DNA of 60,065 nt. Source: a virus. Lineage: Duplodnaviria; Caudoviricetes. Below are positions 1-60,065 of this stretch, piece after piece. Within the stretch, counting starts at the first letter, position 1. Each line of letters starts with the position of its first letter. Below the pieces are notes generated by a model. That model saw only the letters and a list, made by a program, of their open reading frames with translations. It made no database searches and was not told the DNA's origin. The translations under genes and the position numbers were made by a program. The stretch is from positions 1 to 60,065 of the IMG/VR virus record IMGVR_UViG_3300025120_000052; one strand, written 5' to 3'.

Positions 1-146
1 ATTTATTCGAAGCACCTAACCCAACAGAGGATGTTAGTGTTGAGGTTGAGGTCATGGAGCCTTCAAGTACGCGGACTCAACCGATTCAAGTTACTCCTGA
101 TAGCCCCACTCAGGGCGGCATCAATAAAGAGAACAGAGAACTACAA
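1..146 (+). repeat. Terminal direct overlap, copy 1 (circular assembly junction)
   Basis: Identical to 59920-60065 except position 20 (c) vs 59939 (a). Confidence 0.97.
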
Positions 147-3100
147 GAGGTAAACCAAGCGGAGATGGACAAGGCTCTTGTTGAGCAAGACCTTGTAAGG
201 AAACAAGAGAAATCTGCTCAGCTTGATACAGCACGAGCCATTGAACTTGGTAAAGAATCTACCAAGGCTATGCTTGCTCAAGTAAATGAAGAACTCATCT
301 CACTAGAAGAAGAAGAGGTAGTTCCTAAATTGAGAAGTCTATTTAAAGGACGAGGGTTTACGTTTGAAGAAACAGGTATCGGAGATAAAGTTCGTGTCCG
401 TACTACGGACGGGATGCACTCGTTAGATATTTCTTTAGACAACTTCCTCAACTCTAGCGATGTGGCAGAGTCTGCTGAACTGCAGACGTTTTTGCGTACC
501 CACATTAACCCTGAAATTGCAGCACCTAACGAAGACCAAATCAGCAAGGCTTTGCGTGCACAAGAGATGCGCGATTCAGAAAGATGGAATGATGACGGCA
601 CCGCATCTACGGTAAAGTTCATGTCCTATGAAGAGGATGGGGTATACAAAGTAGCACCCACTTTATTTCCTAGGAGTACCGTACAGAAGTCAAGTCCACG
701 TCAAGGTGATTGGCTAGAACTTGAGGGCGATGAAGCTATCAGAGAAGCTGAACGTCGAGGTGAGGTATTTAATTTTACTTCAGAAGAAGAGGCGGAGGCT
801 TTTGCTAAAGGCTCTTGGAAGACCACCAATGTCGTTGACATAGAGGCTCAGAAATTTTACAACGGCTACGGAAGGGATTACTTGTCAGACCGTAATGCCT
901 ACGACAACTACATGAACGCTCGTGACGCTCGTATTTTTCTTGAAGAGCAAATCGAAATCTCAGAAGACAATAGGTGGGGAGGAGTGGGTCAGTATCAGGA
1001 CTTGTCTCCTCAAGAGCAGGAGCAATACGCTGAGTATTTTAGAGAAGACGGAAGCCTTCGAGGAGATGCTGCAGAGATAGCCGAGAAATTAGATGATGAA
1101 GCGGCTGAACTATGGAAGATAGTTGACGGAAATGATTTCCGAGTGGCTCAAGAAGACTTGGATGTTTTCTTAGAGAAGCGGCATAAAGCATCTGCTCAGA
1201 CCGCAGCCAACATGAACTACGAGGCGAGAGCCATAGAGCAAGGGCTTTCAAACCAAGCACTAAATGAGTTTGGTATTACTCTAGACCAACTCACTACTTA
1301 TGAGCCTAAGTCTGCAGCCGAGCGTCTCAGACTAGATGAGATGATTAAGGTGGAGAATAGTGTTCGTGCTACTAAAACAGCAGCCGCTTTAAAATATGAG
1401 ACTGCCCTAACGTATTACGATACCAAGGCAAACAAAGACATAGGTGTAGAATTTACAGATAACCTAGAAGGGTGGGCTACAGCTACTGCTGATGGATACA
1501 AAAATGGTAAGGCCGCACAAGAGTTGCTTTACTTAGCTATGGGAATCTATGGGGAAGATGAGGTTGAGCAACGGTTAGCGGCTGAACGTATGACTGAGTG
1601 GATGAACTCAGTAGACGGAAGGCAATCGCGTGCCATGTCCCGTTTTGATTCTGCTGAAGATGGATTCAATAGAGAGGTAAGGAGCGCAATTGCTCGCGAC
1701 CCGTTTGAAGTAATGCTCACATGGGCGGCATCATCACTGTCTCAGATAGTTCCTTATGGTGCTAAGATTATTCCTTCCTTTGTTGGTGTAGGCGCAGGTA
1801 TTGGTGCAGCTTATGGAGCAGCAGGATTTAATCCCGTAACAGTTGCCGCAGGTGCAGGCACGGGGGCAACATGGGGATTGCGTACAGGATTTGCAGCTAC
1901 CAACCTTGTATTGGAATACACTAACGGTGTGCTTGACGCGGGCCGTGAGCAGGGATACAATATGAACGACCCTCAGGATGCCGCAAGAGCATTCTCTGAC
2001 TCAGAGGTTTGGGAGCGAGGTCGCGAAAGAGGTTTGAAGCGTGGCATACCCATTGCCGTAATGGATATTTTCATGGGCGGATTGGCGGGTAGAATTTTTA
2101 AACCTGTTGCTGTTGCGAGTAAAGCACGAAAAATAGGAGCATTTGCCGCAGAGCGTGCTATCGTTGACCCTACCGCAGAAGCTACAGGTGAGTTGCTTGC
2201 ACAATTAAATGTAGGCGACGAGATTTCAATCAAAGAAATCATGGCTGAGTTTGGTGGTGCAGTAGGAAACCAATCAAGCAATGCCGCTGTAAACATTTAC
2301 CGGTCTACTCGTGGAGGATACAATCAACGTATCGCTCAGAACATGATGGATGTAAGATTAATGGCGGCAGATGGAGCCACTGACTCTCAGATTCAAACGT
2401 GGACAAACAACATGAAAAAGCTAGGCAAGATTACGCCTGAGCAAGCGCAGAAAATTTTAGAAAATGTAGGGATACGTCGTGAAGCCAATGAACTTCTTGG
2501 GGTTACTGCTCCGTCTAGAATTGGAATTGGAAAAAAGAAACGAGCAAGGGTAATGGAACTGCTTGATGTACGAGCAGGTCTTCAATCATCTACTAATACT
2601 CGCGAGATTTTTTCTACAGAGATTAAAGCGATTAACGAAGAGTTGGCCGCTATTAGTAGAACCAACAATCTCGTGGAGAGTCCTGTCAATCTAGACAACA
2701 TCAACAGGAGAGATGGCCTTGGAAGACGTACCGTTCCAAGCTATAGAATTGGAAACACTTTGTACTCAAAGAATGATTTTCTTTCTTACATCGAAAACCT
2801 TAGTCCTCGAAGAGCGAACAAGATTTTAAAGGACAGTCAAGTAATTAATGACGAAGAAACTTCTCTCCTAGTCGAGGAGAAACTAAAACCATTTGTTTCG
2901 CAAGAGACAACAGAAACTACAGAAGATGCCATTCAAGAGCGAAGCACAGAGACGGTGGATGTACAAGAACAAACCACAGATGGCGAAGCAGTGGGAGAGC
3001 GAAACCCCGTCGGGGAATTTACCGAAGAGGTTGAAGTCGAAGACCAAGTTGGGGAGACGACGAGCGAGGAGACAAGCGAGGAAGTCTTAGACCAAGACAC

Positions 3101-6100
3101 TCAAGAAGCTGTTGATTTAGAAGCTGCCGACCTAGAGCAATCATTGGGTCTTGAGCCTGTGGCTGAACAGCCTGTGGCTGAACAGCCTGTGGCTGAACAA
3201 CCTGTGGCTGAACAACCTGTGGCTGAACAAGATAAGGACGCTCTTGTTCTCAGGTCTAACAAAGCGGAGCGGGAAGTAAAAGAAGTAAAGAATGACTTTA
3301 AAAAACAACGAGCAAAAATTAAAAGGCGTAAAGCATCGGATGCGAAAGACGCAGCATTAGCTGCTTTGGATACAGAAGAATCAACTGCTATTGAAGAAAT
3401 ACGTAAAGACTCTAGGATAGTAAAGGCAGCAATTTCCGTCGCAATGGGCAAAGGGTTGCCTAAGTTTGCACAGAAAGGAGGCAAGTTTGAGGCCACCGCA
3501 GAACAGCTACAACGAATAGCTTCTTTGGCGGGGGTTGAGGTAGAGACTATTACAGAAAGTGAGAGTTCAAACTCTCGTCCTGAATTTAGATTGAAGGGTG
3601 AGTCTCTTGAGTTACCTCAAAACGAAACCGACGCTGAGACTGTGGCTGTTCTTGAAGCCATGAATGAGGTGGGTGCTCAAATGGAAGCCGAACAGAATCA
3701 AGAGTTGTCCGACATTGATTCTCGTTTAAAGCTGAACAAAAATGATGCAGGTAAAACTCTTACCGTTGCTCAAAGAAAGACTCTTACTCAACGGGCCGAT
3801 GAGTTAAGACAGCGAGGTCGTGCACGAGACACTGAGTCTACCGCCACACCAATTGATATGGATGAGTTGAACTCTCGCCTTGACAATCCTCTCCCTACTA
3901 TCGAATGGAAAGTAGTAGAGGGCGTGCCTATGATTTTTAATATCTCCGACCAATTGCGTACGGGAGATGTAACGAATCCTGCCACAGGCAATACCATTGA
4001 TAACCTAAAGGGCGGCCTTGGGTTTACAGGAGTAGAGGGTCATCAAGATATGGCATGGGCTAGTGTTACTCGTGATAAAGCACAGGGTCAAATTGATAAC
4101 GCGACTAAAGTATACAACGACAACAAAGAGTTCTTTACTCGTTGGTGGAAAGCTAACCCTGAGTATAATGGGTTGGTTCCTATGGCTATTGTAAAGATGG
4201 GTCAGTCTTCTATCCTCAGTAATGAAGCGGTAGTTAGAGTTCTTGGTGACAACATTTCAGCGTTACCAATAGCCCGCAGAAAGAAAGCAGTAACGGCTTT
4301 TAAAAGAGCGGTCAAGGAGTCGATTAAGATTAAGCAAGACGCTATTAAGTCAGGAGTAAAAGAACTTACACAGAAGCAGTATGCTGCCTACATAAAGGAT
4401 GCTCAAGATGTTCTTGCTATGGTTGACGTGGTTAAGCCCACGACCATTGAGCAAATACTCACACCTGAAGCATTGTCTAATCTAAAAGGTATAACCTCTG
4501 TCAATGTTATTACTGATTTGGTAATGTCAGGTCAGCCTAATGAAGTTGGTGAGAAAAAGCGAAAGCCTTCTTACTCCTTTAAAACAGCTAAGGCTGTAAT
4601 AAAAGTTTTGCTTGGAGAGAATCCAACTGAAGAGCAGAAAAAACTTTTAAATGCAGGTGTGATTACTGACTTGATTACAGAGCCACAACTAGAGGGTGTA
4701 CCTCAGCGTTCGGTATTTATGGTTCAAGGAGTGGACGTTTTGAATCCTGAGGTTTTAGAAACTAATCACCCCAACTATCCCGTTGGGCCAAGAGGTAGAA
4801 CTATTGGTGTGTTGGAGCAACCTCAATCCGTGGTTGATTTGTTCCCTGCTGTAGCAAACAATGTTCAGCTTGGTATTGCTCAAGAACAACAAGGGAGACC
4901 TAGCCGTAGTGAACGTAGCCGATTGACTCAAGTGATTCCTGTTCAAGCAGGTATGCCTAACACAGAATTTGTAGGTGCAATCGCGGGCGTTGAAAATACA
5001 GTAAGCGTACTTGACTTTTTGAACCGCTCTTTCCCTAGTGTCACGTTGTCTACAGACACCGAGACATTCTCCAATGTCATGGCATCAGAGGGAGTAAGAG
5101 AGTATCTCAAAGGAGATGAGATTGTGTATGGTGTAACCAAGGACGGAGACATCTATCTAAACCCTGATGTACACAGTAGCGAGTCGGCTCTTTACAACAC
5201 CGCTGTGCACGAGTTCGGCCACGTTTGGACTGACTACCTGCAGACCACAAAGAAAGGCCGTGAGATTTACTCTAAAGGCGCGTCTTTGGTTACTCAGACA
5301 GCAGAGTATCAGAACCAATTAAAGAAATTTAAAAGTGAGGGACTCACTGAAGAAGAAGCAAAGAAGAGAGCCGTAAATGAAACGATGGCAATACTCATTG
5401 GAAACAAGGGGGAGACCATCATCAACGCTTCGCTCAAGCAGAAATTCCAAGCATGGCTTAACGCAACGTGGACATACATCAAGGAGACATTTAAAATGTC
5501 CAAGGATTTATCTCCTGAGGAGATTCAAAACCTTACCCTTGATGAATTCTTAGGCACAGCCCTTGCTGATATTATGAGCGGCAAGCCACTGAAGCTAACA
5601 GAGTCTCAATCTAAAAAGCTAAAGAATCCGGAGGCGGCTTTTAGTAGGTCAGACTCTATGGCTGACATCATAGCAAGAGGCAGGGCTGAAGGATTTTCAG
5701 AGGCATCTATCCGTCAGGTACTTAGGTCAAGAGGTCAGAAGGTAGCCGACATCAACGCGGCTATGTTGATGAGCATGGATTTGTTTAGCGATGCAGTGGT
5801 TCCATTTGAGTTTGGAAACATTGAAGGAGGAATGGATGCAGGTATCCAACTCTTCCAACAAGTTCAATCAGAACTTGCTGCCTTTGCGCAACCTACAGTT
5901 ACCCGAACTAGTCAACGGATGAGTGCGGCAGAACGTCGCGCAAGACTTGCTGAGTTAAGAGAGAACAACCCAACGCTGTTAGAGTTGTCTGATGCAGCAT
6001 TGCTCAGAAGGTTTCCGCGTCGTGGTGTAGCTGTAGAAACCACCACTACAGAAAAGACACCCGGTGAGATTCGACAAAAGGCTCTTGAGATTTTGCGTGC

Positions 6101-9100
6101 TAACCCTACGTATCAAGCGCAGACCGAAGCGCGGCAGATGGAGTTAGCTGTTGCGTTGGACAGAGCCATTGGTATTGGTGCAAATCGAAATGTATCTAAA
6201 GAGATACGTGCTATTCGAGGGACGCTGACTCAGCGTAAGCGAGCCGTACGTGAAGTCCAATCAGTCAAGCGTCAACTACGTCAGCTTATTCGTAAATCTT
6301 TACCTAAGTCAGATGGCTATAGCCAAGCCGACATCAATAAGATTGTACGTTCTGTCGAGCGTGTTAACGAAGATAACTTCAGAGTAGAAGTAGAGAAGGT
6401 TCTTCAGGTAGTAGAAAAGCAACGGGCCAAACTAAGGAAGAAGACTCTAAAGAAGTTGATGGCCGACGTAACTCGTGGAGCAAAGAAAACTACTACCGAC
6501 ACCAAGAAGAGCCGAGCAGGTTCACTGAGCGCACAGGGACAATCGTTTGCTGCACAGTTTAAGCGTGCTCTTAAACTTGCAATGGCATCTGATGCCAAGC
6601 AAGAGGATGCAATGGAGAAGTTCATGCAACTAGCCGAGGAACTGCAGACGGATGAAGCTATTGTGGCCTTGGCTAAGAGCGCATCCGGAGAAGTCTTGAC
6701 CTCAAAAGAAGAAAGCATTGTTAACCTAGCCGTTGCTCTAGACCTTGTAAAGAACCTACCGAACATGACGTTGGAAGAGGTTCAGGCATTGGCTAATGAC
6801 TACGCTGTTGCAGCCTCAAGGTCAAGACAGGAGTTATCTGAAAGCCGTAAAAAACGTGCGCTTGAGAACGATGCTCTAAGAACTAAAGTAACAGACGCAA
6901 TGCGTCGTTCGAATCCTGATTTGTTTGATTCAGATGGAAACATTATCGGACAGAACAGAAGGAGAGCCATGCTTGATGACGTTCGAAGGTATTGGAACGA
7001 GGGTAAAGGCCAAGGCTTGTCCGCCCGTATGAGGGGCCAAGCTAAAGCCGCCAAGCTGTACGTTGAAACATACAAATGGCGAAGTGCGTTTCAAGCCGTC
7101 AAGTCTTTGATGGATGGGCTAAAGCATCTTGGTACATTCATGAACTCCATGAACGATACGCTGTACGATGAGGTCTTTAATCGCCTCAACAAGATGGACA
7201 ACAATGCGTTGAAAGGGAGGTTTAATCAAACTAAAATCCTTAATGACTTAGGCTTTGAAGAAGTTCAACAGACTTTGTTCGACAACAAAACGCTGACCAT
7301 TGAAGGGGTTAGAGAATCTAAAACAGGGAAGACATACACTGATTCGTTTAGTAAAGACCAACTGCTTAGAATCTATGCGCTATCTCTGAACCCCGTTCAA
7401 AGAAAGAAACTAGAAGAGCAGGGTTTTACCACTGATAAAATGAATGAGATTAAATCATTCTTAGGCAAAGACGCTACAGACTTTGCAGACAAGGTGGTGA
7501 ACTATCTAAGCAATGAGTACTACGAAAGCGTGAATGATGTATACCGAGAAGTAAATGACATCAACCTTAACTACGTAGAGAACTATTTCCCAACGATTAC
7601 AACTCAAGCTGAGGTTAATCCAAAGCAATTATTTGAAGGTGACTTCAACGGAATCTTTAACGCAGAGAGTGCGCCTGCCCTGAGAAATCGTGAGGACATG
7701 AAGAGTGACATTGCTTTGAAGGCAGCAAACTTTACATCTGCACTTACCTCTCACATGGAAACGATGGAGAGATACAAGGCATACGCTGATGGAGCAAAGA
7801 AGCTAAACGTAATCTTCAGCACTGATGCAGTAGACACTGCGCTTACTATGCTTGGAACTAAGTCTATGGTTAAGCAGTCCGTTAACAATGCAGTTAACCC
7901 TGATTCAGCCAAGACAGCGTTAAATCAATCAGGTAAACTGTTTAACATTTTGCAGACTCAGTTTACTTCTTTTGCTCTTGCATTCCGTGTAGTTCAAATA
8001 GGCAAGCAGGCCACATCATTCATCAATGCATTTGAGAACTACTCGTTCCGAAAGAGTGGCAAACAAAATACATTGGTTGACCTGCTTCCATTCCTGTATG
8101 ACTACGCATCGGTTATCGCACGCTCTAGGTCTTACCACAACCTAGCAATGGAGATGTCTCCTACGTATCGCTACCGTGTAGAGCAGGGCATTGCTGCTGA
8201 CCTATCAGGTCTTGAGGCGGGTTCACCTACAAGGACAGGGTTTGAACAGCGTCAGACAACGGACGCTAAGCTGTTTAGAAAGTTCAAGACAGCGGCTGCA
8301 TCACCTACTATCTTGGGTGACTTGATGGGTGTGGCCGGATACATGGCTAACTATCGTCGCAACATTCGTAATGGCATGAGCGAAGAGAAAGCTGCTGAAG
8401 CATTCAATGAGTTCAACCAAACACAGCAAAGTAGAAGAGCGACAGAGAAGTCCATTATTCAACAGAACAGCAACTACATCGTGAGGGCTTTCACTATGTT
8501 TGGTTCGACTCCAATTCTGTACATCAACAATGTGATGCAGGCGTTGAACAACATCATCAGTCCCAAGAAAAAAACTACCACTCAAGATGTGAGAAAGCTA
8601 GTGTTAAACCTTGGCGCGGCTAACGCGGCATTCGTTGCTATGTCTAACCTTGGAATTCTTTTGCGAGGAGATGACGAGGAAAAGAAAGAAGTGTTGCGTC
8701 AAATACGAAACGCAACGCTTGGTCTTAATCTTCTCTACCAAGTTCCATTCATGGGTACGGTTGCCAAGTCAGCAGAGAATTGGATTACAGGCAAGCGAAG
8801 ACCAACAGACATTGGAGTCAATCCTTTTGTGTCTCTGTTCCGTAAAATGAAGAAGGCCGCAGAGGACGACAAGGCTGTGAGCGGTGCTCTTAAGACAGTG
8901 GTTGAGATTGGCGTAGGCGCACAGCTTGACCCGTTCATAACACTGCTCGAACAAGCACGTGACATGGATGAGGTAGAGATGCGTGAGGTCTACGACATCA
9001 TTGGCTACTCTGAATCATACCGACCTGAGGTAGATAAGGAAGGATACAGAGAACTAACTCCACGGGCAAAGAAAGAACAGGAGAAGAAGGAACGAATCAA

Positions 9101-9200
9101 AGAAAAGCAAGAGAGTAATCCCGCCTTCATGAGGAGAAAAGAAAAGGAAAAGGAGGCGCGTAAAAAGCGCAGAGACCTAGAGAAGTTTGGAAGAGATTAG
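54..9200 (+). CDS. Giant virion/ejection (polyvalent-type) protein with zincin HExxH motif; true start at 59688 across the junction (~3143 aa)
   Basis: 3048-aa ORF, open upstream into 59688; AVHEFGHVW at ~5208-5222; Gly/Ala-rich hydrophobic segment; last of three large genes after the tail genes. Confidence 0.8.
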   Translation: MEPSSTRTQPIQVTPDSPTQGGINKENRELQEVNQAEMDKALVEQDLVRKQEKSAQLDTARAIELGKESTKAMLAQVNEELISLEEEEVVPKLRSLFKGRGFTFEETGIGDKVRVRTTDGMHSLDISLDNFLNSSDVAESAELQTFLRTHINPEIAAPNEDQISKALRAQEMRDSERWNDDGTASTVKFMSYEEDGVYKVAPTLFPRSTVQKSSPRQGDWLELEGDEAIREAERRGEVFNFTSEEEAEAFAKGSWKTTNVVDIEAQKFYNGYGRDYLSDRNAYDNYMNARDARIFLEEQIEISEDNRWGGVGQYQDLSPQEQEQYAEYFREDGSLRGDAAEIAEKLDDEAAELWKIVDGNDFRVAQEDLDVFLEKRHKASAQTAANMNYEARAIEQGLSNQALNEFGITLDQLTTYEPKSAAERLRLDEMIKVENSVRATKTAAALKYETALTYYDTKANKDIGVEFTDNLEGWATATADGYKNGKAAQELLYLAMGIYGEDEVEQRLAAERMTEWMNSVDGRQSRAMSRFDSAEDGFNREVRSAIARDPFEVMLTWAASSLSQIVPYGAKIIPSFVGVGAGIGAAYGAAGFNPVTVAAGAGTGATWGLRTGFAATNLVLEYTNGVLDAGREQGYNMNDPQDAARAFSDSEVWERGRERGLKRGIPIAVMDIFMGGLAGRIFKPVAVASKARKIGAFAAERAIVDPTAEATGELLAQLNVGDEISIKEIMAEFGGAVGNQSSNAAVNIYRSTRGGYNQRIAQNMMDVRLMAADGATDSQIQTWTNNMKKLGKITPEQAQKILENVGIRREANELLGVTAPSRIGIGKKKRARVMELLDVRAGLQSSTNTREIFSTEIKAINEELAAISRTNNLVESPVNLDNINRRDGLGRRTVPSYRIGNTLYSKNDFLSYIENLSPRRANKILKDSQVINDEETSLLVEEKLKPFVSQETTETTEDAIQERSTETVDVQEQTTDGEAVGERNPVGEFTEEVEVEDQVGETTSEETSEEVLDQDTQEAVDLEAADLEQSLGLEPVAEQPVAEQPVAEQPVAEQPVAEQDKDALVLRSNKAEREVKEVKNDFKKQRAKIKRRKASDAKDAALAALDTEESTAIEEIRKDSRIVKAAISVAMGKGLPKFAQKGGKFEATAEQLQRIASLAGVEVETITESESSNSRPEFRLKGESLELPQNETDAETVAVLEAMNEVGAQMEAEQNQELSDIDSRLKLNKNDAGKTLTVAQRKTLTQRADELRQRGRARDTESTATPIDMDELNSRLDNPLPTIEWKVVEGVPMIFNISDQLRTGDVTNPATGNTIDNLKGGLGFTGVEGHQDMAWASVTRDKAQGQIDNATKVYNDNKEFFTRWWKANPEYNGLVPMAIVKMGQSSILSNEAVVRVLGDNISALPIARRKKAVTAFKRAVKESIKIKQDAIKSGVKELTQKQYAAYIKDAQDVLAMVDVVKPTTIEQILTPEALSNLKGITSVNVITDLVMSGQPNEVGEKKRKPSYSFKTAKAVIKVLLGENPTEEQKKLLNAGVITDLITEPQLEGVPQRSVFMVQGVDVLNPEVLETNHPNYPVGPRGRTIGVLEQPQSVVDLFPAVANNVQLGIAQEQQGRPSRSERSRLTQVIPVQAGMPNTEFVGAIAGVENTVSVLDFLNRSFPSVTLSTDTETFSNVMASEGVREYLKGDEIVYGVTKDGDIYLNPDVHSSESALYNTAVHEFGHVWTDYLQTTKKGREIYSKGASLVTQTAEYQNQLKKFKSEGLTEEEAKKRAVNETMAILIGNKGETIINASLKQKFQAWLNATWTYIKETFKMSKDLSPEEIQNLTLDEFLGTALADIMSGKPLKLTESQSKKLKNPEAAFSRSDSMADIIARGRAEGFSEASIRQVLRSRGQKVADINAAMLMSMDLFSDAVVPFEFGNIEGGMDAGIQLFQQVQSELAAFAQPTVTRTSQRMSAAERRARLAELRENNPTLLELSDAALLRRFPRRGVAVETTTTEKTPGEIRQKALEILRANPTYQAQTEARQMELAVALDRAIGIGANRNVSKEIRAIRGTLTQRKRAVREVQSVKRQLRQLIRKSLPKSDGYSQADINKIVRSVERVNEDNFRVEVEKVLQVVEKQRAKLRKKTLKKLMADVTRGAKKTTTDTKKSRAGSLSAQGQSFAAQFKRALKLAMASDAKQEDAMEKFMQLAEELQTDEAIVALAKSASGEVLTSKEESIVNLAVALDLVKNLPNMTLEEVQALANDYAVAASRSRQELSESRKKRALENDALRTKVTDAMRRSNPDLFDSDGNIIGQNRRRAMLDDVRRYWNEGKGQGLSARMRGQAKAAKLYVETYKWRSAFQAVKSLMDGLKHLGTFMNSMNDTLYDEVFNRLNKMDNNALKGRFNQTKILNDLGFEEVQQTLFDNKTLTIEGVRESKTGKTYTDSFSKDQLLRIYALSLNPVQRKKLEEQGFTTDKMNEIKSFLGKDATDFADKVVNYLSNEYYESVNDVYREVNDINLNYVENYFPTITTQAEVNPKQLFEGDFNGIFNAESAPALRNREDMKSDIALKAANFTSALTSHMETMERYKAYADGAKKLNVIFSTDAVDTALTMLGTKSMVKQSVNNAVNPDSAKTALNQSGKLFNILQTQFTSFALAFRVVQIGKQATSFINAFENYSFRKSGKQNTLVDLLPFLYDYASVIARSRSYHNLAMEMSPTYRYRVEQGIAADLSGLEAGSPTRTGFEQRQTTDAKLFRKFKTAAASPTILGDLMGVAGYMANYRRNIRNGMSEEKAAEAFNEFNQTQQSRRATEKSIIQQNSNYIVRAFTMFGSTPILYINNVMQALNNIISPKKKTTTQDVRKLVLNLGAANAAFVAMSNLGILLRGDDEEKKEVLRQIRNATLGLNLLYQVPFMGTVAKSAENWITGKRRPTDIGVNPFVSLFRKMKKAAEDDKAVSGALKTVVEIGVGAQLDPFITLLEQARDMDEVEMREVYDIIGYSESYRPEVDKEGYRELTPRAKKEQEKKERIKEKQESNPAFMRRKEKEKEARKKRRDLEKFGRD
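2926..3090 (+). CDS. Small basic protein MPFKSEAQRRWMY..., overprinted in another frame of the giant gene
   Basis: 54-aa ORF with ATG after an A-rich leader; resembles a small phage protein family I recall as stand-alone genes (MPFKSxAQRRWM...WExETP). Confidence 0.55.
   Translation: MPFKSEAQRRWMYKNKPQMAKQWESETPSGNLPKRLKSKTKLGRRRARRQARKS
3156..3230 (+). repeat. 15-bp tandem repeat x5 (CCTGTGGCTGAACAR; PVAEQ)
   Basis: Five consecutive copies seen directly. Confidence 0.97.
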
Positions 9201-9400
9201 TGAGAGTTTAAACTCTCATCCAAAGAGTCCGCCACATCCCTGAGAATAATTAAAAGTTCTTCAGCGGTGTGGCGGGCTTGGCTTAACTCTCCGTCCATGA
9301 GTGATTCGTAAAGGTCGTCAGTGTTTTCGTGGATGTGATTCATCAAGGAGTTAACGTATGACACACGTTGTAACTCCAACACTGACAGGGGCTTTCTCAT
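9197..9400 (-). CDS. Hypothetical protein
   Basis: 67-aa ORF, last gene of the minus-strand arm, tightly packed. Confidence 0.7.
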   Translation of the reverse strand: MRKPLSVLELQRVSYVNSLMNHIHENTDDLYESLMDGELSQARHTAEELLIILRDVADSLDESLNSH

Positions 9401-9403
9401 AGG

Positions 9404-9925
9404 TTATCTAAGTCCATTAAAAAATGTCGTTAGACTGCGCTCAACTTTAGCCCTATTCCCTGAGTGTGTTCTTTCTCGTACTATCTTATAGAGTGGCGCA
9501 AGAGAATCATCAACTCTCTTTAGCCGGACGTTGTCTGATAACAGTCTATCCTTTTGCGAATTTAAGTCAGAAACTTTTAATCTCAAACTTAATACCTCTT
9601 GAATTAGGTCATACTTAGAATAAAAGTAAACATCAGGAACCTGTTCAGGAGGACTAACGTTAGCCATGACATACTCATACTTGGCTTTTAGGTTAGCGTC
9701 CTGCTTCATGATGAAGGGGAACTTAGATTTGTAATGCAAAATGGTGGCGTGGTCTTTACCTAGCAACCTTCCAACACTTGTTGATGTCATCCCACTGTTA
9801 GTGAGGATGTAAGCGCAAGTCATTCGAGCGTCTACATACTCCCTCTTCCTTGTCTTCACAACCATGTCAAGACCGAATGCATCGTTTATAATTTTAAATA
9901 CTTGTTCTGCGTATGTGGAAGTCAT
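9404..9925 (-). CDS. DnaA C-terminal (domain IV)-like HTH DNA-binding protein with coiled coil
   Basis: TRKREYVDARM...SVGRLLGKDHATILHY matches the DnaA_C pattern (R..DHxTV). Confidence 0.75.
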   Translation of the reverse strand: MTSTYAEQVFKIINDAFGLDMVVKTRKREYVDARMTCAYILTNSGMTSTSVGRLLGKDHATILHYKSKFPFIMKQDANLKAKYEYVMANVSPPEQVPDVYFYSKYDLIQEVLSLRLKVSDLNSQKDRLLSDNVRLKRVDDSLAPLYKIVRERTHSGNRAKVERSLTTFFNGLR

Positions 9926-10248
9926 TTTTCGGTGTCAATTAAATAAGAGTCTGCTATGATGTAATCAAGGTAGGAATCACAATCAATAGTCGTAAGGTCA
10001 AGGAACAAAGGTGGCTCTCCATCTTGATGTAAGAACTCAACCATAAAAAACAAAGGCTCTTCCCCTTTTAAAACGCCACCTATTTCTTGCACCCACCCAT
10101 CCTTCTTTGGTAGATACGGAGCGTTGTCTTCAATCAATCTGAGAATGTCAACTAAGTCTTGTTTAGCATGCTGACGCAAGCTGACGATGAAACCTTCATC
10201 GTATTCGTATGGCCTTTCAACCTCGGTATACCTCTGTCTTGAGTCCAT
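9922..10248 (-). CDS. Hypothetical acidic protein
   Basis: 108-aa ORF overlapping its neighbours. Confidence 0.7.
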   Translation of the reverse strand: MDSRQRYTEVERPYEYDEGFIVSLRQHAKQDLVDILRLIEDNAPYLPKKDGWVQEIGGVLKGEEPLFFMVEFLHQDGEPPLFLDLTTIDCDSYLDYIIADSYLIDTEK

Positions 10249-10456
10249 GTGATTCTAATTCTTTAATTCTAAACTCTTGAAGTTTTGAGAGCCTTCCTTT
10301 GGGACGCTTAACCTCACTAAAAATAACTCCACAATCAGGGGGGATAGCTATCAGGTCGGGGATTCCATTCTTGTTAGTCTGCACCAACTTAATGACATAG
10401 TATCCCTGCGCTTCAAGTTCCTTAATCCTTTTGCTTTGTATCTGTTGCTCGGTCAT
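10217..10456 (-). CDS. VRR-NUC family nuclease (Holliday junction resolvase-like)
   Basis: E..IQ, GIPDL, F.EVK...G.LS..Q motifs. Confidence 0.85.
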   Translation of the reverse strand: MTEQQIQSKRIKELEAQGYYVIKLVQTNKNGIPDLIAIPPDCGVIFSEVKRPKGRLSKLQEFRIKELESHGLKTEVYRG

Positions 10457-10643
10457 TTTGAATCTCTTTTAAATAATCCAAGAAGAAACCTACCGCAACC
10501 ACAAGGTTTAACCCAAGGGACACAACCAACTCTCGCACATCGCTATACACATTCGTACTTAGGTGTATGTGACCTACCATCCAAAAAGGAATGGCAAGTT
10601 GTTGACTCACCCACCGAATAGAGTAAACAATAAACTTCTTCAC
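10422..10643 (-). CDS. Small membrane protein
   Basis: 73 aa with two hydrophobic segments; TAAATTTG promoter-like motif just upstream. Confidence 0.65.
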   Translation of the reverse strand: MKKFIVYSIRWVSQQLAIPFWMVGHIHLSTNVYSDVRELVVSLGLNLVVAVGFFLDYLKEIQNDRATDTKQKD

Positions 10644-10655
10644 TTACAAATTTAC

Positions 10656-11093
10656 TCATTTGAACATTGCCATTTTAAAGGGTGAGTCTTTAGCACTACA
10701 GTAAACCATTACTTCCCAATCATTGGCCGTGTTGGGACGCTTGGGCCTGCCTCCCATGCGGGCAACACCATTCAATTCATCTAGGTCGCAAGCTATTAGT
10801 CCATCGGTGCAAGCCCATATCAAGAATGCTCTTGTTGCTTTGGGGTCTTGCTTCCGCCTGTCATCTAACTTGACTAGCTTCCGTGCCGCCACAGGTAATG
10901 GGAATGCTTCGGCTACAGGTTTATTCCTACCCTTTACTTCAACGAATCCAATCTGTTTGGTCTTATGAGACCTGACCTTAAAGTCAATGTCGTTATCACC
11001 TAGCTTGTAGTAATCGCAATGTCCGTTAGTCCAAAGTTCTATTGCCTTGGCTTCTCTATCTCTATCTGATTTTGTCTCCTGTCGTTGAGCCAT
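10656..11093 (-). CDS. PD-(D/E)XK-like nuclease
   Basis: DIDF...FVEVKGR motif; start reassigned to MAQRQ (ATG 11093). Confidence 0.6.
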   Translation of the reverse strand: MAQRQETKSDRDREAKAIELWTNGHCDYYKLGDNDIDFKVRSHKTKQIGFVEVKGRNKPVAEAFPLPVAARKLVKLDDRRKQDPKATRAFLIWACTDGLIACDLDELNGVARMGGRPKRPNTANDWEVMVYCSAKDSPFKMAMFK

Positions 11094-12543
11094 ATTCTTT
11101 TTTAAAATGAGTTGTGGTAAATGATTTCTTTTTGGTGACCGCCTTGTAAATCGAATCTTCAATTCCTCCCTTAGCAAACACCCAATACACGTCGCTCTTC
11201 AATCTTTCTTTTGTTGTCATCCTGTCTCTCGATTGCCAATAGCTTGTAGCTGAGAAGTCAATGTTGTAATAGACCAAAGCATTTGCTTCGCGCAGAGAGA
11301 TACCCTCTCTTCCTGCTACAATCTGAAGCGCGATACTTTTATCTGTGGTTTCGAACGCTTGAAGTTTTGTGGTCAGGTCAGTTCCATATGCCTCCTTGAG
11401 TGCAGCAAGTTCCTCTTTAAATTTGTAGAAGATTCCAATCTTTTTATTCTTGAACTTCTCTCGGATGAACATAGCCTTCGAGTAATCAAAGACCATTGAT
11501 GTTCCGTCTTCAAACTTTATTGTGCCTGAGTACATTTGATGTAGCTTCTGCATCAGCTTGACGGGTGTGTCTCCTAGTATCGTCTTCTCCTTGCCCGTAA
11601 TGACAAGGTCACGCTTGAGAGTATTGCACATGTCATATGTGCGTTGGTTCATATCCACATACAGGACATGTTCCTTAGTGTCCACCTTAAATCCCGCCTG
11701 CTCTTGAGAATAATTAATGGTGTATGGTTGCATCAAGTTGATTACTTCTTTCGATGCGGCATCATAGTTCTTATGGAACAGACCATTGATTCTTATCTCT
11801 TTGACGGCAACATGTTGTCGGGCAAATGCATAGAAGTTTTTGAACTCACGAAAGGGGTTGGTTGGAATTCCATACACCTGATGGTATATCATGCTGTACG
11901 ATTCAGGAGTCGGGGTTCCTGACAACAGGATAACCTTTGAGTTATTCCGCTTGATTAAATCCCTCACGTCCTTGGCCCTCTTGCTTGGCTTAGGAAAAGA
12001 ACCAAGGCTATGAGCCTCATCACATATGATTAAATCCCATTTCACATCAGGTATTTTATGCAGGCTTTCGTAGTTGATTGTAAAAAGAACATAGCTTGGA
12101 CACAGTAAGTCAGTGTCTTTAGTGATACTCGTTATAGCCTTCTTCTTTGTGATGAACAAAACATTTTCGAACCCCATGTCTTCTGCTATCCCCAAACTTG
12201 TAAGTGTCTTTCCCGTTCTTACCTCCATAGCGAGATACAAAAAGTCATGGGCCTGAAGTATCTCCTTGCCTTGCTCAATGATTTTCTTTTGATAGTCTCT
12301 AAACTCTAATTGATTTTGCATTCTTTCTTCGTAGTACGCTACGGTTTTATTGATGCGGTCTAACACATCGGGTTCTACTCTGTGCTTCGGCACATGTTTA
12401 GTTTCCACACTTCTTCCCCGCCCCACTTTTACCTCTTTGGTTTTGGTGAGAACGCCTTGAAGCATTTTGAAATGATGATAGTTCTGAGCATCGGAGTATG
12501 AACTTCGAGTCCATATTCCCTGAGAGTTTAAACTCTCACTCAT
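11062..12543 (-). CDS. Superfamily 2 helicase (SNF2/ResIII-like)
   Basis: FRDYQ, MEVRTGKT, DEAH, LSGTP, GISL and QSRDR motifs. Confidence 0.9.
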   Translation of the reverse strand: MSESLNSQGIWTRSSYSDAQNYHHFKMLQGVLTKTKEVKVGRGRSVETKHVPKHRVEPDVLDRINKTVAYYEERMQNQLEFRDYQKKIIEQGKEILQAHDFLYLAMEVRTGKTLTSLGIAEDMGFENVLFITKKKAITSITKDTDLLCPSYVLFTINYESLHKIPDVKWDLIICDEAHSLGSFPKPSKRAKDVRDLIKRNNSKVILLSGTPTPESYSMIYHQVYGIPTNPFREFKNFYAFARQHVAVKEIRINGLFHKNYDAASKEVINLMQPYTINYSQEQAGFKVDTKEHVLYVDMNQRTYDMCNTLKRDLVITGKEKTILGDTPVKLMQKLHQMYSGTIKFEDGTSMVFDYSKAMFIREKFKNKKIGIFYKFKEELAALKEAYGTDLTTKLQAFETTDKSIALQIVAGREGISLREANALVYYNIDFSATSYWQSRDRMTTKERLKSDVYWVFAKGGIEDSIYKAVTKKKSFTTTHFKKEYGSTTGDKIR

Positions 12544-14966
12544 ACGTTCATCTTTGTTTGCATCTCACCTTCGTGCTTGGTTCGAATGCGAATCCATCTT
12601 CCTGCCGCATCTCTACCCTCTTCAGGTTCAACGTGATGCTTGTACAAAGAGTAGGCAACAAGCCATTTGTAGAATCGAGTACGACTGATAGTCATCTTAG
12701 CCTTAGGCCCGTAGTCGGGGTACTCAGTAATGAAGTCTAAGTAAATCTCTTGCTTGTAGTTCTTTACCGTAGGCTCTAACCACCTTGATGTCTCAGTACC
12801 ATTAACAAGACCACACCATTCAATAAAGTCATGGCTTGTAGACGCAGACAACTGACGTATTCCAAGGTTGACAAACGTGCTCTCTACTAATCCTGTGTTC
12901 AGGTATCCCTGAAGACAGTACACCATGTAGTTGTCAAACTTGCACCAATCTGTGTCATCCCAATCAGCAAAGAAGTGCTTCTTGAATTCCATCAGGGGAG
13001 TGTTGAACTTGTTGTAGTACTGATGCAACTCTAACTCCCACTTACGACGAGCAAAGCTGTTACCTGCACCTTTGATGGCATAGTTTGTTGTGATGCCAAT
13101 CTTCGGTGACTTACTAAAAGGAATCTTGATAGCATCCTTGTTCTTCTTCTCAAGGGTCAAGCCTTCTGTTACAACACTGAAGAGTCTTTCGAAATCAAAG
13201 TTCTTCTTTACATCATCGAAGCAAAGTATCTGTGTGTCTGCCGATACCAACTGATAAGGGAAGCTACGCTCGAAAGCAAACGCCTTACCATCTATCACTA
13301 CCAACTTCTTCATGTGGCTCAGCGCGTTCATGAACAAGCCCTTGCCTGTACCACCTTCAGGGTTATCGCTTATCACCTCATCGTTTAAGATGACAGCGGG
13401 ACAGTAGCTTAGGTTCTTGTACCCATGCATCATGTACCCGATGGTAGACTCCATCGTAGACACACGACTTGGTTCATTGTTACAAATGTTACCGATGAAC
13501 GTAGTAAAGTCGCACCCCTCAATATCACAGATGTTGAAGTTCCTGTCAATGACATGGTCTTTCCACACGAACCCTCCAAGGTCTAGGTAGTCAATGATGG
13601 TTACACCTTCTTTACCAATCCTGATAGAGCAGTTTAGATAGTACAGATAGGAAGCATTCTTCGTGTCCTCTACAAAGTAGATGTCAATCGTTGAGAGGAG
13701 CGTAAGGAATTCTTCTCTAAAGTATCTGACTGAGTCAGCGAAGAAGTTATAGATGCTTGTGTCATCCAACTCCAATAGATAGTCAAGGATGAAATCCTTA
13801 ATCTCTTTCTCACTCGTGTGGTCGATAAGGTTGTTGGTCACCTTCACGAACACATAGTTCTTTCCTCCTTCAGGACAATACTTATAGAACCCATTGTCTT
13901 CAAGGAATCGTTTGAACTCTATGTGCTCAATCTTAATGACTCCCTTGTCTGACTTAGTCCAAAATATCTGAGTCTCATTTTCAGCCTCAACCCGATTGAT
14001 TACCGCCTCAATAACATCGCTCTCCAACTGAGACTCTTTGAGTTGCGAGCGGATTTCTTTTTTTGATGCACCACGTTTTAGTTGAGTACGGATAGAGTTT
14101 ACTCTGTCCTCATCTTCGTAGTACTTAGTTCCGAAGTTGTCTTCCCTGCTGTAGGCTGAGTCAATAGTTCTATCTATCTCATCCGCAGGAAAGTCACTGC
14201 TTGCATACTGACGTAAGATGTTTGTTGCAAGGTTCTTGTATATCCCATAGTCATTGAATGCCATAGCCAACACGTAAGCGTGATGGTTGCGCTGACCTTC
14301 AGTCATGGGATACTTCTTTGTCCACCACTTTACTAGTATCTCTACAATCTTATTCTCATCAGTGATAGGGATAGTCGGTGGGTCTTTGCTTGTTATCTCA
14401 GTATACTCAGGCTCTTCAATCTTAGTCCACAGAGAAGACTTCTCGTTGATGTATAGCAAAGGGTCGTATGATTCATAGCATACCCTTGAGATATTCTTGC
14501 ACGTCTTGTCGAAGTGTGGGTTGTCAAAGTATTTCTCAAGTGAATTAAAATAGTTGACGTGATTGGTGGGGTCGTTAGGTATTCTAATCAAAGCCTTTAG
14601 ACCTGCGCCCGAAGGGGAAATGAATACCGAGTAAACGTATCTGTCTTTAGACAATCGTTCTTTGTCTGCAACCAAGTCTTTGTGCTTGGCATACCCGTCA
14701 AAGTCTAGGCAAAGGAATCCACTGTGGGATTGAAGAGAACTATCTGTTCGTTTAGTAAAGGTTCCACTGAAGCATACAGCAGGTAGTTCTTTCTTGAGTT
14801 CATTCCGCTTGGCCTTGTCTTTCTCTGTCCTGATTCTCTTGACTAGATTCTTTGACGAGCCTTGACGGATGCGTTCCAATACGAAGTCTACACCTCTATG
14901 GAATGGAGTAGATGTCTCAAGTATGTTCTTAAATATGGTTATCTGCGGGGAAGGTGTCGTGTCCAT
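12540..14966 (-). CDS. Primase-helicase (BT4734/VirE-N-like primase, PriCT, P-loop helicase)
   Basis: KKELP.V.FSG.F, CLDFD, FISPSG.GLK, EGQRN, GGTGKG and FDD motifs. Confidence 0.88.
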   Translation of the reverse strand: MDTTPSPQITIFKNILETSTPFHRGVDFVLERIRQGSSKNLVKRIRTEKDKAKRNELKKELPAVCFSGTFTKRTDSSLQSHSGFLCLDFDGYAKHKDLVADKERLSKDRYVYSVFISPSGAGLKALIRIPNDPTNHVNYFNSLEKYFDNPHFDKTCKNISRVCYESYDPLLYINEKSSLWTKIEEPEYTEITSKDPPTIPITDENKIVEILVKWWTKKYPMTEGQRNHHAYVLAMAFNDYGIYKNLATNILRQYASSDFPADEIDRTIDSAYSREDNFGTKYYEDEDRVNSIRTQLKRGASKKEIRSQLKESQLESDVIEAVINRVEAENETQIFWTKSDKGVIKIEHIEFKRFLEDNGFYKYCPEGGKNYVFVKVTNNLIDHTSEKEIKDFILDYLLELDDTSIYNFFADSVRYFREEFLTLLSTIDIYFVEDTKNASYLYYLNCSIRIGKEGVTIIDYLDLGGFVWKDHVIDRNFNICDIEGCDFTTFIGNICNNEPSRVSTMESTIGYMMHGYKNLSYCPAVILNDEVISDNPEGGTGKGLFMNALSHMKKLVVIDGKAFAFERSFPYQLVSADTQILCFDDVKKNFDFERLFSVVTEGLTLEKKNKDAIKIPFSKSPKIGITTNYAIKGAGNSFARRKWELELHQYYNKFNTPLMEFKKHFFADWDDTDWCKFDNYMVYCLQGYLNTGLVESTFVNLGIRQLSASTSHDFIEWCGLVNGTETSRWLEPTVKNYKQEIYLDFITEYPDYGPKAKMTISRTRFYKWLVAYSLYKHHVEPEEGRDAAGRWIRIRTKHEGEMQTKMNV

Positions 14967-15120
14967 GACAATTCTGTGCTGTTTTAGATAGGTGTAACTG
15001 ATTGATTATCAAATGTTGTGTCGATAATGTCGATTATTTTCTTTCGTATACAAGAAAGAAAGAAAAGAGATAGGAAATTAAAAGAGAGTAATAGAAATCT
15101 CTTGTTGATGGCATTCGACA
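14955..15120. other. Putative replication-origin-like element A
   Basis: IHF-consensus TAACTGATTGATT (14995-15007), TGTCG repeats, AT/purine-rich spacer and inverted CGACA; at the primase gene start. Confidence 0.55.
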
Positions 15121-15131
15121 TTTGATAGGGG

Positions 15132-15164
15132 AAAAAAAGAGGTGAGAGTTTGAACTCCCACCTC
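15132..15164 (-). terminator. Intrinsic terminator built on the palindrome motif
   Basis: Minus strand GAGGTGGGAG-TTCAAA-CTCTCACCTC followed by TTTTTTT, downstream of the SSB-like gene. Confidence 0.8.
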
Positions 15165-15184
15165 CCTTATTTCGTCGGGCAAAG

Positions 15185-15499
15185 TTAGAATGGCAGAGCA
15201 GGGTCTGATTCCGTTTCGGCAACCTTTGCCTTTGGTTTAGCCTTCTCCTTGACAGGAGCAGGAGCGGATGCTTCCTCTTCCTTTGGCTTCGGCTCCCAAG
15301 TATCTACTTGGAAGTAATGCTTACCACTCTTGGCTTCTTTCAAATCCATATTCACCCATCCCTTTTTGACATTGTCTTTTAGGAAGGTGATGAACTCATC
15401 CACCTTGATTGATACGGCACCGAGTACAAAGTCAGGTGCATTGTCTTTTTGTTTGAAGAAGATACCCTCTCCGAACACCTTGTCGTTTTGTTCTGACAT
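15185..15499 (-). CDS. Putative single-stranded DNA-binding protein
   Basis: Small beta-type domain, flexible tail ending ...LPF; next to annealase and exonuclease. Confidence 0.6.
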   Translation of the reverse strand: MSEQNDKVFGEGIFFKQKDNAPDFVLGAVSIKVDEFITFLKDNVKKGWVNMDLKEAKSGKHYFQVDTWEPKPKEEEASAPAPVKEKAKPKAKVAETESDPALPF

Positions 15500-15501
15500 G
15501 G

Positions 15502-15657
15502 TTACTTGTGTTTAATTGTTCGCTCCAAAAAATGTGCCGTCGCATCTATGATGTCTTGCTTCATTTGCGATGACTCGCAGACAGTTGGAACTTCTATCTG
15601 CATTACGTCTAGCTTCAGGACTTTCCTGAACCGTTTATTTATCTTATAGAATGTCAT
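15502..15657 (-). CDS. Small hypothetical protein (51 aa, MTFYKINKRF...)
   Basis: Hand-translated; fills the gap between genes. Confidence 0.6.
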   Translation of the reverse strand: MTFYKINKRFRKVLKLDVMQIEVPTVCESSQMKQDIIDATAHFLERTIKHK

Positions 15658-16375
15658 CTATGTAATAGTCCCGTACATCCTCAGGTGCGTAAGGCCCAAA
15701 GAACTTATTGTAAACTTCAACTGCCTTCACTACTTTCTCCTCGCCCCTTGCTACGAAATCATCTGATGGCTTGAACATACCAAGCATGTTACTGCCTTTG
15801 TCGATTGCGTAGAAGACCAATGGTTTGTTGAACAGCTTCTGATAGATAAAGCATTGGCTATCATAGTTGTACTTGCGAGCAGACCACTTGAAGTCAGCGA
15901 TGTTACTCGTAGTCTTCAGGTCAATGATGCATTCATCAGTGATGATGTCTGCCTTCCCTTTCCACTCTACTCCAAACAGAGTAGTGATGGCAGGTTCTTC
16001 ATAAAGGTTGCCCTCTTGTCTAATCTTCTCATAGAACTCAAACTTACCGAGCATGGTACGTACGTTCTCCTCGATAGCTTCCTTCTCCTTGGTGAGCATC
16101 GCAAACGGAACACCCTGCTCTTCTAAGAAATTCTTATAGAACTTTGTTGTCCGTGTAGATGCGTCAACATGGACGGTGTCCTTTGCTTTCTCAGGCTCAA
16201 GGATTAGCTGATGGAAGTATCGACCTTTTGCAAAGTTGATGTTGTCATCTTGAGGTATACCAAACTCTTTGGGGTTTCCAAGTAGCTTGCTGATGTCCGA
16301 GTTAGACAGGTAGTTTCTACCTACTCCTGAGTAATACTCAGCATCGTCTCTTAGTTTTTCGATTACTTCTTTCAT
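15644..16375 (-). CDS. RecE/ExoVIII-like PD-(D/E)XK exonuclease (DUF3799-like)
   Basis: LSNS, G..FH..ILEP, KGKAD, IDLKTT, Y..Q..IY motifs. Confidence 0.85.
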   Translation of the reverse strand: MKEVIEKLRDDAEYYSGVGRNYLSNSDISKLLGNPKEFGIPQDDNINFAKGRYFHQLILEPEKAKDTVHVDASTRTTKFYKNFLEEQGVPFAMLTKEKEAIEENVRTMLGKFEFYEKIRQEGNLYEEPAITTLFGVEWKGKADIITDECIIDLKTTSNIADFKWSARKYNYDSQCFIYQKLFNKPLVFYAIDKGSNMLGMFKPSDDFVARGEEKVVKAVEVYNKFFGPYAPEDVRDYYIDDIL

Positions 16376-16977
16376 ACGTGCTTCTCTTCATTGGCCTCGT
16401 CATAGACTGCCTTTAGTTTCTTCTCTGTAGCCGTGGCTATATTGAATCGAGTGCTCACCTTCTGAATCAGGTCATCGAAATCTTCGTGACGCTGTGAAAC
16501 AAGCCAACCTTCTACACCCTTGTAACTCTTGTGCTTGGCAGTAAGAGTCTCTAGTTCTACAGGCTCAGGCGCAGGCTCAGGAATATCTTCTCCTGTATAC
16601 ACATCAATGCCGAGACCATGCATAGCAATGCACTTCACCGTACTACGTTGGATAGCTTTGTTGACATCCATTGATGTCACCTTGTCTACCGTGATAGATT
16701 TGTTACGGAAGTCCATGACAGGAAGCATGTCTACTATCTCATCCTCACCCACCTTTACGCCCACCTTTACGTAGGCTGTGTTGCCATCCGTGAAGTAGTT
16801 CATGCCTGTGTGTGCATGCTCGTATATGGTTCGACTTGCGTCAGGAAAGTGAGTCTTCAATAGCTTCCAAGCGTTAGCCCATGAGACATAGGAAAGACCA
16901 CCTCGTTTCTCGATGTAGTCGTATACGTTGATTGCAGATAACGTATCAAAAACTGATTTACTCTTGACTTGTGCCAT
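16372..16977 (-). CDS. Sak/Rad52-like single-strand annealing protein (DUF1071-like)
   Basis: LSYVSWA.AW, LPVMD.RN, NKAIQR..VKCIA.HGLG..VY motifs. Confidence 0.85.
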   Translation of the reverse strand: MAQVKSKSVFDTLSAINVYDYIEKRGGLSYVSWANAWKLLKTHFPDASRTIYEHAHTGMNYFTDGNTAYVKVGVKVGEDEIVDMLPVMDFRNKSITVDKVTSMDVNKAIQRSTVKCIAMHGLGIDVYTGEDIPEPAPEPVELETLTAKHKSYKGVEGWLVSQRHEDFDDLIQKVSTRFNIATATEKKLKAVYDEANEEKHV

Positions 16978-17395
16978 GATTGATTGATTTAATTTGATTC
17001 AACTTCTCTTCTATTTTTAAGTACCTCATATGAGCAGTGTCCAATTGCTTCAAGATACTCTCCTTGTATTTTTGTCTCTTCGGTTCTCTAACTTCTTCTC
17101 GCTTGATAGCTTCATTTAGCTTGTCAATTTTTGTGCGACAGTTAGACAAAGATAAGACATAAACTCCATACCTCCAACCTCCATGAGCAAAAAGATTATA
17201 GTCGGCTGAGGATATTTCTTCGTAGTGGTCGCCACCTCTCTGAGTGTTGTAGATGACTGCACTTTTGTTAATGCGACACGGCCTTGTAATTTTAATTCCG
17301 TATAGCATCTTGGCCTCGTAGTCAGGCGTGCTTACGACAGAAGCGAATCCGTCGTTCATAGCCTGCTCAAAGACCTCATCTCGGCTGAAGGGCAT
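16958..17395 (-). CDS. Hypothetical protein
   Basis: 145-aa ORF overlapping its neighbours. Confidence 0.7.
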   Translation of the reverse strand: MPFSRDEVFEQAMNDGFASVVSTPDYEAKMLYGIKITRPCRINKSAVIYNTQRGGDHYEEISSADYNLFAHGGWRYGVYVLSLSNCRTKIDKLNEAIKREEVREPKRQKYKESILKQLDTAHMRYLKIEEKLNQIKSINHGTSQE

Positions 17396-17684
17396 CTAGC
17401 TTTAACGTTTCGATTAAAGACTTGTAGTCGCTGTCTGTCTCTACAAGGTCTGTGATTTGTTTGATTCCCCAAATGATAGAGGAGTGGGCAATGTCATACC
17501 CTTTCTCTTTCAGGTATTGTTGGATGTACCGTATCCGCATGGGACGTTGGTGACACATGTAGTATAGAATGTAACGAGCATCTACAACATCACGAGACTT
17601 GTTCTTCTTGAACAGGTCTTCTTCTGTGATGTTGAATCTGTCGCACACTACACTAGTGTAAGCCTCAAAGATTTCCTGCTTCAT
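17376..17684 (-). CDS. Second DnaA C-terminal-like HTH protein
   Basis: VVCDRFNITEEDL..K.KSRDVVDARYILYY...HSSII.G; start reassigned to MKQEIF. Confidence 0.7.
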   Translation of the reverse strand: MKQEIFEAYTSVVCDRFNITEEDLFKKNKSRDVVDARYILYYMCHQRPMRIRYIQQYLKEKGYDIAHSSIIWGIKQITDLVETDSDYKSLIETLKLDALQPR

Positions 17685-17847
17685 GCTTCGTACGTTTTTG
17701 AGTAGAACCAAACAGGGACTCAATGAATTGAGAGAACACCTGCTCATGTGGTGAGAGTTTGAACTCTCGTTGTTGATACTCATCGTCGATGAACTTGTCA
17801 TCGTCAGTATCAATCTGATTTTCTAAAAGCTGTTTTGTCTTAGACAT
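17665..17847 (-). CDS. Hypothetical protein
   Basis: 60-aa ORF after a TATCTTTA promoter-like motif; contains a palindrome copy (REFKLS). Confidence 0.6.
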   Translation of the reverse strand: MSKTKQLLENQIDTDDDKFIDDEYQQREFKLSPHEQVFSQFIESLFGSTQKRTKHEAGNL

Positions 17848-17887
17848 AGAATTGAATTTAAGTTAGATAAAGATAAGGCATGTCCAA

Positions 17888-18253
17888 CTATTGTGCAACT
17901 TTAGTTGAACTTTTAATGTGCTCAAACAAACGTTCTTCTACCCACTTGATGTTGGGGTGTCTAAAGGTTAAGTCTTCGAACAGGTCTTGATAGAACCACG
18001 TGTCATCCTTGAGTAGTTGGATGTAATACATACGTGGGTATAGCATAATCTGCTGAGCATCTTCATCTAGTTTATAGATAGAGTAGTCGTACTCTTTCTT
18101 AAAAGAATTGATTGGGATTAGTTGACCGAACTGAGAGAAGTCGGATACGGTGAACCTTTTACGGTCAGCCATCTGCTGTAGCATTTGAATCCGTCTTTGG
18201 CTACCGCCTTCTTTCTTTTCCATGCGGGCGGCATTGAGGAAGTACTTGTTCAT
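17888..18253 (-). CDS. Hypothetical protein
   Basis: ORF track; probable start MNKYF overlapping the upstream stop. Confidence 0.7.
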   Translation of the reverse strand: MNKYFLNAARMEKKEGGSQRRIQMLQQMADRKRFTVSDFSQFGQLIPINSFKKEYDYSIYKLDEDAQQIMLYPRMYYIQLLKDDTWFYQDLFEDLTFRHPNIKWVEERLFEHIKSSTKVAQ

Positions 18254-18501
18254 GCTTCCCCTCCTTGCTCCCACTCTTCGCGGCTCAACACGAGCACGTC
18301 TCCAACAAGGATTTGGTTAGCCATTGCAGATGCTTCTTCGTTTACGGGTAGGCTTCTAAGAAGTCCTTCTTCGTTAACTAAGATGACCTTATCTGATAGG
18401 TATACGGGTTCGATGTATCCATCTACAGCCATTTGCATTCCTTTCAGGCTCAGGTTGTGCCACGCTTCTCGGTGACCGTTTGATTTAATTTGTATCGCCA
18501 T
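18250..18501 (-). CDS. DUF3846-like protein
   Basis: L..MQ..V.GYIE...VNEEG....LP.N..A....LVGDVL pattern. Confidence 0.75.
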   Translation of the reverse strand: MAIQIKSNGHREAWHNLSLKGMQMAVDGYIEPVYLSDKVILVNEEGLLRSLPVNEEASAMANQILVGDVLVLSREEWEQGGEA

Positions 18502-18778
18502 GTTTTCTTGGTGTTAGGTCTGCGTACCTAGCGTACACATATCCTTGGTGTAAAATCTTATGAACTCCATCCCACTTTGGGAGGTAGCTATCAACAGTGG
18601 GAGGGGTGATGAATGTTTCATCTAAGGTTGCGTTCATCTCGTGGGCTTGCGCTTCAAGTGAACGATGGCACAACATGTACATCTCGTCATTGACAAACGT
18701 CGCGATAAGATTGCGTGCGCCATCAGGCATGAGGAAGTATATCTCAATCATCGGGTTGGAAGTGAAAGTCAATGTCAT
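18485..18778 (-). CDS. Hypothetical protein
   Basis: ORF in a packed operon; start uncertain. Confidence 0.6.
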   Translation of the reverse strand: MTLTFTSNPMIEIYFLMPDGARNLIATFVNDEMYMLCHRSLEAQAHEMNATLDETFITPPTVDSYLPKWDGVHKILHQGYVYARYADLTPRKHGDTN

Positions 18779-19163
18779 TAACCAACGTGTCTACTGCTTC
18801 AGAGATTTCTCTCTTGGCTTGCAGGGCGTCATCACATTGAGCACGCCAACCCATGTTGGGTAGAACAATGCGCGTCATGATGTCGCTCACTATCCAACGT
18901 CGGATGGTTGAGAACGGGTGAGGAATCTCAAACGTGGGACGCTCTCGGAGAGAGAGCCTTGATACAGGAGCGTCACCTCCTTCCTCGTTAGTGGAATCGG
19001 AACCTTCCATCTTTGAAACAAGTCGCTGATACTTAGCGACCTTCTGCTCGTACTTCAAACCAATGAAGTCGCTGTATCCAAAGCGAACGTTCTTGTTGGC
19101 GAAGTTGCCTGCGTAAATCGCAGTGAACTCTTTTACCCTTTCGGGTGTCCATGTAAAATCCAT
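18744..19163 (-). CDS. Hypothetical protein
   Basis: 139-aa ORF with A-rich leader. Confidence 0.7.
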   Translation of the reverse strand: MDFTWTPERVKEFTAIYAGNFANKNVRFGYSDFIGLKYEQKVAKYQRLVSKMEGSDSTNEEGGDAPVSRLSLRERPTFEIPHPFSTIRRWIVSDIMTRIVLPNMGWRAQCDDALQAKREISEAVDTLVNDIDFHFQPDD

Positions 19164-19195
19164 TTGATTAGAATTGTGAGAGTTTGAACTCTCGA

Positions 19196-20266
19196 TTAAA
19201 AATTAAACCTAAGAACTTCCTCTTCAGTGAACTCACCTCCGCATCCCGTACAACTGTACGTTCCGCTTGGGTATTCTTCAGCAACGAGGTCGTTGTAGCA
19301 CTCAACACAAAAGGGTGAATTGTTTTCCTTCAGTTCGGGCCATTTCTCTTCTTCGAGGTCATCCCAAAGCAAGGACTGATTGCACTCAGGTACAGGCGCA
19401 ACGATTACTCGTTTCTTTGGGACAATGCCAAAGGACTTATGGAACTTTGCGCTAGGCAGGTGCTCGGTGTCGTTGAAGTAAATCCAACAGTTGATAAGCC
19501 TGCCGTCCTTCATCTTGATAGGCACTTGAGTTCTGCGATACCATTGAGGATGCCCTTCGAGTAGGTCAAGGTCTTTGAACGTAGCATCGGTAACCTTGAA
19601 CACATCCACCTCTACGTTGTGACCAATACCCTTCTTAGACAAGAGGTAAGGCAGGCCGTTGATGATTAGTGGATACTTGTCTTGGGTAACTCCCGCGCCT
19701 ACAAACTTCTCGCGTCTGAGATAGTTCATGTAGTTGCCATGACCACGCTTCAACGTGCCGTACACAGCAACGACGTTGTCCATGAGAACGTTGGCTTTGG
19801 AATACCAAATGCCATCACGCTTGATGTACAGGTCACGATTGTAAATCTGAAAGGACTTGTCTCTCGTGTTGATGCTGACGAACCGTGAGTCATGCTGTTC
19901 CAACTCGGCCTTCCATTGACTGCGAGGCATAGAGCCTAGCTTCTCAGCCAACACCTTGCTGTCGCACTTCTCCTTTGTACCGATGCCCTTGATTGTTCCG
20001 TTCTGCATGAGTAACTCATGGCTCTGCTCACCACATATGAATGGGTGAGTGTTAGCCCTGCCTACCGCACCTACGGTGGCATACCTGAAGTGAGCGATGA
20101 ACGGACGTTCGGTTAGTAGTTGCTCGTAATCCTCTGACTCATGGTATGTTGTCTCGAATGTGTCGAGGAATGTAATACCCAACCCGTGAGGGTTGATGCG
20201 AGCGGAGTTTTCCAACACCTCACGAGATATGGTGTTGGCCTTTTGTTTAATGATAATCACACACAT
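19196..20266 (-). CDS. Class II glutamine amidotransferase fused to gamma-glutamylcyclotransferase (GGCT/AIG2-like) with C-terminal Zn ribbon
   Basis: N-terminal MC, NPHG.G, HFRYAT.G, N.HPF, NGTI; VAVYGTLKRG, LD.LEG.P.WY.R; CxxC...CxxC. Confidence 0.88.
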   Translation of the reverse strand: MCVIIIKQKANTISREVLENSARINPHGLGITFLDTFETTYHESEDYEQLLTERPFIAHFRYATVGAVGRANTHPFICGEQSHELLMQNGTIKGIGTKEKCDSKVLAEKLGSMPRSQWKAELEQHDSRFVSINTRDKSFQIYNRDLYIKRDGIWYSKANVLMDNVVAVYGTLKRGHGNYMNYLRREKFVGAGVTQDKYPLIINGLPYLLSKKGIGHNVEVDVFKVTDATFKDLDLLEGHPQWYRRTQVPIKMKDGRLINCWIYFNDTEHLPSAKFHKSFGIVPKKRVIVAPVPECNQSLLWDDLEEEKWPELKENNSPFCVECYNDLVAEEYPSGTYSCTGCGGEFTEEEVLRFNF

Positions 20267-20316
20267 GATGATTGGATTTGATTGTGAGAGTTTGAACTCT
20301 CGGATTAATTACAGTA

Positions 20317-20348
20317 CAAATATAGTACATCTTTTGTCTCTATCCAAA
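20317..20348 (-). promoter_or_regulatory. Bacteroidota housekeeping-sigma promoter
   Basis: TTTG-N20-TATATTTG on the minus strand, upstream of the GATase gene. Confidence 0.8.
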
Positions 20349-20355
20349 TTTATTT

Positions 20356-21522
20356 TCAAGAGATTTTTTGCTTGACCTCAGTGAGCCTTGCTCGTGTGAT
20401 GCGTTCAGCCTTGATTGCATCATCAACTTGAAGTGCAAGTTCTCGCACCTTGTCCTTGGCTTCGGCCAACCTCTTACTCACACCCTGAAGAGAGTTGTGT
20501 TGTGTTTTGTGGTCGTGATGAGCATTAGCAAACTCCTGTGCTAAATGGTATGGTAACGGACGTGGGCTGATGACCTGTTGAGTTTGAACTATCTCAAGCC
20601 CATGTTGGCCAAGCATATTGTGGTCATGGTTCTCGATTCGTAACGCTGTGTATTGCGGTGATTCATACACGTCATACAAATGTGGTTCGATTGGGTTTGT
20701 CATAGCGTTAATCGCATAGAAGTGAACGACCGATGCGGGGATGTTGTAACACTGATGAGATTGCTTCCAACGCTCTTCGTACTCTCCACCTTGACGTTGC
20801 TCTAGGGTCAGCTTCTCTCGACAGGTGGTGAGCCTTGCTTGCAGTTCTTCTTTCATCTCAAACCTCGCATCCACTAAAGTGTCGAAGATTGCCATGAAAC
20901 ATCCATGCCCCTTGCGAGTGGCATCAGGTGCGTATAAACCCCAACCTCCTGTGTCGTTCTTCTCTATCCGAAGTCCGCGTAAGAAATTGGTTGGAACTGC
21001 GTGGCTCTCTGCGATTGAGACCTTCAGTTCGCGCATCAATTCAGAGTCAGGCATAATCAATAAACTCTTGTCTTCTGCTTTGCCAAAGAACTGTGAACGC
21101 TTGAATGATTTTCGGGTAGCATCTATCTGCCGAGAAACTAAGCTAAGGCTTCGGTTTACGCACTGCCTTAGTCTGTTTTCATAAGTCTTCAAAGCCTCTA
21201 ACTTCTCTTGCTGTTCAGGGTCGTCGCTGTACGTATAAAAGATTGCACGCTCATCGTCTTCCTTGCCCATCTCTTCCTGCAGTTTCACTCGCATCTCGTG
21301 AAAGGGTAAGGTTGCTACGCTTGCCACTTTGCTTGCAAGCAGGGCCGCTGTCTCTTCGTTGCTGATGAGACCAAACTCACCACCCCATTGTTTGAGTGGT
21401 CTGTGTGTGTTTCCATACTTTGCGATGAGGTATTGCTCAAGCTGTTCGCTTGGGCTTCCAAGTTCATATCCTCCTCTATGACTGAGGCTTGGAAAGTGAT
21501 TCTTAACTAGTTCGATGTTCAT
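20356..21522 (-). CDS. Hypothetical early protein (coiled-coil rich)
   Basis: 388-aa ORF; no motif recognised. Confidence 0.8.
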   Translation of the reverse strand: MNIELVKNHFPSLSHRGGYELGSPSEQLEQYLIAKYGNTHRPLKQWGGEFGLISNEETAALLASKVASVATLPFHEMRVKLQEEMGKEDDERAIFYTYSDDPEQQEKLEALKTYENRLRQCVNRSLSLVSRQIDATRKSFKRSQFFGKAEDKSLLIMPDSELMRELKVSIAESHAVPTNFLRGLRIEKNDTGGWGLYAPDATRKGHGCFMAIFDTLVDARFEMKEELQARLTTCREKLTLEQRQGGEYEERWKQSHQCYNIPASVVHFYAINAMTNPIEPHLYDVYESPQYTALRIENHDHNMLGQHGLEIVQTQQVISPRPLPYHLAQEFANAHHDHKTQHNSLQGVSKRLAEAKDKVRELALQVDDAIKAERITRARLTEVKQKIS

Positions 21523-21671
21523 GATTCTATGATTTTTGAATTGAGATTATCGTGTATGATTCCGTGCTCTGCTGATACAACCCACAGCTTAGCTGTTTCA
21601 ATACACTTCGTGTGTAACGTTTCGTTGGGTTGTTCTCCCCCGTGGTATAGGTGAACCGTGTATCTGCTCAT
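21519..21671 (-). CDS. Small hypothetical protein (50 aa, MSRYTVHLYH...)
   Basis: Hand-translated; ATGA overlaps at both ends. Confidence 0.65.
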   Translation of the reverse strand: MSRYTVHLYHGGEQPNETLHTKCIETAKLWVVSAEHGIIHDNLNSKIIES

Positions 21672-21952
21672 GATTGTGAGACTAAGTCGGTGCTGAAGTC
21701 CTTTGAGCCGATAGTGTATCCGCCCATCGCATCGTGCAGTAGCACTGCTTTAGGTTCGATGCCGACCTGCTTGAGGTGAGCGAGTGCTTGACGAAGGATG
21801 TCACCAATCTCGTAGTCATACGAGAGGAAGACTCGCTTGTTGTTTCGCATATCCTTGACGCGAACACGCGCACCTCTGTGGTTTGTGGGGCCGAAGAACT
21901 CTACGTGAAAGGCACGCAGTCTGTCGTACTCCATTGATTCCATGATAGTCAT
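21668..21952 (-). CDS. Hypothetical early protein
   Basis: F.GPTN.RGARV.V.D motif seen in phage early proteins; start reassigned. Confidence 0.65.
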   Translation of the reverse strand: MTIMESMEYDRLRAFHVEFFGPTNHRGARVRVKDMRNNKRVFLSYDYEIGDILRQALAHLKQVGIEPKAVLLHDAMGGYTIGSKDFSTDLVSQS

Positions 21953-21959
21953 GATGAAT

Positions 21960-22076
21960 TTATTTTGATTCGAGTAAAGCGAGTTGATAGTCCATCTCAC
22001 CTACCACTGCCCAAAGGGCAATGAATAGGATGAATCCGATGGTGATTTTGATGGCCTGCTTGGTATCTGTGCTCAT
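21960..22076 (-). CDS. Small single-TM protein (38 aa)
   Basis: MSTDTKQAIKITIGFILFIALWAVVGEMDY. Confidence 0.6.
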   Translation of the reverse strand: MSTDTKQAIKITIGFILFIALWAVVGEMDYQLALLESK

Positions 22077-22080
22077 GGCC

Positions 22081-22263
22081 TTACGAGTTGTGAGAGTTTG
22101 AACTCTCGTTTTCACTTGCCCTCCGCTTGAAGTAGGCAAGCGATTCACTACAGCGTTCTTCGCTGTAGCGTGCGCTATCTCCGAGGATAAGAGCGCGGCC
22201 AAGTTGTTCAGTCCAAAAGGTAATCTTGCCTGCGTAGTTGTCGTTGATTCTGTTACGTCGCAT
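22081..22263 (-). CDS. Small hypothetical protein (60 aa, MRRNRIND...)
   Basis: ATG downstream of the promoter at 22310-22341. Confidence 0.6.
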   Translation of the reverse strand: MRRNRINDNYAGKITFWTEQLGRALILGDSARYSEERCSESLAYFKRRASENESSNSHNS

Positions 22264-22309
22264 GAGAGAGAGTGTTGTGGTCAGAGCGACATTGCCCCTT
22301 CCGTTTGTG

Positions 22310-22341
22310 TAAAGATAGTACAATACTTGTCTAATTCCAAA
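22310..22341 (-). promoter_or_regulatory. Bacteroidota-type early promoter
   Basis: TTTG-N20-TATCTTTA; very similar to the 20317-20348 promoter. Confidence 0.7.
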
Positions 22342-22374
22342 TGTAATGTACAAAAAGTTATTAACAATCGTTTG

Positions 22375-22521
22375 TTAATCGTTGATGAATAGTTCATCCA
22401 AGTTGTAACCCTTCGTCCGCTTGATGTAAGCGATGAAGTTGTCGATGTGCCTGCGGTCTTTGAACTCGCGAGTAACATACCAAGAGCGTCCGCCTGTGTA
22501 GAATGAGATTGTAGCTTTCAT
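22375..22521 (-). CDS. Small hypothetical protein (48 aa, MKATISFYTGG...)
   Basis: Hand-translated; A-rich leader. Confidence 0.65.
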   Translation of the reverse strand: MKATISFYTGGRSWYVTREFKDRRHIDNFIAYIKRTKGYNLDELFIND

Positions 22522-22531
22522 GTTGATTGAT

Positions 22532-22615
22532 TTAGGATACGAGATAGGTTAAGACGAGCAATGTGGTAGTGGCGATACGGAAAACCCACTTGACTTGTGA
22601 TTCGATATTGTTCAT
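22532..22615 (-). CDS. Tiny hydrophobic peptide (27 aa, MNNIESQVKW...)
   Basis: Fills the gap downstream of the ribozyme; start uncertain. Confidence 0.4.
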   Translation of the reverse strand: MNNIESQVKWVFRIATTTLLVLTYLVS

Positions 22616-22653
22616 GACGTTTCGATGGTAGGCCATCACCCGTTTGTTGGTTT

Positions 22654-22707
22654 GCTGTTTCGACTCTTTTGAGTCATCATCAGGAGCGATACACATCGCC
22701 CGACAGC
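22654..22707 (-). ncRNA. Type III hammerhead ribozyme (HHR-B)
   Basis: Minus strand GCUGUC^GGGCGAU-GUGU-AUCGCUC-CUGAUGA-U-GACUC-AAAA-GAGUC-GAA-ACAGC: three stems, core and GUC triplet, with one extra U after A9. Confidence 0.85.
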
Positions 22708-22740
22708 GGGACGAGAGTTTGAACTCTCGCCCCATCCCAC

Positions 22741-23757
22741 TCACCAACGAGGAAGGGAGACTCGCCCGTAGTGCTGTGGGTCTCGGCTCGCGGCCTCAGT
22801 CACCTCAGCCATCCTCCGTCGAGCACATCGTGTGTGCGCGTCAGGGAAGAGGTTGCCGTGGCGGTCAATCCAAGGCATCACCTCAGCGTTGACCTTGCCC
22901 GTTGCGATGAACTTGTCGAAGGACTTGCTCAACTCAATCACCATCGATGCCTTGTTCGTATCAGGCTCGTACATGGCGTTGATGATTGGAGTGAAGCGTC
23001 TGCGAACTTGAGCAGGAGTCTGACCTTTGACTGCTCCGTCAACCAAAACGTACATCAGGTCGTAGCGTAATCGCATCTGACGAACTGAAGTGATGCGAGA
23101 TGGGATGCGGAACTCAACTGCGTTGTCCATCACCTTCGCTACGCTGTACTTGCCTCCCCAACCTGAGCGTCCTGCTCGGCCAAACATCTCACCACGTTGC
23201 TCGTAAGGAAGCATCGTGATGTTGTTGCCTACGTAGTGATTGCTGATGCGGCCTCGGAACAAGGCTAGGATGATTCCGCAGTGGTTGCGCATCGCGGCCA
23301 TCAATTCCTGTCCGCTCATGCCTTCAACCGAGATTGTCATGTGGCCTCCACAGCTTGAGTTGCTTGGGCTGTAGCTGTCATCAATCACGCGCTCGGCTTG
23401 GTGCATCATGTCGTACACCTTGGTGCGCCATGCACACGCAGGTAGCAAAGGCAAGATGTTGGTAACGGCCTCGTAGCCACATGACGAGTCTCGCTCGAAT
23501 CCGCAGAACAACGGATACTCACGAACTGCGCCACGAGCGATTCGAGTCTTCTCAACTTCGAACCCGATGCCGTACTTAGCACCGACTGATGTTGCTGTTT
23601 GCATTTCGAGCGCATTTCGGTCAAGCGGATTGAGACCGATTGCGTCTGTGAGAGATGCTCCCTTGCGGAAATCACGGAAAGCAGGCTTGCTGTGGTATCC
23701 GCTCATTTCGCCCCTTCGAGGAACGTTGTCGTTGGTGTACTGAACTCCTTGTATCAT
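22741..23757 (-). CDS. Putative amidoligase (COOH-NH2 ligase, glutamine-synthetase-like fold)
   Basis: IGFEVE, DSS..YE..T, SCGGHM.IS, KY...., VEFR motifs. Confidence 0.75.
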   Translation of the reverse strand: MIQGVQYTNDNVPRRGEMSGYHSKPAFRDFRKGASLTDAIGLNPLDRNALEMQTATSVGAKYGIGFEVEKTRIARGAVREYPLFCGFERDSSCGYEAVTNILPLLPACAWRTKVYDMMHQAERVIDDSYSPSNSSCGGHMTISVEGMSGQELMAAMRNHCGIILALFRGRISNHYVGNNITMLPYEQRGEMFGRAGRSGWGGKYSVAKVMDNAVEFRIPSRITSVRQMRLRYDLMYVLVDGAVKGQTPAQVRRRFTPIINAMYEPDTNKASMVIELSKSFDKFIATGKVNAEVMPWIDRHGNLFPDAHTRCARRRMAEVTEAASRDPQHYGRVSLPRW

Positions 23758-23780
23758 GACCTTGTGTTTTAGTCAGGTTT

Positions 23781-23831
23781 GCTGTTTCGTCCTTTTGGAC
23801 TCGTCAGGCAGAGCACTCACTCTGCGACAGC
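23781..23831 (-). ncRNA. Type III hammerhead ribozyme (HHR-A)
   Basis: Minus strand GCUGUC^GCAGAG-UGAGUG-CUCUGC-CUGACGA-GUCC-AAAA-GGAC-GAA-ACAGC: canonical CUGANGA/GAAA core, perfect stems. Confidence 0.92.
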
Positions 23832-23867
23832 GGAAGTGAGAGTTTGAACTCTCACTCCCTTTGTGCC

Positions 23868-24542
23868 TCAGGAGACAAATGCCGCAACTCTCAACTCAAT
23901 GCCTGCGAACGCAGCAAACGCAATGATTGATTCGGCTAGTTCCTCACGGCTGTTGGTCGTATCAACAACTCCGTTCACATCGCAGTTGGCTACGATGTTT
24001 CCGCTCACGGGATGCTTAAAGCGGAACTGACCAAGGTTCGCTGATGCCGTTGGTGTAGCTTCAACCTCAGCCTCTTCGATGGCCTCTTCTATCTCCGCTC
24101 CTGTCTCCTCAACTTCGTCAAGCAAAGCGCGCGACCATTTGTCGAAATGCTGAATGGAACGTGGTGCTTTCTCACCTGCTCCTGCCAACCTAGTCTGCTC
24201 TCGCTTGTACTTGGTGAGCAGTGTTGGATGCTCGTCGATGCGAGTCTGAACTCGGACTAGCAGGTCAGGAGTTGTTCGTGCTCCGTAGCGCAATGCCTTC
24301 TGAACGAACTCGGTCTTGTTCCATGCACTTCCCAAGGCTTCCTCCATCTCAGCCTTGGCGGAGTCTGATGCGAACCAAGCGTATGCGGCTTGAAGATGCT
24401 TGGCCTGTTTGAGGCTTGCTTCGAATGCGGCCTTGCGGCTGTCGGTCTCAGCATCCTGTGCGCTGTGGAGTTGAGAGATGCTTCCTGATTCGAAGCGGAT
24501 TGAAGCGATAAACGCTGTCTCGATTTGCAGTAAATTTTGCAT
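23868..24542 (-). CDS. First early gene, hypothetical protein
   Basis: 224-aa ORF just after the divergent non-coding region. Confidence 0.8.
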   Translation of the reverse strand: MQNLLQIETAFIASIRFESGSISQLHSAQDAETDSRKAAFEASLKQAKHLQAAYAWFASDSAKAEMEEALGSAWNKTEFVQKALRYGARTTPDLLVRVQTRIDEHPTLLTKYKREQTRLAGAGEKAPRSIQHFDKWSRALLDEVEETGAEIEEAIEEAEVEATPTASANLGQFRFKHPVSGNIVANCDVNGVVDTTNSREELAESIIAFAAFAGIELRVAAFVS

Positions 24543-24602
24543 AACTTGTTGATTTTGAGCACTTTAGCTCGGTAATTGGCCTTCATTAGTTCGGGCCGTG
24601 GT

Positions 24603-24633
24603 GCAATATACGTCTAAATTCTGTCTATTCAAT
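24603..24633 (-). promoter_or_regulatory. Putative early promoter
   Basis: ATTG-N19-TATATTGC; shares an AGACA element with the other two early promoters. Confidence 0.5.
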
Positions 24634-24639
24634 GGTCAG

Positions 24640-25060
24640 AGCACAACTTTCTTTTGCATCCGTCTTCGCTACCTGCGCTCAGCACAGCACGACAGCGATG
24701 GACAGCGAACTGCTCACTGCGGATTGTTAGTCATGCAGGCAGGCAGGCAGATGCTAAGGGAAGGCTCTGCTTCCCTGTGAGAGTTCAAACTCTCTCCGCT
24801 AGGCTAGGCGGAGCAAGGGATGCAGGGAGAGCGCAACCTGAGAGCGCAACCGAACGTCCGACAGACGGACAGCCTACAGCCCTACGTGGACAGGCGATGC
24901 AGGCGGACAGGCCGTCAGGAAAATCGCCAAAAAATCTGCGATGCGGATTTGGGAATGGCAATCGGCTCGAAAAAAAAAATCGGTTTGGTGAGGGGGGTGG
25001 CATGCGCGCGACGGGGGGGAGCCTAAATACTACACACATCTAAAGAAAAATATATGCCTT
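24640..25060. other. Divergent non-coding control region, possible physical genome end or packaging region
   Basis: GC-rich, short repeats, A10 and G6-7 tracts, no credible CDS, strand switch point. Confidence 0.5.
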
Positions 25061-25090
25061 ACCTTAGCGGTGTACTAAAACAGAAACGTT

Positions 25091-25264
25091 ATGGATGGAC
25101 TTACAATTAAAGATGGTCGCTTAATAAACAACCGACCTGATGGGGAAACAGGGATTGCAATGGCCGCCCGTTTGCGCAGGAATGTTAAGCGTATGGAAAA
25201 GATTTCAATGATTGCCGATGGCATTGAAGCAGCAGAAATGCGAAAAGGAATTAGGTTGATGTAG
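25091..25264 (+). CDS. Small hypothetical protein (57 aa, MDGLTIKDGRL...)
   Basis: Hand-translated; TACCTTAG promoter-like motif at ~25060; hairpin downstream. Confidence 0.65.
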   Translation: MDGLTIKDGRLINNRPDGETGIAMAARLRRNVKRMEKISMIADGIEAAEMRKGIRLM

Positions 25265-25289
25265 TGTCCATGCATTGATTGATTGAGAG

Positions 25290-25328
25290 AGGAAGGGGTA
25301 GCTAACAACCATAGTCTACCCCTTTCTT
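25290..25328 (+). terminator. Putative terminator hairpin
   Basis: AAGGGGTAG...CTACCCCTT followed by TCTT. Confidence 0.45.
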
Positions 25329-25337
25329 ATGCTCTCT

Positions 25338-25503
25338 TGTGTCGTCCTGATGTCGGTTTTGTGTCGTTCTAAAATTTGTAACTAATTGATTCTCAGTCTT
25401 CATGTCGATAATGCTTATTTTTAAATCACGTATGTATTCTTTTTTAAAAAGAATACTCTCTCTCTCTCTCTCTATATGCAGCTTTAGTTTTTGTCATTCG
25501 ACA
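25338..25503. other. Putative replication-origin-like element B
   Basis: Same motifs and spacing as element A (TAACTAATTGATT, TGTCGATAATG, CATTCGACA). Confidence 0.55.
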
Positions 25504-26508
25504 AATGCACAGGAGATATGCGCTACCGCGTACGATTCCATTGTGTACGAGTTCCCATCTTCGTTTGTTTCTCCTGAGTGGCTCGACATTCCTGTCGTAG
25601 TTCATGTATGTTACTCTGACAGTTTGGGCGGATGGTTTAGCGAGGAGTATGTTGAGGAGGCTATTGCTTCTTTGAACGCTGACATGGAGGAGGCTATGAT
25701 TTCCGTTACTCTAGTTCACGTAGGATACCAAGACTTGGAAGTGTATGGTTGGTACGATGCTTACGCATCAGGTGGTTCGTTTTGTTTTCCTTCTTATGGA
25801 ACTCAGAACAGTATTTTAGCTGTTGACCAATGGATGCCTAATTACGACCCTGACCATTTCTGCAACATCTATGTGATACCCAAGATGTGTGGCGGCATAT
25901 TAGGTTGGTCGTATGTAACGGTATCAGAAACCAATAGTCGAGACGGCATATGGTTACGTTCAGACATATTCGGATTTGACAGTACTCATCCTCGCAACAA
26001 CGAGAACAAAGTATTGACTCATGAGATGGGTCACTACTGCGGGTTGCATCATGTGTTTCAATCGGTAAGCAACTGTGGTAATGGCAACGGGATACCATGC
26101 CATGCCTATGGTGACTTTGTGTGTGACACCCCTCCTACTAAATTGCAATGGGAGTGCGACCCACCGATGTGTCCTGAGGCTTTGTATAACTATACGGCTG
26201 ACAACCACATGGACTACTATCCTGATTCATGTCGTCAACACTTTACTCCGGGACAGATAGAGCGCATGCACAATATGCTTGCTTACAACCGAGGAGGTTT
26301 ATTTGGTGGGTTGCCTATTTGTTTCTGCGATGTAAACGGTGACTATGTGGTTGGGCTTGTAGACTTATTGTCAGTTCTAAGTTGTTGGGGTCAGACGGAT
26401 TGTCCGGATGGAGACTTCAACTATAGCGGCACAGTGGACATATATGACTTAACGTACTTCTTATCTAGGTATGGCACAATTTGTGAAGGTCATTCCTTGT
26501 GGCAATAA
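25432..26508 (+). CDS. Secreted M43 (pappalysin/ulilysin-like) zinc metalloprotease with C-terminal dockerin/EF-hand-like repeats
   Basis: Signal-peptide-like N-terminus, C-switch ICAT, IPVVVHV, HEMGHYCGLHH, D.V.DTP, NHMDY Met-turn, DVNGD..V...DL / GDFN.SG.VD..DL. Confidence 0.85.
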   Translation: MYSFLKRILSLSLSICSFSFCHSTNAQEICATAYDSIVYEFPSSFVSPEWLDIPVVVHVCYSDSLGGWFSEEYVEEAIASLNADMEEAMISVTLVHVGYQDLEVYGWYDAYASGGSFCFPSYGTQNSILAVDQWMPNYDPDHFCNIYVIPKMCGGILGWSYVTVSETNSRDGIWLRSDIFGFDSTHPRNNENKVLTHEMGHYCGLHHVFQSVSNCGNGNGIPCHAYGDFVCDTPPTKLQWECDPPMCPEALYNYTADNHMDYYPDSCRQHFTPGQIERMHNMLAYNRGGLFGGLPICFCDVNGDYVVGLVDLLSVLSCWGQTDCPDGDFNYSGTVDIYDLTYFLSRYGTICEGHSLWQ

Positions 26509-26512
26509 GTCG

Positions 26513-26520
26513 TACCTTTG
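26513..26520 (+). promoter_or_regulatory. TAnnTTTG -7 promoter element (also at 30228, 32024, 36913, 43507, 47485, 48149, 56339)
   Basis: Exact Bacteroidota -7 consensus recurring just upstream of gene starts in the plus arm. Confidence 0.7.
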
Positions 26521-26541
26521 TAACCAATCAAATCTAATTCA

Positions 26542-28185
26542 ATGTTTAAAGACAACACAGGCTATATGCCTAAAGACCTACAGTTTGACGATGCAGGTCG
26601 TTCCAAATTAATCGACGGCATTACTCAGATGGCTAATGCTGTCAAGAGTACTCTCGGCCCAAGCGGACAAACGGTTCTAATTGAATCGCCTCACCACCTT
26701 CATGGCATCACGGTAACCAAGGACGGTGTTACTGTAGCTAAAGCGGTTGACCTTATTGACCCTGTCGAGAACCTTGCGGTTCGTATGATGAAAGAGGCAT
26801 CAGACCGTACAGCTTCTGAGGCAGGTGATGGAACGACTACTGCGATTGTACTTACCGAGGCTTTGGTTCGTGCGGGTTATGAAGCACTTGAGTACAAGCA
26901 TCGGGGGATTAATAAGACCAACATGCTTCGCAATGTCGTTTCGTTAACGAATGAGGTCGTTGACTACTTGCAAAAGATTAGCATGCCGTTGACTGAGAAG
27001 CGTATGCTTGATGTAGCTACCATCTCTAGTAATAACGACCCTGTCATTGGTGACATCATTTCCAAGGTCTATAAAGAAGTAGGTAAGGACGGTGTTGTAA
27101 CTGTAGAGAACAGTCAAACTAGTGACACTACGTTTGAGACTACGAAGGGTCTTAAGATTGAGAGAGGGTATACGGCTCCCTTATTTATCAATGACCAAAC
27201 TCGTGATGAGTGTATCCTTGATGACTGCCATGTATTGGTTAGTGATGCAGGCATTGACAACGTCTTGCAGATTGAGAAGATTCTGAATTACATCATCCCT
27301 TCTAATAAGAAGCTATTGATTATCGCTCCTGTATCACAACAGGTTACGAATACCTTGGCTGCGAACGTTATGAAGAACGGTCTGAAGCTATGTGTTATTG
27401 CTCCACCTAACTTTGGATATAAGCAACATGAGTTGATGCAAGACATTGCGGCTGCTGTGAATGCTACCTACTACAGTGAGAAGACGGGTGATGACCTTAG
27501 TCTTATGGAACCTACCGACCTAGGTAAGGTATCCAAGGCTGTTATCTCTCGTGGGTCTACCATCCTCCTGACGAACGAAGAAGAGTCGAGTGATAAGATT
27601 AAGGAGCGTGTAACTCAGTTGCGTGCGGCAGTAAAGAAAGAGAAGGTTAAGTTGGCTAAAGACTTTTTGCGTTCTCGTATCGCAACTCTTACAGGTGGCA
27701 TTGGTGTTATCTATGTAGGAGGACAGACAGACCTAGAACAGAAAGAACTGTATGACCGTGTAGACGATGCGGTATGCGCTGTACGGTCAGCCCTTGAGGA
27801 AGGTATCCTACCGGGAGGGGGAATGGCACTGCACAATGCATGTTTGAATGTAATTGAGAAGCACCTAGAGACTCCTGATGTCGATATGCTTGCCGCTTCT
27901 AGTATGCTGACAGTTGCTCTTAATGCTCCTCTCAATCAGATACTTGTCAATGCAGGTAAAAATTCTGATGAGGTATATCACTATGATTGGCAAAAGGGAG
28001 ATACTCCTTCCGCCACAGAAGGTTACGATGTAAAGAAGAACAAGTATGGCGACCTTATCGAGATGGGGGTTATCGACCCTATGAAGGTTACCAAGGTTGC
28101 ATTGCAGAATGCAGTTTCAGTAGCGTCTACTATTCTATCAACTAATGCCATTATTACTATGGCTCGTGAAATCGGGAAAGAATGA
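26542..28185 (+). CDS. groEL: Chaperonin GroEL (phage type)
   Basis: TLGP.G, VTKDGVTVAK, AGDGTTTA, EEGI.PGGG, GVIDP.KV; lacks the GGM tail. Confidence 0.97.
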   Translation: MFKDNTGYMPKDLQFDDAGRSKLIDGITQMANAVKSTLGPSGQTVLIESPHHLHGITVTKDGVTVAKAVDLIDPVENLAVRMMKEASDRTASEAGDGTTTAIVLTEALVRAGYEALEYKHRGINKTNMLRNVVSLTNEVVDYLQKISMPLTEKRMLDVATISSNNDPVIGDIISKVYKEVGKDGVVTVENSQTSDTTFETTKGLKIERGYTAPLFINDQTRDECILDDCHVLVSDAGIDNVLQIEKILNYIIPSNKKLLIIAPVSQQVTNTLAANVMKNGLKLCVIAPPNFGYKQHELMQDIAAAVNATYYSEKTGDDLSLMEPTDLGKVSKAVISRGSTILLTNEEESSDKIKERVTQLRAAVKKEKVKLAKDFLRSRIATLTGGIGVIYVGGQTDLEQKELYDRVDDAVCAVRSALEEGILPGGGMALHNACLNVIEKHLETPDVDMLAASSMLTVALNAPLNQILVNAGKNSDEVYHYDWQKGDTPSATEGYDVKKNKYGDLIEMGVIDPMKVTKVALQNAVSVASTILSTNAIITMAREIGKE

Positions 28186-28340
28186 AGTGTCCTAATTGCA
28201 GTTGTCAAATGATATGGGGTAATGACCACACCTATGAAGACTACGGTGTAGAAGGAGAAGGCATTGTAACCAACTATTCGTGTCCTACACCATCTACTGA
28301 ATGTAAAGTAGATACTGCTCTAATCTACACAGACTTATGA
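28182..28340 (+). CDS. Small Cys-rich (Zn-ribbon-like) protein, 52 aa
   Basis: MKCPNC...CPTPSTEC; ATGA-coupled to groEL and groES. Confidence 0.7.
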   Translation: MKCPNCSCQMIWGNDHTYEDYGVEGEGIVTNYSCPTPSTECKVDTALIYTDL

Positions 28341-28594
28341 AGCCTATAGGAAAATACATTGCTATTGACCCGATTAAAGAAAAGGTAAAAACTTCAGGGG
28401 GGTTGATACTATCATCTGATGACGTACAAGACTTTCGATACAGAAAGGGGGTAGTCATTAAAGTCGGTACAGAGGTAAACAGCATCAAAGATGGTGATAC
28501 CATCTTCTATGACAAAGGTGCGGGTCATACTATGATGCTTGACGAAACAGTTGTTACTCTGATTCGGGAGCCTGACGTTGTTGTTGTCGTGTAG
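28337..28594 (+). CDS. groES: Co-chaperonin GroES
   Basis: MKPIG, KTSGGLIL mobile loop, G.VI.VG, IK.GD. Confidence 0.93.
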   Translation: MKPIGKYIAIDPIKEKVKTSGGLILSSDDVQDFRYRKGVVIKVGTEVNSIKDGDTIFYDKGAGHTMMLDETVVTLIREPDVVVVV

Positions 28595-29000
28595 CCGCGT
28601 TCATGTCTTCTATCATCCTACGATACACCTTATCGGAATAGGAGACATTCTTTGCAAATAGAGGATTAGAATTTTGAGTGGTGGGGATTTCCTCGCCACT
28701 CAATTTTTTGTAGATAGAATTTACACATCGTCTTCCTTTGTACGATAATTCGTACAATGCTTTTCGGTTTCCACTGCGTTTACGGAAGACGGTTATCCAA
28801 TCATCTTTTAGTAAACGATTGAACCTATTGACATCCCAACTAAGGAGTTTATCAAACTCTTTGAATTTGTCTTTACTAAAGTATCCTTCGCTGTAAAGAA
28901 AGAGCAAGACATCAAGGTCGGCTTGGCTTAATCCGTACTTAGCTTTGACAAAGTATCTTATTACTCGCCAAAACTTTAGGTAGTCGTTAGGTCGATTCAA
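28554..29000 (-). CDS. Winged-helix (MarR-like) DNA-binding protein
   Basis: YGLS.ADL.VL.FL...LY.LS.KG pattern; lone antisense gene; TTG start. Confidence 0.6.
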   Translation of the reverse strand: MNRPNDYLKFWRVIRYFVKAKYGLSQADLDVLLFLYSEGYFSKDKFKEFDKLLSWDVNRFNRLLKDDWITVFRKRSGNRKALYELSYKGRRCVNSIYKKLSGEEIPTTQNSNPLFAKNVSYSDKVYRRMIEDMNAATRQQQRQAPESE

Positions 29001-29044
29001 GTGGATTTTTTTTGCTGTAACTTTACAAAGTTAAACGTATTACT

Positions 29045-29260
29045 ATGGCTGAAGAGAAAGAAGAGAAAAAGTCCTTGGAGCAACAGTTCACTGACATTAG
29101 TGATGCAGCAGCTAAGAGACGTGCAGAGCGTCGTGCAGCTAGGACTAAGATGAGGAGTGAGAAAGCAAAGAAGCGTCGTGCCAAGCGCAAGACAGCTTCA
29201 GCGGGAAACAGCATATCAGGGCTGCGTGGGATGCGAGGATTTTATGGCTCTAAACAATAA
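29045..29260 (+). CDS. Small Lys/Arg-rich protein
   Basis: ORF track. Confidence 0.7.
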   Translation: MAEEKEEKKSLEQQFTDISDAAAKRRAERRAARTKMRSEKAKKRRAKRKTASAGNSISGLRGMRGFYGSKQ

Positions 29261-29265
29261 TAGTC

Positions 29266-29421
29266 ATGGCTAGTAAAGGACGCACAAAAGGAAATAAAAT
29301 TTGTCCCGCAGGAATAGCATGGGCAAAACGAACGTTTGACCGCTACCCATCTGCTTATGCTAACATGGCAGCAAGCAAGTATTGCAAAGACCCTAACTAC
29401 GCAAAAAAATCAAAGAAGTAA
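29266..29421 (+). CDS. Small basic protein (51 aa, ...AKRTFDRYPSAYAN...)
   Basis: Hand-translated; YPSAYAN motif recurs in aquatic phage proteins. Confidence 0.75.
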   Translation: MASKGRTKGNKICPAGIAWAKRTFDRYPSAYANMAASKYCKDPNYAKKSKK

Positions 29422-29540
29422 TGGACAAGGCAAAACTCCGAACCATATCAGCAGAACTTAAAAAAGCGTCTGCTATGCATAAAGGTCAAGCTGCAAAGAT
29501 TGACAAGATGTTGAAATCAATGAATCCCAAAAAAAAATAA
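29421..29540 (+). CDS. Small basic protein (39 aa, MDKAKLRTIS...)
   Basis: Hand-translated; TAATG coupling. Confidence 0.65.
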   Translation: MDKAKLRTISAELKKASAMHKGQAAKIDKMLKSMNPKKK

Positions 29541-29542
29541 TC

Positions 29543-29695
29543 ATGCCTACAGTAACTAGTAAAGCAGGAAAGCGTGTGTTCCCATACAACGCAGTTGGAA
29601 AGGCTCAAGCAGACTCTTTCGCTAAAATGAACAAGGGTAAAGTCAAAAACAATCCCGGCTATGGGATGGAAAAGAAGATGAAGTCCTCTTACTGA
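29543..29695 (+). CDS. Small basic protein (50 aa, MPTVTSKAGKRVFPY...)
   Basis: Hand-translated; TGATG coupling. Confidence 0.7.
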   Translation: MPTVTSKAGKRVFPYNAVGKAQADSFAKMNKGKVKNNPGYGMEKKMKSSY

Positions 29696-29934
29696 TGGGA
29701 GAGTTAAAGAAGTGGCGAGATGAAAAGTGGGTGCGAATTGGCACTGACGGTTCTATTAAAGGTGCTTGCGGAACTAGCAAGAACAAGAAGAATCCTGACC
29801 GCTGTCTTCCTTTAGCTAAAGCAAAGAGCATGAGTAAAGCTGAGCGTGCAGCTACGGCTCGACGTAAAAAGAAGAAGGGGGGGACTAAAAAGCAATTTGT
29901 TTCGAACACTGCTGCAGGCAGAGTAAGTAGATAG
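29695..29934 (+). CDS. Small basic protein (DUF5872-like)
   Basis: LKKW..EKWV...CG...RCLP pattern. Confidence 0.7.
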   Translation: MGELKKWRDEKWVRIGTDGSIKGACGTSKNKKNPDRCLPLAKAKSMSKAERAATARRKKKKGGTKKQFVSNTAAGRVSR

Positions 29935-29936
29935 AC

Positions 29937-30227
29937 ATGGCCGACAAGAGCAAGATGAAATGCAACGTGGTCACTCGAAGTGACAGAGCGGGCAAAAAGA
30001 AAATGGTTAAGGCTTGCTCTAACGGCAAAGAGAAGTTGATTCACTTTGGTGCGAAGGGCTATGGTCACAACTATTCTGCTGCTGCACGCAAGTCATTTCG
30101 TGCACGACACAAGTGCGGAACTGCAACGAATAAAATGAGTGCTCGCTATTGGGCATGCAAAAAATTATGGGGCGGCCCCGGAAAGTCCACGGCCTCTTCG
30201 CCAAAAAAGCGACAAGGAAAATATTAG
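29937..30227 (+). CDS. Small basic protein (DUF6321-like)
   Basis: K.IHFG..G...RKSFRARHKC...SARYWAC..LW pattern. Confidence 0.75.
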   Translation: MADKSKMKCNVVTRSDRAGKKKMVKACSNGKEKLIHFGAKGYGHNYSAAARKSFRARHKCGTATNKMSARYWACKKLWGGPGKSTASSPKKRQGKY

Positions 30228-30254
30228 TATCTTTGAAGCATTAATACTCTTATC

Positions 30255-30458
30255 ATGAAAAAGCAAGGATACAATTCTCGCCTAGACGAATCTCTTGGAG
30301 CGCGTAACGGAAAGAAGTCACAGTCTATGAAATCCCGTCGGGACGAATCTAAGGCTATGGCTAAGAAGATGGACGGCCATGCGTATGGTGCAGACCACTC
30401 TATGAAGTATTACCCTAAGAGCGTGAAAGGACATTTGGGTGGCCTCATCCGAAAGTAA
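30255..30458 (+). CDS. Small basic protein
   Basis: ORF track; follows a promoter. Confidence 0.7.
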   Translation: MKKQGYNSRLDESLGARNGKKSQSMKSRRDESKAMAKKMDGHAYGADHSMKYYPKSVKGHLGGLIRK

Positions 30459-30462
30459 TAAC

Positions 30463-30615
30463 ATGAAGTCAAAAGGATTAGGCGATACCATTGAAAAGGT
30501 AACTAGGGTTACGGGCATTAAGCGCGTAGTAGATACCGTTTCTAAGGCTACAGGAAAAGACTGTGGTTGTGGAGAGCGTCGTGATTCTTTAAATCGCAAA
30601 TTCCCGTATAGCTAA
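30463..30615 (+). CDS. Small protein (50 aa, MKSKGLGDTIEK...DCGC..RR..LN)
   Basis: Hand-translated; GLGD...CGC pattern. Confidence 0.75.
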   Translation: MKSKGLGDTIEKVTRVTGIKRVVDTVSKATGKDCGCGERRDSLNRKFPYS

Positions 30616-31178
30616 TGGCTACTATTCCAAACGACCAAAAGTTCCACACTATCGCTTCTGATGTGGACACGACTAATCGAGGCTCTGCAACTGCAAACGC
30701 TGACCGTCGTACATATACAATGCAAGACATTGCCGATACTGTAAGTGGTGGTAGTGGAGGTGCTGTTGATTCTATTGTAGCGGGTAACAATACTAGCATT
30801 TCCCCTGTTGGAGGAACGGGTAACGTTACCATAAATGCAGATATTGGTGGCAGTGGAACTCTTAACCAATTCGCTCTTTTCACTGCTAGTGGCACTATAG
30901 GAAACTCCCTTTTGTCTGCAAGCACATCGGGAGGTCTTAATTTTATTACTGCAGGAAGCGGTTCCGCTCCTGTTAGTCTTTTGTTTCCAACAGCGTCTAA
31001 TATTATATTTCAAACTCAGGGTTCTGCTCCTACTAGTGGGTCTACCGCAGGAAGCGCAGGTCAGATGGTTTTATATCACGGAGACGAGACTGACGCTGAT
31101 AACGGTATTTATGTGTGCGTAGTTGCGGGTGTGGCAGGTTCGGCTAAGTGGACTAAGTCGGCATTAACAAACGTCTAA
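30615..31178 (+). CDS. Putative fibre/structural protein
   Basis: Gly/Ser/Thr-rich; V.SI.AG.N..ISP..GTGNVTIN fibre repeat. Confidence 0.65.
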   Translation: MATIPNDQKFHTIASDVDTTNRGSATANADRRTYTMQDIADTVSGGSGGAVDSIVAGNNTSISPVGGTGNVTINADIGGSGTLNQFALFTASGTIGNSLLSASTSGGLNFITAGSGSAPVSLLFPTASNIIFQTQGSAPTSGSTAGSAGQMVLYHGDETDADNGIYVCVVAGVAGSAKWTKSALTNV

Positions 31179-31184
31179 GAAACT

Positions 31185-31892
31185 ATGGCATATCAAAAAT
31201 TACAACCCACTCAGGCCGTAGCTGTTAGCCTCTCTGATACAATCAATGTTATTAGTCCTAGTCAGCCTGCTATCGCTAGTGGAGTATCTGACAAGACTAT
31301 CACGAATAACGCTCGTGACCTTTCGGTAGCTACGCTTTCCTTTACAGGCAATCCTACTACCATTACGGCTAGTAAATTGACTGACGATACTGCTGATTTT
31401 TCTAGCGTTGTAGTGGGTAACACCGTTATTAATCAGTCAGGAGACACTACTCATGTTACTGCAGTTGATAGTTCCACTACGTTGAGTTTGGCAGATAACA
31501 TCTTCAGTGATGTGGCTGACGTATATGAAATCTATACGGGCGGCTTCCTCGGTGTGGTAAGCGTTGATGACGTAGTATGGAATTACACTGACAACACTTT
31601 TACTGCGGTAGCTGCCGTTTATTCAGCGGAGTTGGAGTTGGACTCTAACATTGTTGCGGTAGGAGAAGACTTTAGGATTTACGGAACGGTAGGCCAAGCC
31701 AACTCTAATACAGAGCCTTTTGTTTTATATGTAGGCGACGGGGCTGCTGCGGCTAACAACGTTAAAGTTCTTACTGCTGCGGGCAATGAGGTTGTGTTTA
31801 AGAATGTCCCTAAGGGAGACTACATTCCTGTTCAATGCTTGCGTGTTTTCGCTACGGGAACTAACGCTACCGACCTTGTCGCACTATGGTAA
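31185..31892 (+). CDS. Putative structural (spike-base-like) protein
   Basis: LYVG...V.F.NVP.G..IPV...RV.ATGT.AT..VALW C-terminus. Confidence 0.6.
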   Translation: MAYQKLQPTQAVAVSLSDTINVISPSQPAIASGVSDKTITNNARDLSVATLSFTGNPTTITASKLTDDTADFSSVVVGNTVINQSGDTTHVTAVDSSTTLSLADNIFSDVADVYEIYTGGFLGVVSVDDVVWNYTDNTFTAVAAVYSAELELDSNIVAVGEDFRIYGTVGQANSNTEPFVLYVGDGAAAANNVKVLTAAGNEVVFKNVPKGDYIPVQCLRVFATGTNATDLVALW

Positions 31893-32035
31893 TTTCTATT
31901 TCCATTTTAGTATGAGCAAGTCTTCCCGATGGACGAGCACGTGTACGGTAAATGCAAATATTACCTACACAGTAACGAGAGTTTAAACTCTCGTTTCTCA
32001 AAAAACGGCTATAGATTATCTCTTATCTTTGGGGT

Positions 32036-32755
32036 ATGGCAAGAATCAGTACATATCCTTTAGACACTGTCATAGTAGGCACCGATAAATGGATTGGCAG
32101 TGATTCACAGAATTTTTTTGCGACTAAAAATTTTACCGCTGACGCGGTAGCTGAGTTTATTAACGGCTCTAATAAAGTAGAGTCGCATTCTTTGCGTTAT
32201 AAGTACGAGGATTTTACTAATCCTCCGGGACGCGAACAGGGAACGATTAGCTTTCAGGTTACCAAAGGAGCAGACGTTCCTTTTAGTACGGTAAGTGCTT
32301 TTGTTATTAGTGAGTTCCAACAGAACAGACCGCTAGATTCCCTTTCTAATTTCTACACTACTCCCTTATCAGGGTCTTTAGTAATGATTTCTGAATGCGA
32401 TGCAATTTCGAATTGGGGAATTTTTACGTGGACAAGTAGTAGCCTCAATAGCCTAGGCTTTTATGACATACTCCTTAGCTACGTAAGCGGGCCGGGGAAA
32501 TTCATTGATGAAAAGGACTACTTTATTAGCATACTTCAGTATGATGTAAATTTGTCGAATGACAAAAACTTTGTCTACACTCAAGCAGTAGCATCAAACA
32601 TATGGCAAGTCACTCATAATCTCAATAAGTATTGTGCTGTAACGGTTACCGACACAAATGAATTTGAGATATTTCCAAACATAGAATACACGAGTCTCAA
32701 TACAGTAACCATTACATTTAGCACCGCGGTAGCGGGCTTCGCATACTTTAACTAA
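32036..32755 (+). CDS. Putative tail/structural protein
   Basis: MARISTYP N-terminus shared with 37198; W..THNL C-terminal module. Confidence 0.65.
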   Translation: MARISTYPLDTVIVGTDKWIGSDSQNFFATKNFTADAVAEFINGSNKVESHSLRYKYEDFTNPPGREQGTISFQVTKGADVPFSTVSAFVISEFQQNRPLDSLSNFYTTPLSGSLVMISECDAISNWGIFTWTSSSLNSLGFYDILLSYVSGPGKFIDEKDYFISILQYDVNLSNDKNFVYTQAVASNIWQVTHNLNKYCAVTVTDTNEFEIFPNIEYTSLNTVTITFSTAVAGFAYFN

Positions 32756-32761
32756 CGCATC

Positions 32762-34480
32762 ATGGCAATTAAGTTTTTTGACGACATATCTCTTGACAAG
32801 CAAGAGATTCAATCGGTAGCCCTAGAGAATCTAGCGAGCAACCCCGCTAGTCCCAATTCGGGACAGATTTATTTTAATACAGGCACTGACGCTATTCGCT
32901 ACTACGATGGCGCGGCTTGGATTGAACTAGATGGCTCAGGTAACGTAGACAGCGTTACAGGTAGTAATGGTTTGATTAATGCAGGCAATGTTACTGTTGT
33001 AGACATTGAGCCTGACTACACCTCAGCTACTAACATCGTTCTTGCAGCAGCAGGCACAGATACGCTCGTGGCTGCTTCTAATGTTCTTGTTAGTGTAGGC
33101 AACACTGTTGGGCCTTATAGCCTTACTGACCTTGGGGCTATTATTAACCCATTGGGCTTTGAAAGTTGGATTGCAGCCGGAGATGCGGGTAATTCCCTAA
33201 CAGTAAATTCTACTGACTCTACTGTCTATTTTGGAGGCGGTCTTAAGATGAGTACTCTTTCCATCCCGGCTGCAGGAGGCTCAACGCCTGAAATTCAGAT
33301 TATCCATGAGAATCAGACTCGTACTGATACCACGAGCGCAGCGGCACCCGGAACAGGCGCAACCTTTACCGCTATTGACAGCGTGTCGAGTGACTCTACA
33401 GGTCACGTAACAGGTGTCAACCTAAAGACAGTTACGCTTCCTACCGCATCTAATATTACGTATACCTTACCTGTCGCGGCAGGTGCAGCCAATACGGCTG
33501 AGATAGTATTGACTCCATCGTCAGGGTCAACAGGTGGTACTGTAACTATTGCAGGAACTACCGCTGAGATTGCTATTACTGAGACCGTAGGTAGTGGTAC
33601 TATCACCATTGGCCTTCCTGATGATGTAACTATTGCAAACGACCTTACTGTTACTGCCGACATGAGTGCGGTGCAGGCTACTCTTACGGGTAACTTGACA
33701 GGTACTACAGCGACCTTTTCAGGTCAGGTAACTATTCCGCAGGTTCCAACAGCTGCTGCGCATGCAGCTTCTAAGAATTATGTAGATACAACACTTGCAG
33801 GTTCAGGAGCATTAATCTTCCAAGGAGGCTATAACGCATCTGCGGCACCTCCCACAGGCGCAGCTGTCCTTAAAGGATTTACCTATGTAGTAACTACAGC
33901 AGGTGATGGTAGTGGGTTCTTTACTACTACGCTAGAGATTGGTGATTTGATTATCTCCAATCAAGACAACCCAACTAGCGAGGCAGATTGGACAGAGGTT
34001 CAGAACAATATCGACAAGGCTACCAATAGCATTGAAGGTATTTCAAAGTTCTTAGTTGCTAACGGCTTTGCAACAATGACGACAGCAGGCCAACCTGCTA
34101 TCCCTGCTCAGACTGCATTTACAACAGAAGGTTCTGCTTCAAGTGTTCCTGTCATTACAACTAATGCCTTTGGTGCTGTAACTTTAATTACGGATACTAC
34201 CATTGATATTACTGCATCGCAGGTATCAAACTTTAATGCTACGGTAGAAGGGCTTATTGATGGGTACCGATTTACTTCAGCAGCCTTTGGAGGCAGCACT
34301 ACGGCTACCATCAACCACTCTTTAGGTTCAGTAAATGTATTGGTGCAGGTGTTCTTAGTGGCAGATGGAACGACTGTCTTTGCTAAGACTGCTCGAACCG
34401 ATGCTAACAATGTAACTCTTACGTTTAGTACTGCTCCTGCCGCAGCTTCAATGAAGTGTGTTATTGTTAAATGCGACTAA
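32762..34480 (+). CDS. Tail fibre-like protein
   Basis: GQIYFNT....YYDG..W, HAASKNYVD and D..GHVT fibre motifs. Confidence 0.75.
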   Translation: MAIKFFDDISLDKQEIQSVALENLASNPASPNSGQIYFNTGTDAIRYYDGAAWIELDGSGNVDSVTGSNGLINAGNVTVVDIEPDYTSATNIVLAAAGTDTLVAASNVLVSVGNTVGPYSLTDLGAIINPLGFESWIAAGDAGNSLTVNSTDSTVYFGGGLKMSTLSIPAAGGSTPEIQIIHENQTRTDTTSAAAPGTGATFTAIDSVSSDSTGHVTGVNLKTVTLPTASNITYTLPVAAGAANTAEIVLTPSSGSTGGTVTIAGTTAEIAITETVGSGTITIGLPDDVTIANDLTVTADMSAVQATLTGNLTGTTATFSGQVTIPQVPTAAAHAASKNYVDTTLAGSGALIFQGGYNASAAPPTGAAVLKGFTYVVTTAGDGSGFFTTTLEIGDLIISNQDNPTSEADWTEVQNNIDKATNSIEGISKFLVANGFATMTTAGQPAIPAQTAFTTEGSASSVPVITTNAFGAVTLITDTTIDITASQVSNFNATVEGLIDGYRFTSAAFGGSTTATINHSLGSVNVLVQVFLVADGTTVFAKTARTDANNVTLTFSTAPAAASMKCVIVKCD

Positions 34481-34486
34481 TCCGCT

Positions 34487-35908
34487 ATGTCAAACATCAA
34501 ATTCTTAGATGATGTAGGTATAGAGAGCGATAGCACTCTCACAATGGCATCGTCTTTAGGGAGTGAATATCTTACCATTGACAACAATAACTCGACAGGT
34601 TCTACAAGTTCTTTTTTGCGGTTGGGCAATGCGAGTGTAGATACCTCATTAACCATAGAAAGAAATAATGGCGAGGCGTATGTGTTTTTATCGGTAGGTC
34701 AATTAACATTTTATGTTGATGGCGAGGTGCCATCAATGCTTCAATTTTTTTCGACCACGCCACAAACTCTAATTTTTGGTCGTCTTACTGTAGCTGTTGC
34801 TGCGGGGCAAACTTCGGGTAGTTCTATAGAATTTAGGGAGGCAGCAACTAGCGGGACAAATTTCGTAAGGCTCAAGGCTGCTGATTCAATAACAGCAAGC
34901 CAAGATTATACCTTGCCAACTAATTATCCTAGTAGCAACGGTCAGGTTCTAAGTTCTACTACAGCGGGAGTAATGTCTTGGAGTACGGGGGGAACGGGTG
35001 ACACTAACATCGCCAACACAAACTTAACCCTTGACGCAAATAGAACAACTTCTCTTGGTACCTTTAGTTTAGACATCAACTCCGGTTCAGGAAACGTATT
35101 GGATTTGACTTCTTCTAATGTTCAAATCTATAACGCGCTTTATCTAAGAACAGACAGTACTACGACTGCGCCTGAAATGCGATTTTCAGAGGGAACGGGT
35201 AATGACTATATCGGTCTTAAAGCACCTGACACTCTTTCCGCAGGCACTGTTTTTACTTTACCTGCTACTGATGGAACGGCAGGTCAAGTATTACAGACTG
35301 ATGGAAGCGGAGGTCTTTCCTTTGCAACAGGGGGTACCGGGGGCAATTCTTCGTTTAGTTTGATTTCTGCAGGAGGTAGGGTTACGATTAACACGACCTC
35401 TGATGCTAATGCGAGAATCATTGTGCTTGGCGGAGGTTTAGGTGTTAACTACTTCAATTGGACTACATTCATGGCAAATGGTAGCCCTAGCTTTATTTCT
35501 CTTGGAACTCCGGGGACAAGCACTACGTTGGGGGTGCCTTATAACACTAACAATGCGGCATTTGTAAGTCCTAAATCGGGAAAAATAACAATGACCGGAA
35601 CTGTAGAGTTTCCCTCCCAATCAGAAACTCAAAATAATCAATGTTTCTTTTACATTTTTAGGTATCCCTCATCTCTTGTTACCGCAATGGCAAATGGTAC
35701 TTACGTCGCTTCAACGCAGATGACGCTTGTGGGGTCAGCGTCAGTTACCGTTCCTAGTGCTAGTCAAAACATTATTCCAATGTCCTTTACAGTAGGGGGC
35801 AATATCACCGCTAATTCAGGTGAGTATTTTTTTGCAGCATTTGCATACCGAGGAACAGTTTCAGGTAGTCGGTACTTCACGATTAACTATAACCTATTCA
35901 CTGAATAA
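34487..35908 (+). CDS. Tail fibre / receptor-binding-like protein
   Basis: Two copies of LKA.D......TLP...G..GQVL.T.G.G.LS(W/F). Confidence 0.75.
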   Translation: MSNIKFLDDVGIESDSTLTMASSLGSEYLTIDNNNSTGSTSSFLRLGNASVDTSLTIERNNGEAYVFLSVGQLTFYVDGEVPSMLQFFSTTPQTLIFGRLTVAVAAGQTSGSSIEFREAATSGTNFVRLKAADSITASQDYTLPTNYPSSNGQVLSSTTAGVMSWSTGGTGDTNIANTNLTLDANRTTSLGTFSLDINSGSGNVLDLTSSNVQIYNALYLRTDSTTTAPEMRFSEGTGNDYIGLKAPDTLSAGTVFTLPATDGTAGQVLQTDGSGGLSFATGGTGGNSSFSLISAGGRVTINTTSDANARIIVLGGGLGVNYFNWTTFMANGSPSFISLGTPGTSTTLGVPYNTNNAAFVSPKSGKITMTGTVEFPSQSETQNNQCFFYIFRYPSSLVTAMANGTYVASTQMTLVGSASVTVPSASQNIIPMSFTVGGNITANSGEYFFAAFAYRGTVSGSRYFTINYNLFTE

Positions 35909-36105
35909 TGAGCATTGACCCAAACACCATTTTACCTGATGAAGTTGAGCAATCGTATGATGGCCTTCAACAGATAAAAGATTACATCCCTACCACTAAC
36001 GACACGTCTGCTCAGGTTCGTGATAAGGTTAGAAAACTTGCGGCTTATCTTTACAAGTATCTAGAACACAATAACCCGGAGATTCCGTCTCCACCACCGA
36101 AATAG
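35908..36105 (+). CDS. Hypothetical protein
   Basis: 65 aa, coupled to the fibre gene. Confidence 0.65.
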   Translation: MSIDPNTILPDEVEQSYDGLQQIKDYIPTTNDTSAQVRDKVRKLAAYLYKYLEHNNPEIPSPPPK

Positions 36106-36110
36106 AAATA

Positions 36111-36317
36111 ATGGAGTATGAATTAGTGGCGATTGCAGTAGGACTATTGTCGGGATTAATTGGGACTTGGATTAAGATGACTAATGAGGTCACGAAAATC
36201 AAGTCTAGGTTGTTTTCTCTAGAGAAACAAGAGACTAAAGTTCAGCAGACATTAGATGTACTAGTAGAAGGAATCAATGAGATTAAACTTCTTCTTGCGA
36301 AGAAAGGCATTCAATGA
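36111..36317 (+). CDS. Putative holin-like membrane protein
   Basis: N-terminal TM plus coiled coil; directly before the endolysin. Confidence 0.55.
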   Translation: MEYELVAIAVGLLSGLIGTWIKMTNEVTKIKSRLFSLEKQETKVQQTLDVLVEGINEIKLLLAKKGIQ

Positions 36318-36742
36318 GAGATTTAGAAAGAATCATACTTCATTGCGCTGCTACTCCCGAAGGAAGAGAGGTAAGTGTAGACACTATTCGCAAGTGGCAT
36401 ACTGACCCTCCTCCTCAGGGTAATGGATGGTCAGATATTGGATACCACTATGTAATCCATCTTGACGGTCTAATAGAGATTGGTCGCCCTGTTTCTATTC
36501 AAGGTGCTCACACATCGGGAGAAAATGAAGACTCTATTGGGGTTTGTTATGTTGGAGGAGTGGACAAGGATTTAGTCCCTAAAGACACTATGACTGTCCA
36601 ACAAGAGATAGCCTTTGTAGATTTGGTTAAAAGTTTACGACTTACTTTTGGTTACTTAAGTCTTCACGGACACAATGAATATTCATCCAAAGCCTGTCCT
36701 TCTTTCTCTGTAGAGGAGAAGTTCGGCTTTCTAAACAAATAA
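36314..36742 (+). CDS. Endolysin, N-acetylmuramoyl-L-alanine amidase (T7 lysozyme-like)
   Basis: IILHCAAT, GW.DIGYHY, GAH, SIGVCYVGG, GH.E...KACP. Confidence 0.95.
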   Translation: MRDLERIILHCAATPEGREVSVDTIRKWHTDPPPQGNGWSDIGYHYVIHLDGLIEIGRPVSIQGAHTSGENEDSIGVCYVGGVDKDLVPKDTMTVQQEIAFVDLVKSLRLTFGYLSLHGHNEYSSKACPSFSVEEKFGFLNK

Positions 36743-36745
36743 GCT

Positions 36746-36907
36746 ATGGAATTTCTAGTACAAAATTGGGCAAGTCTCGCCCTCGCCTTGATTACTGCAG
36801 CAGGAACTGTGACTGCTTTGACTGAAACAGAGAAAGACGACAAAGTCGTTAATGTTCTGAAGCGAATCCTACAGGCCGTAGTTCTCGGTAAAAACCGTAG
36901 GAAGTAA
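36746..36907 (+). CDS. Small membrane protein, putative holin (53 aa, MEFLVQNW...)
   Basis: Hand-translated; hydrophobic N-half, T.T.KDD motif, basic tail. Confidence 0.65.
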   Translation: MEFLVQNWASLALALITAAGTVTALTETEKDDKVVNVLKRILQAVVLGKNRRK

Positions 36908-36947
36908 AGTTGTATCTTTGTCTTAAATCCAATCTAATTTTATTCAA

Positions 36948-37211
36948 ATGGCTAAGAAAAAAACCCTAGTTCCCAAGGAACTTACCACTGAAGAACTTAC
37001 TAATCTTCAGTCAACTTTGTCTGCGTTTAACCAAGCCAAGATGCAAGTAGCTGACGCTACTCTTGCTCAACAAAACGCAGTAAATTCTATGGTAAGCATG
37101 AAAGAAGGCTTTGTAGGAATGGAGCAACAGTTGGTTGAGAAGTATGGTAAGGACGTTAGTGTAAATGTTCAAACGGGAGCACTAACGTATAAAGAAGATG
37201 GCAAGGATTAG
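36948..37211 (+). CDS. Hypothetical coiled-coil protein
   Basis: 87-aa ORF after a promoter. Confidence 0.75.
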   Translation: MAKKKTLVPKELTTEELTNLQSTLSAFNQAKMQVADATLAQQNAVNSMVSMKEGFVGMEQQLVEKYGKDVSVNVQTGALTYKEDGKD

Positions 37212-37755
37212 TACCTATCCAATTGACAGTAGCGTCAATGTAAATGATTTTGTTATTGGAACCGATAGCGAGGATTCCAACATTACAAAAAACTACACGA
37301 TTGCAAGCATTATTTCTCTTGCACCGGGTACTGTCTACATTAATGCGGCTGACGTCACAGGTACTTTCCAAACTGTCTTTGCAAACATTACAGATTTCGT
37401 TTCTTTAAATAGTGTTCTTGCTTCTCAATTAGCAAGTGGTTGGTCGGTTGGAAGTAGCCCCAATCAAAACAGAGTTGTGTATACCAACGCAACTACTAGG
37501 GTCTGTAATCTTACTTTTACTGTAAACATTACAGGTACAAACGGAGACGATATTGTTTTTTCCTTGTTTAAGAACGGGGCAAAAATAGCAGGCACTGAGC
37601 AGACGGTAGAAATTCCTGCGTTGACAGCAGCTTTGACTATGCAAGCATTGGTTAGTATGGCTACTAATGATTACATAGAAGTCAAGGTGAAGAACATTAC
37701 GGCTACCAATAACGTTACCACAACTCATTTGAATGTTGTGGCTCAGAGTCTATGA
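37198..37755 (+). CDS. Structural protein with C1q/TNF-like C-terminal domain
   Basis: MARISTYP N-terminus; L.KNG..I...L.TNDYIEV.V.N pattern. Confidence 0.6.
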   Translation: MARISTYPIDSSVNVNDFVIGTDSEDSNITKNYTIASIISLAPGTVYINAADVTGTFQTVFANITDFVSLNSVLASQLASGWSVGSSPNQNRVVYTNATTRVCNLTFTVNITGTNGDDIVFSLFKNGAKIAGTEQTVEIPALTAALTMQALVSMATNDYIEVKVKNITATNNVTTTHLNVVAQSL

Positions 37756-37985
37756 ATCGAGACATTAGGAAAATATCTATTGGCCCTGATTACAAAGGAG
37801 GGGCTATGCACTACATCGTAGGGCAAGATGTTCTTAATGGTTCCTACAAGATTCATCACATTCGTCATGAAGTAGACTCTAACTCTATCCTGATTTGGAT
37901 TGAGAAAGATGATTCTATTGTTCTTTGGAAAGAGTTTAAGCAGACTATGCCTATCTCTGTCGAGTACAACATCAACCTTAAATAG
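37752..37985 (+). CDS. Hypothetical protein
   Basis: 77-aa ORF, coupled on both sides. Confidence 0.75.
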   Translation: MNRDIRKISIGPDYKGGAMHYIVGQDVLNGSYKIHHIRHEVDSNSILIWIEKDDSIVLWKEFKQTMPISVEYNINLK

Positions 37986-38554
37986 TGCGCTCACCATTTA
38001 ATTTTATAGTCCAACCTCATCGAGGTGGGCGATACCGTAATACCAAAAAGGTAGGAGGCATTGACCTCATTGTTAGCAGTTCTGAAGAAGACGCTTCAGC
38101 GTCGAACAGAGAGGCTACGGTATTAGAGTTGCCATTAGATTACAAAGGGCCGATTCAAAAGGGAGATGTGCTGCTTGTTCATCATAACGTGTTCAAGTTT
38201 TACAATGACATCAAGGGTCGTAGAAAAAGTGGCAAGAGTTTTTTCCGAGATGATTGGTTCTTTGTTGATGCCGACCAATTCTTTTTGTATCAAAGAGACG
38301 GTAAATGGAATGCATATGACCGATACTGTTTTGTAGAACCTATCGAGGCAGAAAAATCTTTGCTTGATAAAGGAGAAAAGAATGAGCCTTTAATGGGAAT
38401 CATGCGCTATCCTAATGAGTATCTAAAATCTCAAGGAGTCGAGACGGGAACAAAGGTTTCGTTTACTCCTTACTCAGAGTACGAGTTTGATGTTGATGGA
38501 GATACGCTGTACAGAATTTATGACCATCAAATAACACTAGCTGATGGAATCTAA
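37985..38554 (+). CDS. Divergent GroES-like protein (two GroES-like halves)
   Basis: N.IV.P..KKVGGI.L...A.V...P....IQKGD.LLV and a second FV.PI...G.....G..V.F half; GTG start. Confidence 0.5.
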   Translation: MRSPFNFIVQPHRGGRYRNTKKVGGIDLIVSSSEEDASASNREATVLELPLDYKGPIQKGDVLLVHHNVFKFYNDIKGRRKSGKSFFRDDWFFVDADQFFLYQRDGKWNAYDRYCFVEPIEAEKSLLDKGEKNEPLMGIMRYPNEYLKSQGVETGTKVSFTPYSEYEFDVDGDTLYRIYDHQITLADGI

Positions 38555-38828
38555 AGAACTAAAAACAAAGATTATTGCAGCGGGAAAGCGGGCTGTAGAG
38601 CAATTAATTAAGGTTGCTCAAGAAGACATCATTAAGCCTGACCCTGAAGATGAGTTGGCTGCTGATAGGCTAAAGAATGCTGCTGCAACCAAGAAGCTAT
38701 GCATCTTTGATGCGTTTGACATTTTGTCTAAAATTGAGGTAGAACAAGAAAACCTTAACTTAGCAGAGACTAACACTAGTCGAACAGAGAGCAAGCAAGG
38801 CTTTGCAGAACAAAGAGCAAAAAAATAA
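38544..38828 (+). CDS. Putative terminase small subunit
   Basis: Small helical protein immediately upstream of TerL (positional only). Confidence 0.45.
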   Translation: MESKELKTKIIAAGKRAVEQLIKVAQEDIIKPDPEDELAADRLKNAAATKKLCIFDAFDILSKIEVEQENLNLAETNTSRTESKQGFAEQRAKK

Positions 38829-41049
38829 TCTCTACACTACAGTAGAAAAACTAGTTCCCTCAAACGTTCTATCTAATAAAAATAGAGCAAAGGCATGGGG
38901 ATATGGGTACCATGCTAAATATGATTTAGTAGTCATATCGCGCACAGGTCAAGTGGGTGAGATTATTAATATCTCAGGATTAAACATTGGCCTTCCTCCT
39001 TCTGATGTGAGAGTTCAAACTCCCACTGATAAATCAAAGCAGTATTGGGTTAGAGAAGAACTCCCCAAACCTTTGTCTAGGGTTCACTCTATTTTTGCAT
39101 GGAACGACATGCCCTCTTCGTTTAAAAATGAATGGGTCGATTACATCGAAGAGGAATTCAACCGAAGGGAGGAGGGTTTTTGGTTCATGAACAAAGGTGT
39201 GCCTACGTATCTTACGGGAGCACACTACATGTACCTACAGTGGTCTACTATTGACGTTGGCTATCCCGACTTCAGAGAGGCTAATCGAATCTTCTTTATT
39301 TTTTGGGAAGCATGCAAGGCGGATGATAGGTGTTTTGGGATGACCTATCTTAAGATTAGGCGTTCAGGCTTTTCGTTCATGGGGTCATCGGAATGTGTAA
39401 ATACAGGAACACTAGCAAAAGATTCACGGGTAGGAATTTTATCTAAGACAGGTTCTGATGCTAAGAAGATGTTTACCGATAAGGTTGTTCCTATTGCAAA
39501 CCGACTACCCTTTTTCTTTAAGCCCATACAAGATGGTATGGACAAGCCAAAAACGGAATTAGCCTTCCGTGTTCCTGCTTCTAAGATTACAAAAAAGAAC
39601 ATGCATACTTCTGTGGCGGAAGAAATGCATGGTCTTGACACTACGATTGATTGGAAGAACACTGACGACAACTCTTACGATGGTGAGAAACTATTGTTGC
39701 TTGTTCATGACGAAAGCGGTAAGTGGATTAAGCCCAACAACATTCTCAACAATTGGCGAGTAACTAAAACCTGCCTCAGGTTGGGAAGCCGCATTATTGG
39801 TAAGTGCCTTATGGGTTCTACATCTAATGCCTTAAGCAAAGGAGGTGGCAACTTTAAAAAGCTGTACGAAGATTCAGATATTTCTGAGCGCAATGGTAAT
39901 GGTCAAACACGGAGTGGCATGTACTCTTTGTTTATTCCAATGGAGTACAACATGGAGGGGTTTATTGACCGCTTCGGACACCCTGTTGTAAACAAGCCTT
40001 CTAAGGCTGTATTAGGTATCGACAATCGTCCCATTAATTCAGGTGCTCTTACGTATTGGGAGGCCGAAGTAGAGTCGCTTAAAAACGACCCTGACGCTCT
40101 CAATGAATTTTACCGTCAGTTTCCTAGAACTGAGTCTCACGCCTTTAGAGACGAAAGCAAGTCTACCTTGTTTAACCTTACTAAGATTTATCAGCAGTTA
40201 GATTATGCAGAGTCTTTAATTAAGGAGCAGTATGTTACAAGAGGTTCCTTTGGTTGGCAGGATGGAAAGAAAGATACCAAGGTAGTTTTCTATCCCGATA
40301 GCCGAGGAAGGTTTAGAGTTTCGTGGACTCCCCCTGCAGGATTGCAAAACTCTATTATAGAAAGAGGCGGTAACAAACGCCCCGGAAATGAACACATTGG
40401 TGCATTTGGGTGCGACTCTTATGACATATCAGGAGTCGTAGGCGGTGGAGGCTCTAACGGTGCGCTTCACGGCATGACCAAGTATCACATGGATGAGGCT
40501 CCTACTAATGAGTTTTTTCTTGAGTATGTGGCTAGACCTCAAACAGCAGAGATATTTTTTGAAGAGGTATTAATGGCCTGCGTTTTTTACGGTATGCCTA
40601 TTCTCATTGAGAACAACAAGCCTAGGTTGCTTTACCATTTTAAAAACCGAGGGTATAGAGGGTTTTGTTTAAACCGTCCTGACAAACCCTACAATAAACT
40701 GTCTAAGACTGAGCGAGAGTTGGGAGGTATTCCAAACTCATCTGAGGATGTTAAACAAGCGCACGCATCTGCTATTGAATCTTACATTGAGAAATACGTA
40801 GGGCTTGATTTAGAGGGTCAATTTAGAGACTCCGACGAAATGGGGACTATGCCTTTCGTTAGAACGCTAGAAGATTGGGCGAAGTTTGACATCAGCAATA
40901 GAACTGCTTACGATGCTACCATTAGTTCGGGCCTTGCTATAATGGCAAACCAAAAGCACTTGTACACCCCTGAACAAAAGCAGAAAAAAATAAGCCTTAC
41001 CTTCGCTCAGTATAGAAATAGTGGAACGATAAGCGAAATAATTAGATGA
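38803..41049 (+). CDS. terL: Terminase large subunit
   Basis: K.RR.GFS Walker A variant, LLVHDESGK Walker B, ST motif, G.D.YD nuclease, IENN; start uncertain. Confidence 0.9.
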   Translation: MQNKEQKNNLYTTVEKLVPSNVLSNKNRAKAWGYGYHAKYDLVVISRTGQVGEIINISGLNIGLPPSDVRVQTPTDKSKQYWVREELPKPLSRVHSIFAWNDMPSSFKNEWVDYIEEEFNRREEGFWFMNKGVPTYLTGAHYMYLQWSTIDVGYPDFREANRIFFIFWEACKADDRCFGMTYLKIRRSGFSFMGSSECVNTGTLAKDSRVGILSKTGSDAKKMFTDKVVPIANRLPFFFKPIQDGMDKPKTELAFRVPASKITKKNMHTSVAEEMHGLDTTIDWKNTDDNSYDGEKLLLLVHDESGKWIKPNNILNNWRVTKTCLRLGSRIIGKCLMGSTSNALSKGGGNFKKLYEDSDISERNGNGQTRSGMYSLFIPMEYNMEGFIDRFGHPVVNKPSKAVLGIDNRPINSGALTYWEAEVESLKNDPDALNEFYRQFPRTESHAFRDESKSTLFNLTKIYQQLDYAESLIKEQYVTRGSFGWQDGKKDTKVVFYPDSRGRFRVSWTPPAGLQNSIIERGGNKRPGNEHIGAFGCDSYDISGVVGGGGSNGALHGMTKYHMDEAPTNEFFLEYVARPQTAEIFFEEVLMACVFYGMPILIENNKPRLLYHFKNRGYRGFCLNRPDKPYNKLSKTERELGGIPNSSEDVKQAHASAIESYIEKYVGLDLEGQFRDSDEMGTMPFVRTLEDWAKFDISNRTAYDATISSGLAIMANQKHLYTPEQKQKKISLTFAQYRNSGTISEIIR

Positions 41050-43481
41050 AAAATGTGAAAGTCAACATATCATCTGCAGGCTTTCCAAGCCAATTTGTAT
41101 CTGATGCTGAGAAAGCAACAGACGAATTTGGATTACAAATTGGTCAGGCCATTCAATATGAGTGGTTTAAAAAAGACAGTAATCAATGTAGGTTTTATAG
41201 CCAAGCCCGCGAGTTTAATCGTCTACGTCTATACGCTCGTGGTGAACAGTCTATTGCCAAATACAAAAACGAATTAGCCATTGACGGTGATTTGTCTTAT
41301 CTAAATCTTGATTGGACTCCCGTACCTATCCTTCCAAAATTTGTAGACATTGTCGTTAACGGCATGTCAGAACGTTTGTTTAAAGTAAATGCTTACGCTC
41401 AAGATGCTCTTTCGCAATCTAAAAGAAGTAAGTATCAAAACATTATCGAAGGTCAAATGGCTGCAAAGCCTGTGCTTGAAATCATTCAAGAGAAGACAGG
41501 TGTAGACCCATTTATTATGCCTCCTGATGAGTTGCCTAACTCTGACGAAGAACTGCAGCTTTACATGCAGCTTAACTATAAGCCTGCTATTGAGATTGCA
41601 GAAGAAGAGGCTATCAATACTTTGTTTGACGAGAACCACTACAATGACATTCGTCGTCGTTTAGACTATGACTTGATGGTTCTCGGTATTTCTGTAGCTA
41701 AGCACGAGTTTCTTCCGGGAACAGGGGTTGCTATTAACTATGTAGACCCTGCTAATGTGGTTTACAGTTACACAGAAGACCCCCATTTTAAGGATTGTTT
41801 CTATTGGGGTGAGATTAAAACAGTTCCTATTACTGAACTGCTAAAGATTGACCCTACTCTTACGAAGGAAGATTTAGAAGAAATCTCTAAGTATGGTCAA
41901 AGTTGGTACGACTACTACAACGTGGCTCAGTACTACGACAATGATATTTTTTATCGGGACACCACCACCCTGATGTACTTCAATTACAAGACAACTAAAA
42001 AGATTGTCTACAAAAAGAAGAAGCTAGATAACGGTGGGTCTCGGATGATTGAGAAAGACGACCAATTCAATCCTCCTGTAGAAATGCAGGAAGAGGGGAA
42101 CTTTGAGAAGGTAGAGAAGACCATTGATGTATGGTATGACGGTGTGATGGTTATGGGAACTAACATCATTCTTAAGTGGGAGGCAGCCGAAAATATGGTT
42201 CGGCCTAAGTCTGCCTCTCAGTATGCTATTCCAAATTACGTAGCCACAGCCCCTCGTATGTACAAGGGAAACATTGAGTCTTTGGTAAGGCGAATGATTC
42301 CATTTGCTGACTTGATTCAAATGACACACTTGAAATTGCAACAGGTAATTTCTCGTACTGTTCCTGATGGAGTGTACATTGATGCAGATGGATTGAATGA
42401 AGTAGACCTTGGCACCGGAAACTCTTACAATCCTGAAGATGCTTTGCGTCTTTACTTCCAAACAGGTTCTGTCGTAGGAAGAAGCTATACTCAAGACGGG
42501 GAATACAATCAAGGTAAAGTTCCTATCTCTCAGCTTACTGCAAGTTCGGGCGCGGGTAAAGCGCAAATGCTTATCCAAAACATGAATCATTACATGCAAA
42601 TGATTCGTGATGTAACGGGATTAAACGAAGCACGCGATGGCTCAAAACCTGACCCCTACTCTTTGGTTGGTGTTCAGAAGTTGGCGGCTTTAAACTCTAA
42701 CACCGCTACTCGTCATATTCTTGACGCAAGCCTATACATGTATAGAAGCCTTGCGGAAGGATTGACATACAGGGTGTCTGACATTATTGAGTATGCCGAC
42801 TTCCGTGAAGAGTTTATTAATCAGATTGGCAAGTACAACGTCAGCATTCTAAATGACATTAATGACTTGTACATCTATGACTTTGGAATCTTTATTGAGA
42901 TAGCACCTGACGAAGAGCAGAAGGCTATGCTTGAGCAGAACATACAGATGGCACTGTCCAAAGGAGACATTAATCTTGAGGATGCCATTGACATCAGAGA
43001 GATTAGAAATCTAAAGTTGGCGAATCAACTTCTTAAAATGAAGAGGGTTAGTAAGCAAGAGCGAGAAGAGCAGCAGCAAATGCAGCAGCAAGCGATGCAA
43101 TCTCAGCAGGCTTTAAAGGCTCAAGAGATGAAATCTCAAATGGAAATGCAAAAGCAGCAAAGCGACTTGCAAGGAAAGATGCAGCTAAAGCAAGCCGAAA
43201 TTGCTTTTGAGATTGAGAAGATGAACAATGAGGCAAGGCTCAAGGCTCAATTAATGGAGACTGAGTTTAACTATCAGATGCAGTTGCGTGATATGTCTGA
43301 GCAGCAGCTACAAGACAGAGAGACTCAACGTGAAGGTGCGAAGTCCGAAAGGATTAGTCAGCAGAATACACAGCAGTCTAAACTCATCAATCAACGAAAG
43401 AACAATCTTCCCCCTCAGACTTTTGAGTCTAACGAAGACAGTCTAGATGGTTTTGACCTTGCTGAGTTTGACCCTAGGTAG
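41046..43481 (+). CDS. Portal protein
   Basis: 811 aa after TerL; PILPKFVDIVVNG, IRDVTGLNEARDG; Gln-rich C-terminal barrel coil typical of podovirus portals. Confidence 0.85.
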   Translation: MKNVKVNISSAGFPSQFVSDAEKATDEFGLQIGQAIQYEWFKKDSNQCRFYSQAREFNRLRLYARGEQSIAKYKNELAIDGDLSYLNLDWTPVPILPKFVDIVVNGMSERLFKVNAYAQDALSQSKRSKYQNIIEGQMAAKPVLEIIQEKTGVDPFIMPPDELPNSDEELQLYMQLNYKPAIEIAEEEAINTLFDENHYNDIRRRLDYDLMVLGISVAKHEFLPGTGVAINYVDPANVVYSYTEDPHFKDCFYWGEIKTVPITELLKIDPTLTKEDLEEISKYGQSWYDYYNVAQYYDNDIFYRDTTTLMYFNYKTTKKIVYKKKKLDNGGSRMIEKDDQFNPPVEMQEEGNFEKVEKTIDVWYDGVMVMGTNIILKWEAAENMVRPKSASQYAIPNYVATAPRMYKGNIESLVRRMIPFADLIQMTHLKLQQVISRTVPDGVYIDADGLNEVDLGTGNSYNPEDALRLYFQTGSVVGRSYTQDGEYNQGKVPISQLTASSGAGKAQMLIQNMNHYMQMIRDVTGLNEARDGSKPDPYSLVGVQKLAALNSNTATRHILDASLYMYRSLAEGLTYRVSDIIEYADFREEFINQIGKYNVSILNDINDLYIYDFGIFIEIAPDEEQKAMLEQNIQMALSKGDINLEDAIDIREIRNLKLANQLLKMKRVSKQEREEQQQMQQQAMQSQQALKAQEMKSQMEMQKQQSDLQGKMQLKQAEIAFEIEKMNNEARLKAQLMETEFNYQMQLRDMSEQQLQDRETQREGAKSERISQQNTQQSKLINQRKNNLPPQTFESNEDSLDGFDLAEFDPR

Positions 43482-43530
43482 GTCTAACTCTATAATATTT
43501 TTAGTGTAACTTTGAATCAAATCTTATTAA

Positions 43531-44631
43531 ATGGAAATGAAAGTACGTCTTGTCGAATCTGAGGGTACCAAATCGGTAGCTGAAGTCGAAGAAACTCTGC
43601 TTGCAAAGCATGAGGAACAAATGAATGAATCCACTGTAGATGAGTCATCTGCGGTAGAAGAAAATGTTGTTGAAGACTCACCCGTGGTAGAAGAGAAATC
43701 TCCTATTGAAGAGGGTGAACTTTTGTCTATGATTAGTGAACGGTTAGGCAGAGAGATTAATTCTCTTGATGACCTTCAACAGGCCCGTGAATCATCCGGT
43801 GATATGGATGCTGAAATGTCTGCGTTCTTTAAGTACAAAAAAGAAACAGGTCGTGGTGTAGAAGACTTTGTTCGTTTAAACAGAGACTTTGAGGCTATGG
43901 ATGCTGACAATCTCATTAAGGAATACCTTACGGCAACGGAGGAAGGACTTGATGCAGAAGATATAAATGATATGATGCAAGACTTTGCATTTGATGAAGA
44001 CATCGACGACGAGTCTGACATCCGCAAAGTGAAACTAGCAAAGAAAAAAACTGTTGCTAAAGCGAAGCGATACTTCGATGAAGCTAAAGAAAAATACCGA
44101 ACTCCTCTTGAGTCAAGTGGGAGCGGTTCTTTAGAACAAGACGAAGGTTATGCTGAGTACAAGCAGTATGTTGCTGATGCGAAGACCGCTCAAGAAGAGC
44201 AAATGCGTAGGAAGACTTGGTTTGACGAAAAAACAAACGAAGTATTTGGCGATGAATTCAAAGGTTTTGAGTTCAACATTAACGACAAGCCCTACGTGTA
44301 TACTCCGGGAGAGAGGACAGAATTGAAGAAGCTACAGGAAACACCTATGAATTGGGTAAAACAATTTGTAGATGATGAGGGCTTAGTCAAGGATGCTGTG
44401 GGGTATCACAGGTCACTAGCAATAGCAATGAACCCTGAGAAGTTTGCCAAGTTCTTTTATGAGCAAGGGCAATCCGAAGCCGTGGATGATGTAATGCGTA
44501 AGACTAAGAACATTAATATGTCTGAGCGCACTGCACCGGAAGTTGGTACTAAGGGTGGCGTTCAAGTTCGTTCTGTAAATCCTGATTCAGGACGTGGCTT
44601 AAAAATTAGAAGTGCACGACGTACTTCTTGA
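43531..44631 (+). CDS. Putative scaffolding protein
   Basis: Highly acidic, helical, between portal and capsid genes. Confidence 0.65.
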   Translation: MEMKVRLVESEGTKSVAEVEETLLAKHEEQMNESTVDESSAVEENVVEDSPVVEEKSPIEEGELLSMISERLGREINSLDDLQQARESSGDMDAEMSAFFKYKKETGRGVEDFVRLNRDFEAMDADNLIKEYLTATEEGLDAEDINDMMQDFAFDEDIDDESDIRKVKLAKKKTVAKAKRYFDEAKEKYRTPLESSGSGSLEQDEGYAEYKQYVADAKTAQEEQMRRKTWFDEKTNEVFGDEFKGFEFNINDKPYVYTPGERTELKKLQETPMNWVKQFVDDEGLVKDAVGYHRSLAIAMNPEKFAKFFYEQGQSEAVDDVMRKTKNINMSERTAPEVGTKGGVQVRSVNPDSGRGLKIRSARRTS

Positions 44632-44655
44632 CTCATTTTTTAAAAAAAAACAATT

Positions 44656-46119
44656 ATGCCGGTAAAAGGAACCCCGACATTTGCGTTGCAACCGAGTGCA
44701 CAACAAGTGCCTCTTGCAAGCAATTACATTACTGACTTCAACTTTTTGAATCAGTACCTCCCCGATACTTACGAGAAGGAATTTGAGCGTTACGGAAATC
44801 GTACTCTCTCCTCTTTCATTCGAATGGTTGGCGCGGAGATGCCTTCTAACTCAGACCGCATCGAGTGGGCTGAACAAGGTCGTTTGCACATTAAGTACAA
44901 TGACTGTACTACTGCTGCGGCTGTAGGAGGTGCGGCTGTAGATAAGGCTACGTTTACAATCAATGACACCTTTAACCCTGCTCTTGCGGGTGGTGCTCAA
45001 TTGGCTATTCGTAAAGGACAGACTGTCTTCATCCAATCTAACGACGCTACGTCTACTCCTGATTCTATCAAGGGTATCGTAACAAAGTCAGGTACAGCAG
45101 ATGCATTGACTGCTAGTCAAATTGAAGTTGCTTTCTATACAGCAGCAGGTTTGGTTAACGCAGCAGCAGGTACGAAGTACACCATCTTTATCTATGGTTC
45201 TGAGTTCCGTAAAGGAACAGTTGGAATGGAAGGTTCATTGGAGTCTGACGACATCTTCTTCAATAACTCACCTATCATCATCAAAGACAAGTACGCAGTA
45301 TCAGGTTCTGATATGGCGCAAATTGGATGGGTAGAGGTGACTACTGAGAATGGTGCGAACGGATACCTGTGGTACTTGAAGTCTGAGCACGAAACACGTC
45401 TTCGTTTCGACGATTACTTGGAGACTGCAATGATTGAAGCCGTTCCTGCGGAAGCAGGTTCAGGTGCAGCTACAGCAGCCGACAACCCTACTATGGGTAA
45501 CAAAGGTTCTGAAGGTGTATTCTACGTTGTAAACAATCGAGGTAACGTTTGGACAGGAGGTAACCCTGTTGATTTGGCAGGATGGGATGCTATCATCAAG
45601 CGACTTGACAAGCAAGGTGCTATTGAAGAGAACGTCGTATTCGTAAATCGTAACTTCGGTTTTGCTATTGACGATATGTTGGCCGCTCAAAACTCTTACG
45701 GAGCGGGTGGTACTTCATATGGTTTGTTTGACAACGACGAAGAGATGGCGTTGAACCTCGGATTCACAGGATTCCGTCGTGGATACGACTTCTACAAGTC
45801 TGATTGGAAGTACTTGAACGACCCCACTATGCGTGGCGGATTGAACGAAGCTGCAGGCAGCGGAGCCATTGATGGTCTCTTGGTACCTGCAGGTTCTACT
45901 TCAGTGTATGACCAAATTCTCGGAAAGAACGCAAAGCGTCCATTCTTGCACGTACGCTACCGTGCCTCTGAAACTGAAGACCGTCGCTACAAGACGTGGA
46001 TTACAGGTTCTGCAGGTGGTGCAGCTACTAGCAGCCTTGATGCAATGGAAGTTCACTTCCTCTCTGAGCGTGCAGTTTGCACATTGGGAGCGAACAACTT
46101 CTTCTTGTTCGAGCAATAA
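44656..46119 (+). CDS. Major capsid protein
   Basis: 487 aa after the scaffold gene, biased codon use, followed by a strong terminator. Confidence 0.85.
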   Translation: MPVKGTPTFALQPSAQQVPLASNYITDFNFLNQYLPDTYEKEFERYGNRTLSSFIRMVGAEMPSNSDRIEWAEQGRLHIKYNDCTTAAAVGGAAVDKATFTINDTFNPALAGGAQLAIRKGQTVFIQSNDATSTPDSIKGIVTKSGTADALTASQIEVAFYTAAGLVNAAAGTKYTIFIYGSEFRKGTVGMEGSLESDDIFFNNSPIIIKDKYAVSGSDMAQIGWVEVTTENGANGYLWYLKSEHETRLRFDDYLETAMIEAVPAEAGSGAATAADNPTMGNKGSEGVFYVVNNRGNVWTGGNPVDLAGWDAIIKRLDKQGAIEENVVFVNRNFGFAIDDMLAAQNSYGAGGTSYGLFDNDEEMALNLGFTGFRRGYDFYKSDWKYLNDPTMRGGLNEAAGSGAIDGLLVPAGSTSVYDQILGKNAKRPFLHVRYRASETEDRRYKTWITGSAGGAATSSLDAMEVHFLSERAVCTLGANNFFLFEQ

Positions 46120-46134
46120 TCTGATGTTGGTAAT

Positions 46135-46170
46135 GGGGTGGGAGTTTAAACTCTCACCCCTTTACTTTTT
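46135..46170 (+). terminator. Intrinsic terminator built on the palindrome motif
   Basis: GGGGTGGGAG-TTTAAA-CTCTCACCCC followed by TTTACTTTTT. Confidence 0.85.
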
Positions 46171-46190
46171 TAAACTTTAATCCAATCCTT

Positions 46191-46943
46191 ATGAGTAAGA
46201 ACAAACCTGTTCTCAAAGACCGCAACTACAAACTAATGCGTGATGCGGCACCCCTCTCTACCTATGTTAGTTCAGGAGGAAATGCTAGAAAGCCAATGCT
46301 TCATTTTGATGAAGACAAAGGAGTAAATCGAGAACTTCGATACGCAGCAAACCAACGTTCTATTTGGGTAGATGAACAAGATGGTCAAGTAGTAGTAGAG
46401 CCAATCATTTTTCTTGATGGCATGCTCTCTGTTCCAAAAAATAACCCCACACTTCAGGAGTTTTTAAGCCTGCATCCATTGAACGGTAAAAAGTTTGAGG
46501 AGATTAATGTAGAGCGTGATGCTAAACAAGAGATGGAAAACCTCAACTACGAGGTTGACGCATTGATTGAATGTCGTGGGTTGGCTATTGAACAAGCCGA
46601 AAACGTTGCTCGTGTAATGTATGGCATCGACCCTACGTCAATTACTACATCGGAGTTGCGTAGAGACCTCTTAATTGCTGCTCGTCAAGACCCTCAGAGA
46701 TTTCTAGAGATAGTCAACGACCCTCAGCTTAAGCTGCAGTCTAACATTCAAAGATTTTTTGATAAAGGAGTGCTTTCGTTTCGACGAAATAAAACAGAGG
46801 TGTGGTACAATACCACCACCAACAAAAAGAAATTGCTCACAGTTCCATTTGGGGACGACCCATTGTCAACGTGTGAGTCATTCTTTATTACTGACGAGGG
46901 TGTTGAAGCCCTTACATACCTAGAATCTTTTTTAACCAATTAA
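46191..46943 (+). CDS. Hypothetical virion-module protein
   Basis: 250-aa ORF after the capsid gene. Confidence 0.75.
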   Translation: MSKNKPVLKDRNYKLMRDAAPLSTYVSSGGNARKPMLHFDEDKGVNRELRYAANQRSIWVDEQDGQVVVEPIIFLDGMLSVPKNNPTLQEFLSLHPLNGKKFEEINVERDAKQEMENLNYEVDALIECRGLAIEQAENVARVMYGIDPTSITTSELRRDLLIAARQDPQRFLEIVNDPQLKLQSNIQRFFDKGVLSFRRNKTEVWYNTTTNKKKLLTVPFGDDPLSTCESFFITDEGVEALTYLESFLTN

Positions 46944-46950
46944 ACCATAG

Positions 46951-47430
46951 ATGATGAGACTGTCTTTAATTTTGATTTGTGGGTTTTTGTTTTCGTCTTG
47001 CGGAGACTCTGACCTTAACGTAGGCTCTGACCCTGTTACTGTAACCTTGAAGGTTACCAATTCTACAGGTGCGGACATGAGGTGCCATAAAACCTTTGGT
47101 GTAGACAAACCTAATGTGTGGGTGGATATTGCTGCAGGTCAATCAGCAGATTTGACTTCTAATACTCACTCTTCGTCAGGAACTATTTTTACTTGCTATC
47201 CTGACCCTTCGGCTGTTATTGCAAAGCCTGACCCTGCTACGGGTAATTTCCAAATGTCGTATGGCTATTGGAACAATGCGATGCATGTAACTTGTGATAA
47301 CGACTGCAACAAGGGAAACCCTACTGCTAAGGTTCATTACACAGGAACTAATTGGCAGTACATTCTAAAGTGGGCTAACCCACAGGATGTAGTAAATAAC
47401 TCAGTTGATTTTACTGTTGCTCCACTGTAA
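46951..47430 (+). CDS. Putative lipoprotein
   Basis: Hydrophobic N-terminus and lipobox FSS-C followed by GDSD. Confidence 0.7.
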   Translation: MMRLSLILICGFLFSSCGDSDLNVGSDPVTVTLKVTNSTGADMRCHKTFGVDKPNVWVDIAAGQSADLTSNTHSSSGTIFTCYPDPSAVIAKPDPATGNFQMSYGYWNNAMHVTCDNDCNKGNPTAKVHYTGTNWQYILKWANPQDVVNNSVDFTVAPL

Positions 47431-47451
47431 TAGAGATTCTTACTGATAAAG

Positions 47452-47479
47452 AAAGGTCGCATTTTGCGGCTTTTTTTTT
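47452..47479 (+). terminator. Intrinsic terminator
   Basis: GGTCGC-ATTTT-GCGGCT followed by a T run. Confidence 0.8.
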
Positions 47480-47518
47480 GACCTTATCTTTGCTTTTGAA
47501 TCATCTAATTTTTAAACG

Positions 47519-47806
47519 ATGGATAAATATCTAAAAATCCCTACAGACGCAGGGAACCACAACATCCCCGTGGGAAACGGTTTGTTTGTTGAACGAACGT
47601 CTGACACTGCTATGCGTGTTTACAACACGGCTGCACTTACACATCACTATGCTCTTACTACGGTAGGGTCTACAGCAGCTATGACACTAGCCATTGAACA
47701 GGCTATTGAAGAGGCTGCTGTTACTCCGTGGCATAACGCTGAGGTATTGGTTAAACTCCCTGTTGGAGAGACTGTAACTAGTATCGTAATGACAGTATTC
47801 TCATGA
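47519..47806 (+). CDS. Small structural protein, paralog 1
   Basis: 95 aa; aligns by eye with 47803-48090. Confidence 0.75.
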   Translation: MDKYLKIPTDAGNHNIPVGNGLFVERTSDTAMRVYNTAALTHHYALTTVGSTAAMTLAIEQAIEEAAVTPWHNAEVLVKLPVGETVTSIVMTVFS

Positions 47807-48090
47807 ACAAGTATTTAAGATTCACAGTCGGTAGTGCAACTCAAATCGTTCCTATCGGCTCCGGTGCTTACGCAGAACTTACGTCAGCTACTGAAGTTAA
47901 GATTTTTAATTGCGACTCTGTTGGTCATCACTATTCCTTGACCACTACAGGTGCTGATTTTAAAATGATTACTGCCATTCAAAACGCATCCATTCAAGGT
48001 GCTCAAACGAGTTGGAGAGATGCGGTCATTGATGTAAATATTCCTTTGGGACAAACGGTAACAGCCATTGTTGTTACGGCATTTACATAA
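47803..48090 (+). CDS. Small structural protein, paralog 2
   Basis: 95 aa; shares KYL, HHY.LTT.G, W..A...V..P.G.TVT.IV.T.F. Confidence 0.75.
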   Translation: MNKYLRFTVGSATQIVPIGSGAYAELTSATEVKIFNCDSVGHHYSLTTTGADFKMITAIQNASIQGAQTSWRDAVIDVNIPLGQTVTAIVVTAFT

Positions 48091-48112
48091 GATTATTTAT
48101 TCTATTGAAGGG

Positions 48113-48145
48113 AAAGGGGCCGCTATCAGTGGCCTCTTTTTTTTT
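48113..48145 (+). terminator. Intrinsic terminator
   Basis: AGGGGCCGCT-ATC-AGTGGCCTCT followed by a T run. Confidence 0.85.
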
Positions 48146-48171
48146 GGCTATCTTTGGAAAAAGGTTTCCTC

Positions 48172-48921
48172 ATGATAAATTCTGTCCGAAATACAGTGCT
48201 ATCCGTACTTAACAAGAACAATTATGGGTACATTTCTCCTGCTGACTTCAACCTTTTTGCTAAACAAGCGCAACTAGAAATTTTCGAAGAGTACTTTGCT
48301 GAGTACAACAACGCTCTCAATAAAGAAAATGCTCGTCAATCAGGCACGGGGTATGCGGATGCTTCTAAAAGCATTTCGGAATCAATTGATGTGTTTTCGG
48401 TTACGGCTAATTTGGCAATTCCTGTGGCAGGAGTAAACCAATTTACTTTACCCTCTTTAACGACTACTCAAAACGATTGGTATTTGCTAAACAAAATTCT
48501 TTGTTATGATGCGTCAACTACTCCGAGGACTTTCTTGGGAGAAGCTGAAGCCGTAAGCCATAGTAAGATTACAATGCTTAATAACGACATGTTATTGGCA
48601 CCAAGTAACGCTTACCCTGCTTATACCATTGAGGCAAACCTAATGACGGTTTTCCCCGCTACAATTAATGCTGCTACAGAGGTTGAGGCTCAATACATTC
48701 GTTACCCATTTGACCCTAATTGGACATACACAACTGTTACAGGAGGTGAGCCAATTTATAACCCAAGCCAAGCGGACTTTCAAAACTTTGAGCTTCCGAT
48801 TGATGACGAACCTAGGTTAGTTCTTTTGATTTTGCAGATGTGTGGCATCTCAATTAGAGAGGGTGAAGTTTATCAGTTTGCTCAACAAGAAGAGTTGCAA
48901 AACCTACAACAACAATCGTAA
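48172..48921 (+). CDS. Head-tail adaptor / ring-like protein
   Basis: LNK...GYI.P..FN..A..AQ and Y.R.P..P.W patterns; start at MINSV. Confidence 0.6.
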   Translation: MINSVRNTVLSVLNKNNYGYISPADFNLFAKQAQLEIFEEYFAEYNNALNKENARQSGTGYADASKSISESIDVFSVTANLAIPVAGVNQFTLPSLTTTQNDWYLLNKILCYDASTTPRTFLGEAEAVSHSKITMLNNDMLLAPSNAYPAYTIEANLMTVFPATINAATEVEAQYIRYPFDPNWTYTTVTGGEPIYNPSQADFQNFELPIDDEPRLVLLILQMCGISIREGEVYQFAQQEELQNLQQQS

Positions 48922-49844
48922 TGCCGTATATCACAGACTATCAATACTATGAGAATGCGGGCGGAAATCCTGAGAATGCTAATTGGGGGTCGTATCAGTT
49001 TGTATCTCTTACAGACATAGTAAATAGATTCTTGCTTATTTACGATGGGAACCACTCTCTCGTTAATAACGAAGAAAGGTTTAAAGTTTTGTTCCATGCT
49101 AAAAGAGCAATTATGGAACTCAACTATGATGCGTTCAAAGAAGCTAAGATTCTTGAGTTAAACGTAGGAGAAAGCCTTAGGTACATTTTGCCTCAAGACT
49201 ATGTGAATTGGGTCAGACTATCTCTGTATGAAAACGGGACGTTGTATCCTCTTACGGAAAACATTCAAACCAATTGGGCTACAGGTTATTTACAAGACAA
49301 CAGTAGCCGCATCCTTTTTGATATTAACGGGAATGTCTTGAAGCCTGAATTCTCTACTATGTCATATGACAGGATTACAGGGCAAAAGAAGAGCATCTAT
49401 CTAAACCCTGACAATCCTTACAATGGTCAGGAAGGTTACTATTGGGAAGGCAATTGGTTTTTTGACTACCAAATCGGAGCGAGGTATGGACTTGAGACAG
49501 AAGTAGCAAACTCCAATCCAACATTTTCTATTGACAAGAAGGGCGGTGTAATCAACTTTAGTTCTACAATGAACAACAAGTTGGCTATCCTTGAGTATGT
49601 GTCTGATGGTATGGAAAACGGTAATGACGCGAGCGTCACGGTAAACAAACTGTTTGAAGAGTATGTGTACGCTTACATCCGTTATGCGATTCTCAATTCT
49701 AAACTAGGCGTTCAGGAGTATGTAGTTAATAGGGCTAAAAAAGATAAGTCTGCTCTTTTGAGAAATGCAAAAATCCGCTTGAGCAACATTCATCCGGGAC
49801 GATTGCTAATGAATCTTCGTGGACAGGATAAGTGGATAAAGTAA
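48921..49844 (+). CDS. Tail ring/adaptor-like protein
   Basis: LPQDYVNWV motif; position in the tail module. Confidence 0.6.
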   Translation: MPYITDYQYYENAGGNPENANWGSYQFVSLTDIVNRFLLIYDGNHSLVNNEERFKVLFHAKRAIMELNYDAFKEAKILELNVGESLRYILPQDYVNWVRLSLYENGTLYPLTENIQTNWATGYLQDNSSRILFDINGNVLKPEFSTMSYDRITGQKKSIYLNPDNPYNGQEGYYWEGNWFFDYQIGARYGLETEVANSNPTFSIDKKGGVINFSSTMNNKLAILEYVSDGMENGNDASVTVNKLFEEYVYAYIRYAILNSKLGVQEYVVNRAKKDKSALLRNAKIRLSNIHPGRLLMNLRGQDKWIK

Positions 49845-49845
49845 C

Positions 49846-52800
49846 ATGGCGAATACTGTAAGAAACTTCATTGCGGGGCGTATGAACAAAACCTTGGACG
49901 AGAGACTCGTTCCCAATGGTGAGTACATCGACGCTTTAAATATCAGATTAGGTTCTACTGAGGCTTCAGAGGTAGGGAGCGTAGAGAACTCTTTAGGCAA
50001 CAGCCAACTCACAACTGTTGAGTACATAGATGGAAGTGCTTTAAGCAGTAGTGCTACCTGCATTGGAGCATATGCTGATGGAGAGCAAGAAACCATGTAT
50101 TGGTTTATCCATGACAACAACTTTACGAGCGCAGGAACGACAGGTAAACTTGACCTTATTGTTTCTTACAACACATCTACCGACACACTTACTTACCATG
50201 TCATTAGCATTGATGATGGTGGCGGTGTAAAGACGACGCTAAACTTCTCCAATACGCATTTGATTACGGGAGTCAACTTGATTGAGAACCTGCTTTTCTT
50301 TACTGACGACCTAAACCAACCTCGCAGGATTAATGTCCAAAAAAACTATGGCAACCCCGTTGCTAACGTTGACGCTTTTCTTGCGGCTGACATTTTAGTT
50401 GTAAAGGCACCGCCTATTACTTCTCCTGTTGTTGTTCCATTTGAGATTGACGGAGAAGAAAACTTTTTAGAGGACAGGTTTATTTGCTTTGCCTATCGGT
50501 ATAAATATGAAGACAATGAGTACTCGGCTACATCTCAATTTTCGGAACCTTCTTTTATCCCAAGTCAATATGAATTAAGTAGCGAATCATTCCTTAATGA
50601 GGGAATGGTAAACTTAAAAAATGCAACTAGAGTAACCTTCAACTCAGGAGGCTCATTGGTTGTTGGGGTTGACTTGTTGTTTAAGGACATGGTCAGCGAT
50701 ACCATTAAGGTAATCGAGAAAATAAATAAGTCCGAGGAGGGATATGCTGACAACACTGATTACACCATCACGTTTGCCAATAGCAAAATCTACACGGTCT
50801 TACCGTCTTCAGAAATACTAAGACTTTACGACAATGTGCCGCTTGTGGCTAAGGCTCAAGCTGTAATGGGCAACCGTTTGAACTACGGAAACTATGCTGA
50901 TGGGTTTGATTTAATTACTCCTTCAGGCTTTAACACTCAATTTACTTATGAGGCTAGTCGTATTTCTCAAGCCGTAGGATTTGAGAGACTTACTGCATCG
51001 CGGTCTTCAGGGACTTACACCGTTAACGGAACTCAGAACATTGCTAATTCTGTTTTAGAGGTTGACTTTAGCGCGGCTGCAAGCACTTTAGTCTCAGGCT
51101 CTACGATTGATTTATCTCTGTCTTTTACTCATTCTACGTTTTCAGGCTCAGTGAGTTCGTATCCTATAGAGCAATCTGTAGACAGGCAACTTAATTTTGT
51201 TTATACGCTGACCCAAGACTATGCAACTATAGACGAGTTGTACAACAGCGCGGACTTTCAGGCAAAAGTTGGGACATCTGCAAACATTCTTCCTGTTTAT
51301 GCTGCAAGTGGAGAGACATCTTGTGATGGTCTGACTCTTACAGATTTGTTTAACTGTGCGATTACTGACAGCTTGCAGGGCGGAAACCCAAGTCCTGTTT
51401 TTAAATATGCGAGTGGCATTAGCGTTTTAGGAAACTCAGTAGCCACCACTCATACCGCAGGAACAAACATTATTGGCTTTCAGTTTCCTGCAATGCAGTA
51501 TGTAGATTCATTGACATCTCCTACTGCATCCGTGTTCGAGTACTACACCGTAAGTGCTACCAATTTAACGTTCTCCGCTTTAGGCAGCCCAACTAGCCTT
51601 CATAGCAATAGGGGTTATGAGATTGGCATAGTGTACATGGATGAATTTAACAGGGCAACTACAGCCTTGGTAAGCCCTGACAATACAGTTTTTGTACCAT
51701 GTAGCGCATCTGCGGATAAAAACTCTATCCGTGTAACTATACCAACTACTCAGGTCGCCCCTGCATTTGCGTCTCGATACAAGTTTGTAATTAAACCTGA
51801 CGAGTCTACTTACGAAACTGTTTACTCAAGCACGTTCTTTTATGACACTGTGACAGCGTCTGACTACTTCTTGTTGCAGGGAGAAAATGCAGCTAAAATA
51901 GAAGAAGGCGACAGGTTAATTGTAAAGAGAGATGTAGATGGCCCCTTAGGTTCCTGCACTTATGCAACAGTCCTAGAAAAGAAAGCGCAATCGGAGAACT
52001 TTATTACCGTTACAGACGCGGGAGGTACAGCAATTAATGTTCCTTCGGGGGTGTACATGCAGATTCGAAGTTCTTCTTTTAATTCTACTTTGACAGAGGA
52101 TGCTTTCTTTAATGTAGAGGCTCCATCGGTAAGTGTGGGTGCAACTCAGTTTGCTAAGACAGTAATAAATTTTTCTCAGGATACATCTACACCTGTAAGC
52201 GGTGTTTATCCTGTGCTTACCATTCCTTCAGGGAGTACAATTAGGTTGAAGTTTGACTTTAACCGAAGGGGTTCGGGAGATGGAAACAACAACTGTGAAA
52301 GAAGGCAATACAAGTTTGATGAAAGCTATACAGCAAGTCAAACCTATAACAGCATCATTGATTGGTTTAATGGTGATAACATTGCTGAGACTTTAAACAA
52401 CGGGGTCTCAACAGTTGGCGGTAACGGATGTGAAATACAAAACATTTACGAGCCTGTTACAGCTACGACAAACAGCCCTAACCCACCAATCCCTAATTAC
52501 TTCTATGGTATCAATCCTAATGAGTGCGTTAACTATTACAGGTGGTACCAAAGCCCTACTAGTAACGAAATTAGGTTTGCTATAAGCGGAACTTTAGGAT
52601 GTGGTAATAGCGAAAAAAAGCGTTCTCGTCTTCGCGCTAGGATAGAACTTTTGAGAGCAGAAAATACTATCGTATTTGAAACTGAACCTCAAGATGCTTT
52701 AGCTGACGTTTGGTACGAATCATCAGATTCTTACAGTATTGATGCTTTAGGCAATCACAGTGGGAATGTGACCAACCAAGACATATCTGCGGGAATTTCA

Positions 52801-54516
52801 GGTGTAGTTGACACCGCTTTCTTTAACTGCTTTAGCTTTGGAAACGGAGTCGAAAGCTACAAGATAAGAGACTCCATTGCGGGTCGCGCATTAGCACTAG
52901 GCAATAGGGTTACAACAGTGGCGGCTCAAGATTACAAGCGTGCTGACCGATTCTCTGACATCACGTATAGTGGAGTCTTTAATAGCGAGTCTAATGTCAA
53001 CAAGCTAAACGAGTTTAACCTAGGGCTTTTAAATTTTAAAGTGTTAGAGGAGTCATTTGGCCCTATCGAAAAGATGTCGGCTCAAGACACCAACATTCTT
53101 GTTCTGCAAGAAGACAAAATTTCTTACGTTCTTGCTACTAAGAATCTAATTTCAGATTCTACAGGTGGAGGAGTTGTATCGTCTGTTCCCGAAATTTTAG
53201 GAACTCAGATTGCCCGGCCTGAAGAATTTGGTATTAGTAACAACCCTGAAAGCTATGCCGAATGGGGTCGATTCAAATACTTTACAGATGCAAAACGTGG
53301 AGCGGTAATTCAACTCTCAGGAAGTGGGCCTAATGAACAGCTAACTGTAATTTCCGAAATAGGAATGCGCGGTTGGTTTAGGGATTTGTTTATCACCAAC
53401 TTTTCTTCTCAAAAACTTGGCGGGTATGACCCTTACATGAATGAATTCGTGTTGGGTAACAACACCACAACACTTCCGGAATTTGTAACCTGTATTGAAT
53501 GCGGGGTTACTCGCAATTACAGCATCCCTGCAGGTGGCCTAAGTGTGTGTTATGATTTGGGTAATACTGTGGGTCTAGTTCCGTTTTCATGGACAGTAGG
53601 CCCGCTAACCGACAACTTTAGTTTTGCGGTGACTTACAACAATAACACCACTAACTACGGGCCGTTTACCGCATCCGGAAGTGTAAACATACCCAAGACA
53701 TCAGTATCGGCTCAACAGCTAGATGTGGTCATGTCAGTAGGAAGTGGCCCCGCCAACATAAGCCTTACTGTTGGATGCCCTAATTCTGACAACATTACAA
53801 TTGTTCTTGTCACCCTTACCAATAATTCTGATTCGGGTAAAACCATTCACAATCAGTATCGGTGGACAGACGGAAATTTTGTTTCTCCTACACATTCGAA
53901 TCAGGTTACGTTCAGTAATTCAACTGACCCTCAAGTTGTATCACAGTATACATCCATAAGCGGCCTGCAAGGGGGAGGAATTATTCCTGCAGATGCTGCT
54001 GCAGTTACTATGATTTCAAACAAATTAGATGTAGACACATTTGATTTAGACCCCACCACGGATAAGTTTTTATTCCTGAGGTCTAACGTTCTTTACAGTA
54101 ACACTCCGGCCTCTATTCAATCCCTTGTAGCTGCTTCTACAAGCATTAACCCAACGGGTAGCGCACCTCAGTACACAGGCAGTTTTTCCATGCCTGCAGG
54201 TTCTGATAACGATTACCTCTATTTGATTTGGGATTATGCAGCAGCCGTAGTAGCTACTTTATGCTACAGCGCAAGCACTCCTGATGACGCATGCTGTCAA
54301 TGCACTTGCACTGCAGGCGTTTGCACGGAGTGGCAAATCACTAATGGCAGCACTCAAAACGTAGTGTTGGCATACGAAACTTGCGGAGGGACTAAATCAA
54401 ACTTAACGTTACCCGCAAACAGCAGTACCACCCTTTGTGTTGACGGGAATGTTTCAATCGTACACGGGCCAACTGAAGGGGTCAGCTTTGACATTGTTAG
54501 TTGCGACTGCACTTAA
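49846..54516 (+). CDS. Tail nozzle / stabilisation (P22 gp10-like, muzzle-type) protein with insertions
   Basis: MNK.LDERL.P.GEY.DA.N, LFFTD..NQPR.IN, FAYRY.Y.D.E.S..S.FS, GISN.PES.A beta-propeller motifs; Cys-rich C-terminus. Confidence 0.7.
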   Translation: MANTVRNFIAGRMNKTLDERLVPNGEYIDALNIRLGSTEASEVGSVENSLGNSQLTTVEYIDGSALSSSATCIGAYADGEQETMYWFIHDNNFTSAGTTGKLDLIVSYNTSTDTLTYHVISIDDGGGVKTTLNFSNTHLITGVNLIENLLFFTDDLNQPRRINVQKNYGNPVANVDAFLAADILVVKAPPITSPVVVPFEIDGEENFLEDRFICFAYRYKYEDNEYSATSQFSEPSFIPSQYELSSESFLNEGMVNLKNATRVTFNSGGSLVVGVDLLFKDMVSDTIKVIEKINKSEEGYADNTDYTITFANSKIYTVLPSSEILRLYDNVPLVAKAQAVMGNRLNYGNYADGFDLITPSGFNTQFTYEASRISQAVGFERLTASRSSGTYTVNGTQNIANSVLEVDFSAAASTLVSGSTIDLSLSFTHSTFSGSVSSYPIEQSVDRQLNFVYTLTQDYATIDELYNSADFQAKVGTSANILPVYAASGETSCDGLTLTDLFNCAITDSLQGGNPSPVFKYASGISVLGNSVATTHTAGTNIIGFQFPAMQYVDSLTSPTASVFEYYTVSATNLTFSALGSPTSLHSNRGYEIGIVYMDEFNRATTALVSPDNTVFVPCSASADKNSIRVTIPTTQVAPAFASRYKFVIKPDESTYETVYSSTFFYDTVTASDYFLLQGENAAKIEEGDRLIVKRDVDGPLGSCTYATVLEKKAQSENFITVTDAGGTAINVPSGVYMQIRSSSFNSTLTEDAFFNVEAPSVSVGATQFAKTVINFSQDTSTPVSGVYPVLTIPSGSTIRLKFDFNRRGSGDGNNNCERRQYKFDESYTASQTYNSIIDWFNGDNIAETLNNGVSTVGGNGCEIQNIYEPVTATTNSPNPPIPNYFYGINPNECVNYYRWYQSPTSNEIRFAISGTLGCGNSEKKRSRLRARIELLRAENTIVFETEPQDALADVWYESSDSYSIDALGNHSGNVTNQDISAGISGVVDTAFFNCFSFGNGVESYKIRDSIAGRALALGNRVTTVAAQDYKRADRFSDITYSGVFNSESNVNKLNEFNLGLLNFKVLEESFGPIEKMSAQDTNILVLQEDKISYVLATKNLISDSTGGGVVSSVPEILGTQIARPEEFGISNNPESYAEWGRFKYFTDAKRGAVIQLSGSGPNEQLTVISEIGMRGWFRDLFITNFSSQKLGGYDPYMNEFVLGNNTTTLPEFVTCIECGVTRNYSIPAGGLSVCYDLGNTVGLVPFSWTVGPLTDNFSFAVTYNNNTTNYGPFTASGSVNIPKTSVSAQQLDVVMSVGSGPANISLTVGCPNSDNITIVLVTLTNNSDSGKTIHNQYRWTDGNFVSPTHSNQVTFSNSTDPQVVSQYTSISGLQGGGIIPADAAAVTMISNKLDVDTFDLDPTTDKFLFLRSNVLYSNTPASIQSLVAASTSINPTGSAPQYTGSFSMPAGSDNDYLYLIWDYAAAVVATLCYSASTPDDACCQCTCTAGVCTEWQITNGSTQNVVLAYETCGGTKSNLTLPANSSTTLCVDGNVSIVHGPTEGVSFDIVSCDCT

Positions 54517-54526
54517 TTCATATCTA

Positions 54527-55456
54527 ATGGGAACTCTTGGACAATATTACTTAAACGGCCCTAACCTAGCCACATCCACTGCGGTGTTTACTGACGCGAA
54601 TTTAACCACTTGCGCTCCTGATGGGTTTTACAGTCAATCAGGTTCAGTTCGTCAGTTGCAAAACTGTACACTATTACCTCGTCAACAGTGTTCTAATTGT
54701 GCTAATAATTGCAGGGTTAGCAGCACAGGGCCTTCTACTACGGGGCTGTATTTAATTCTTGCAGACCTTGGGGTAGGCACCGGGGCTGTAAGGGTAAAGT
54801 TTACCCCCGGTGCTACTCCTGATGGAATTCGTGCTATTTACAATGACACTGTTTATAACTCATTTAGTTCTGATGCTGACGGATTGCATGAAATCTCGTT
54901 GCCTACGGGATTAATATTTTTGGGTAACAGTGCTAATGACTGTGGTTTAACAGGCACTACGTACATTCTTGCAGAGTCGGAACTATACAACAATGTATAC
55001 ACCCCTAATGGAAACATTACAAACGTTGCTGTAACTGCAAATAATCTAAGCCTTAGTCCCAACCGAAGTGCGGGCGATTGTTACATGTACTTCCCTAAGA
55101 CCCTTACTTATCCCGCTACCTGCTTAGTTGAAATTGCTCAGTGTTGCGTAGGTCAAACTGCTCCTTCGTGGTCAGTAGAAATTAGCTGCCCTGACCCTCT
55201 TCCCTCAATGAATAGCACTAGGGTGGCTCCTTCAGGTGGATGTACAACATCAGAACCTTACGTTGATACTGTTTACTTAGGTAAAGTCTCAGGTGCTACA
55301 GGAACTCCTATCCTTCACGATTGGTTATTTAATGATTCTTTTGCTTCATCAGTAAGAGCAGATGGAGAATATAAAGTTCAGAACACTGCAGCTACAAACT
55401 CTTATTTAATTACCGTAACAAGCGGAGTAATAACTGCCATTACCGCATGTCCATAA
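54527..55456 (+). CDS. Cys-rich tail-associated protein
   Basis: Start reassigned to MGTLGQY; F.D..LT..APDG.Y and V..GVIT.I..C repeats. Confidence 0.65.
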   Translation: MGTLGQYYLNGPNLATSTAVFTDANLTTCAPDGFYSQSGSVRQLQNCTLLPRQQCSNCANNCRVSSTGPSTTGLYLILADLGVGTGAVRVKFTPGATPDGIRAIYNDTVYNSFSSDADGLHEISLPTGLIFLGNSANDCGLTGTTYILAESELYNNVYTPNGNITNVAVTANNLSLSPNRSAGDCYMYFPKTLTYPATCLVEIAQCCVGQTAPSWSVEISCPDPLPSMNSTRVAPSGGCTTSEPYVDTVYLGKVSGATGTPILHDWLFNDSFASSVRADGEYKVQNTAATNSYLITVTSGVITAITACP

Positions 55457-55488
55457 CGAGAGTTTAAACTCTCATTAATCGCTTAAAA

Positions 55489-56331
55489 ATGCCTGTAAGT
55501 AAAACGAACTACACTTTAACGTATAGCCCTCCTGCAAAAGGTTGGCCTTCGTTTTATTCCTATGTACCTGAATGGATGCAAGGAATGAATCAGTACTTCT
55601 ATACTTTCTCAGGTGGTAATTTGTGGAGGCATAACACCAACCAAACACGCAACAGTTTTTATGGGGTTTCTTATCCCACCACCATCACTAGTGTGTTTAA
55701 CCAAGAGCCTATTACCAACAAGCTATTTAAAACATTGGCATTGGAAGGAGACCACGCTTGGGGGGCGACCTTAGTTAGTGAACTTCAAACCACAGGATTT
55801 ATTGAAGCCACTTACTTTGAAGAAAAAGAATCTGATTGGTTTGCTTTTGTGAGAAATCAAGGTGTCGTAAATATTGACACTGCGGCAGAAGCAGCTCAAG
55901 AGTTTCCGTTACGGTCTGCTACAGGAATAGGGAATTGCATAGGTACAGGTGTTGCAGGAACTTTAGTCTCATTTGGGTTTCCTACTGACCTAGACATTAG
56001 TGGAATTGCCAACATTGGAGATAGCGTATACTACAATTTCCCTGTGGCCTCAGGAGTGGTGTTTACTCCTATTTACTTGGGGCAAATAGTATCGTTTACC
56101 ATAGACCTTCCTAACAACTTTAACATTTTCAGTGTAGAACAAGATGTAGCGGGCGGTGGTGTTCTTCCCAACAGTGGCATAGTTGTTTACTATGTCATGA
56201 CTACAAAGAACCTCGTTGCTGAGTCACACGGTATCCTTGGTCACTATGGATTGTTCACTCTAACGAACACCGATACCGAGGCTGTGGAACTGTTTGCCGT
56301 GCGTTCTGAAGTCATGAAATCCTATCCTTGA
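55489..56331 (+). CDS. Tail protein resembling the C-terminal part of nozzle/stabilisation proteins
   Basis: TL.YS....GW.SFYSY.P, F..GNLW.HN, FN..P...K.FKTL.LEG, F.EKE..WF. Confidence 0.6.
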   Translation: MPVSKTNYTLTYSPPAKGWPSFYSYVPEWMQGMNQYFYTFSGGNLWRHNTNQTRNSFYGVSYPTTITSVFNQEPITNKLFKTLALEGDHAWGATLVSELQTTGFIEATYFEEKESDWFAFVRNQGVVNIDTAAEAAQEFPLRSATGIGNCIGTGVAGTLVSFGFPTDLDISGIANIGDSVYYNFPVASGVVFTPIYLGQIVSFTIDLPNNFNIFSVEQDVAGGGVLPNSGIVVYYVMTTKNLVAESHGILGHYGLFTLTNTDTEAVELFAVRSEVMKSYP

Positions 56332-56351
56332 AACAACGTATCTTTGAATGT

Positions 56352-56891
56352 ATGAATGCCCCTTCCCCACAACGTACTGATTTTAAACAGATACTCAGGT
56401 CTTCTCCTGAGGATTTGCTTACTCATGTACACAAAAACCGTGGGGTAATTTGGGAGGAGATTAAGCTATTCTCAGAACAGCTATCTGAAATTACCGGGGC
56501 AGTCGTTCACCACACCCCGGAAATGGAGGAGACTTTTCCGTTGCAGCATCATTTAAAAGACGGCTTGTACACACGAGAAGTCTTTATGCCCAAAGGGGCA
56601 TTGGTTGTGAGTTTCATTCACAAGCAGAATCACCCTTCATTCTTTATGTCAGGAGAGATGTCTATTCTTCTTGACACAGGAGAAGTAAAACGAATTAAAG
56701 CCCCGATGAAAGTCATGACTGAGGTAGGAACTCAACGAGTTGCTTACATGCATGAAGATTGTACGTGGGTGTGTGTATACAAAACTGACGCTCCCACCAT
56801 AGAGGAAGCGGAAAAGGAGGTGTATACCACGGACTATCGGGAGTTGCCCGAACATATCATTCTAAACCAATTACTACTATGTCAGGACTAG
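56352..56891 (+). CDS. Cupin-fold protein
   Basis: H....GLY.RE..MP.G..V....H...H......G pattern; start placed just after the TATCTTTG promoter. Confidence 0.65.
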   Translation: MNAPSPQRTDFKQILRSSPEDLLTHVHKNRGVIWEEIKLFSEQLSEITGAVVHHTPEMEETFPLQHHLKDGLYTREVFMPKGALVVSFIHKQNHPSFFMSGEMSILLDTGEVKRIKAPMKVMTEVGTQRVAYMHEDCTWVCVYKTDAPTIEEAEKEVYTTDYRELPEHIILNQLLLCQD

Positions 56892-57634
56892 TAACAGGTA
56901 TTGTAAGCCTTGGTCTTACGGCCACTACCACGGGTATTTCTATGGCGCAAAAAAACAAAGCGCAAAAAAAACAATCTCAGGCTGAATTCGCTGCTAATAA
57001 AGCTATGCAAGAAGCGCGTAAACGTCTTGATGTAAACTTTGCTGAGGCTCGCTCGATTAGCAAAGACCCATATACTATGGCTATTGAAGCATCATTAGCA
57101 CAAGGTGCTGATGCGGTGCAGGCTTCACGAGAAACTCAACGAGGGGCAGCGCAAGTGGGTAGGATTCAAGCCGCTCAAAATCAAATGGCGGAAGGTCAAC
57201 GGGTGGCATACGGTCAAGAGTTGCAAGCACGAGAAAACGCTATCCTTGATGAGGAGAGCAGGCTTCGTGACATCAACACTCAATTGGATTTAGGAGAGGT
57301 AGCAGGTGCGCAAGAAGCAGCCGCTAGATTTGAAGACGAAGCTAGGCAGGCGGGCCAAGATGTGGTGGCAGGTGTTACGAGTATGGCTCAACAAGGAATG
57401 GCTATGGCTCCTTTGTATTCTAAAACAGGCAACGTAAGGCAGAACGCTAAATTGCAAAAAAGTTTTATGGCCGCTAACGAAAATTCAACTTCGGCTGATT
57501 ATCGCTCTGCTCTTGAAGCAGCGAACCCTATTGATTTTGCAGGGGTAGGGGGCATGAATCAAATGGAATTCAACGCTCTTATCGGTGGAATGGACAGTGG
57601 CTTTATGAGAACGCAAAGTGGGTTGTTTGATTAA
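56879..57634 (+). CDS. Putative ejection/internal virion protein
   Basis: Hydrophobic Gly/Thr N-terminus then Ala/Gln-rich helices; first of three ejection-type genes. Confidence 0.6.
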   Translation: MSGLVTGIVSLGLTATTTGISMAQKNKAQKKQSQAEFAANKAMQEARKRLDVNFAEARSISKDPYTMAIEASLAQGADAVQASRETQRGAAQVGRIQAAQNQMAEGQRVAYGQELQARENAILDEESRLRDINTQLDLGEVAGAQEAAARFEDEARQAGQDVVAGVTSMAQQGMAMAPLYSKTGNVRQNAKLQKSFMAANENSTSADYRSALEAANPIDFAGVGGMNQMEFNALIGGMDSGFMRTQSGLFD

Positions 57635-57645
57635 TAAGACAGAGC

Positions 57646-59688
57646 ATGGCAACTTACTATAAATACGCAGAGAGGAACGCAGAAAGCCGAATCAATTGGG
57701 CTGAAGTAGGCAAGGATATGACCGAGATGGTTCGTGAGGAAACACGAATCAGACAAGAGAAAAAAAATGCTATTGACAAGCAGGCTCGTGAAGAGTTTGA
57801 CCGACTGTCTAACCCTCCTATGGGTGAGCATCAAGGGTTTAATGAGTTTACCACAAAGTTTGCGGGCGACACGCAAGAGTATTCTTTAATGGTAGAGAAC
57901 CTTGTTAAGTCAGGGCAAATGAACCTTAGAGACTACACCAACATACGCGCTAATCTTTCCCAAGGCACAGGTGAAGCATTTTCTGTATCTGAGGAATACA
58001 ACGCTCAGTATGAAGAGTTTTTAAAAAGGCAAGAAATTGACCCTGCTACAGGGTTGCCCTCGGCTCAAGCGTATGAAGAGTTTGTTATGGGAACCGCTCA
58101 GGGATTTGGAAACTATTCCAATCATGAACTTTTTATTAGCCCTACCGACGGAAGGGTTAATCTTGGAACGATTGACCCTAAGACAAAAAAGGTAAACAAA
58201 GAAATTGGAAGTTACATTCCTGTCAATCAACTGCGCAATCGAATCAAAAGCAAGTATGACGTATACAATTTAGATGTTTCTAGTAAAGGAATGGTAGACC
58301 AACTTGGTCAAATCATTGATGTAGAAATGCGGGGCGGTGTAAAGACTCGTGAGGATGCACGAAACGGAGACAACTTTCAAGATGCGCTAGATAATTTTGT
58401 GGCATCTCAGCTAGAGATTCCAACTAATGTAACTTCTATACTTACTAATACTTTAGGTACTAACCCTGACACAGGAAATCCTTACCGATTTACTGATAAT
58501 CCCGCAGAGGCTGCTGCAAATCCTGACCTTATTCTTTCCATTGTAAACCCTATGCAACCTGATAGTGGTGTTCCGATGCCTGCATTTGGAGTAGATATGG
58601 ATGAGGTTTTAAAAGACGCAAAGTTAACTTCTGCACAAATTCAAGAAGTTAAAAAGAACAATGAGGGGCAGTTGAAAGCGGCTACTGAGGCCATGAAGAC
58701 AAGCGTTCTTTCTAAGGTTGACGTGATTGAAACCCCACAAGCTGAGTTCAACAATGAAAAAGACCGAGCAGAAAGAGGCCGTGGTGTAAGACAAACTGAA
58801 CAGGCAGTAACAAACATTGCTGATATTTACTACGGAGACCAAAGCGAACTTGACGCAGCCCTTGGATTTGTTCAAGGACTTGACCCATCAGTTAGCAGGG
58901 TATACATTGACCCCGAAAATCCTGACAACGTTCTCATAGAGCGAAAGGATAAGAAAGGAAACATCGTTGTGTTGGAGCCGTTTGTGAAGGGTGATAACGT
59001 AGAAGACTTTGTTAAGAGTGTTGTTACTACTCTCGTCCCTGATGCGGTAGACATTGAGAAAGCATTAGCGAACTCAGGTATTCGTAATGAGGACAGGACA
59101 AAGACAAATTTTGTTGGAGCAGCAGGAGAGTCACGCACACCCGTTGCGCCTACGATTCCAACGTTTGACGAAAAACTTGACGACGATGACGAGTTTTCTG
59201 ATACACCTTCTGATGTACACAAAACTGCATTTGAAGGCGCAACCAATCATACTAAGCAGGCAAACGCAGAGACAGAGTTCTTCTCTAAAGTTGGCATTAC
59301 CAATGCGGAAGTAAGGGCTATTGATGAGAACGAGATAGATGATTTCATCGTTGGGGGTAACATCAATGACAACAGCGTAACTGAGATATTTATTCCCGGT
59401 GTTATGAGTATGCCTATCCTTATCCCGGATGGCAATACCTCGGCTGAATTTGAAGCAATCAATCGCTTCATCTTAAACCACATTAGGAATGGCGGTGCAC
59501 CTCTTACCCCTAATGACTTTAAGGAACTAGACATTGATGAGTTTAGTCAGTACAACAACGAGAAGATGTCCGATGGTTTCTTAGGGCTTGAATGGAATGA
59601 TGGATTGGGGCCGCAACCTATAAGTAATGAGAACGTACAAGTGGCGAGAACTCAAGCTGCCTCCACAATAAACACTAGTGGATACTAA
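57646..59688 (+). CDS. Putative ejection/internal virion protein
   Basis: 680 aa between the small and giant ejection-type genes. Confidence 0.6.
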   Translation: MATYYKYAERNAESRINWAEVGKDMTEMVREETRIRQEKKNAIDKQAREEFDRLSNPPMGEHQGFNEFTTKFAGDTQEYSLMVENLVKSGQMNLRDYTNIRANLSQGTGEAFSVSEEYNAQYEEFLKRQEIDPATGLPSAQAYEEFVMGTAQGFGNYSNHELFISPTDGRVNLGTIDPKTKKVNKEIGSYIPVNQLRNRIKSKYDVYNLDVSSKGMVDQLGQIIDVEMRGGVKTREDARNGDNFQDALDNFVASQLEIPTNVTSILTNTLGTNPDTGNPYRFTDNPAEAAANPDLILSIVNPMQPDSGVPMPAFGVDMDEVLKDAKLTSAQIQEVKKNNEGQLKAATEAMKTSVLSKVDVIETPQAEFNNEKDRAERGRGVRQTEQAVTNIADIYYGDQSELDAALGFVQGLDPSVSRVYIDPENPDNVLIERKDKKGNIVVLEPFVKGDNVEDFVKSVVTTLVPDAVDIEKALANSGIRNEDRTKTNFVGAAGESRTPVAPTIPTFDEKLDDDDEFSDTPSDVHKTAFEGATNHTKQANAETEFFSKVGITNAEVRAIDENEIDDFIVGGNINDNSVTEIFIPGVMSMPILIPDGNTSAEFEAINRFILNHIRNGGAPLTPNDFKELDIDEFSQYNNEKMSDGFLGLEWNDGLGPQPISNENVQVARTQAASTINTSGY

Positions 59689-60065
59689 TGAACGAGCAAG
59701 CAATTAAAGACTCTTATGAGTTGTTTAAGACAGGTGGATACACCAAGTCTTATGAGGAGTTTGTAAGCCTTATCAACTCTAACCCTCAGGCTCTTGAGGA
59801 TTCGTACGAACTGTTTAAATCAGGAGGGTACTCAAAGAGTATGCAGGACTATGAGGCTTTGATGGGAGTAAAAAAAAAAGACGAGCCTACGGAATCCACT
59901 TCGGAAAGTGGTTCTTTGGATTTATTCGAAGCACCTAAACCAACAGAGGATGTTAGTGTTGAGGTTGAGGTCATGGAGCCTTCAAGTACGCGGACTCAAC
60001 CGATTCAAGTTACTCCTGATAGCCCCACTCAGGGCGGCATCAATAAAGAGAACAGAGAACTACAA
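59688..60065 (+). CDS. N-terminus of the giant virion protein (continues into 1-9200)
   Basis: ATG overlaps the TAA of the previous gene; reads MNEQAIKDSYELFKTGGY... in frame into MEPSSTR at 59973 (=54). Confidence 0.9.
   Translation, partial: MNEQAIKDSYELFKTGGYTKSYEEFVSLINSNPQALEDSYELFKSGGYSKSMQDYEALMGVKKKDEPTESTSESGSLDLFEAPKPTEDVSVEVEVMEPSSTRTQPIQVTPDSPTQGGINKENRELQ
59920..60065 (+). repeat. Terminal direct overlap, copy 2
   Basis: Repeats positions 1-146; lies inside a CDS. Confidence 0.97.

What the first reader, a model, noticed from the sequence alone, without database searches (positions are those of the whole stretch)
22654..23831. Two hammerhead ribozymes bracket the amidoligase gene in the early operon
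Seen: both intergenic gaps flanking the 338-aa gene carry, on the transcribed (minus) strand, a complete type III hammerhead. HHR-A (23781-23831) has core CUGACGA/GAAA. HHR-B (22654-22707) has CUGAUGA+U/GAAA. Both have a GUC cleavage triplet. Stems I and II differ in sequence between the copies yet both pair (GCAGAG/CUCUGC vs GGGCGAU/AUCGCUC; GUCC/GGAC vs GACUC/GAGUC), so structure rather than sequence is conserved. Both have a UG-containing loop I and an AAAA loop II. Known: hammerheads leave 5'-OH and 2',3'-cyclic phosphate ends, and isolated ones have been reported in phage DNA. Inference: the phage cuts its own early polycistronic mRNA without proteins, about 40 nt after each upstream stop codon, releasing separately stabilised cistrons.
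Basis: partly seen in the sequence, partly recalled or inferred. Interest (0 to 1): 0.9.

Follow-up and report, generated by a model that had tools for sequence, protein, structure and literature searches.

The report
Two hammerhead ribozymes flank phage gene
Two genuine self-cutting hammerhead RNAs, each fused to a hairpin, sit on either side of one gene in a marine phage; this arrangement is already known from other phages and probably cuts a long message into separate gene-sized pieces.

Summary
Complete type III hammerheads lie at 23831-23781 and 22707-22654 on the minus strand, with the predicted cuts at 23826|23825 and 22702|22701. Rfam RF00008 scores them 42.7 and 30.2 bits. Both are below the 48.5-bit cut-off but significant. 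My motif finder and a family model found no other convincing copy in the 60-kb genome.

Relatives support them strongly. In 35 related viral loci, the gap after the homologous gene holds:
- a type III hammerhead in 24 of 34 readable cases;
- a type I hammerhead in 1;
- a tRNA-like minihelix in 6;
- a core-variant hammerhead in 3.

Stems covary heavily. A hairpin of at least 6 bp abuts stem III in 36 of 41.

Self-cleavage is very likely. Cutting, co-transcription, "early" timing and stabilisation are all untested. A circular-RNA reading gets no family-wide support.

Clustered hammerheads flanking phage genes were published in 2011 (PMC3088659), so this is a new member of a known kind. This scan has reported the hammerhead/tRNA-mimic swap before on other DNA.

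The parts
23868..24542 (-). Upstream gene, 224 aa, no family match
   Evidence: ORF list. No Pfam, PHROG or NCBIfam match.
23832..23859 (-). Hairpin A, 12 bp, one copy of the genome-wide GAGAG-UUCAAA-CUCUC hairpin. It ends directly at the first base of stem III.
   Evidence: MFE fold of 23862-23775. Repeat copies.
23781..23831 (-). HHR-A, type III hammerhead with core CUGACGA ... GAAA. Predicted cut after C at 23826.
   Evidence: (RF00008 42.7 bits, E 1.6e-7).
22741..23757 (-). 338-aa gene with a predicted glutamine-synthetase-like (amidoligase-type) fold. No sequence-family match.
22708..22733 (-). Hairpin B, 11 bp, same loop. It ends directly at stem III of HHR-B.
   Evidence: MFE fold of 22738-22648.
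22654..22707 (-). HHR-B, type III hammerhead with core CUGAUGA plus one extra U before stem II. Predicted cut after C at 22702.
   Evidence: (RF00008 30.2 bits, E 4.5e-5). An identical element lies in relative L002/L007.
22532..22636 (-). First small ORF after HHR-B (34 aa from the ATG at 22636). The choice of start codon is uncertain.
   Evidence: The same sequence follows the hammerhead in L003.

Best explanation
These are two cis-acting type III hammerhead ribozymes in a roughly 60-kb marine phage. By its terminase the phage is related to Flavobacterium (Elemovirus), Cellulophaga and Tenacibaculum phages.

Shown here:
- Each ribozyme is a composite module of a stable hairpin followed, with no spacer, by the hammerhead. 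It lies in the gap between two same-strand genes.
- The core is intact, the helices covary across relatives, and the module is conserved after the homologous gene.

Inferred mechanism:
- The minus-strand genes are transcribed together.
- Each hammerhead folds and cuts after C17 (23826|23825 and 22702|22701).
- The upstream piece then ends in an 11-12 bp hairpin plus a 6-nt tail with a 2',3'-cyclic phosphate. This should resist 3' exonucleases and polyadenylation.
- The downstream piece starts with a 5'-OH and the folded ribozyme body, 65-68 nt before the next start codon. This should escape decay that depends on a 5' monophosphate.
- The short 5-bp stem III lets the products part.

Relatives fill the same gaps with type I hammerheads or with tRNA-like acceptor/T-arm minihelices, which are presumed substrates of host RNase P or RNase Z. 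What is selected therefore appears to be a cut at that place rather than the ribozyme as such.
For: Identity as hammerheads:
- Core and helices are read directly.
- RF00008 matches full length at E 1.6e-7 and 4.5e-5.
- The two compact hits compare with 0.075 expected per shuffled window.
- The MFE folds equal the hammerhead junction, z -2.8 and -3.0.

Conservation:
- 52 hammerhead hits in 41 related loci (148,798 bases) all lie on the gene strand, none on the other. Ten shuffled sets gave 0-1 hits.
- On 39 type III copies, stem I is 98.5% paired with 6 of 7 pairs changed on both sides, and stem II is 98.1% paired.
- The covariation score is 0.588, against 0.212 in shuffles (0 of 500 reach it) and at most 0.133 when partners are slid.

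Slot occupancy:
- Downstream gap of 34 readable loci: 24 type III, 1 type I, 6 tRNA-like, and 3 with none by the finder. Those 3 carry core-variant hammerheads by eye.

Hairpin module:
- 36 of 41 unique type III copies have a hairpin of at least 6 bp ending 0-1 nt before stem III. Shuffles gave 1.3 and random places 1.8.

tRNA-like elements:
- All 17 T-arm motifs lie on the gene strand.
- The T stem covaries at 5 of 6 pairs.
- 14 of 15 have an acceptor helix of at least 5 bp directly after it.

Literature:
- Tandem phage and prophage hammerheads cleave in vitro, and one set in vivo. Processing into single-gene mRNAs was proposed (PMC3088659, passages).
Against: - No cleavage, transcript or half-life data exist for this phage. 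The only RNA run holding part of the stretch is stored as contigs.
- Both Rfam scores are below the curated cut-off.
- HHR-B has an extra U between A9 and stem II, whose effect on rate is unknown here.
- One relative's upstream type I copy has a C in place of core U4. Three others have a mismatch at the first stem II pair. Some copies may therefore be slow or dead.
- The freshwater relative MW202828.1 has the gene but no hammerhead, and 24 of 34 relatives have nothing detectable before the gene. The ribozyme is therefore dispensable.
- No promoter or terminator was mapped. Sigma-70-type and recalled Bacteroidota-type promoter motifs are not enriched, so co-transcription is assumed.
- RNase P/Z cutting of the minihelices is inferred. 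ARAGORN at default settings and Rfam do not call them tRNAs.
Confidence: 0.7

Rival explanations
1. Leader trimming rather than operon cutting. Each gene or small block has its own start of transcription near or in the repeated hairpin. The hammerhead then only removes the first few nucleotides with their 5' triphosphate, leaving a 5'-OH message.
For: - In the cultured Flavobacterium phage NC_055853.1, the single type III hammerhead (36.3 bits) lies just upstream of the first gene of a leftward block, in a divergent region.
- The halovirus HF1/HF2 hammerhead lies 13 nt before the first gene of an early transcript (PMC3088659, passage).
- The hairpin is repeated before many genes, with its orientation following the gene strand.
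Against: - No promoter motif was found in either gap.
- The same hairpin closes two terminator-like sites with T runs, at about 15157 and 46142. This suggests it acts as an RNA hairpin at 3' ends.
- The modules start only about 10 nt after the upstream stop codon.
Confidence: 0.12
2. Circular coding RNA. The two cuts release an 1,124-nt RNA (23825-22702) whose 3' end can pair with the 3' arm of HHR-A. This rebuilds a hammerhead, so the RNA could be closed by the reverse reaction or by an RtcB-type ligase.
For: - In this window the two stem III sequences are identical, so the hybrid stem III has 5 bp.
- Ends with 5'-OH and a cyclic phosphate are the ligase's substrates (established knowledge, recalled).
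- This reading was also noted for this stretch by the first stage (e1-6275766).
Against: - Across 19 consecutive type III pairs, the hybrid stem III averages 3.79 bp within a locus, against 3.87 bp between unrelated loci (n=1,940). It has only 2 bp in 8 of the 19.
- Relatives that pair a type I with a type III copy (L008-L010, L041) cannot rebuild a hybrid ribozyme.
- Perreault et al. looked for circular or spliced products of tandem hammerheads and found none (PMC3088659, passage).
Confidence: 0.05
3. Passenger or recombination linker. Hairpin-plus-ribozyme modules spread between gene cassettes as selfish or neutral junction sequences, and cutting brings the phage no benefit.
For: - Gap contents change between close relatives: type I, type III, tRNA-like or nothing.
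- The HHR-B region is the most similar stretch between the window and L003, at 89% over 163 nt. The neighbouring genes are 65-79% identical.
- Some copies carry core changes.
Against: - All 34 readable relatives keep some cutting-type element after the gene.
- The cores stay intact while the stems covary.
- Strand bias is absolute at 52 to 0.
Confidence: 0.1

Closest known systems
Clustered hammerhead ribozymes flanking single genes or short gene blocks in prophages and phages (Perreault et al. 2011, PMC3088659; passages read)
   Same: - Several same-strand hammerheads in intergenic gaps of a phage genome.
- Intact cores.
- Proposed processing of a long transcript into gene-length mRNAs.
   Different: - Here the element is tied to one gene family across at least 34 related viral loci. 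The paper says gene identities are not constant.
- Each type III copy is fused to a hairpin at stem III.
- Relatives substitute type I copies or tRNA-like minihelices.
- None of this is tested at the bench here.
Rfam RF00008 Hammerhead_3 and RF00163 Hammerhead_1
   Same: Full-length alignment to the models, consensus core, three helices.
   Different: - Scores are below the gathering cut-offs: 42.7 and 30.2 against 48.5, and relatives' type I copies 27.3-31.9 against 34.
- Loop II is short (4 nt) and loop I is longer.
- HHR-B has an inserted U after A9.
Halovirus HF1/HF2 hammerhead before the early helicase gene (described in PMC3088659; passage read)
   Same: A virus-encoded hammerhead a few nucleotides before a gene of an early polycistronic transcript, with a mapped 5' end near the cut.
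   Different: That one is a core variant at the head of a transcript in an archaeal virus. These two are consensus-core copies between genes.
Host RNase III processing of phage T7 early mRNA, and the tRNA punctuation model of mitochondrial transcripts (both recalled, not read here)
   Same: - A long transcript is cut between cistrons.
- In T7 the cut leaves a hairpin at the 3' end of the upstream message.
- In mitochondria tRNA shapes mark the cuts, as the minihelices of the relatives may do.
   Different: Here the cutter is in the RNA itself. No host enzyme is needed for the hammerhead sites, and the ends differ chemically (5'-OH and cyclic phosphate).

Membership tests
Hammerhead ribozyme (type III) | Conserved core: C3 U4 G5 A6 N7 G8 A9, G12 A13 A14, the A15.1-U16.1 pair, and H17 not G | tested here: met
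   Both copies carry every core residue. HHR-B has one extra U between A9 and G10.1.
Hammerhead ribozyme (type III) | Three helices around the core, with stems I and II closed by loops and stem III open, supported by covariation | tested here: met
   The MFE folds give the junction. On 39 related copies, 13 of 18 pairs have changes on both sides and 89.2% of cells are paired, against 70.5% in shuffles.
Hammerhead ribozyme (type III) | Score at or above the Rfam RF00008 gathering cut-off (48.5 bits) | tested here: not met
   42.7 and 30.2 bits, and no match at gathering thresholds. The E-values are nevertheless 1.6e-7 and 4.5e-5 for the stretches searched.
Hammerhead ribozyme (type III) | Mg2+-dependent self-cleavage after position 17 | not testable with these tools
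   No bench assay was possible. The RNA run available is stored only as contigs.
Hammerhead ribozyme (type III) | Tertiary contact between loop I and loop II that gives fast cleavage at cellular Mg2+ | tested here: inconclusive
   Loop I (consensus UGAGUG) and loop II (NAAA) are more conserved than the stems in alignment A2. No three-dimensional model or assay was made.
Clustered phage hammerheads flanking genes (Perreault et al. 2011) | Two or more same-strand hammerheads that flank a single gene or short block in a phage or prophage | tested here: met
   - The window is a complete virus record.
- The two copies flank the 338-aa gene.
- The genome carries terminase, portal and structural genes.
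Amidoligase / glutamine-synthetase-like ligase (label given to the bracketed gene) | Match to Pfam PF12224 or to a related sequence family | tested here: not met
   - No Pfam match even at E up to 10 for 5 members.
- No PHROG, NCBIfam or PDB-sequence match.
- An ESM Atlas neighbour cluster carries PF12224 on 12% of its members.
Amidoligase / glutamine-synthetase-like ligase (label given to the bracketed gene) | Glutamine-synthetase-type fold | tested here: inconclusive
   The model has pLDDT 85.6. All top Foldseek PDB hits are glutamine synthetases, GmaS, PafA or Dop at E 1.6e-4 to 3e-3, but TM-scores are only 0.23-0.30.

The most novel reading that the evidence does not exclude
In this family of Flavobacteriia-type phages, the gaps between genes of one operon are slots for interchangeable RNA cut-site modules. 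The modules are:
- a type III hammerhead fused to a helper hairpin that stacks on stem III;
- a type I hammerhead;
- a miniature tRNA mimic (acceptor stem plus T arm with a UGG bulge) that would be cut by host RNase P/Z.

This would be a bacterial-virus counterpart of tRNA punctuation, in which self-cleavage and host tRNA-processing enzymes substitute for each other. The hairpin-capped 3' end and the 5'-OH end would set the lifetime of each message. I found no paper describing the swap or the hairpin fusion in four full-text searches. Earlier notes of this scan report the same swap on other genomes.
Probability: 0.45. Interest if true: 0.65.

Novelty: new member of a known kind. Interest (0 to 1): 0.42.

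Why it matters
The biological role of the many hammerheads in phage genomes is still open. A 2019 review says more work is needed to define the purpose of such ribozymes in polycistronic transcripts (PMC6765202, passage).

This case adds a well-defined comparative series:
- one gene family;
- one gap;
- at least 34 related phage contigs;
- three kinds of element in that gap;
- a conserved hairpin fusion.

A cultured relative, Flavobacterium phage vB_FspP_elemoF_6-3D, also carries a type III hammerhead. That makes the question testable: is the cut itself the selected function, and do the ends protect the messages? The two ribozymes on their own are not a surprise.

Tried and rejected
- Rfam at gathering thresholds found nothing in the window. 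The elements appear only in E-value mode.
- Sequencing runs: 24 runs hold part of the stretch, mostly marine metagenomes, and one is RNA. Laying X24, X5, X6 and X7 gave contig pieces only. The RNA contigs cover 22400-22653 and stop next to HHR-B. They are 151-nt unitigs, and a 56-nt high-depth DNA contig covers the shared ribozyme part, so the stop is probably an assembly break. I draw no evidence about cleavage or expression from this.
- Third hammerhead-like hit at 8598-8487 (minus strand, inside the plus-strand 3,048-aa ORF). It is 112 nt with long loops and a 3-bp stem III, and the family model does not support it. Rejected as chance.
- Circular-RNA reading: tested by hybrid stem III compatibility and found no signal.
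- tRNA genes: ARAGORN at default settings finds none in the window or in 8 relatives. With loosened thresholds it calls two degenerate tRNA-like hits, and the mitochondrial mode gives mostly noise. Rfam in E-value mode gives no tRNA-family hit on the minihelices in 10 loci.
- Promoters: the sigma-70 scan found fewer sites than shuffles did (6 against 13.2). The recalled Bacteroidota motifs occur at chance frequency. No transcription unit could be defined.
The stop codons lie 8-10 nt before the hairpins.
- Trans-cleavage of other hairpin sites, as in earlier notes on other phages: the other hairpin copies are not followed by the stem III/GUC sequence, and both ribozymes have closed loops I and II.
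- The distant homologues L042-L047 (24-29% identity) have no element and were left out of the gap table.
- Loci were not de-replicated. L007-L010 and L041 are the same contigs as L002-L006, and L014/L015 and L030/L038 are identical in the gap.
- Supplementary files of PMC3088659 (alignments, figures S1-S6) were not seen. They might already list relatives of these copies.
Full report
**What is there**

On the minus strand the region reads: gene of 224 aa (24542-23868), hairpin A, HHR-A, gene of 338 aa (23757-22741), hairpin B, HHR-B, then small ORFs.

- HHR-A (23831-23781) and HHR-B (22707-22654) each have the full hammerhead core, a GUC triplet, closed stems I and II and an open 5-bp stem III.
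- HHR-B has one extra U between A9 and stem II.
- The cut sites fall 42 and 39 nt after the upstream stop codons.
- The ribozymes end 23 and 17 nt before the next ATG.

**More than chance**

- Rfam at curated thresholds reports nothing in the 60,065-base window.
- In E-value mode RF00008 aligns full length to HHR-A (42.7 bits, E 1.6e-7 in 1,701 bases) and to HHR-B (30.2 bits, E 4.5e-5 in 141 bases). The cut-off is 48.5 bits.
- A descriptor search of my own found exactly these two on both strands.
- A wider version found them plus a loose 112-nt hit at 8598-8487 that I reject.
- Forty shuffled windows gave 0.075 hits on average.
- A covariance model built from the family and run without filters gave 77.3 and 53.0 bits for the two, which are seed members. 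The next best was 9.5 bits.
- Both fold into the three-way junction as the minimum-energy structure.

**The genome**

- The window is a whole IMG/VR virus record, rated 100% complete.
- It carries terminase, portal and structural genes on the plus strand and primase/helicase genes on the minus strand.
- Its terminase is 45.6% identical to those of Flavobacterium phages of the genus Elemovirus. All 87 matching records are Flavobacterium (68), Cellulophaga (15), Tenacibaculum (2), Maribacter (1) or an uncultured phage (1).
- Runs that hold the stretch are mostly marine metagenomes.
- A host among marine Flavobacteriia is therefore likely. This is an inference.

**Relatives**

- The 338-aa protein found 5 and then 41 related viral loci.
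- Rfam found type III hammerheads after the homologous gene in L003-L005 (45.7-47 bits) and type I hammerheads before it in L002-L005 (28.7-31.9 bits).
- L006 has a type III copy before the gene with all three stems different (41.1 bits).
- My finder gave 52 non-overlapping hits in the 41 loci, all on the gene strand. Shuffled sets gave 0-1.

In the 35 loci with close homologues, the gap after the gene held:

- a type III hammerhead in 24;
- a type I hammerhead in 1;
- a tRNA-like element in 6;
- nothing by the finder in 3;
- no sequence in 1.

The three "nothing" cases (L016, L030, L038) carry hammerheads with a mismatch at the first stem II pair. The gap before the gene held nothing in 24, a tRNA-like element in 4, type I in 3, type III in 2, a core variant (C in place of U4) in 1 and no sequence in 1. 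The conserved partner of this gene is therefore the downstream element (HHR-B), and the upstream HHR-A is a minority feature. The loci are not de-replicated.

**Covariation**

On an alignment of 39 distinct type III copies:

- 89.2% of cells pair, against 70.5% in shuffles;
- 13 of 18 pairs have changes on both sides;
- the covariation score is 0.588, against 0.212 in shuffles (0 of 500 reach it) and at most 0.133 when partners are slid by 1-3 columns;
- stems I and II are 98.5% and 98.1% paired.

The one row that MAFFT misaligned (HHR-B, because of its extra U) counts against the structure in these figures.

**The hairpin fusion**

- In the window each hammerhead is preceded, with no unpaired base, by an 11-12 bp hairpin (23859-23832 and 22733-22708).
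- Among 41 unique type III copies, 36 have a hairpin of at least 6 bp ending 0-1 nt before stem III. Shuffled upstream sequence gave 1.3 and random places in the same loci gave 1.8.
- The hairpin's sequence differs by lineage and is sometimes unrelated. Its position, not its sequence, is what is kept.
- After a cut, the upstream RNA would end in this hairpin plus six nucleotides.
- The window's hairpin belongs to a repeat with about 15 copies. Its asymmetric loop follows the direction of the genes, and two copies are followed by T runs.

**tRNA-like substitutes**

- In L021/L027, L025/L026/L036 and L029 the same gap holds a T arm with a canonical 7-nt loop. It is stacked on an acceptor-like helix, with a 10-12 nt bulge that contains UGG.
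- All 17 such motifs in the loci lie on the gene strand, and the window has none.
- The T stem covaries at 5 of 6 pairs.
- 14 of 15 have an acceptor helix of at least 5 bp directly after it.
- ARAGORN at default settings and Rfam do not call them tRNAs.
- L026, L029 and L036 carry such an element on both sides of the gene, where the window has its two hammerheads.
- That they are cut by RNase P or RNase Z is inferred from what is established for acceptor/T-arm model substrates (recalled).

**Mechanism**

I commit to constitutive cis-cleavage of a multi-gene transcript that separates cistrons and gives each product protected ends. The sequence and comparative facts above are shown. Co-transcription, cleavage and stabilisation are inferred. 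No promoter motif lies in either gap, but the promoter scans were uninformative overall.

**Rivals**

- Leader trimming of separate transcripts remains possible. It is what the position of the single hammerhead in the cultured Flavobacterium phage suggests.
- The circular-RNA idea fits this window, where the two stem III sequences are identical. It has no family-wide signal: hybrid stem III averages 3.79 bp within loci and 3.87 bp between loci, and 8 of 19 pairs have only 2 bp. It cannot work where type I and type III copies are paired.
- A passenger or linker role is argued against by universal occupancy of the downstream gap and by intact cores.

**The bracketed gene**

- It has no sequence-family match.
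- A 31-sequence alignment gave a confident model (pLDDT 85.6).
- Its best PDB matches are all glutamine-synthetase-type ligases, including PafA and Dop, but with low TM-scores.
- Together with the neighbouring amidotransferase/gamma-glutamyl cyclotransferase fusion, "amidoligase" is a reasonable but unproven label.

**What is known**

- Perreault et al. 2011 state that multiple hammerheads often flank single genes or short blocks in prophages.
- A 2019 review repeats the idea and says its purpose is undefined (PMC6765202, passage).
- A 2023 survey of viral structured RNAs mentions tRNA-like candidates but no hammerheads (PMC10690425, passages).
- Four full-text searches gave no paper on the hammerhead/tRNA-mimic swap or the hairpin fusion. 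Subscription journals and supplements were not searchable.
- Earlier AI notes of this scan describe the same swap in other phages. They are unchecked leads that I reached independently.

**Verdict**

This is a new member of a known kind. Its added comparative value makes the function of phage hammerheads more testable.

Noticed in passing
window 3563, 9204, 12524, 15146, 17755, 19180, 20288, 22094, 22715, 23840, 24781, 31979, 39011, 46142, 55460 (12-base cores): A 16-base near-palindrome (GAGAG-TTYAAA-CTCTC) recurs about 15 times at gene boundaries. The asymmetric TTCAAA form always reads that way on the gene strand. The copies near 15157 and 46142 are followed by T runs like terminators. Relatives have the same loop on their own stems (GGGGG.., GTGTC..).
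   Followed up: partly
L025:134-186, 893-945, 2367-2419; L026:95-147, 502-554, 1425-1477, 2366-2418; L036:648-700, 1386-1438, 2360-2412; also L019, L021, L023, L027, L029, L031: A family of miniature tRNA look-alikes lies in intergenic gaps of related phages, always on the gene strand. Each has an acceptor helix, a 10-12 nt bulge with UGG, and a T arm with a canonical loop, usually followed by ACUAA. ARAGORN (default settings) and Rfam do not recognise them.
   Followed up: partly
NC_055853.1 17865-17921 (minus), locus L050/L052: The cultured Flavobacterium phage vB_FspP_elemoF_6-3D carries an unannotated type III hammerhead (RF00008 36.3 bits). It lies just upstream of gp59, the first gene of a leftward block of small genes.
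   Followed up: partly
L002:2867-2916 (same contig as L007): The type I hammerhead before the homologous gene has C instead of the conserved core U4 (CCGAUGA). The same contig holds a second type I copy with an extra U after A9, like HHR-B.
   Followed up: no
window 54-9200 (+): A 3,048-aa ORF fills the first 9 kb of the genome and has no PHROG match at E 1e-5.
   Followed up: no
window 19196-20266 (-): A 356-aa fusion of a class II glutamine amidotransferase-like N-terminus with a gamma-glutamyl cyclotransferase (GGACT) domain lies about 2.5 kb downstream of the 338-aa ligase-like gene in the same strand block.
   Followed up: no
window 22570-22732 versus L003:3983-4141: The HHR-B region plus the start of the next small ORF is the best-conserved DNA between the window and this relative, at 89% over 163 nt. 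The flanking genes are 65-79% identical, so the module may mark a junction of exchanged cassettes.
   Followed up: partly
MW202828.1 47649-47708 and 45882-45925 (locus L048): A freshwater relative with the homologous gene has no hammerhead or tRNA-like element. It keeps a palindromic hairpin (GTGTCG-TTAA-CGACAC) in both flanking gaps.
   Followed up: partly

What the first reader, a model, noticed from the sequence alone, without database searches (positions are those of the whole stretch)
22702..23825. Ribozyme-excised 1124-nt RNA could self-circularise into a protein-coding circular RNA
Seen: the two hammerheads have identical stem III strands (5' GCUGU, 3' ACAGC) although their other stems differ. 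Double cleavage would release 23825 to 22702 (1124 nt). That fragment begins with stem I, core, stem II and ACAGC of HHR-A, contains the whole amidoligase ORF and ends in GCUGUC>p from HHR-B. Inference: the 3' end can pair with the 5' ACAGC and rebuild a complete chimeric hammerhead across the junction. This is the geometry viroid-like RNAs and retrozymes use to circularise, by reverse reaction or an RtcB-type ligase. A DNA phage making an exonuclease-resistant circular mRNA for one enzyme would be a system I do not know to be described. The identical stem III could also simply reflect duplication.
Basis: inference. Interest (0 to 1): 0.85.

Follow-up and report, generated by a model that had tools for sequence, protein, structure and literature searches.

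The report
Two hammerhead ribozymes flanking phage gene
Two genuine self-cutting hammerhead RNAs bracket one early gene of an uncultured 60-kb phage, a layout known in phages since 2011 that most likely cuts a long transcript into single-gene messages, and comparison with related phages argues against a circular mRNA.

Summary
Two type III hammerheads lie on the minus strand (23831-23781 and 22707-22654). Both have stem III GCUGU/ACAGC, and they cut after 23826 and 22702, which would release a 1124-nt RNA holding the whole 338-aa ORF. ViennaRNA predicts that the ends of this fragment pair and rebuild hammerhead A (P 0.87-0.98).

Among 65 clusters of ORF homologues, 39 have only a downstream type III ribozyme. 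Four have a type I ribozyme upstream, which cannot form a chimera. Eleven have III+III. Of those 11, 9 have compatible chimeric stems, against 74% for random pairs (p 0.42). The closest distinct relative (84% identity) and another relative have broken stems.

86% of 83 type III ribozymes directly follow a stable hairpin, against 13% of control windows. This points to ribozyme-made, hairpin-capped mRNA 3' ends.

Hammerheads flanking phage genes were published in 2011, and circles were sought then and not found (PMC3088659). This scan has seen the layout repeatedly on other DNA. The one RNA run found gave no cover of the junction.

Verdict: a new member of a known kind, of low interest.

The parts
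24605..24632 (-). Sigma-70-like promoter match (TTGAAT-16-TATATT) ahead of the leftward early genes. Possible start of the polycistronic transcript.
   Evidence: the only promoter-like match in 21800-25500 (1 found, 2.8 expected from shuffles). This is a consensus match only and weak evidence.
23868..24542 (-). Upstream ORF (224 aa, no family match). Its stop codon TGA lies at 23870-23868.
23832..23859 (-). Hairpin A: 11-bp stem and UUCAAA loop, a copy of the genome-wide palindrome. After cleavage it would be the 3'-terminal structure of the upstream RNA.
   Evidence: Stable hairpins precede 86% of 83 type III hammerheads in relatives, against 13% of 260 control windows.
23781..23831 (-). Hammerhead A (type III). 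Stem III is 23831-23827 with 23785-23781. It cuts between 23826 and 23825.
   Evidence: (RF00008, 42.7 bits), (R1, 78.7 bits; the MFE is the hammerhead fold, -20.5 kcal/mol).
22741..23757 (-). ORF of 338 aa (P0001) with a predicted glutamine-synthetase-like (carboxylate-amine ligase) fold and no Pfam or PHROG match.
   Evidence: AF2 model pLDDT 90.4. Foldseek best E 6.7e-5 to GmaS/GS/PafA/Dop with TM 0.25-0.32. VIA-align Z up to 8.8 over 168-200 residues, all glutamine-synthetase superfamily.
22708..22733 (-). Hairpin B: 10-bp stem and UUCAAA loop, another copy of the palindrome with compensatory outer pairs. It would be the 3'-terminal structure of the excised mRNA.
   Evidence: (paired with P > 0.99 in the excised fragment).
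22654..22707 (-). Hammerhead B (type III, with an extra U between A9 and stem II). Stem III is 22707-22703 with 22658-22654. It cuts between 22702 and 22701.
   Evidence: R1, 59.4 bits; the MFE is the hammerhead fold, -20.1 kcal/mol. An identical sequence occurs in relatives L002/L009, L087, L090, L093 and L095. Rfam does not hit it.
22702..23825 (-). Predicted double-cleavage product, 1124 nt, with a 5'-OH and a 2',3'-cyclic phosphate (ends inferred from hammerhead chemistry).
22532..22636 (-). Small downstream ORF (34 aa, hydrophobic). It is the first gene on the RNA that begins with the body of hammerhead B.
   Evidence: in frame with the listed ORF 22532..22747; read by eye.

Best explanation
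The two hammerheads are processing signals in a polycistronic early transcript of the phage. Each sits in a composite module made of a stop codon, a stable palindromic hairpin, a type III hammerhead, and the ribosome-binding site of the next gene.

Self-cleavage 8 nt past the hairpin gives the upstream RNA a hairpin-capped 3' end carrying a 2',3'-cyclic phosphate. The downstream RNA starts with a 5'-OH and the compact ribozyme body. The glutamine-synthetase-like gene is thereby released as its own linear 1124-nt mRNA, so its stability and translation are uncoupled from its neighbours.

Shown: the ribozyme motifs, their conservation and covariation, their confinement to the coding strand and to this gene neighbourhood, and the hairpin association. 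Inferred: cleavage in vivo, and the effect on stability.
For: (1) Both motifs are complete hammerheads. In 88 family members 96.0% of pair cells are standard pairs, against 71.3% in shuffles, and 12 of 16 pairs change on both sides. Caveat: the rows were picked by a scanner that demands pairing.

(2) Strand and place. All 104 R1 matches of 50 bits or more in the window plus 80 loci lie on the ORF's strand. My scanner found 0 minus-strand hits in 80 plus 23 loci. In four whole relative records (45-61 kb), the 2-5 hammerheads per record all lie within about 1.2 to 2.7 kb around this gene.

(3) The conserved element is the ribozyme just after the ORF. A type III hammerhead lies 14-59 nt past the stop in 54 of 65 clusters.

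(4) Type I and type III hammerheads replace each other at the same upstream site (4 against 12 clusters). What is kept is a cut, not a topology.

(5) 86% of 83 type III hammerheads are directly preceded by a hairpin of -10 kcal/mol or stronger, against 13% of 260 control windows. For type I hammerheads, which themselves stay on the upstream product, the figure is 9% of 23.

(6) No promoter-like or terminator-like site lies on the minus strand between 24605 and 22110.

(7) Perreault et al. 2011 describe clustered hammerheads flanking single genes in prophages. They showed cleavage of such arrays in vitro and, for one array, in E. coli, and they proposed processing into single-gene mRNAs (PMC3088659, passages). 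The 2019 review PMC6765202 repeats this view (passages).
Against: No RNA data show cleavage in this phage. The one metatranscriptome run found holds only two 151-nt contigs at 22376-22653.

HHR-A is below Rfam's curated cut-off, and HHR-B is not found by Rfam at all.

Ten of 65 clusters have no ribozyme on either side of the ORF. One of the ten, L055, is a miscall of mine: its ORF has an early stop, and a type III hammerhead follows the tblastn match. So the cut is dispensable for the gene.

Whether a 5'-OH or a cyclic phosphate stabilises or destabilises RNA depends on the host's RNases, and the host is unknown.

Identical stem III occurs in 5 of 11 III+III clusters, against 14% of random pairs (naive binomial p 0.012). 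Those pairs are no more alike in stems I and II than random pairs. Plain processing does not predict this. It loses significance when partners are permuted among the 11 clusters (p 0.14).
Confidence: 0.72

Rival explanations
1. Circular mRNA. After double cleavage, the 3' GCUGUC>p pairs with the 5'-proximal ACAGC. The ends are then joined, either by the reverse hammerhead reaction or by a host RtcB-type ligase, giving an exonuclease-resistant circular message for the ligase-like enzyme.
For: The geometry is right in this phage. The chimeric junction would be identical to hammerhead A for 8 nt upstream of the cut. ViennaRNA puts the five chimeric pairs at P 0.87-0.98 in the excised fragment. 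The values are 0.82-0.93 in relative L094. Both ends would have the chemistry that RtcB joins (recalled knowledge). Identical stem III occurs in 5 of 11 III+III clusters, against 14% of random pairs, without higher similarity in stems I and II.
Against: - The arrangement is not conserved. 39 of 65 clusters have no upstream ribozyme, and 4 have a type I ribozyme there.
- The chimeric stem is broken in L088 (84% identity) and L091.
- Predicted end pairing is 0.2 or less in 7 of the 9 III+III lineages folded: the window and 8 relatives; L057 and L076 were not folded.
- Compatibility of 9 of 11 does not exceed the 74% null (p 0.42; permutation p 0.20). For other adjacent III-III pairs it is 8 of 16.
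- The downstream ribozyme keeps GCUGU/ACAGC in relatives whose upstream partner is type I, so it is not kept to match a partner.
- A circle would carry a complete hammerhead A. The predicted fold does not sequester it, so the circle should cut itself again (inference).
- The phage encodes no RtcB. None of the 28 ORFs scanned matched an RNA-ligase family.
- Perreault et al. 2011 looked for circular products of phage hammerhead arrays and detected none (data not shown there).
Confidence: 0.06
2. The hairpin-plus-hammerhead modules are mainly boundaries of exchangeable gene cassettes, or semi-selfish repeats. They mark where recombination shuffles early genes between phages, and cleavage matters little for expression of this gene.
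For: Ribozyme type and sequence at the same site differ between close relatives. The downstream ribozyme of L088 is unrelated in stem I to that of the window, although the ORF is 82% identical in DNA. The 163 bases from hairpin B onward are 89% identical to L003, whereas the ORF matches at about 72%. Ten of 65 clusters lack ribozymes altogether.
Against: The catalytic cores are intact, and the stems covary in 88 copies, which argues for selection on cleavage. The strict coding-strand orientation and the fixed position between stop codon and next start fit an RNA-level role. This role could coexist with processing.
Confidence: 0.1
3. Cleavage is a down-regulating or conditional switch. The ribozymes expose ends that speed decay of the flanking RNAs, or they cut only under certain ionic conditions, setting the dose of the ligase-like enzyme early in infection.
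For: Perreault et al. 2011 raise regulated cleavage for phage hammerheads. The effect of a 5'-OH depends on the host: it is destabilising where RNase J1 acts (recalled from work on the glmS ribozyme).
Against: The hairpin placed exactly at the new 3' end looks like protection, not exposure. No aptamer-like insertion is present: stems and loops are minimal, with conserved loops.
Confidence: 0.1

Closest known systems
Clustered hammerhead ribozymes flanking single genes or short gene blocks in prophages (Perreault et al. 2011, PLoS Comput Biol, PMC3088659; passages read)
   Same: Several hammerheads on the coding strand, in intergenic gaps of a phage genome, bracketing individual genes. Processing of a long transcript into single-gene mRNAs was proposed. 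Circular or spliced products were considered.
   Different: Here the ribozymes are type III (type I in relatives) in uncultured aquatic phages of about 60 kb. They are anchored on one glutamine-synthetase-like gene, and each type III copy directly follows the phage's own genome-wide palindromic hairpin. I did not see that coupling mentioned in the passages I read. The paper's supplementary figures were not available to me.
Viroid-like RNAs and retrozymes (hammerhead-bounded units that become circular RNAs; reviews PMC7761336 and PMC6765202, passages read)
   Same: Two same-type hammerheads in direct orientation. The excised unit has a 5'-OH and a 2',3'-cyclic phosphate. In this phage its ends can rebuild one hammerhead.
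   Different: Those units are non-coding or replicating. They are repeated in tandem with identical ribozymes, and host ligases circularise them. Here the two ribozymes differ, the unit is an ordinary phage mRNA, the pairing of ends is not conserved in relatives, and no circle has been seen.
RNase III processing sites between genes of T7-like phages (recalled knowledge, no call)
   Same: A long phage transcript is cut between genes, leaving hairpin-ended 3' termini thought to protect the upstream mRNA.
   Different: The cut here is made by the RNA itself, not by a host enzyme, and it leaves a 5'-OH and a cyclic phosphate rather than a 5'-phosphate and a 3'-OH.

Membership tests
Hammerhead ribozyme, type III (Rfam RF00008) | Conserved core CUGANGA ... 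GAAA with a U-H cleavage site after stem III | tested here: met
   Both sites carry CUGA(C/U)GA, GAAA and GUC|. HHR-B has one extra U after A9.
Hammerhead ribozyme, type III (Rfam RF00008) | Three-way junction with stems I and II closed by loops and stem III open | tested here: met
   The MFE folds of both are exactly this. The scanner gives stems of 7, 4-5 and 5 bp.
Hammerhead ribozyme, type III (Rfam RF00008) | Stems supported by compensatory changes in relatives | tested here: met
   88 sequences. 12 of 16 pairs change on both sides, and the covariation score is 0.706 against 0.216 in shuffles. Rows were preselected for pairing, which inflates the percentage paired.
Hammerhead ribozyme, type III (Rfam RF00008) | Score at or above Rfam's curated gathering cut-off (48.5 bits) | tested here: not met
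   HHR-A scores 42.7 bits and HHR-B has no hit. This is a curation threshold and does not define the fold. Relatives of the same family score 31.6-47.1 bits.
Hammerhead ribozyme, type III (Rfam RF00008) | Self-cleavage activity | not testable with these tools
   Needs in vitro transcription or RNA-end mapping.
Hammerhead-bounded circular RNAs (viroid-like RNAs, retrozymes) | Ends of the excised unit can rebuild a complete hammerhead | tested here: met
   In the window the chimeric stem III has 5 bp, with P 0.87-0.98.
Hammerhead-bounded circular RNAs (viroid-like RNAs, retrozymes) | That end compatibility is maintained across relatives (co-variation of the paired ribozymes) | tested here: not met
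   9 of 11 III+III clusters are compatible, against 74% for random pairs (p 0.42). L088 and L091 are broken. Four clusters have type I upstream, and 39 have no upstream ribozyme.
Hammerhead-bounded circular RNAs (viroid-like RNAs, retrozymes) | Circular junction observed in RNA | tested here: inconclusive
   One RNA run was found. It holds two contigs at 22376-22653 only, with no joints.
Hammerhead-bounded circular RNAs (viroid-like RNAs, retrozymes) | An alternative fold that silences the ribozyme in the circle | tested here: not met
   The MFE of the 1124-nt unit keeps stems I and II and the chimeric stem III of hammerhead A intact. This is a thermodynamic prediction only.
Hammerhead-bounded circular RNAs (viroid-like RNAs, retrozymes) | A ligase for 5'-OH and 2',3'-cyclic phosphate ends is available | tested here: inconclusive
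   There is no RtcB match in the phage record, and none of the 28 ORFs scanned matched an RNA-ligase family. The host is unknown.
Clustered phage hammerheads flanking genes (Perreault et al. 2011) | Two or more hammerheads on the coding strand, in intergenic gaps of a phage genome, bracketing a gene | tested here: met
   The record is a complete virus genome by CheckV.
   P0001 had no Pfam match at E up to 0.01 and no PHROG match at E up to 0.001. In the scan of the 24 A1 members at E up to 1, the best match of any member was 0.047 and none was to an amidoligase or GS family. The profile had no PDB sequence match better than E 0.75.
   AF2 model pLDDT 90.4. Foldseek top hits are GmaS, GS, PafA and Dop, best E 6.7e-5, TM only 0.25-0.32. 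VIA-align Z is 8.0-8.8 for 44 chains, and the 50 rows listed are glutamine synthetases, GmaS or YbdK-type ligases. The strength is moderate.

The most novel reading that the evidence does not exclude
In this phage lineage (the window, L087 and perhaps L094), the III+III arrangement with matching stem III lets part of the excised 1124-nt message close into a translatable circular mRNA, by reverse hammerhead ligation or by a host RtcB. This would be a lineage-specific gain on top of ordinary ribozyme processing.
Probability: 0.05. Interest if true: 0.75.

Novelty: new member of a known kind. Interest (0 to 1): 0.25.

Why it matters
If the circle existed, it would be the first natural protein-coding circular mRNA made by a DNA phage. 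The comparative evidence makes that unlikely.

Three modest additions remain.
- A large family of aquatic phages anchors hammerheads on one glutamine-synthetase-like early gene.
- Type I and type III hammerheads are interchangeable at the same site.
- Type III copies are systematically coupled to a hairpin that ends 0-2 nt before the ribozyme.

This coupling fits the idea that phage hammerheads make protected mRNA 3' ends. It gives a testable design rule for a class of ribozymes whose biological role is still called elusive in reviews.

Tried and rejected
RNA evidence. The look-up of sequencing runs returned one metatranscriptome run with a 0.10 share of the words. When laid, it gave two 151-nt contigs at 22376-22653, no joints and no cover of the ORF or either cleavage site. 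It says nothing for or against cleavage or a circle.

Other searches that gave little:
- Rfam at gathering threshold over the window found nothing.
- The phage GenBank collection gave one weak match (MW202828.1, 6% of a 4-kb query, 69.6% identity), so there is no annotated close relative.
- ARAGORN found no tRNA. I had asked whether the UUCAAA hairpins belong to tRNA-like genes.
- Other ribozyme classes in place of a missing upstream hammerhead: Rfam at E up to 0.01 on 20 loci without an upstream ribozyme found only RF00008 hits, 12 in all, all downstream.

Whole-ribozyme duplication as the cause of the identical stem III: rejected. The window's pair is 50% identical in the stem I hairpin, against a random-pair mean of 55%.

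Literature. Six searches listed no paper reporting a circular mRNA made by paired hammerheads in a DNA phage. I read passages only, using find mode, of PMC3088659, PMC6765202, PMC7761336 and PMC13725137.

Recalled without a call: the Iyer/Aravind amidoligase work, RtcB's substrate ends, RNase J1 and the glmS product, T7 RNase III sites, and natural hammerheads with an extra base after A9.

Rows dropped. Six of 104 loci without a complete ORF (L067, L090, L092, L093, L108, L109) were left out of the cluster table. L001-L006 duplicate the window or other loci and were not counted. One type III hit (L036:2084-2137) was flagged for an indel and left out of the stem III statistics. CM matches under 45 bits were ignored. 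L087's whole record was not held, so it was not searched.
Full report
WHAT IS THERE. The window is a whole IMG/VR virus record of 60,065 bases, and CheckV estimates it as 100% complete. It is a tailed phage with a P22-like portal, a primase-helicase, an SNF2 helicase, a Sak annealing protein, a GroEL-type chaperonin and an M43 peptidase.

On the minus strand I read the following order:
- a 224-aa ORF ending at 23868
- an 11-bp hairpin (23859-23832)
- a type III hammerhead (23831-23781, cutting 23826|23825)
- a 338-aa ORF (23757-22741)
- a 10-bp hairpin (22733-22708)
- a second type III hammerhead (22707-22654, cutting 22702|22701)
- a 34-aa ORF (22636-22532)

Both ribozymes have stem III GCUGU/ACAGC, and stems I and II differ. 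The doubly cut product is 1124 nt.

ARE THE RIBOZYMES REAL. Rfam's type III model scores hammerhead A at 42.7 bits (E 1.6e-7). That is under the curated 48.5 bits, which is why the whole-window scan was empty. Hammerhead B is missed by Rfam. It has an extra U between CUGAUGA and stem II.

Homologues of the ORF are many: 602 proteins at E up to 1e-3, and 273 relatives in viral contigs, of which I held 80, plus 23 metagenome loci. A simple scanner found hammerheads beside the ORF in most of these loci, always on the ORF's strand and never on the other.

An alignment of 88 distinct type III copies shows invariant core bases and conserved loops. 12 of 16 stem pairs change on both sides. The rows were chosen by pairing, so the 96% paired figure is partly built in.

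The U-insert variant recurs with four different, fully paired versions of stem II, so it is a living variant. A covariance model of the 88 (R1) hits the window only at the two sites, at 78.7 and 59.4 bits. The window's own two sequences were among the 88. A type I model (R2) hits nothing in the window.

In this phage the geometry works on paper. In the excised 1124-nt RNA, ViennaRNA pairs the 3' GCUGU with ACAGC at positions 41-45 with P 0.87-0.98, rebuilding hammerhead A. The relatives tell a different story.

I grouped 98 loci with a complete ORF into 65 clusters at 90% protein identity:

| Upstream + downstream ribozyme | Clusters |
|---|---|
| none + type III | 39 |
| type III + type III | 11 |
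| none + none | 10 |
| type I + type III | 4 |
| type III + none | 1 |

One of the ten 'none + none' clusters, L055, is my miscall caused by an early stop in its ORF. A type III ribozyme does follow its tblastn match.

A type I ribozyme upstream leaves only six bases of its stem I on the excised RNA, so no chimeric hammerhead can form. The nearest such relatives (L009-L012, L095-L104) still keep GCUGU/ACAGC in the downstream ribozyme. That sequence is therefore not held by a need to match a partner.

Among the 11 III+III clusters, the chimeric stem (downstream 5' strand with upstream 3' strand) has 4 or more contiguous pairs in 9. In L088 (84% protein identity, the closest relative outside the window's own cluster) and in L091 (63%) it is broken at the third pair by C.A. 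Random pairs of family members from different phages reach 4 or more pairs in 73.9% of 6586 combinations. So 9 of 11 is what chance gives: binomial p 0.42, and permutation among the 11 gives p 0.20. Other adjacent III-III pairs, which bracket the next small genes, are compatible in 8 of 16.

Folding the excised fragments of eight further III+III lineages gives end-pairing probabilities of 0.82-0.93 (L094), 0.2 (L089), 0.11 (L035), 0.01 (L034) and 0.003 or less (L007, L068, L088, L091).

One result leans the other way and I report it in full. An identical 5-bp stem III occurs in 5 of 11 pairs, against 14% of random pairs (naive p 0.012). Those pairs are no more alike in stems I and II than random pairs. 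With partners permuted among the 11 the excess is not significant (26% expected, p 0.14). Stem III has only about a dozen variants, four of which make up 72% of the 82 copies counted. I read this as lineage inertia in a short, slowly changing helix, but I cannot exclude a weak constraint.

Further points count against a stable circle:
- Its junction would be a complete hammerhead A, which the predicted fold does not hide, so it should cut itself again (inference).
- The phage has no RtcB. None of the 28 ORFs scanned matched an RNA-ligase family.
- Perreault et al. 2011 wrote that cleavage and ligation could yield spliced or circular RNAs from phage hammerhead arrays, but that they detected neither (data not shown; passage read).

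Direct RNA evidence could not be had. The single run found covers only 22376-22653.

WHAT IT MOST LIKELY DOES. The conserved feature is a cut just after this gene, and in some lineages just before it as well, made by either hammerhead topology.

The type III copies are tied to a hairpin. In the 40 nt ending at the ribozyme, 86% of 83 copies fold to -10 kcal/mol or lower (median -15.5). The figure is 13% for 260 random windows of the same loci (median -5.5) and 9% for 23 type I copies.

This asymmetry makes sense if the aim is a structured 3' end. A type III cut leaves only 6-8 ribozyme bases on the upstream RNA, so a separate hairpin is supplied. A type I cut leaves nearly the whole ribozyme there.

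The hairpin is each phage's own genome-wide palindrome. In the window the 12-base core has 40 matches at up to 2 mismatches, counting both strands, against 7.4 expected. Two copies with U-tracts look like true terminators.

In four whole relative genomes, the 2-5 hammerheads all lie within about 1.2 to 2.7 kb around this gene, so this is a local device and not genome-wide punctuation. One promoter-like site at 24632-24605, and no terminator-like site on the minus strand before 22110, fit a polycistronic early transcript (weak evidence).

I therefore favour ribozyme processing into single-gene linear mRNAs with hairpin-capped 3' ends (confidence 0.72). Cleavage in vivo and the effect on stability are inferred.

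THE GENE. The 338-aa protein has no Pfam, PHROG or PDB sequence match. A confident AF2 model (pLDDT 90.4) matches only glutamine synthetase, GmaS, YbdK, PafA and Dop: Foldseek E from 6.7e-5 with TM 0.25-0.32, and VIA-align Z up to 8.8. A GATase plus gamma-glutamyl cyclotransferase fusion lies 2.5 kb downstream (19196-20266).

COMPARISON AND NOVELTY. The layout belongs to the clustered phage hammerheads of Perreault et al. 2011. Earlier follow-ups of this scan reached the same verdict on other genomes. It works like those, and like RNase III punctuation in T7 (recalled knowledge). It has the geometry of a retrozyme or viroid unit but fails the test of conserved end compatibility.

The new details are the gene family it is anchored on, the I/III interchange, and the hairpin coupling. 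My verdict is a new member of a known kind, interest 0.25. The circular-mRNA reading keeps about 5% probability.

Noticed in passing
Loci L007-L109 (for example L010:1061-1112 against window 23831-23781): Type I and type III hammerheads occupy the same site upstream of the homologous ORF in different relatives. L006 has the reverse order, with type III upstream and an apparent type I downstream.
   Followed up: partly
window 22654-22707; L008:2484-2541; L068:2209-2266; L083:2244-2301; L089 (three copies); L094 (two copies): A hammerhead subclass has one extra base (U, or A once) between A9 and a 5-bp stem II. It recurs with compensatory changes. Rfam RF00008 missed the window's copy; the relatives' copies were not put to Rfam.
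   Followed up: partly
L002:2867-2916 (same as L009:1066-1117 and L095:1366-1417): This upstream type I hammerhead reads CCGAUGA instead of CUGAUGA (U4 to C), so it may be inactive. A second type I copy lies 760 nt further upstream.
   Followed up: no
Window palindrome copies (3563, 9204, 12524, 15146, 17755, 19180, 20288, 22094, 22715, 23840, 24781, 31979, 39011, 46142, 55460) and the relatives' hairpins: Each phage uses its own palindrome as the pre-ribozyme hairpin: GAGAGTTCAAACTCTC here, and G5TTCAAAC5 or GTGTCTTCAAAGACAC in relatives. The loop is a shared UUCAAA or UUUAAA, so the stems covary around a conserved loop.
   Followed up: partly
window 22570-22732 against L003:3983-4141: The stretch from hairpin B through the start of the small downstream ORF is 89% identical to a relative whose ORF matches at only about 72% in DNA and 50% in protein. 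This hints at a mosaic junction near the ribozyme module.
   Followed up: no
G001-G004 (whole records of L008, L010, L034, L076): All hammerheads of four whole relative genomes (2-5 each) are confined to about 1.2 to 2.7 kb around the glutamine-synthetase-like gene and the small genes after it.
   Followed up: yes
window 51797-51818 (+): A CTGACGA...CGAAAC core-like string lies inside the 1556-aa ORF. Model R1 does not match it, so it is most likely chance.
   Followed up: yes
window 54-9200 (+): An ORF of 3048 aa has no PHROG match at E up to 0.001. I did not study it further.
   Followed up: no
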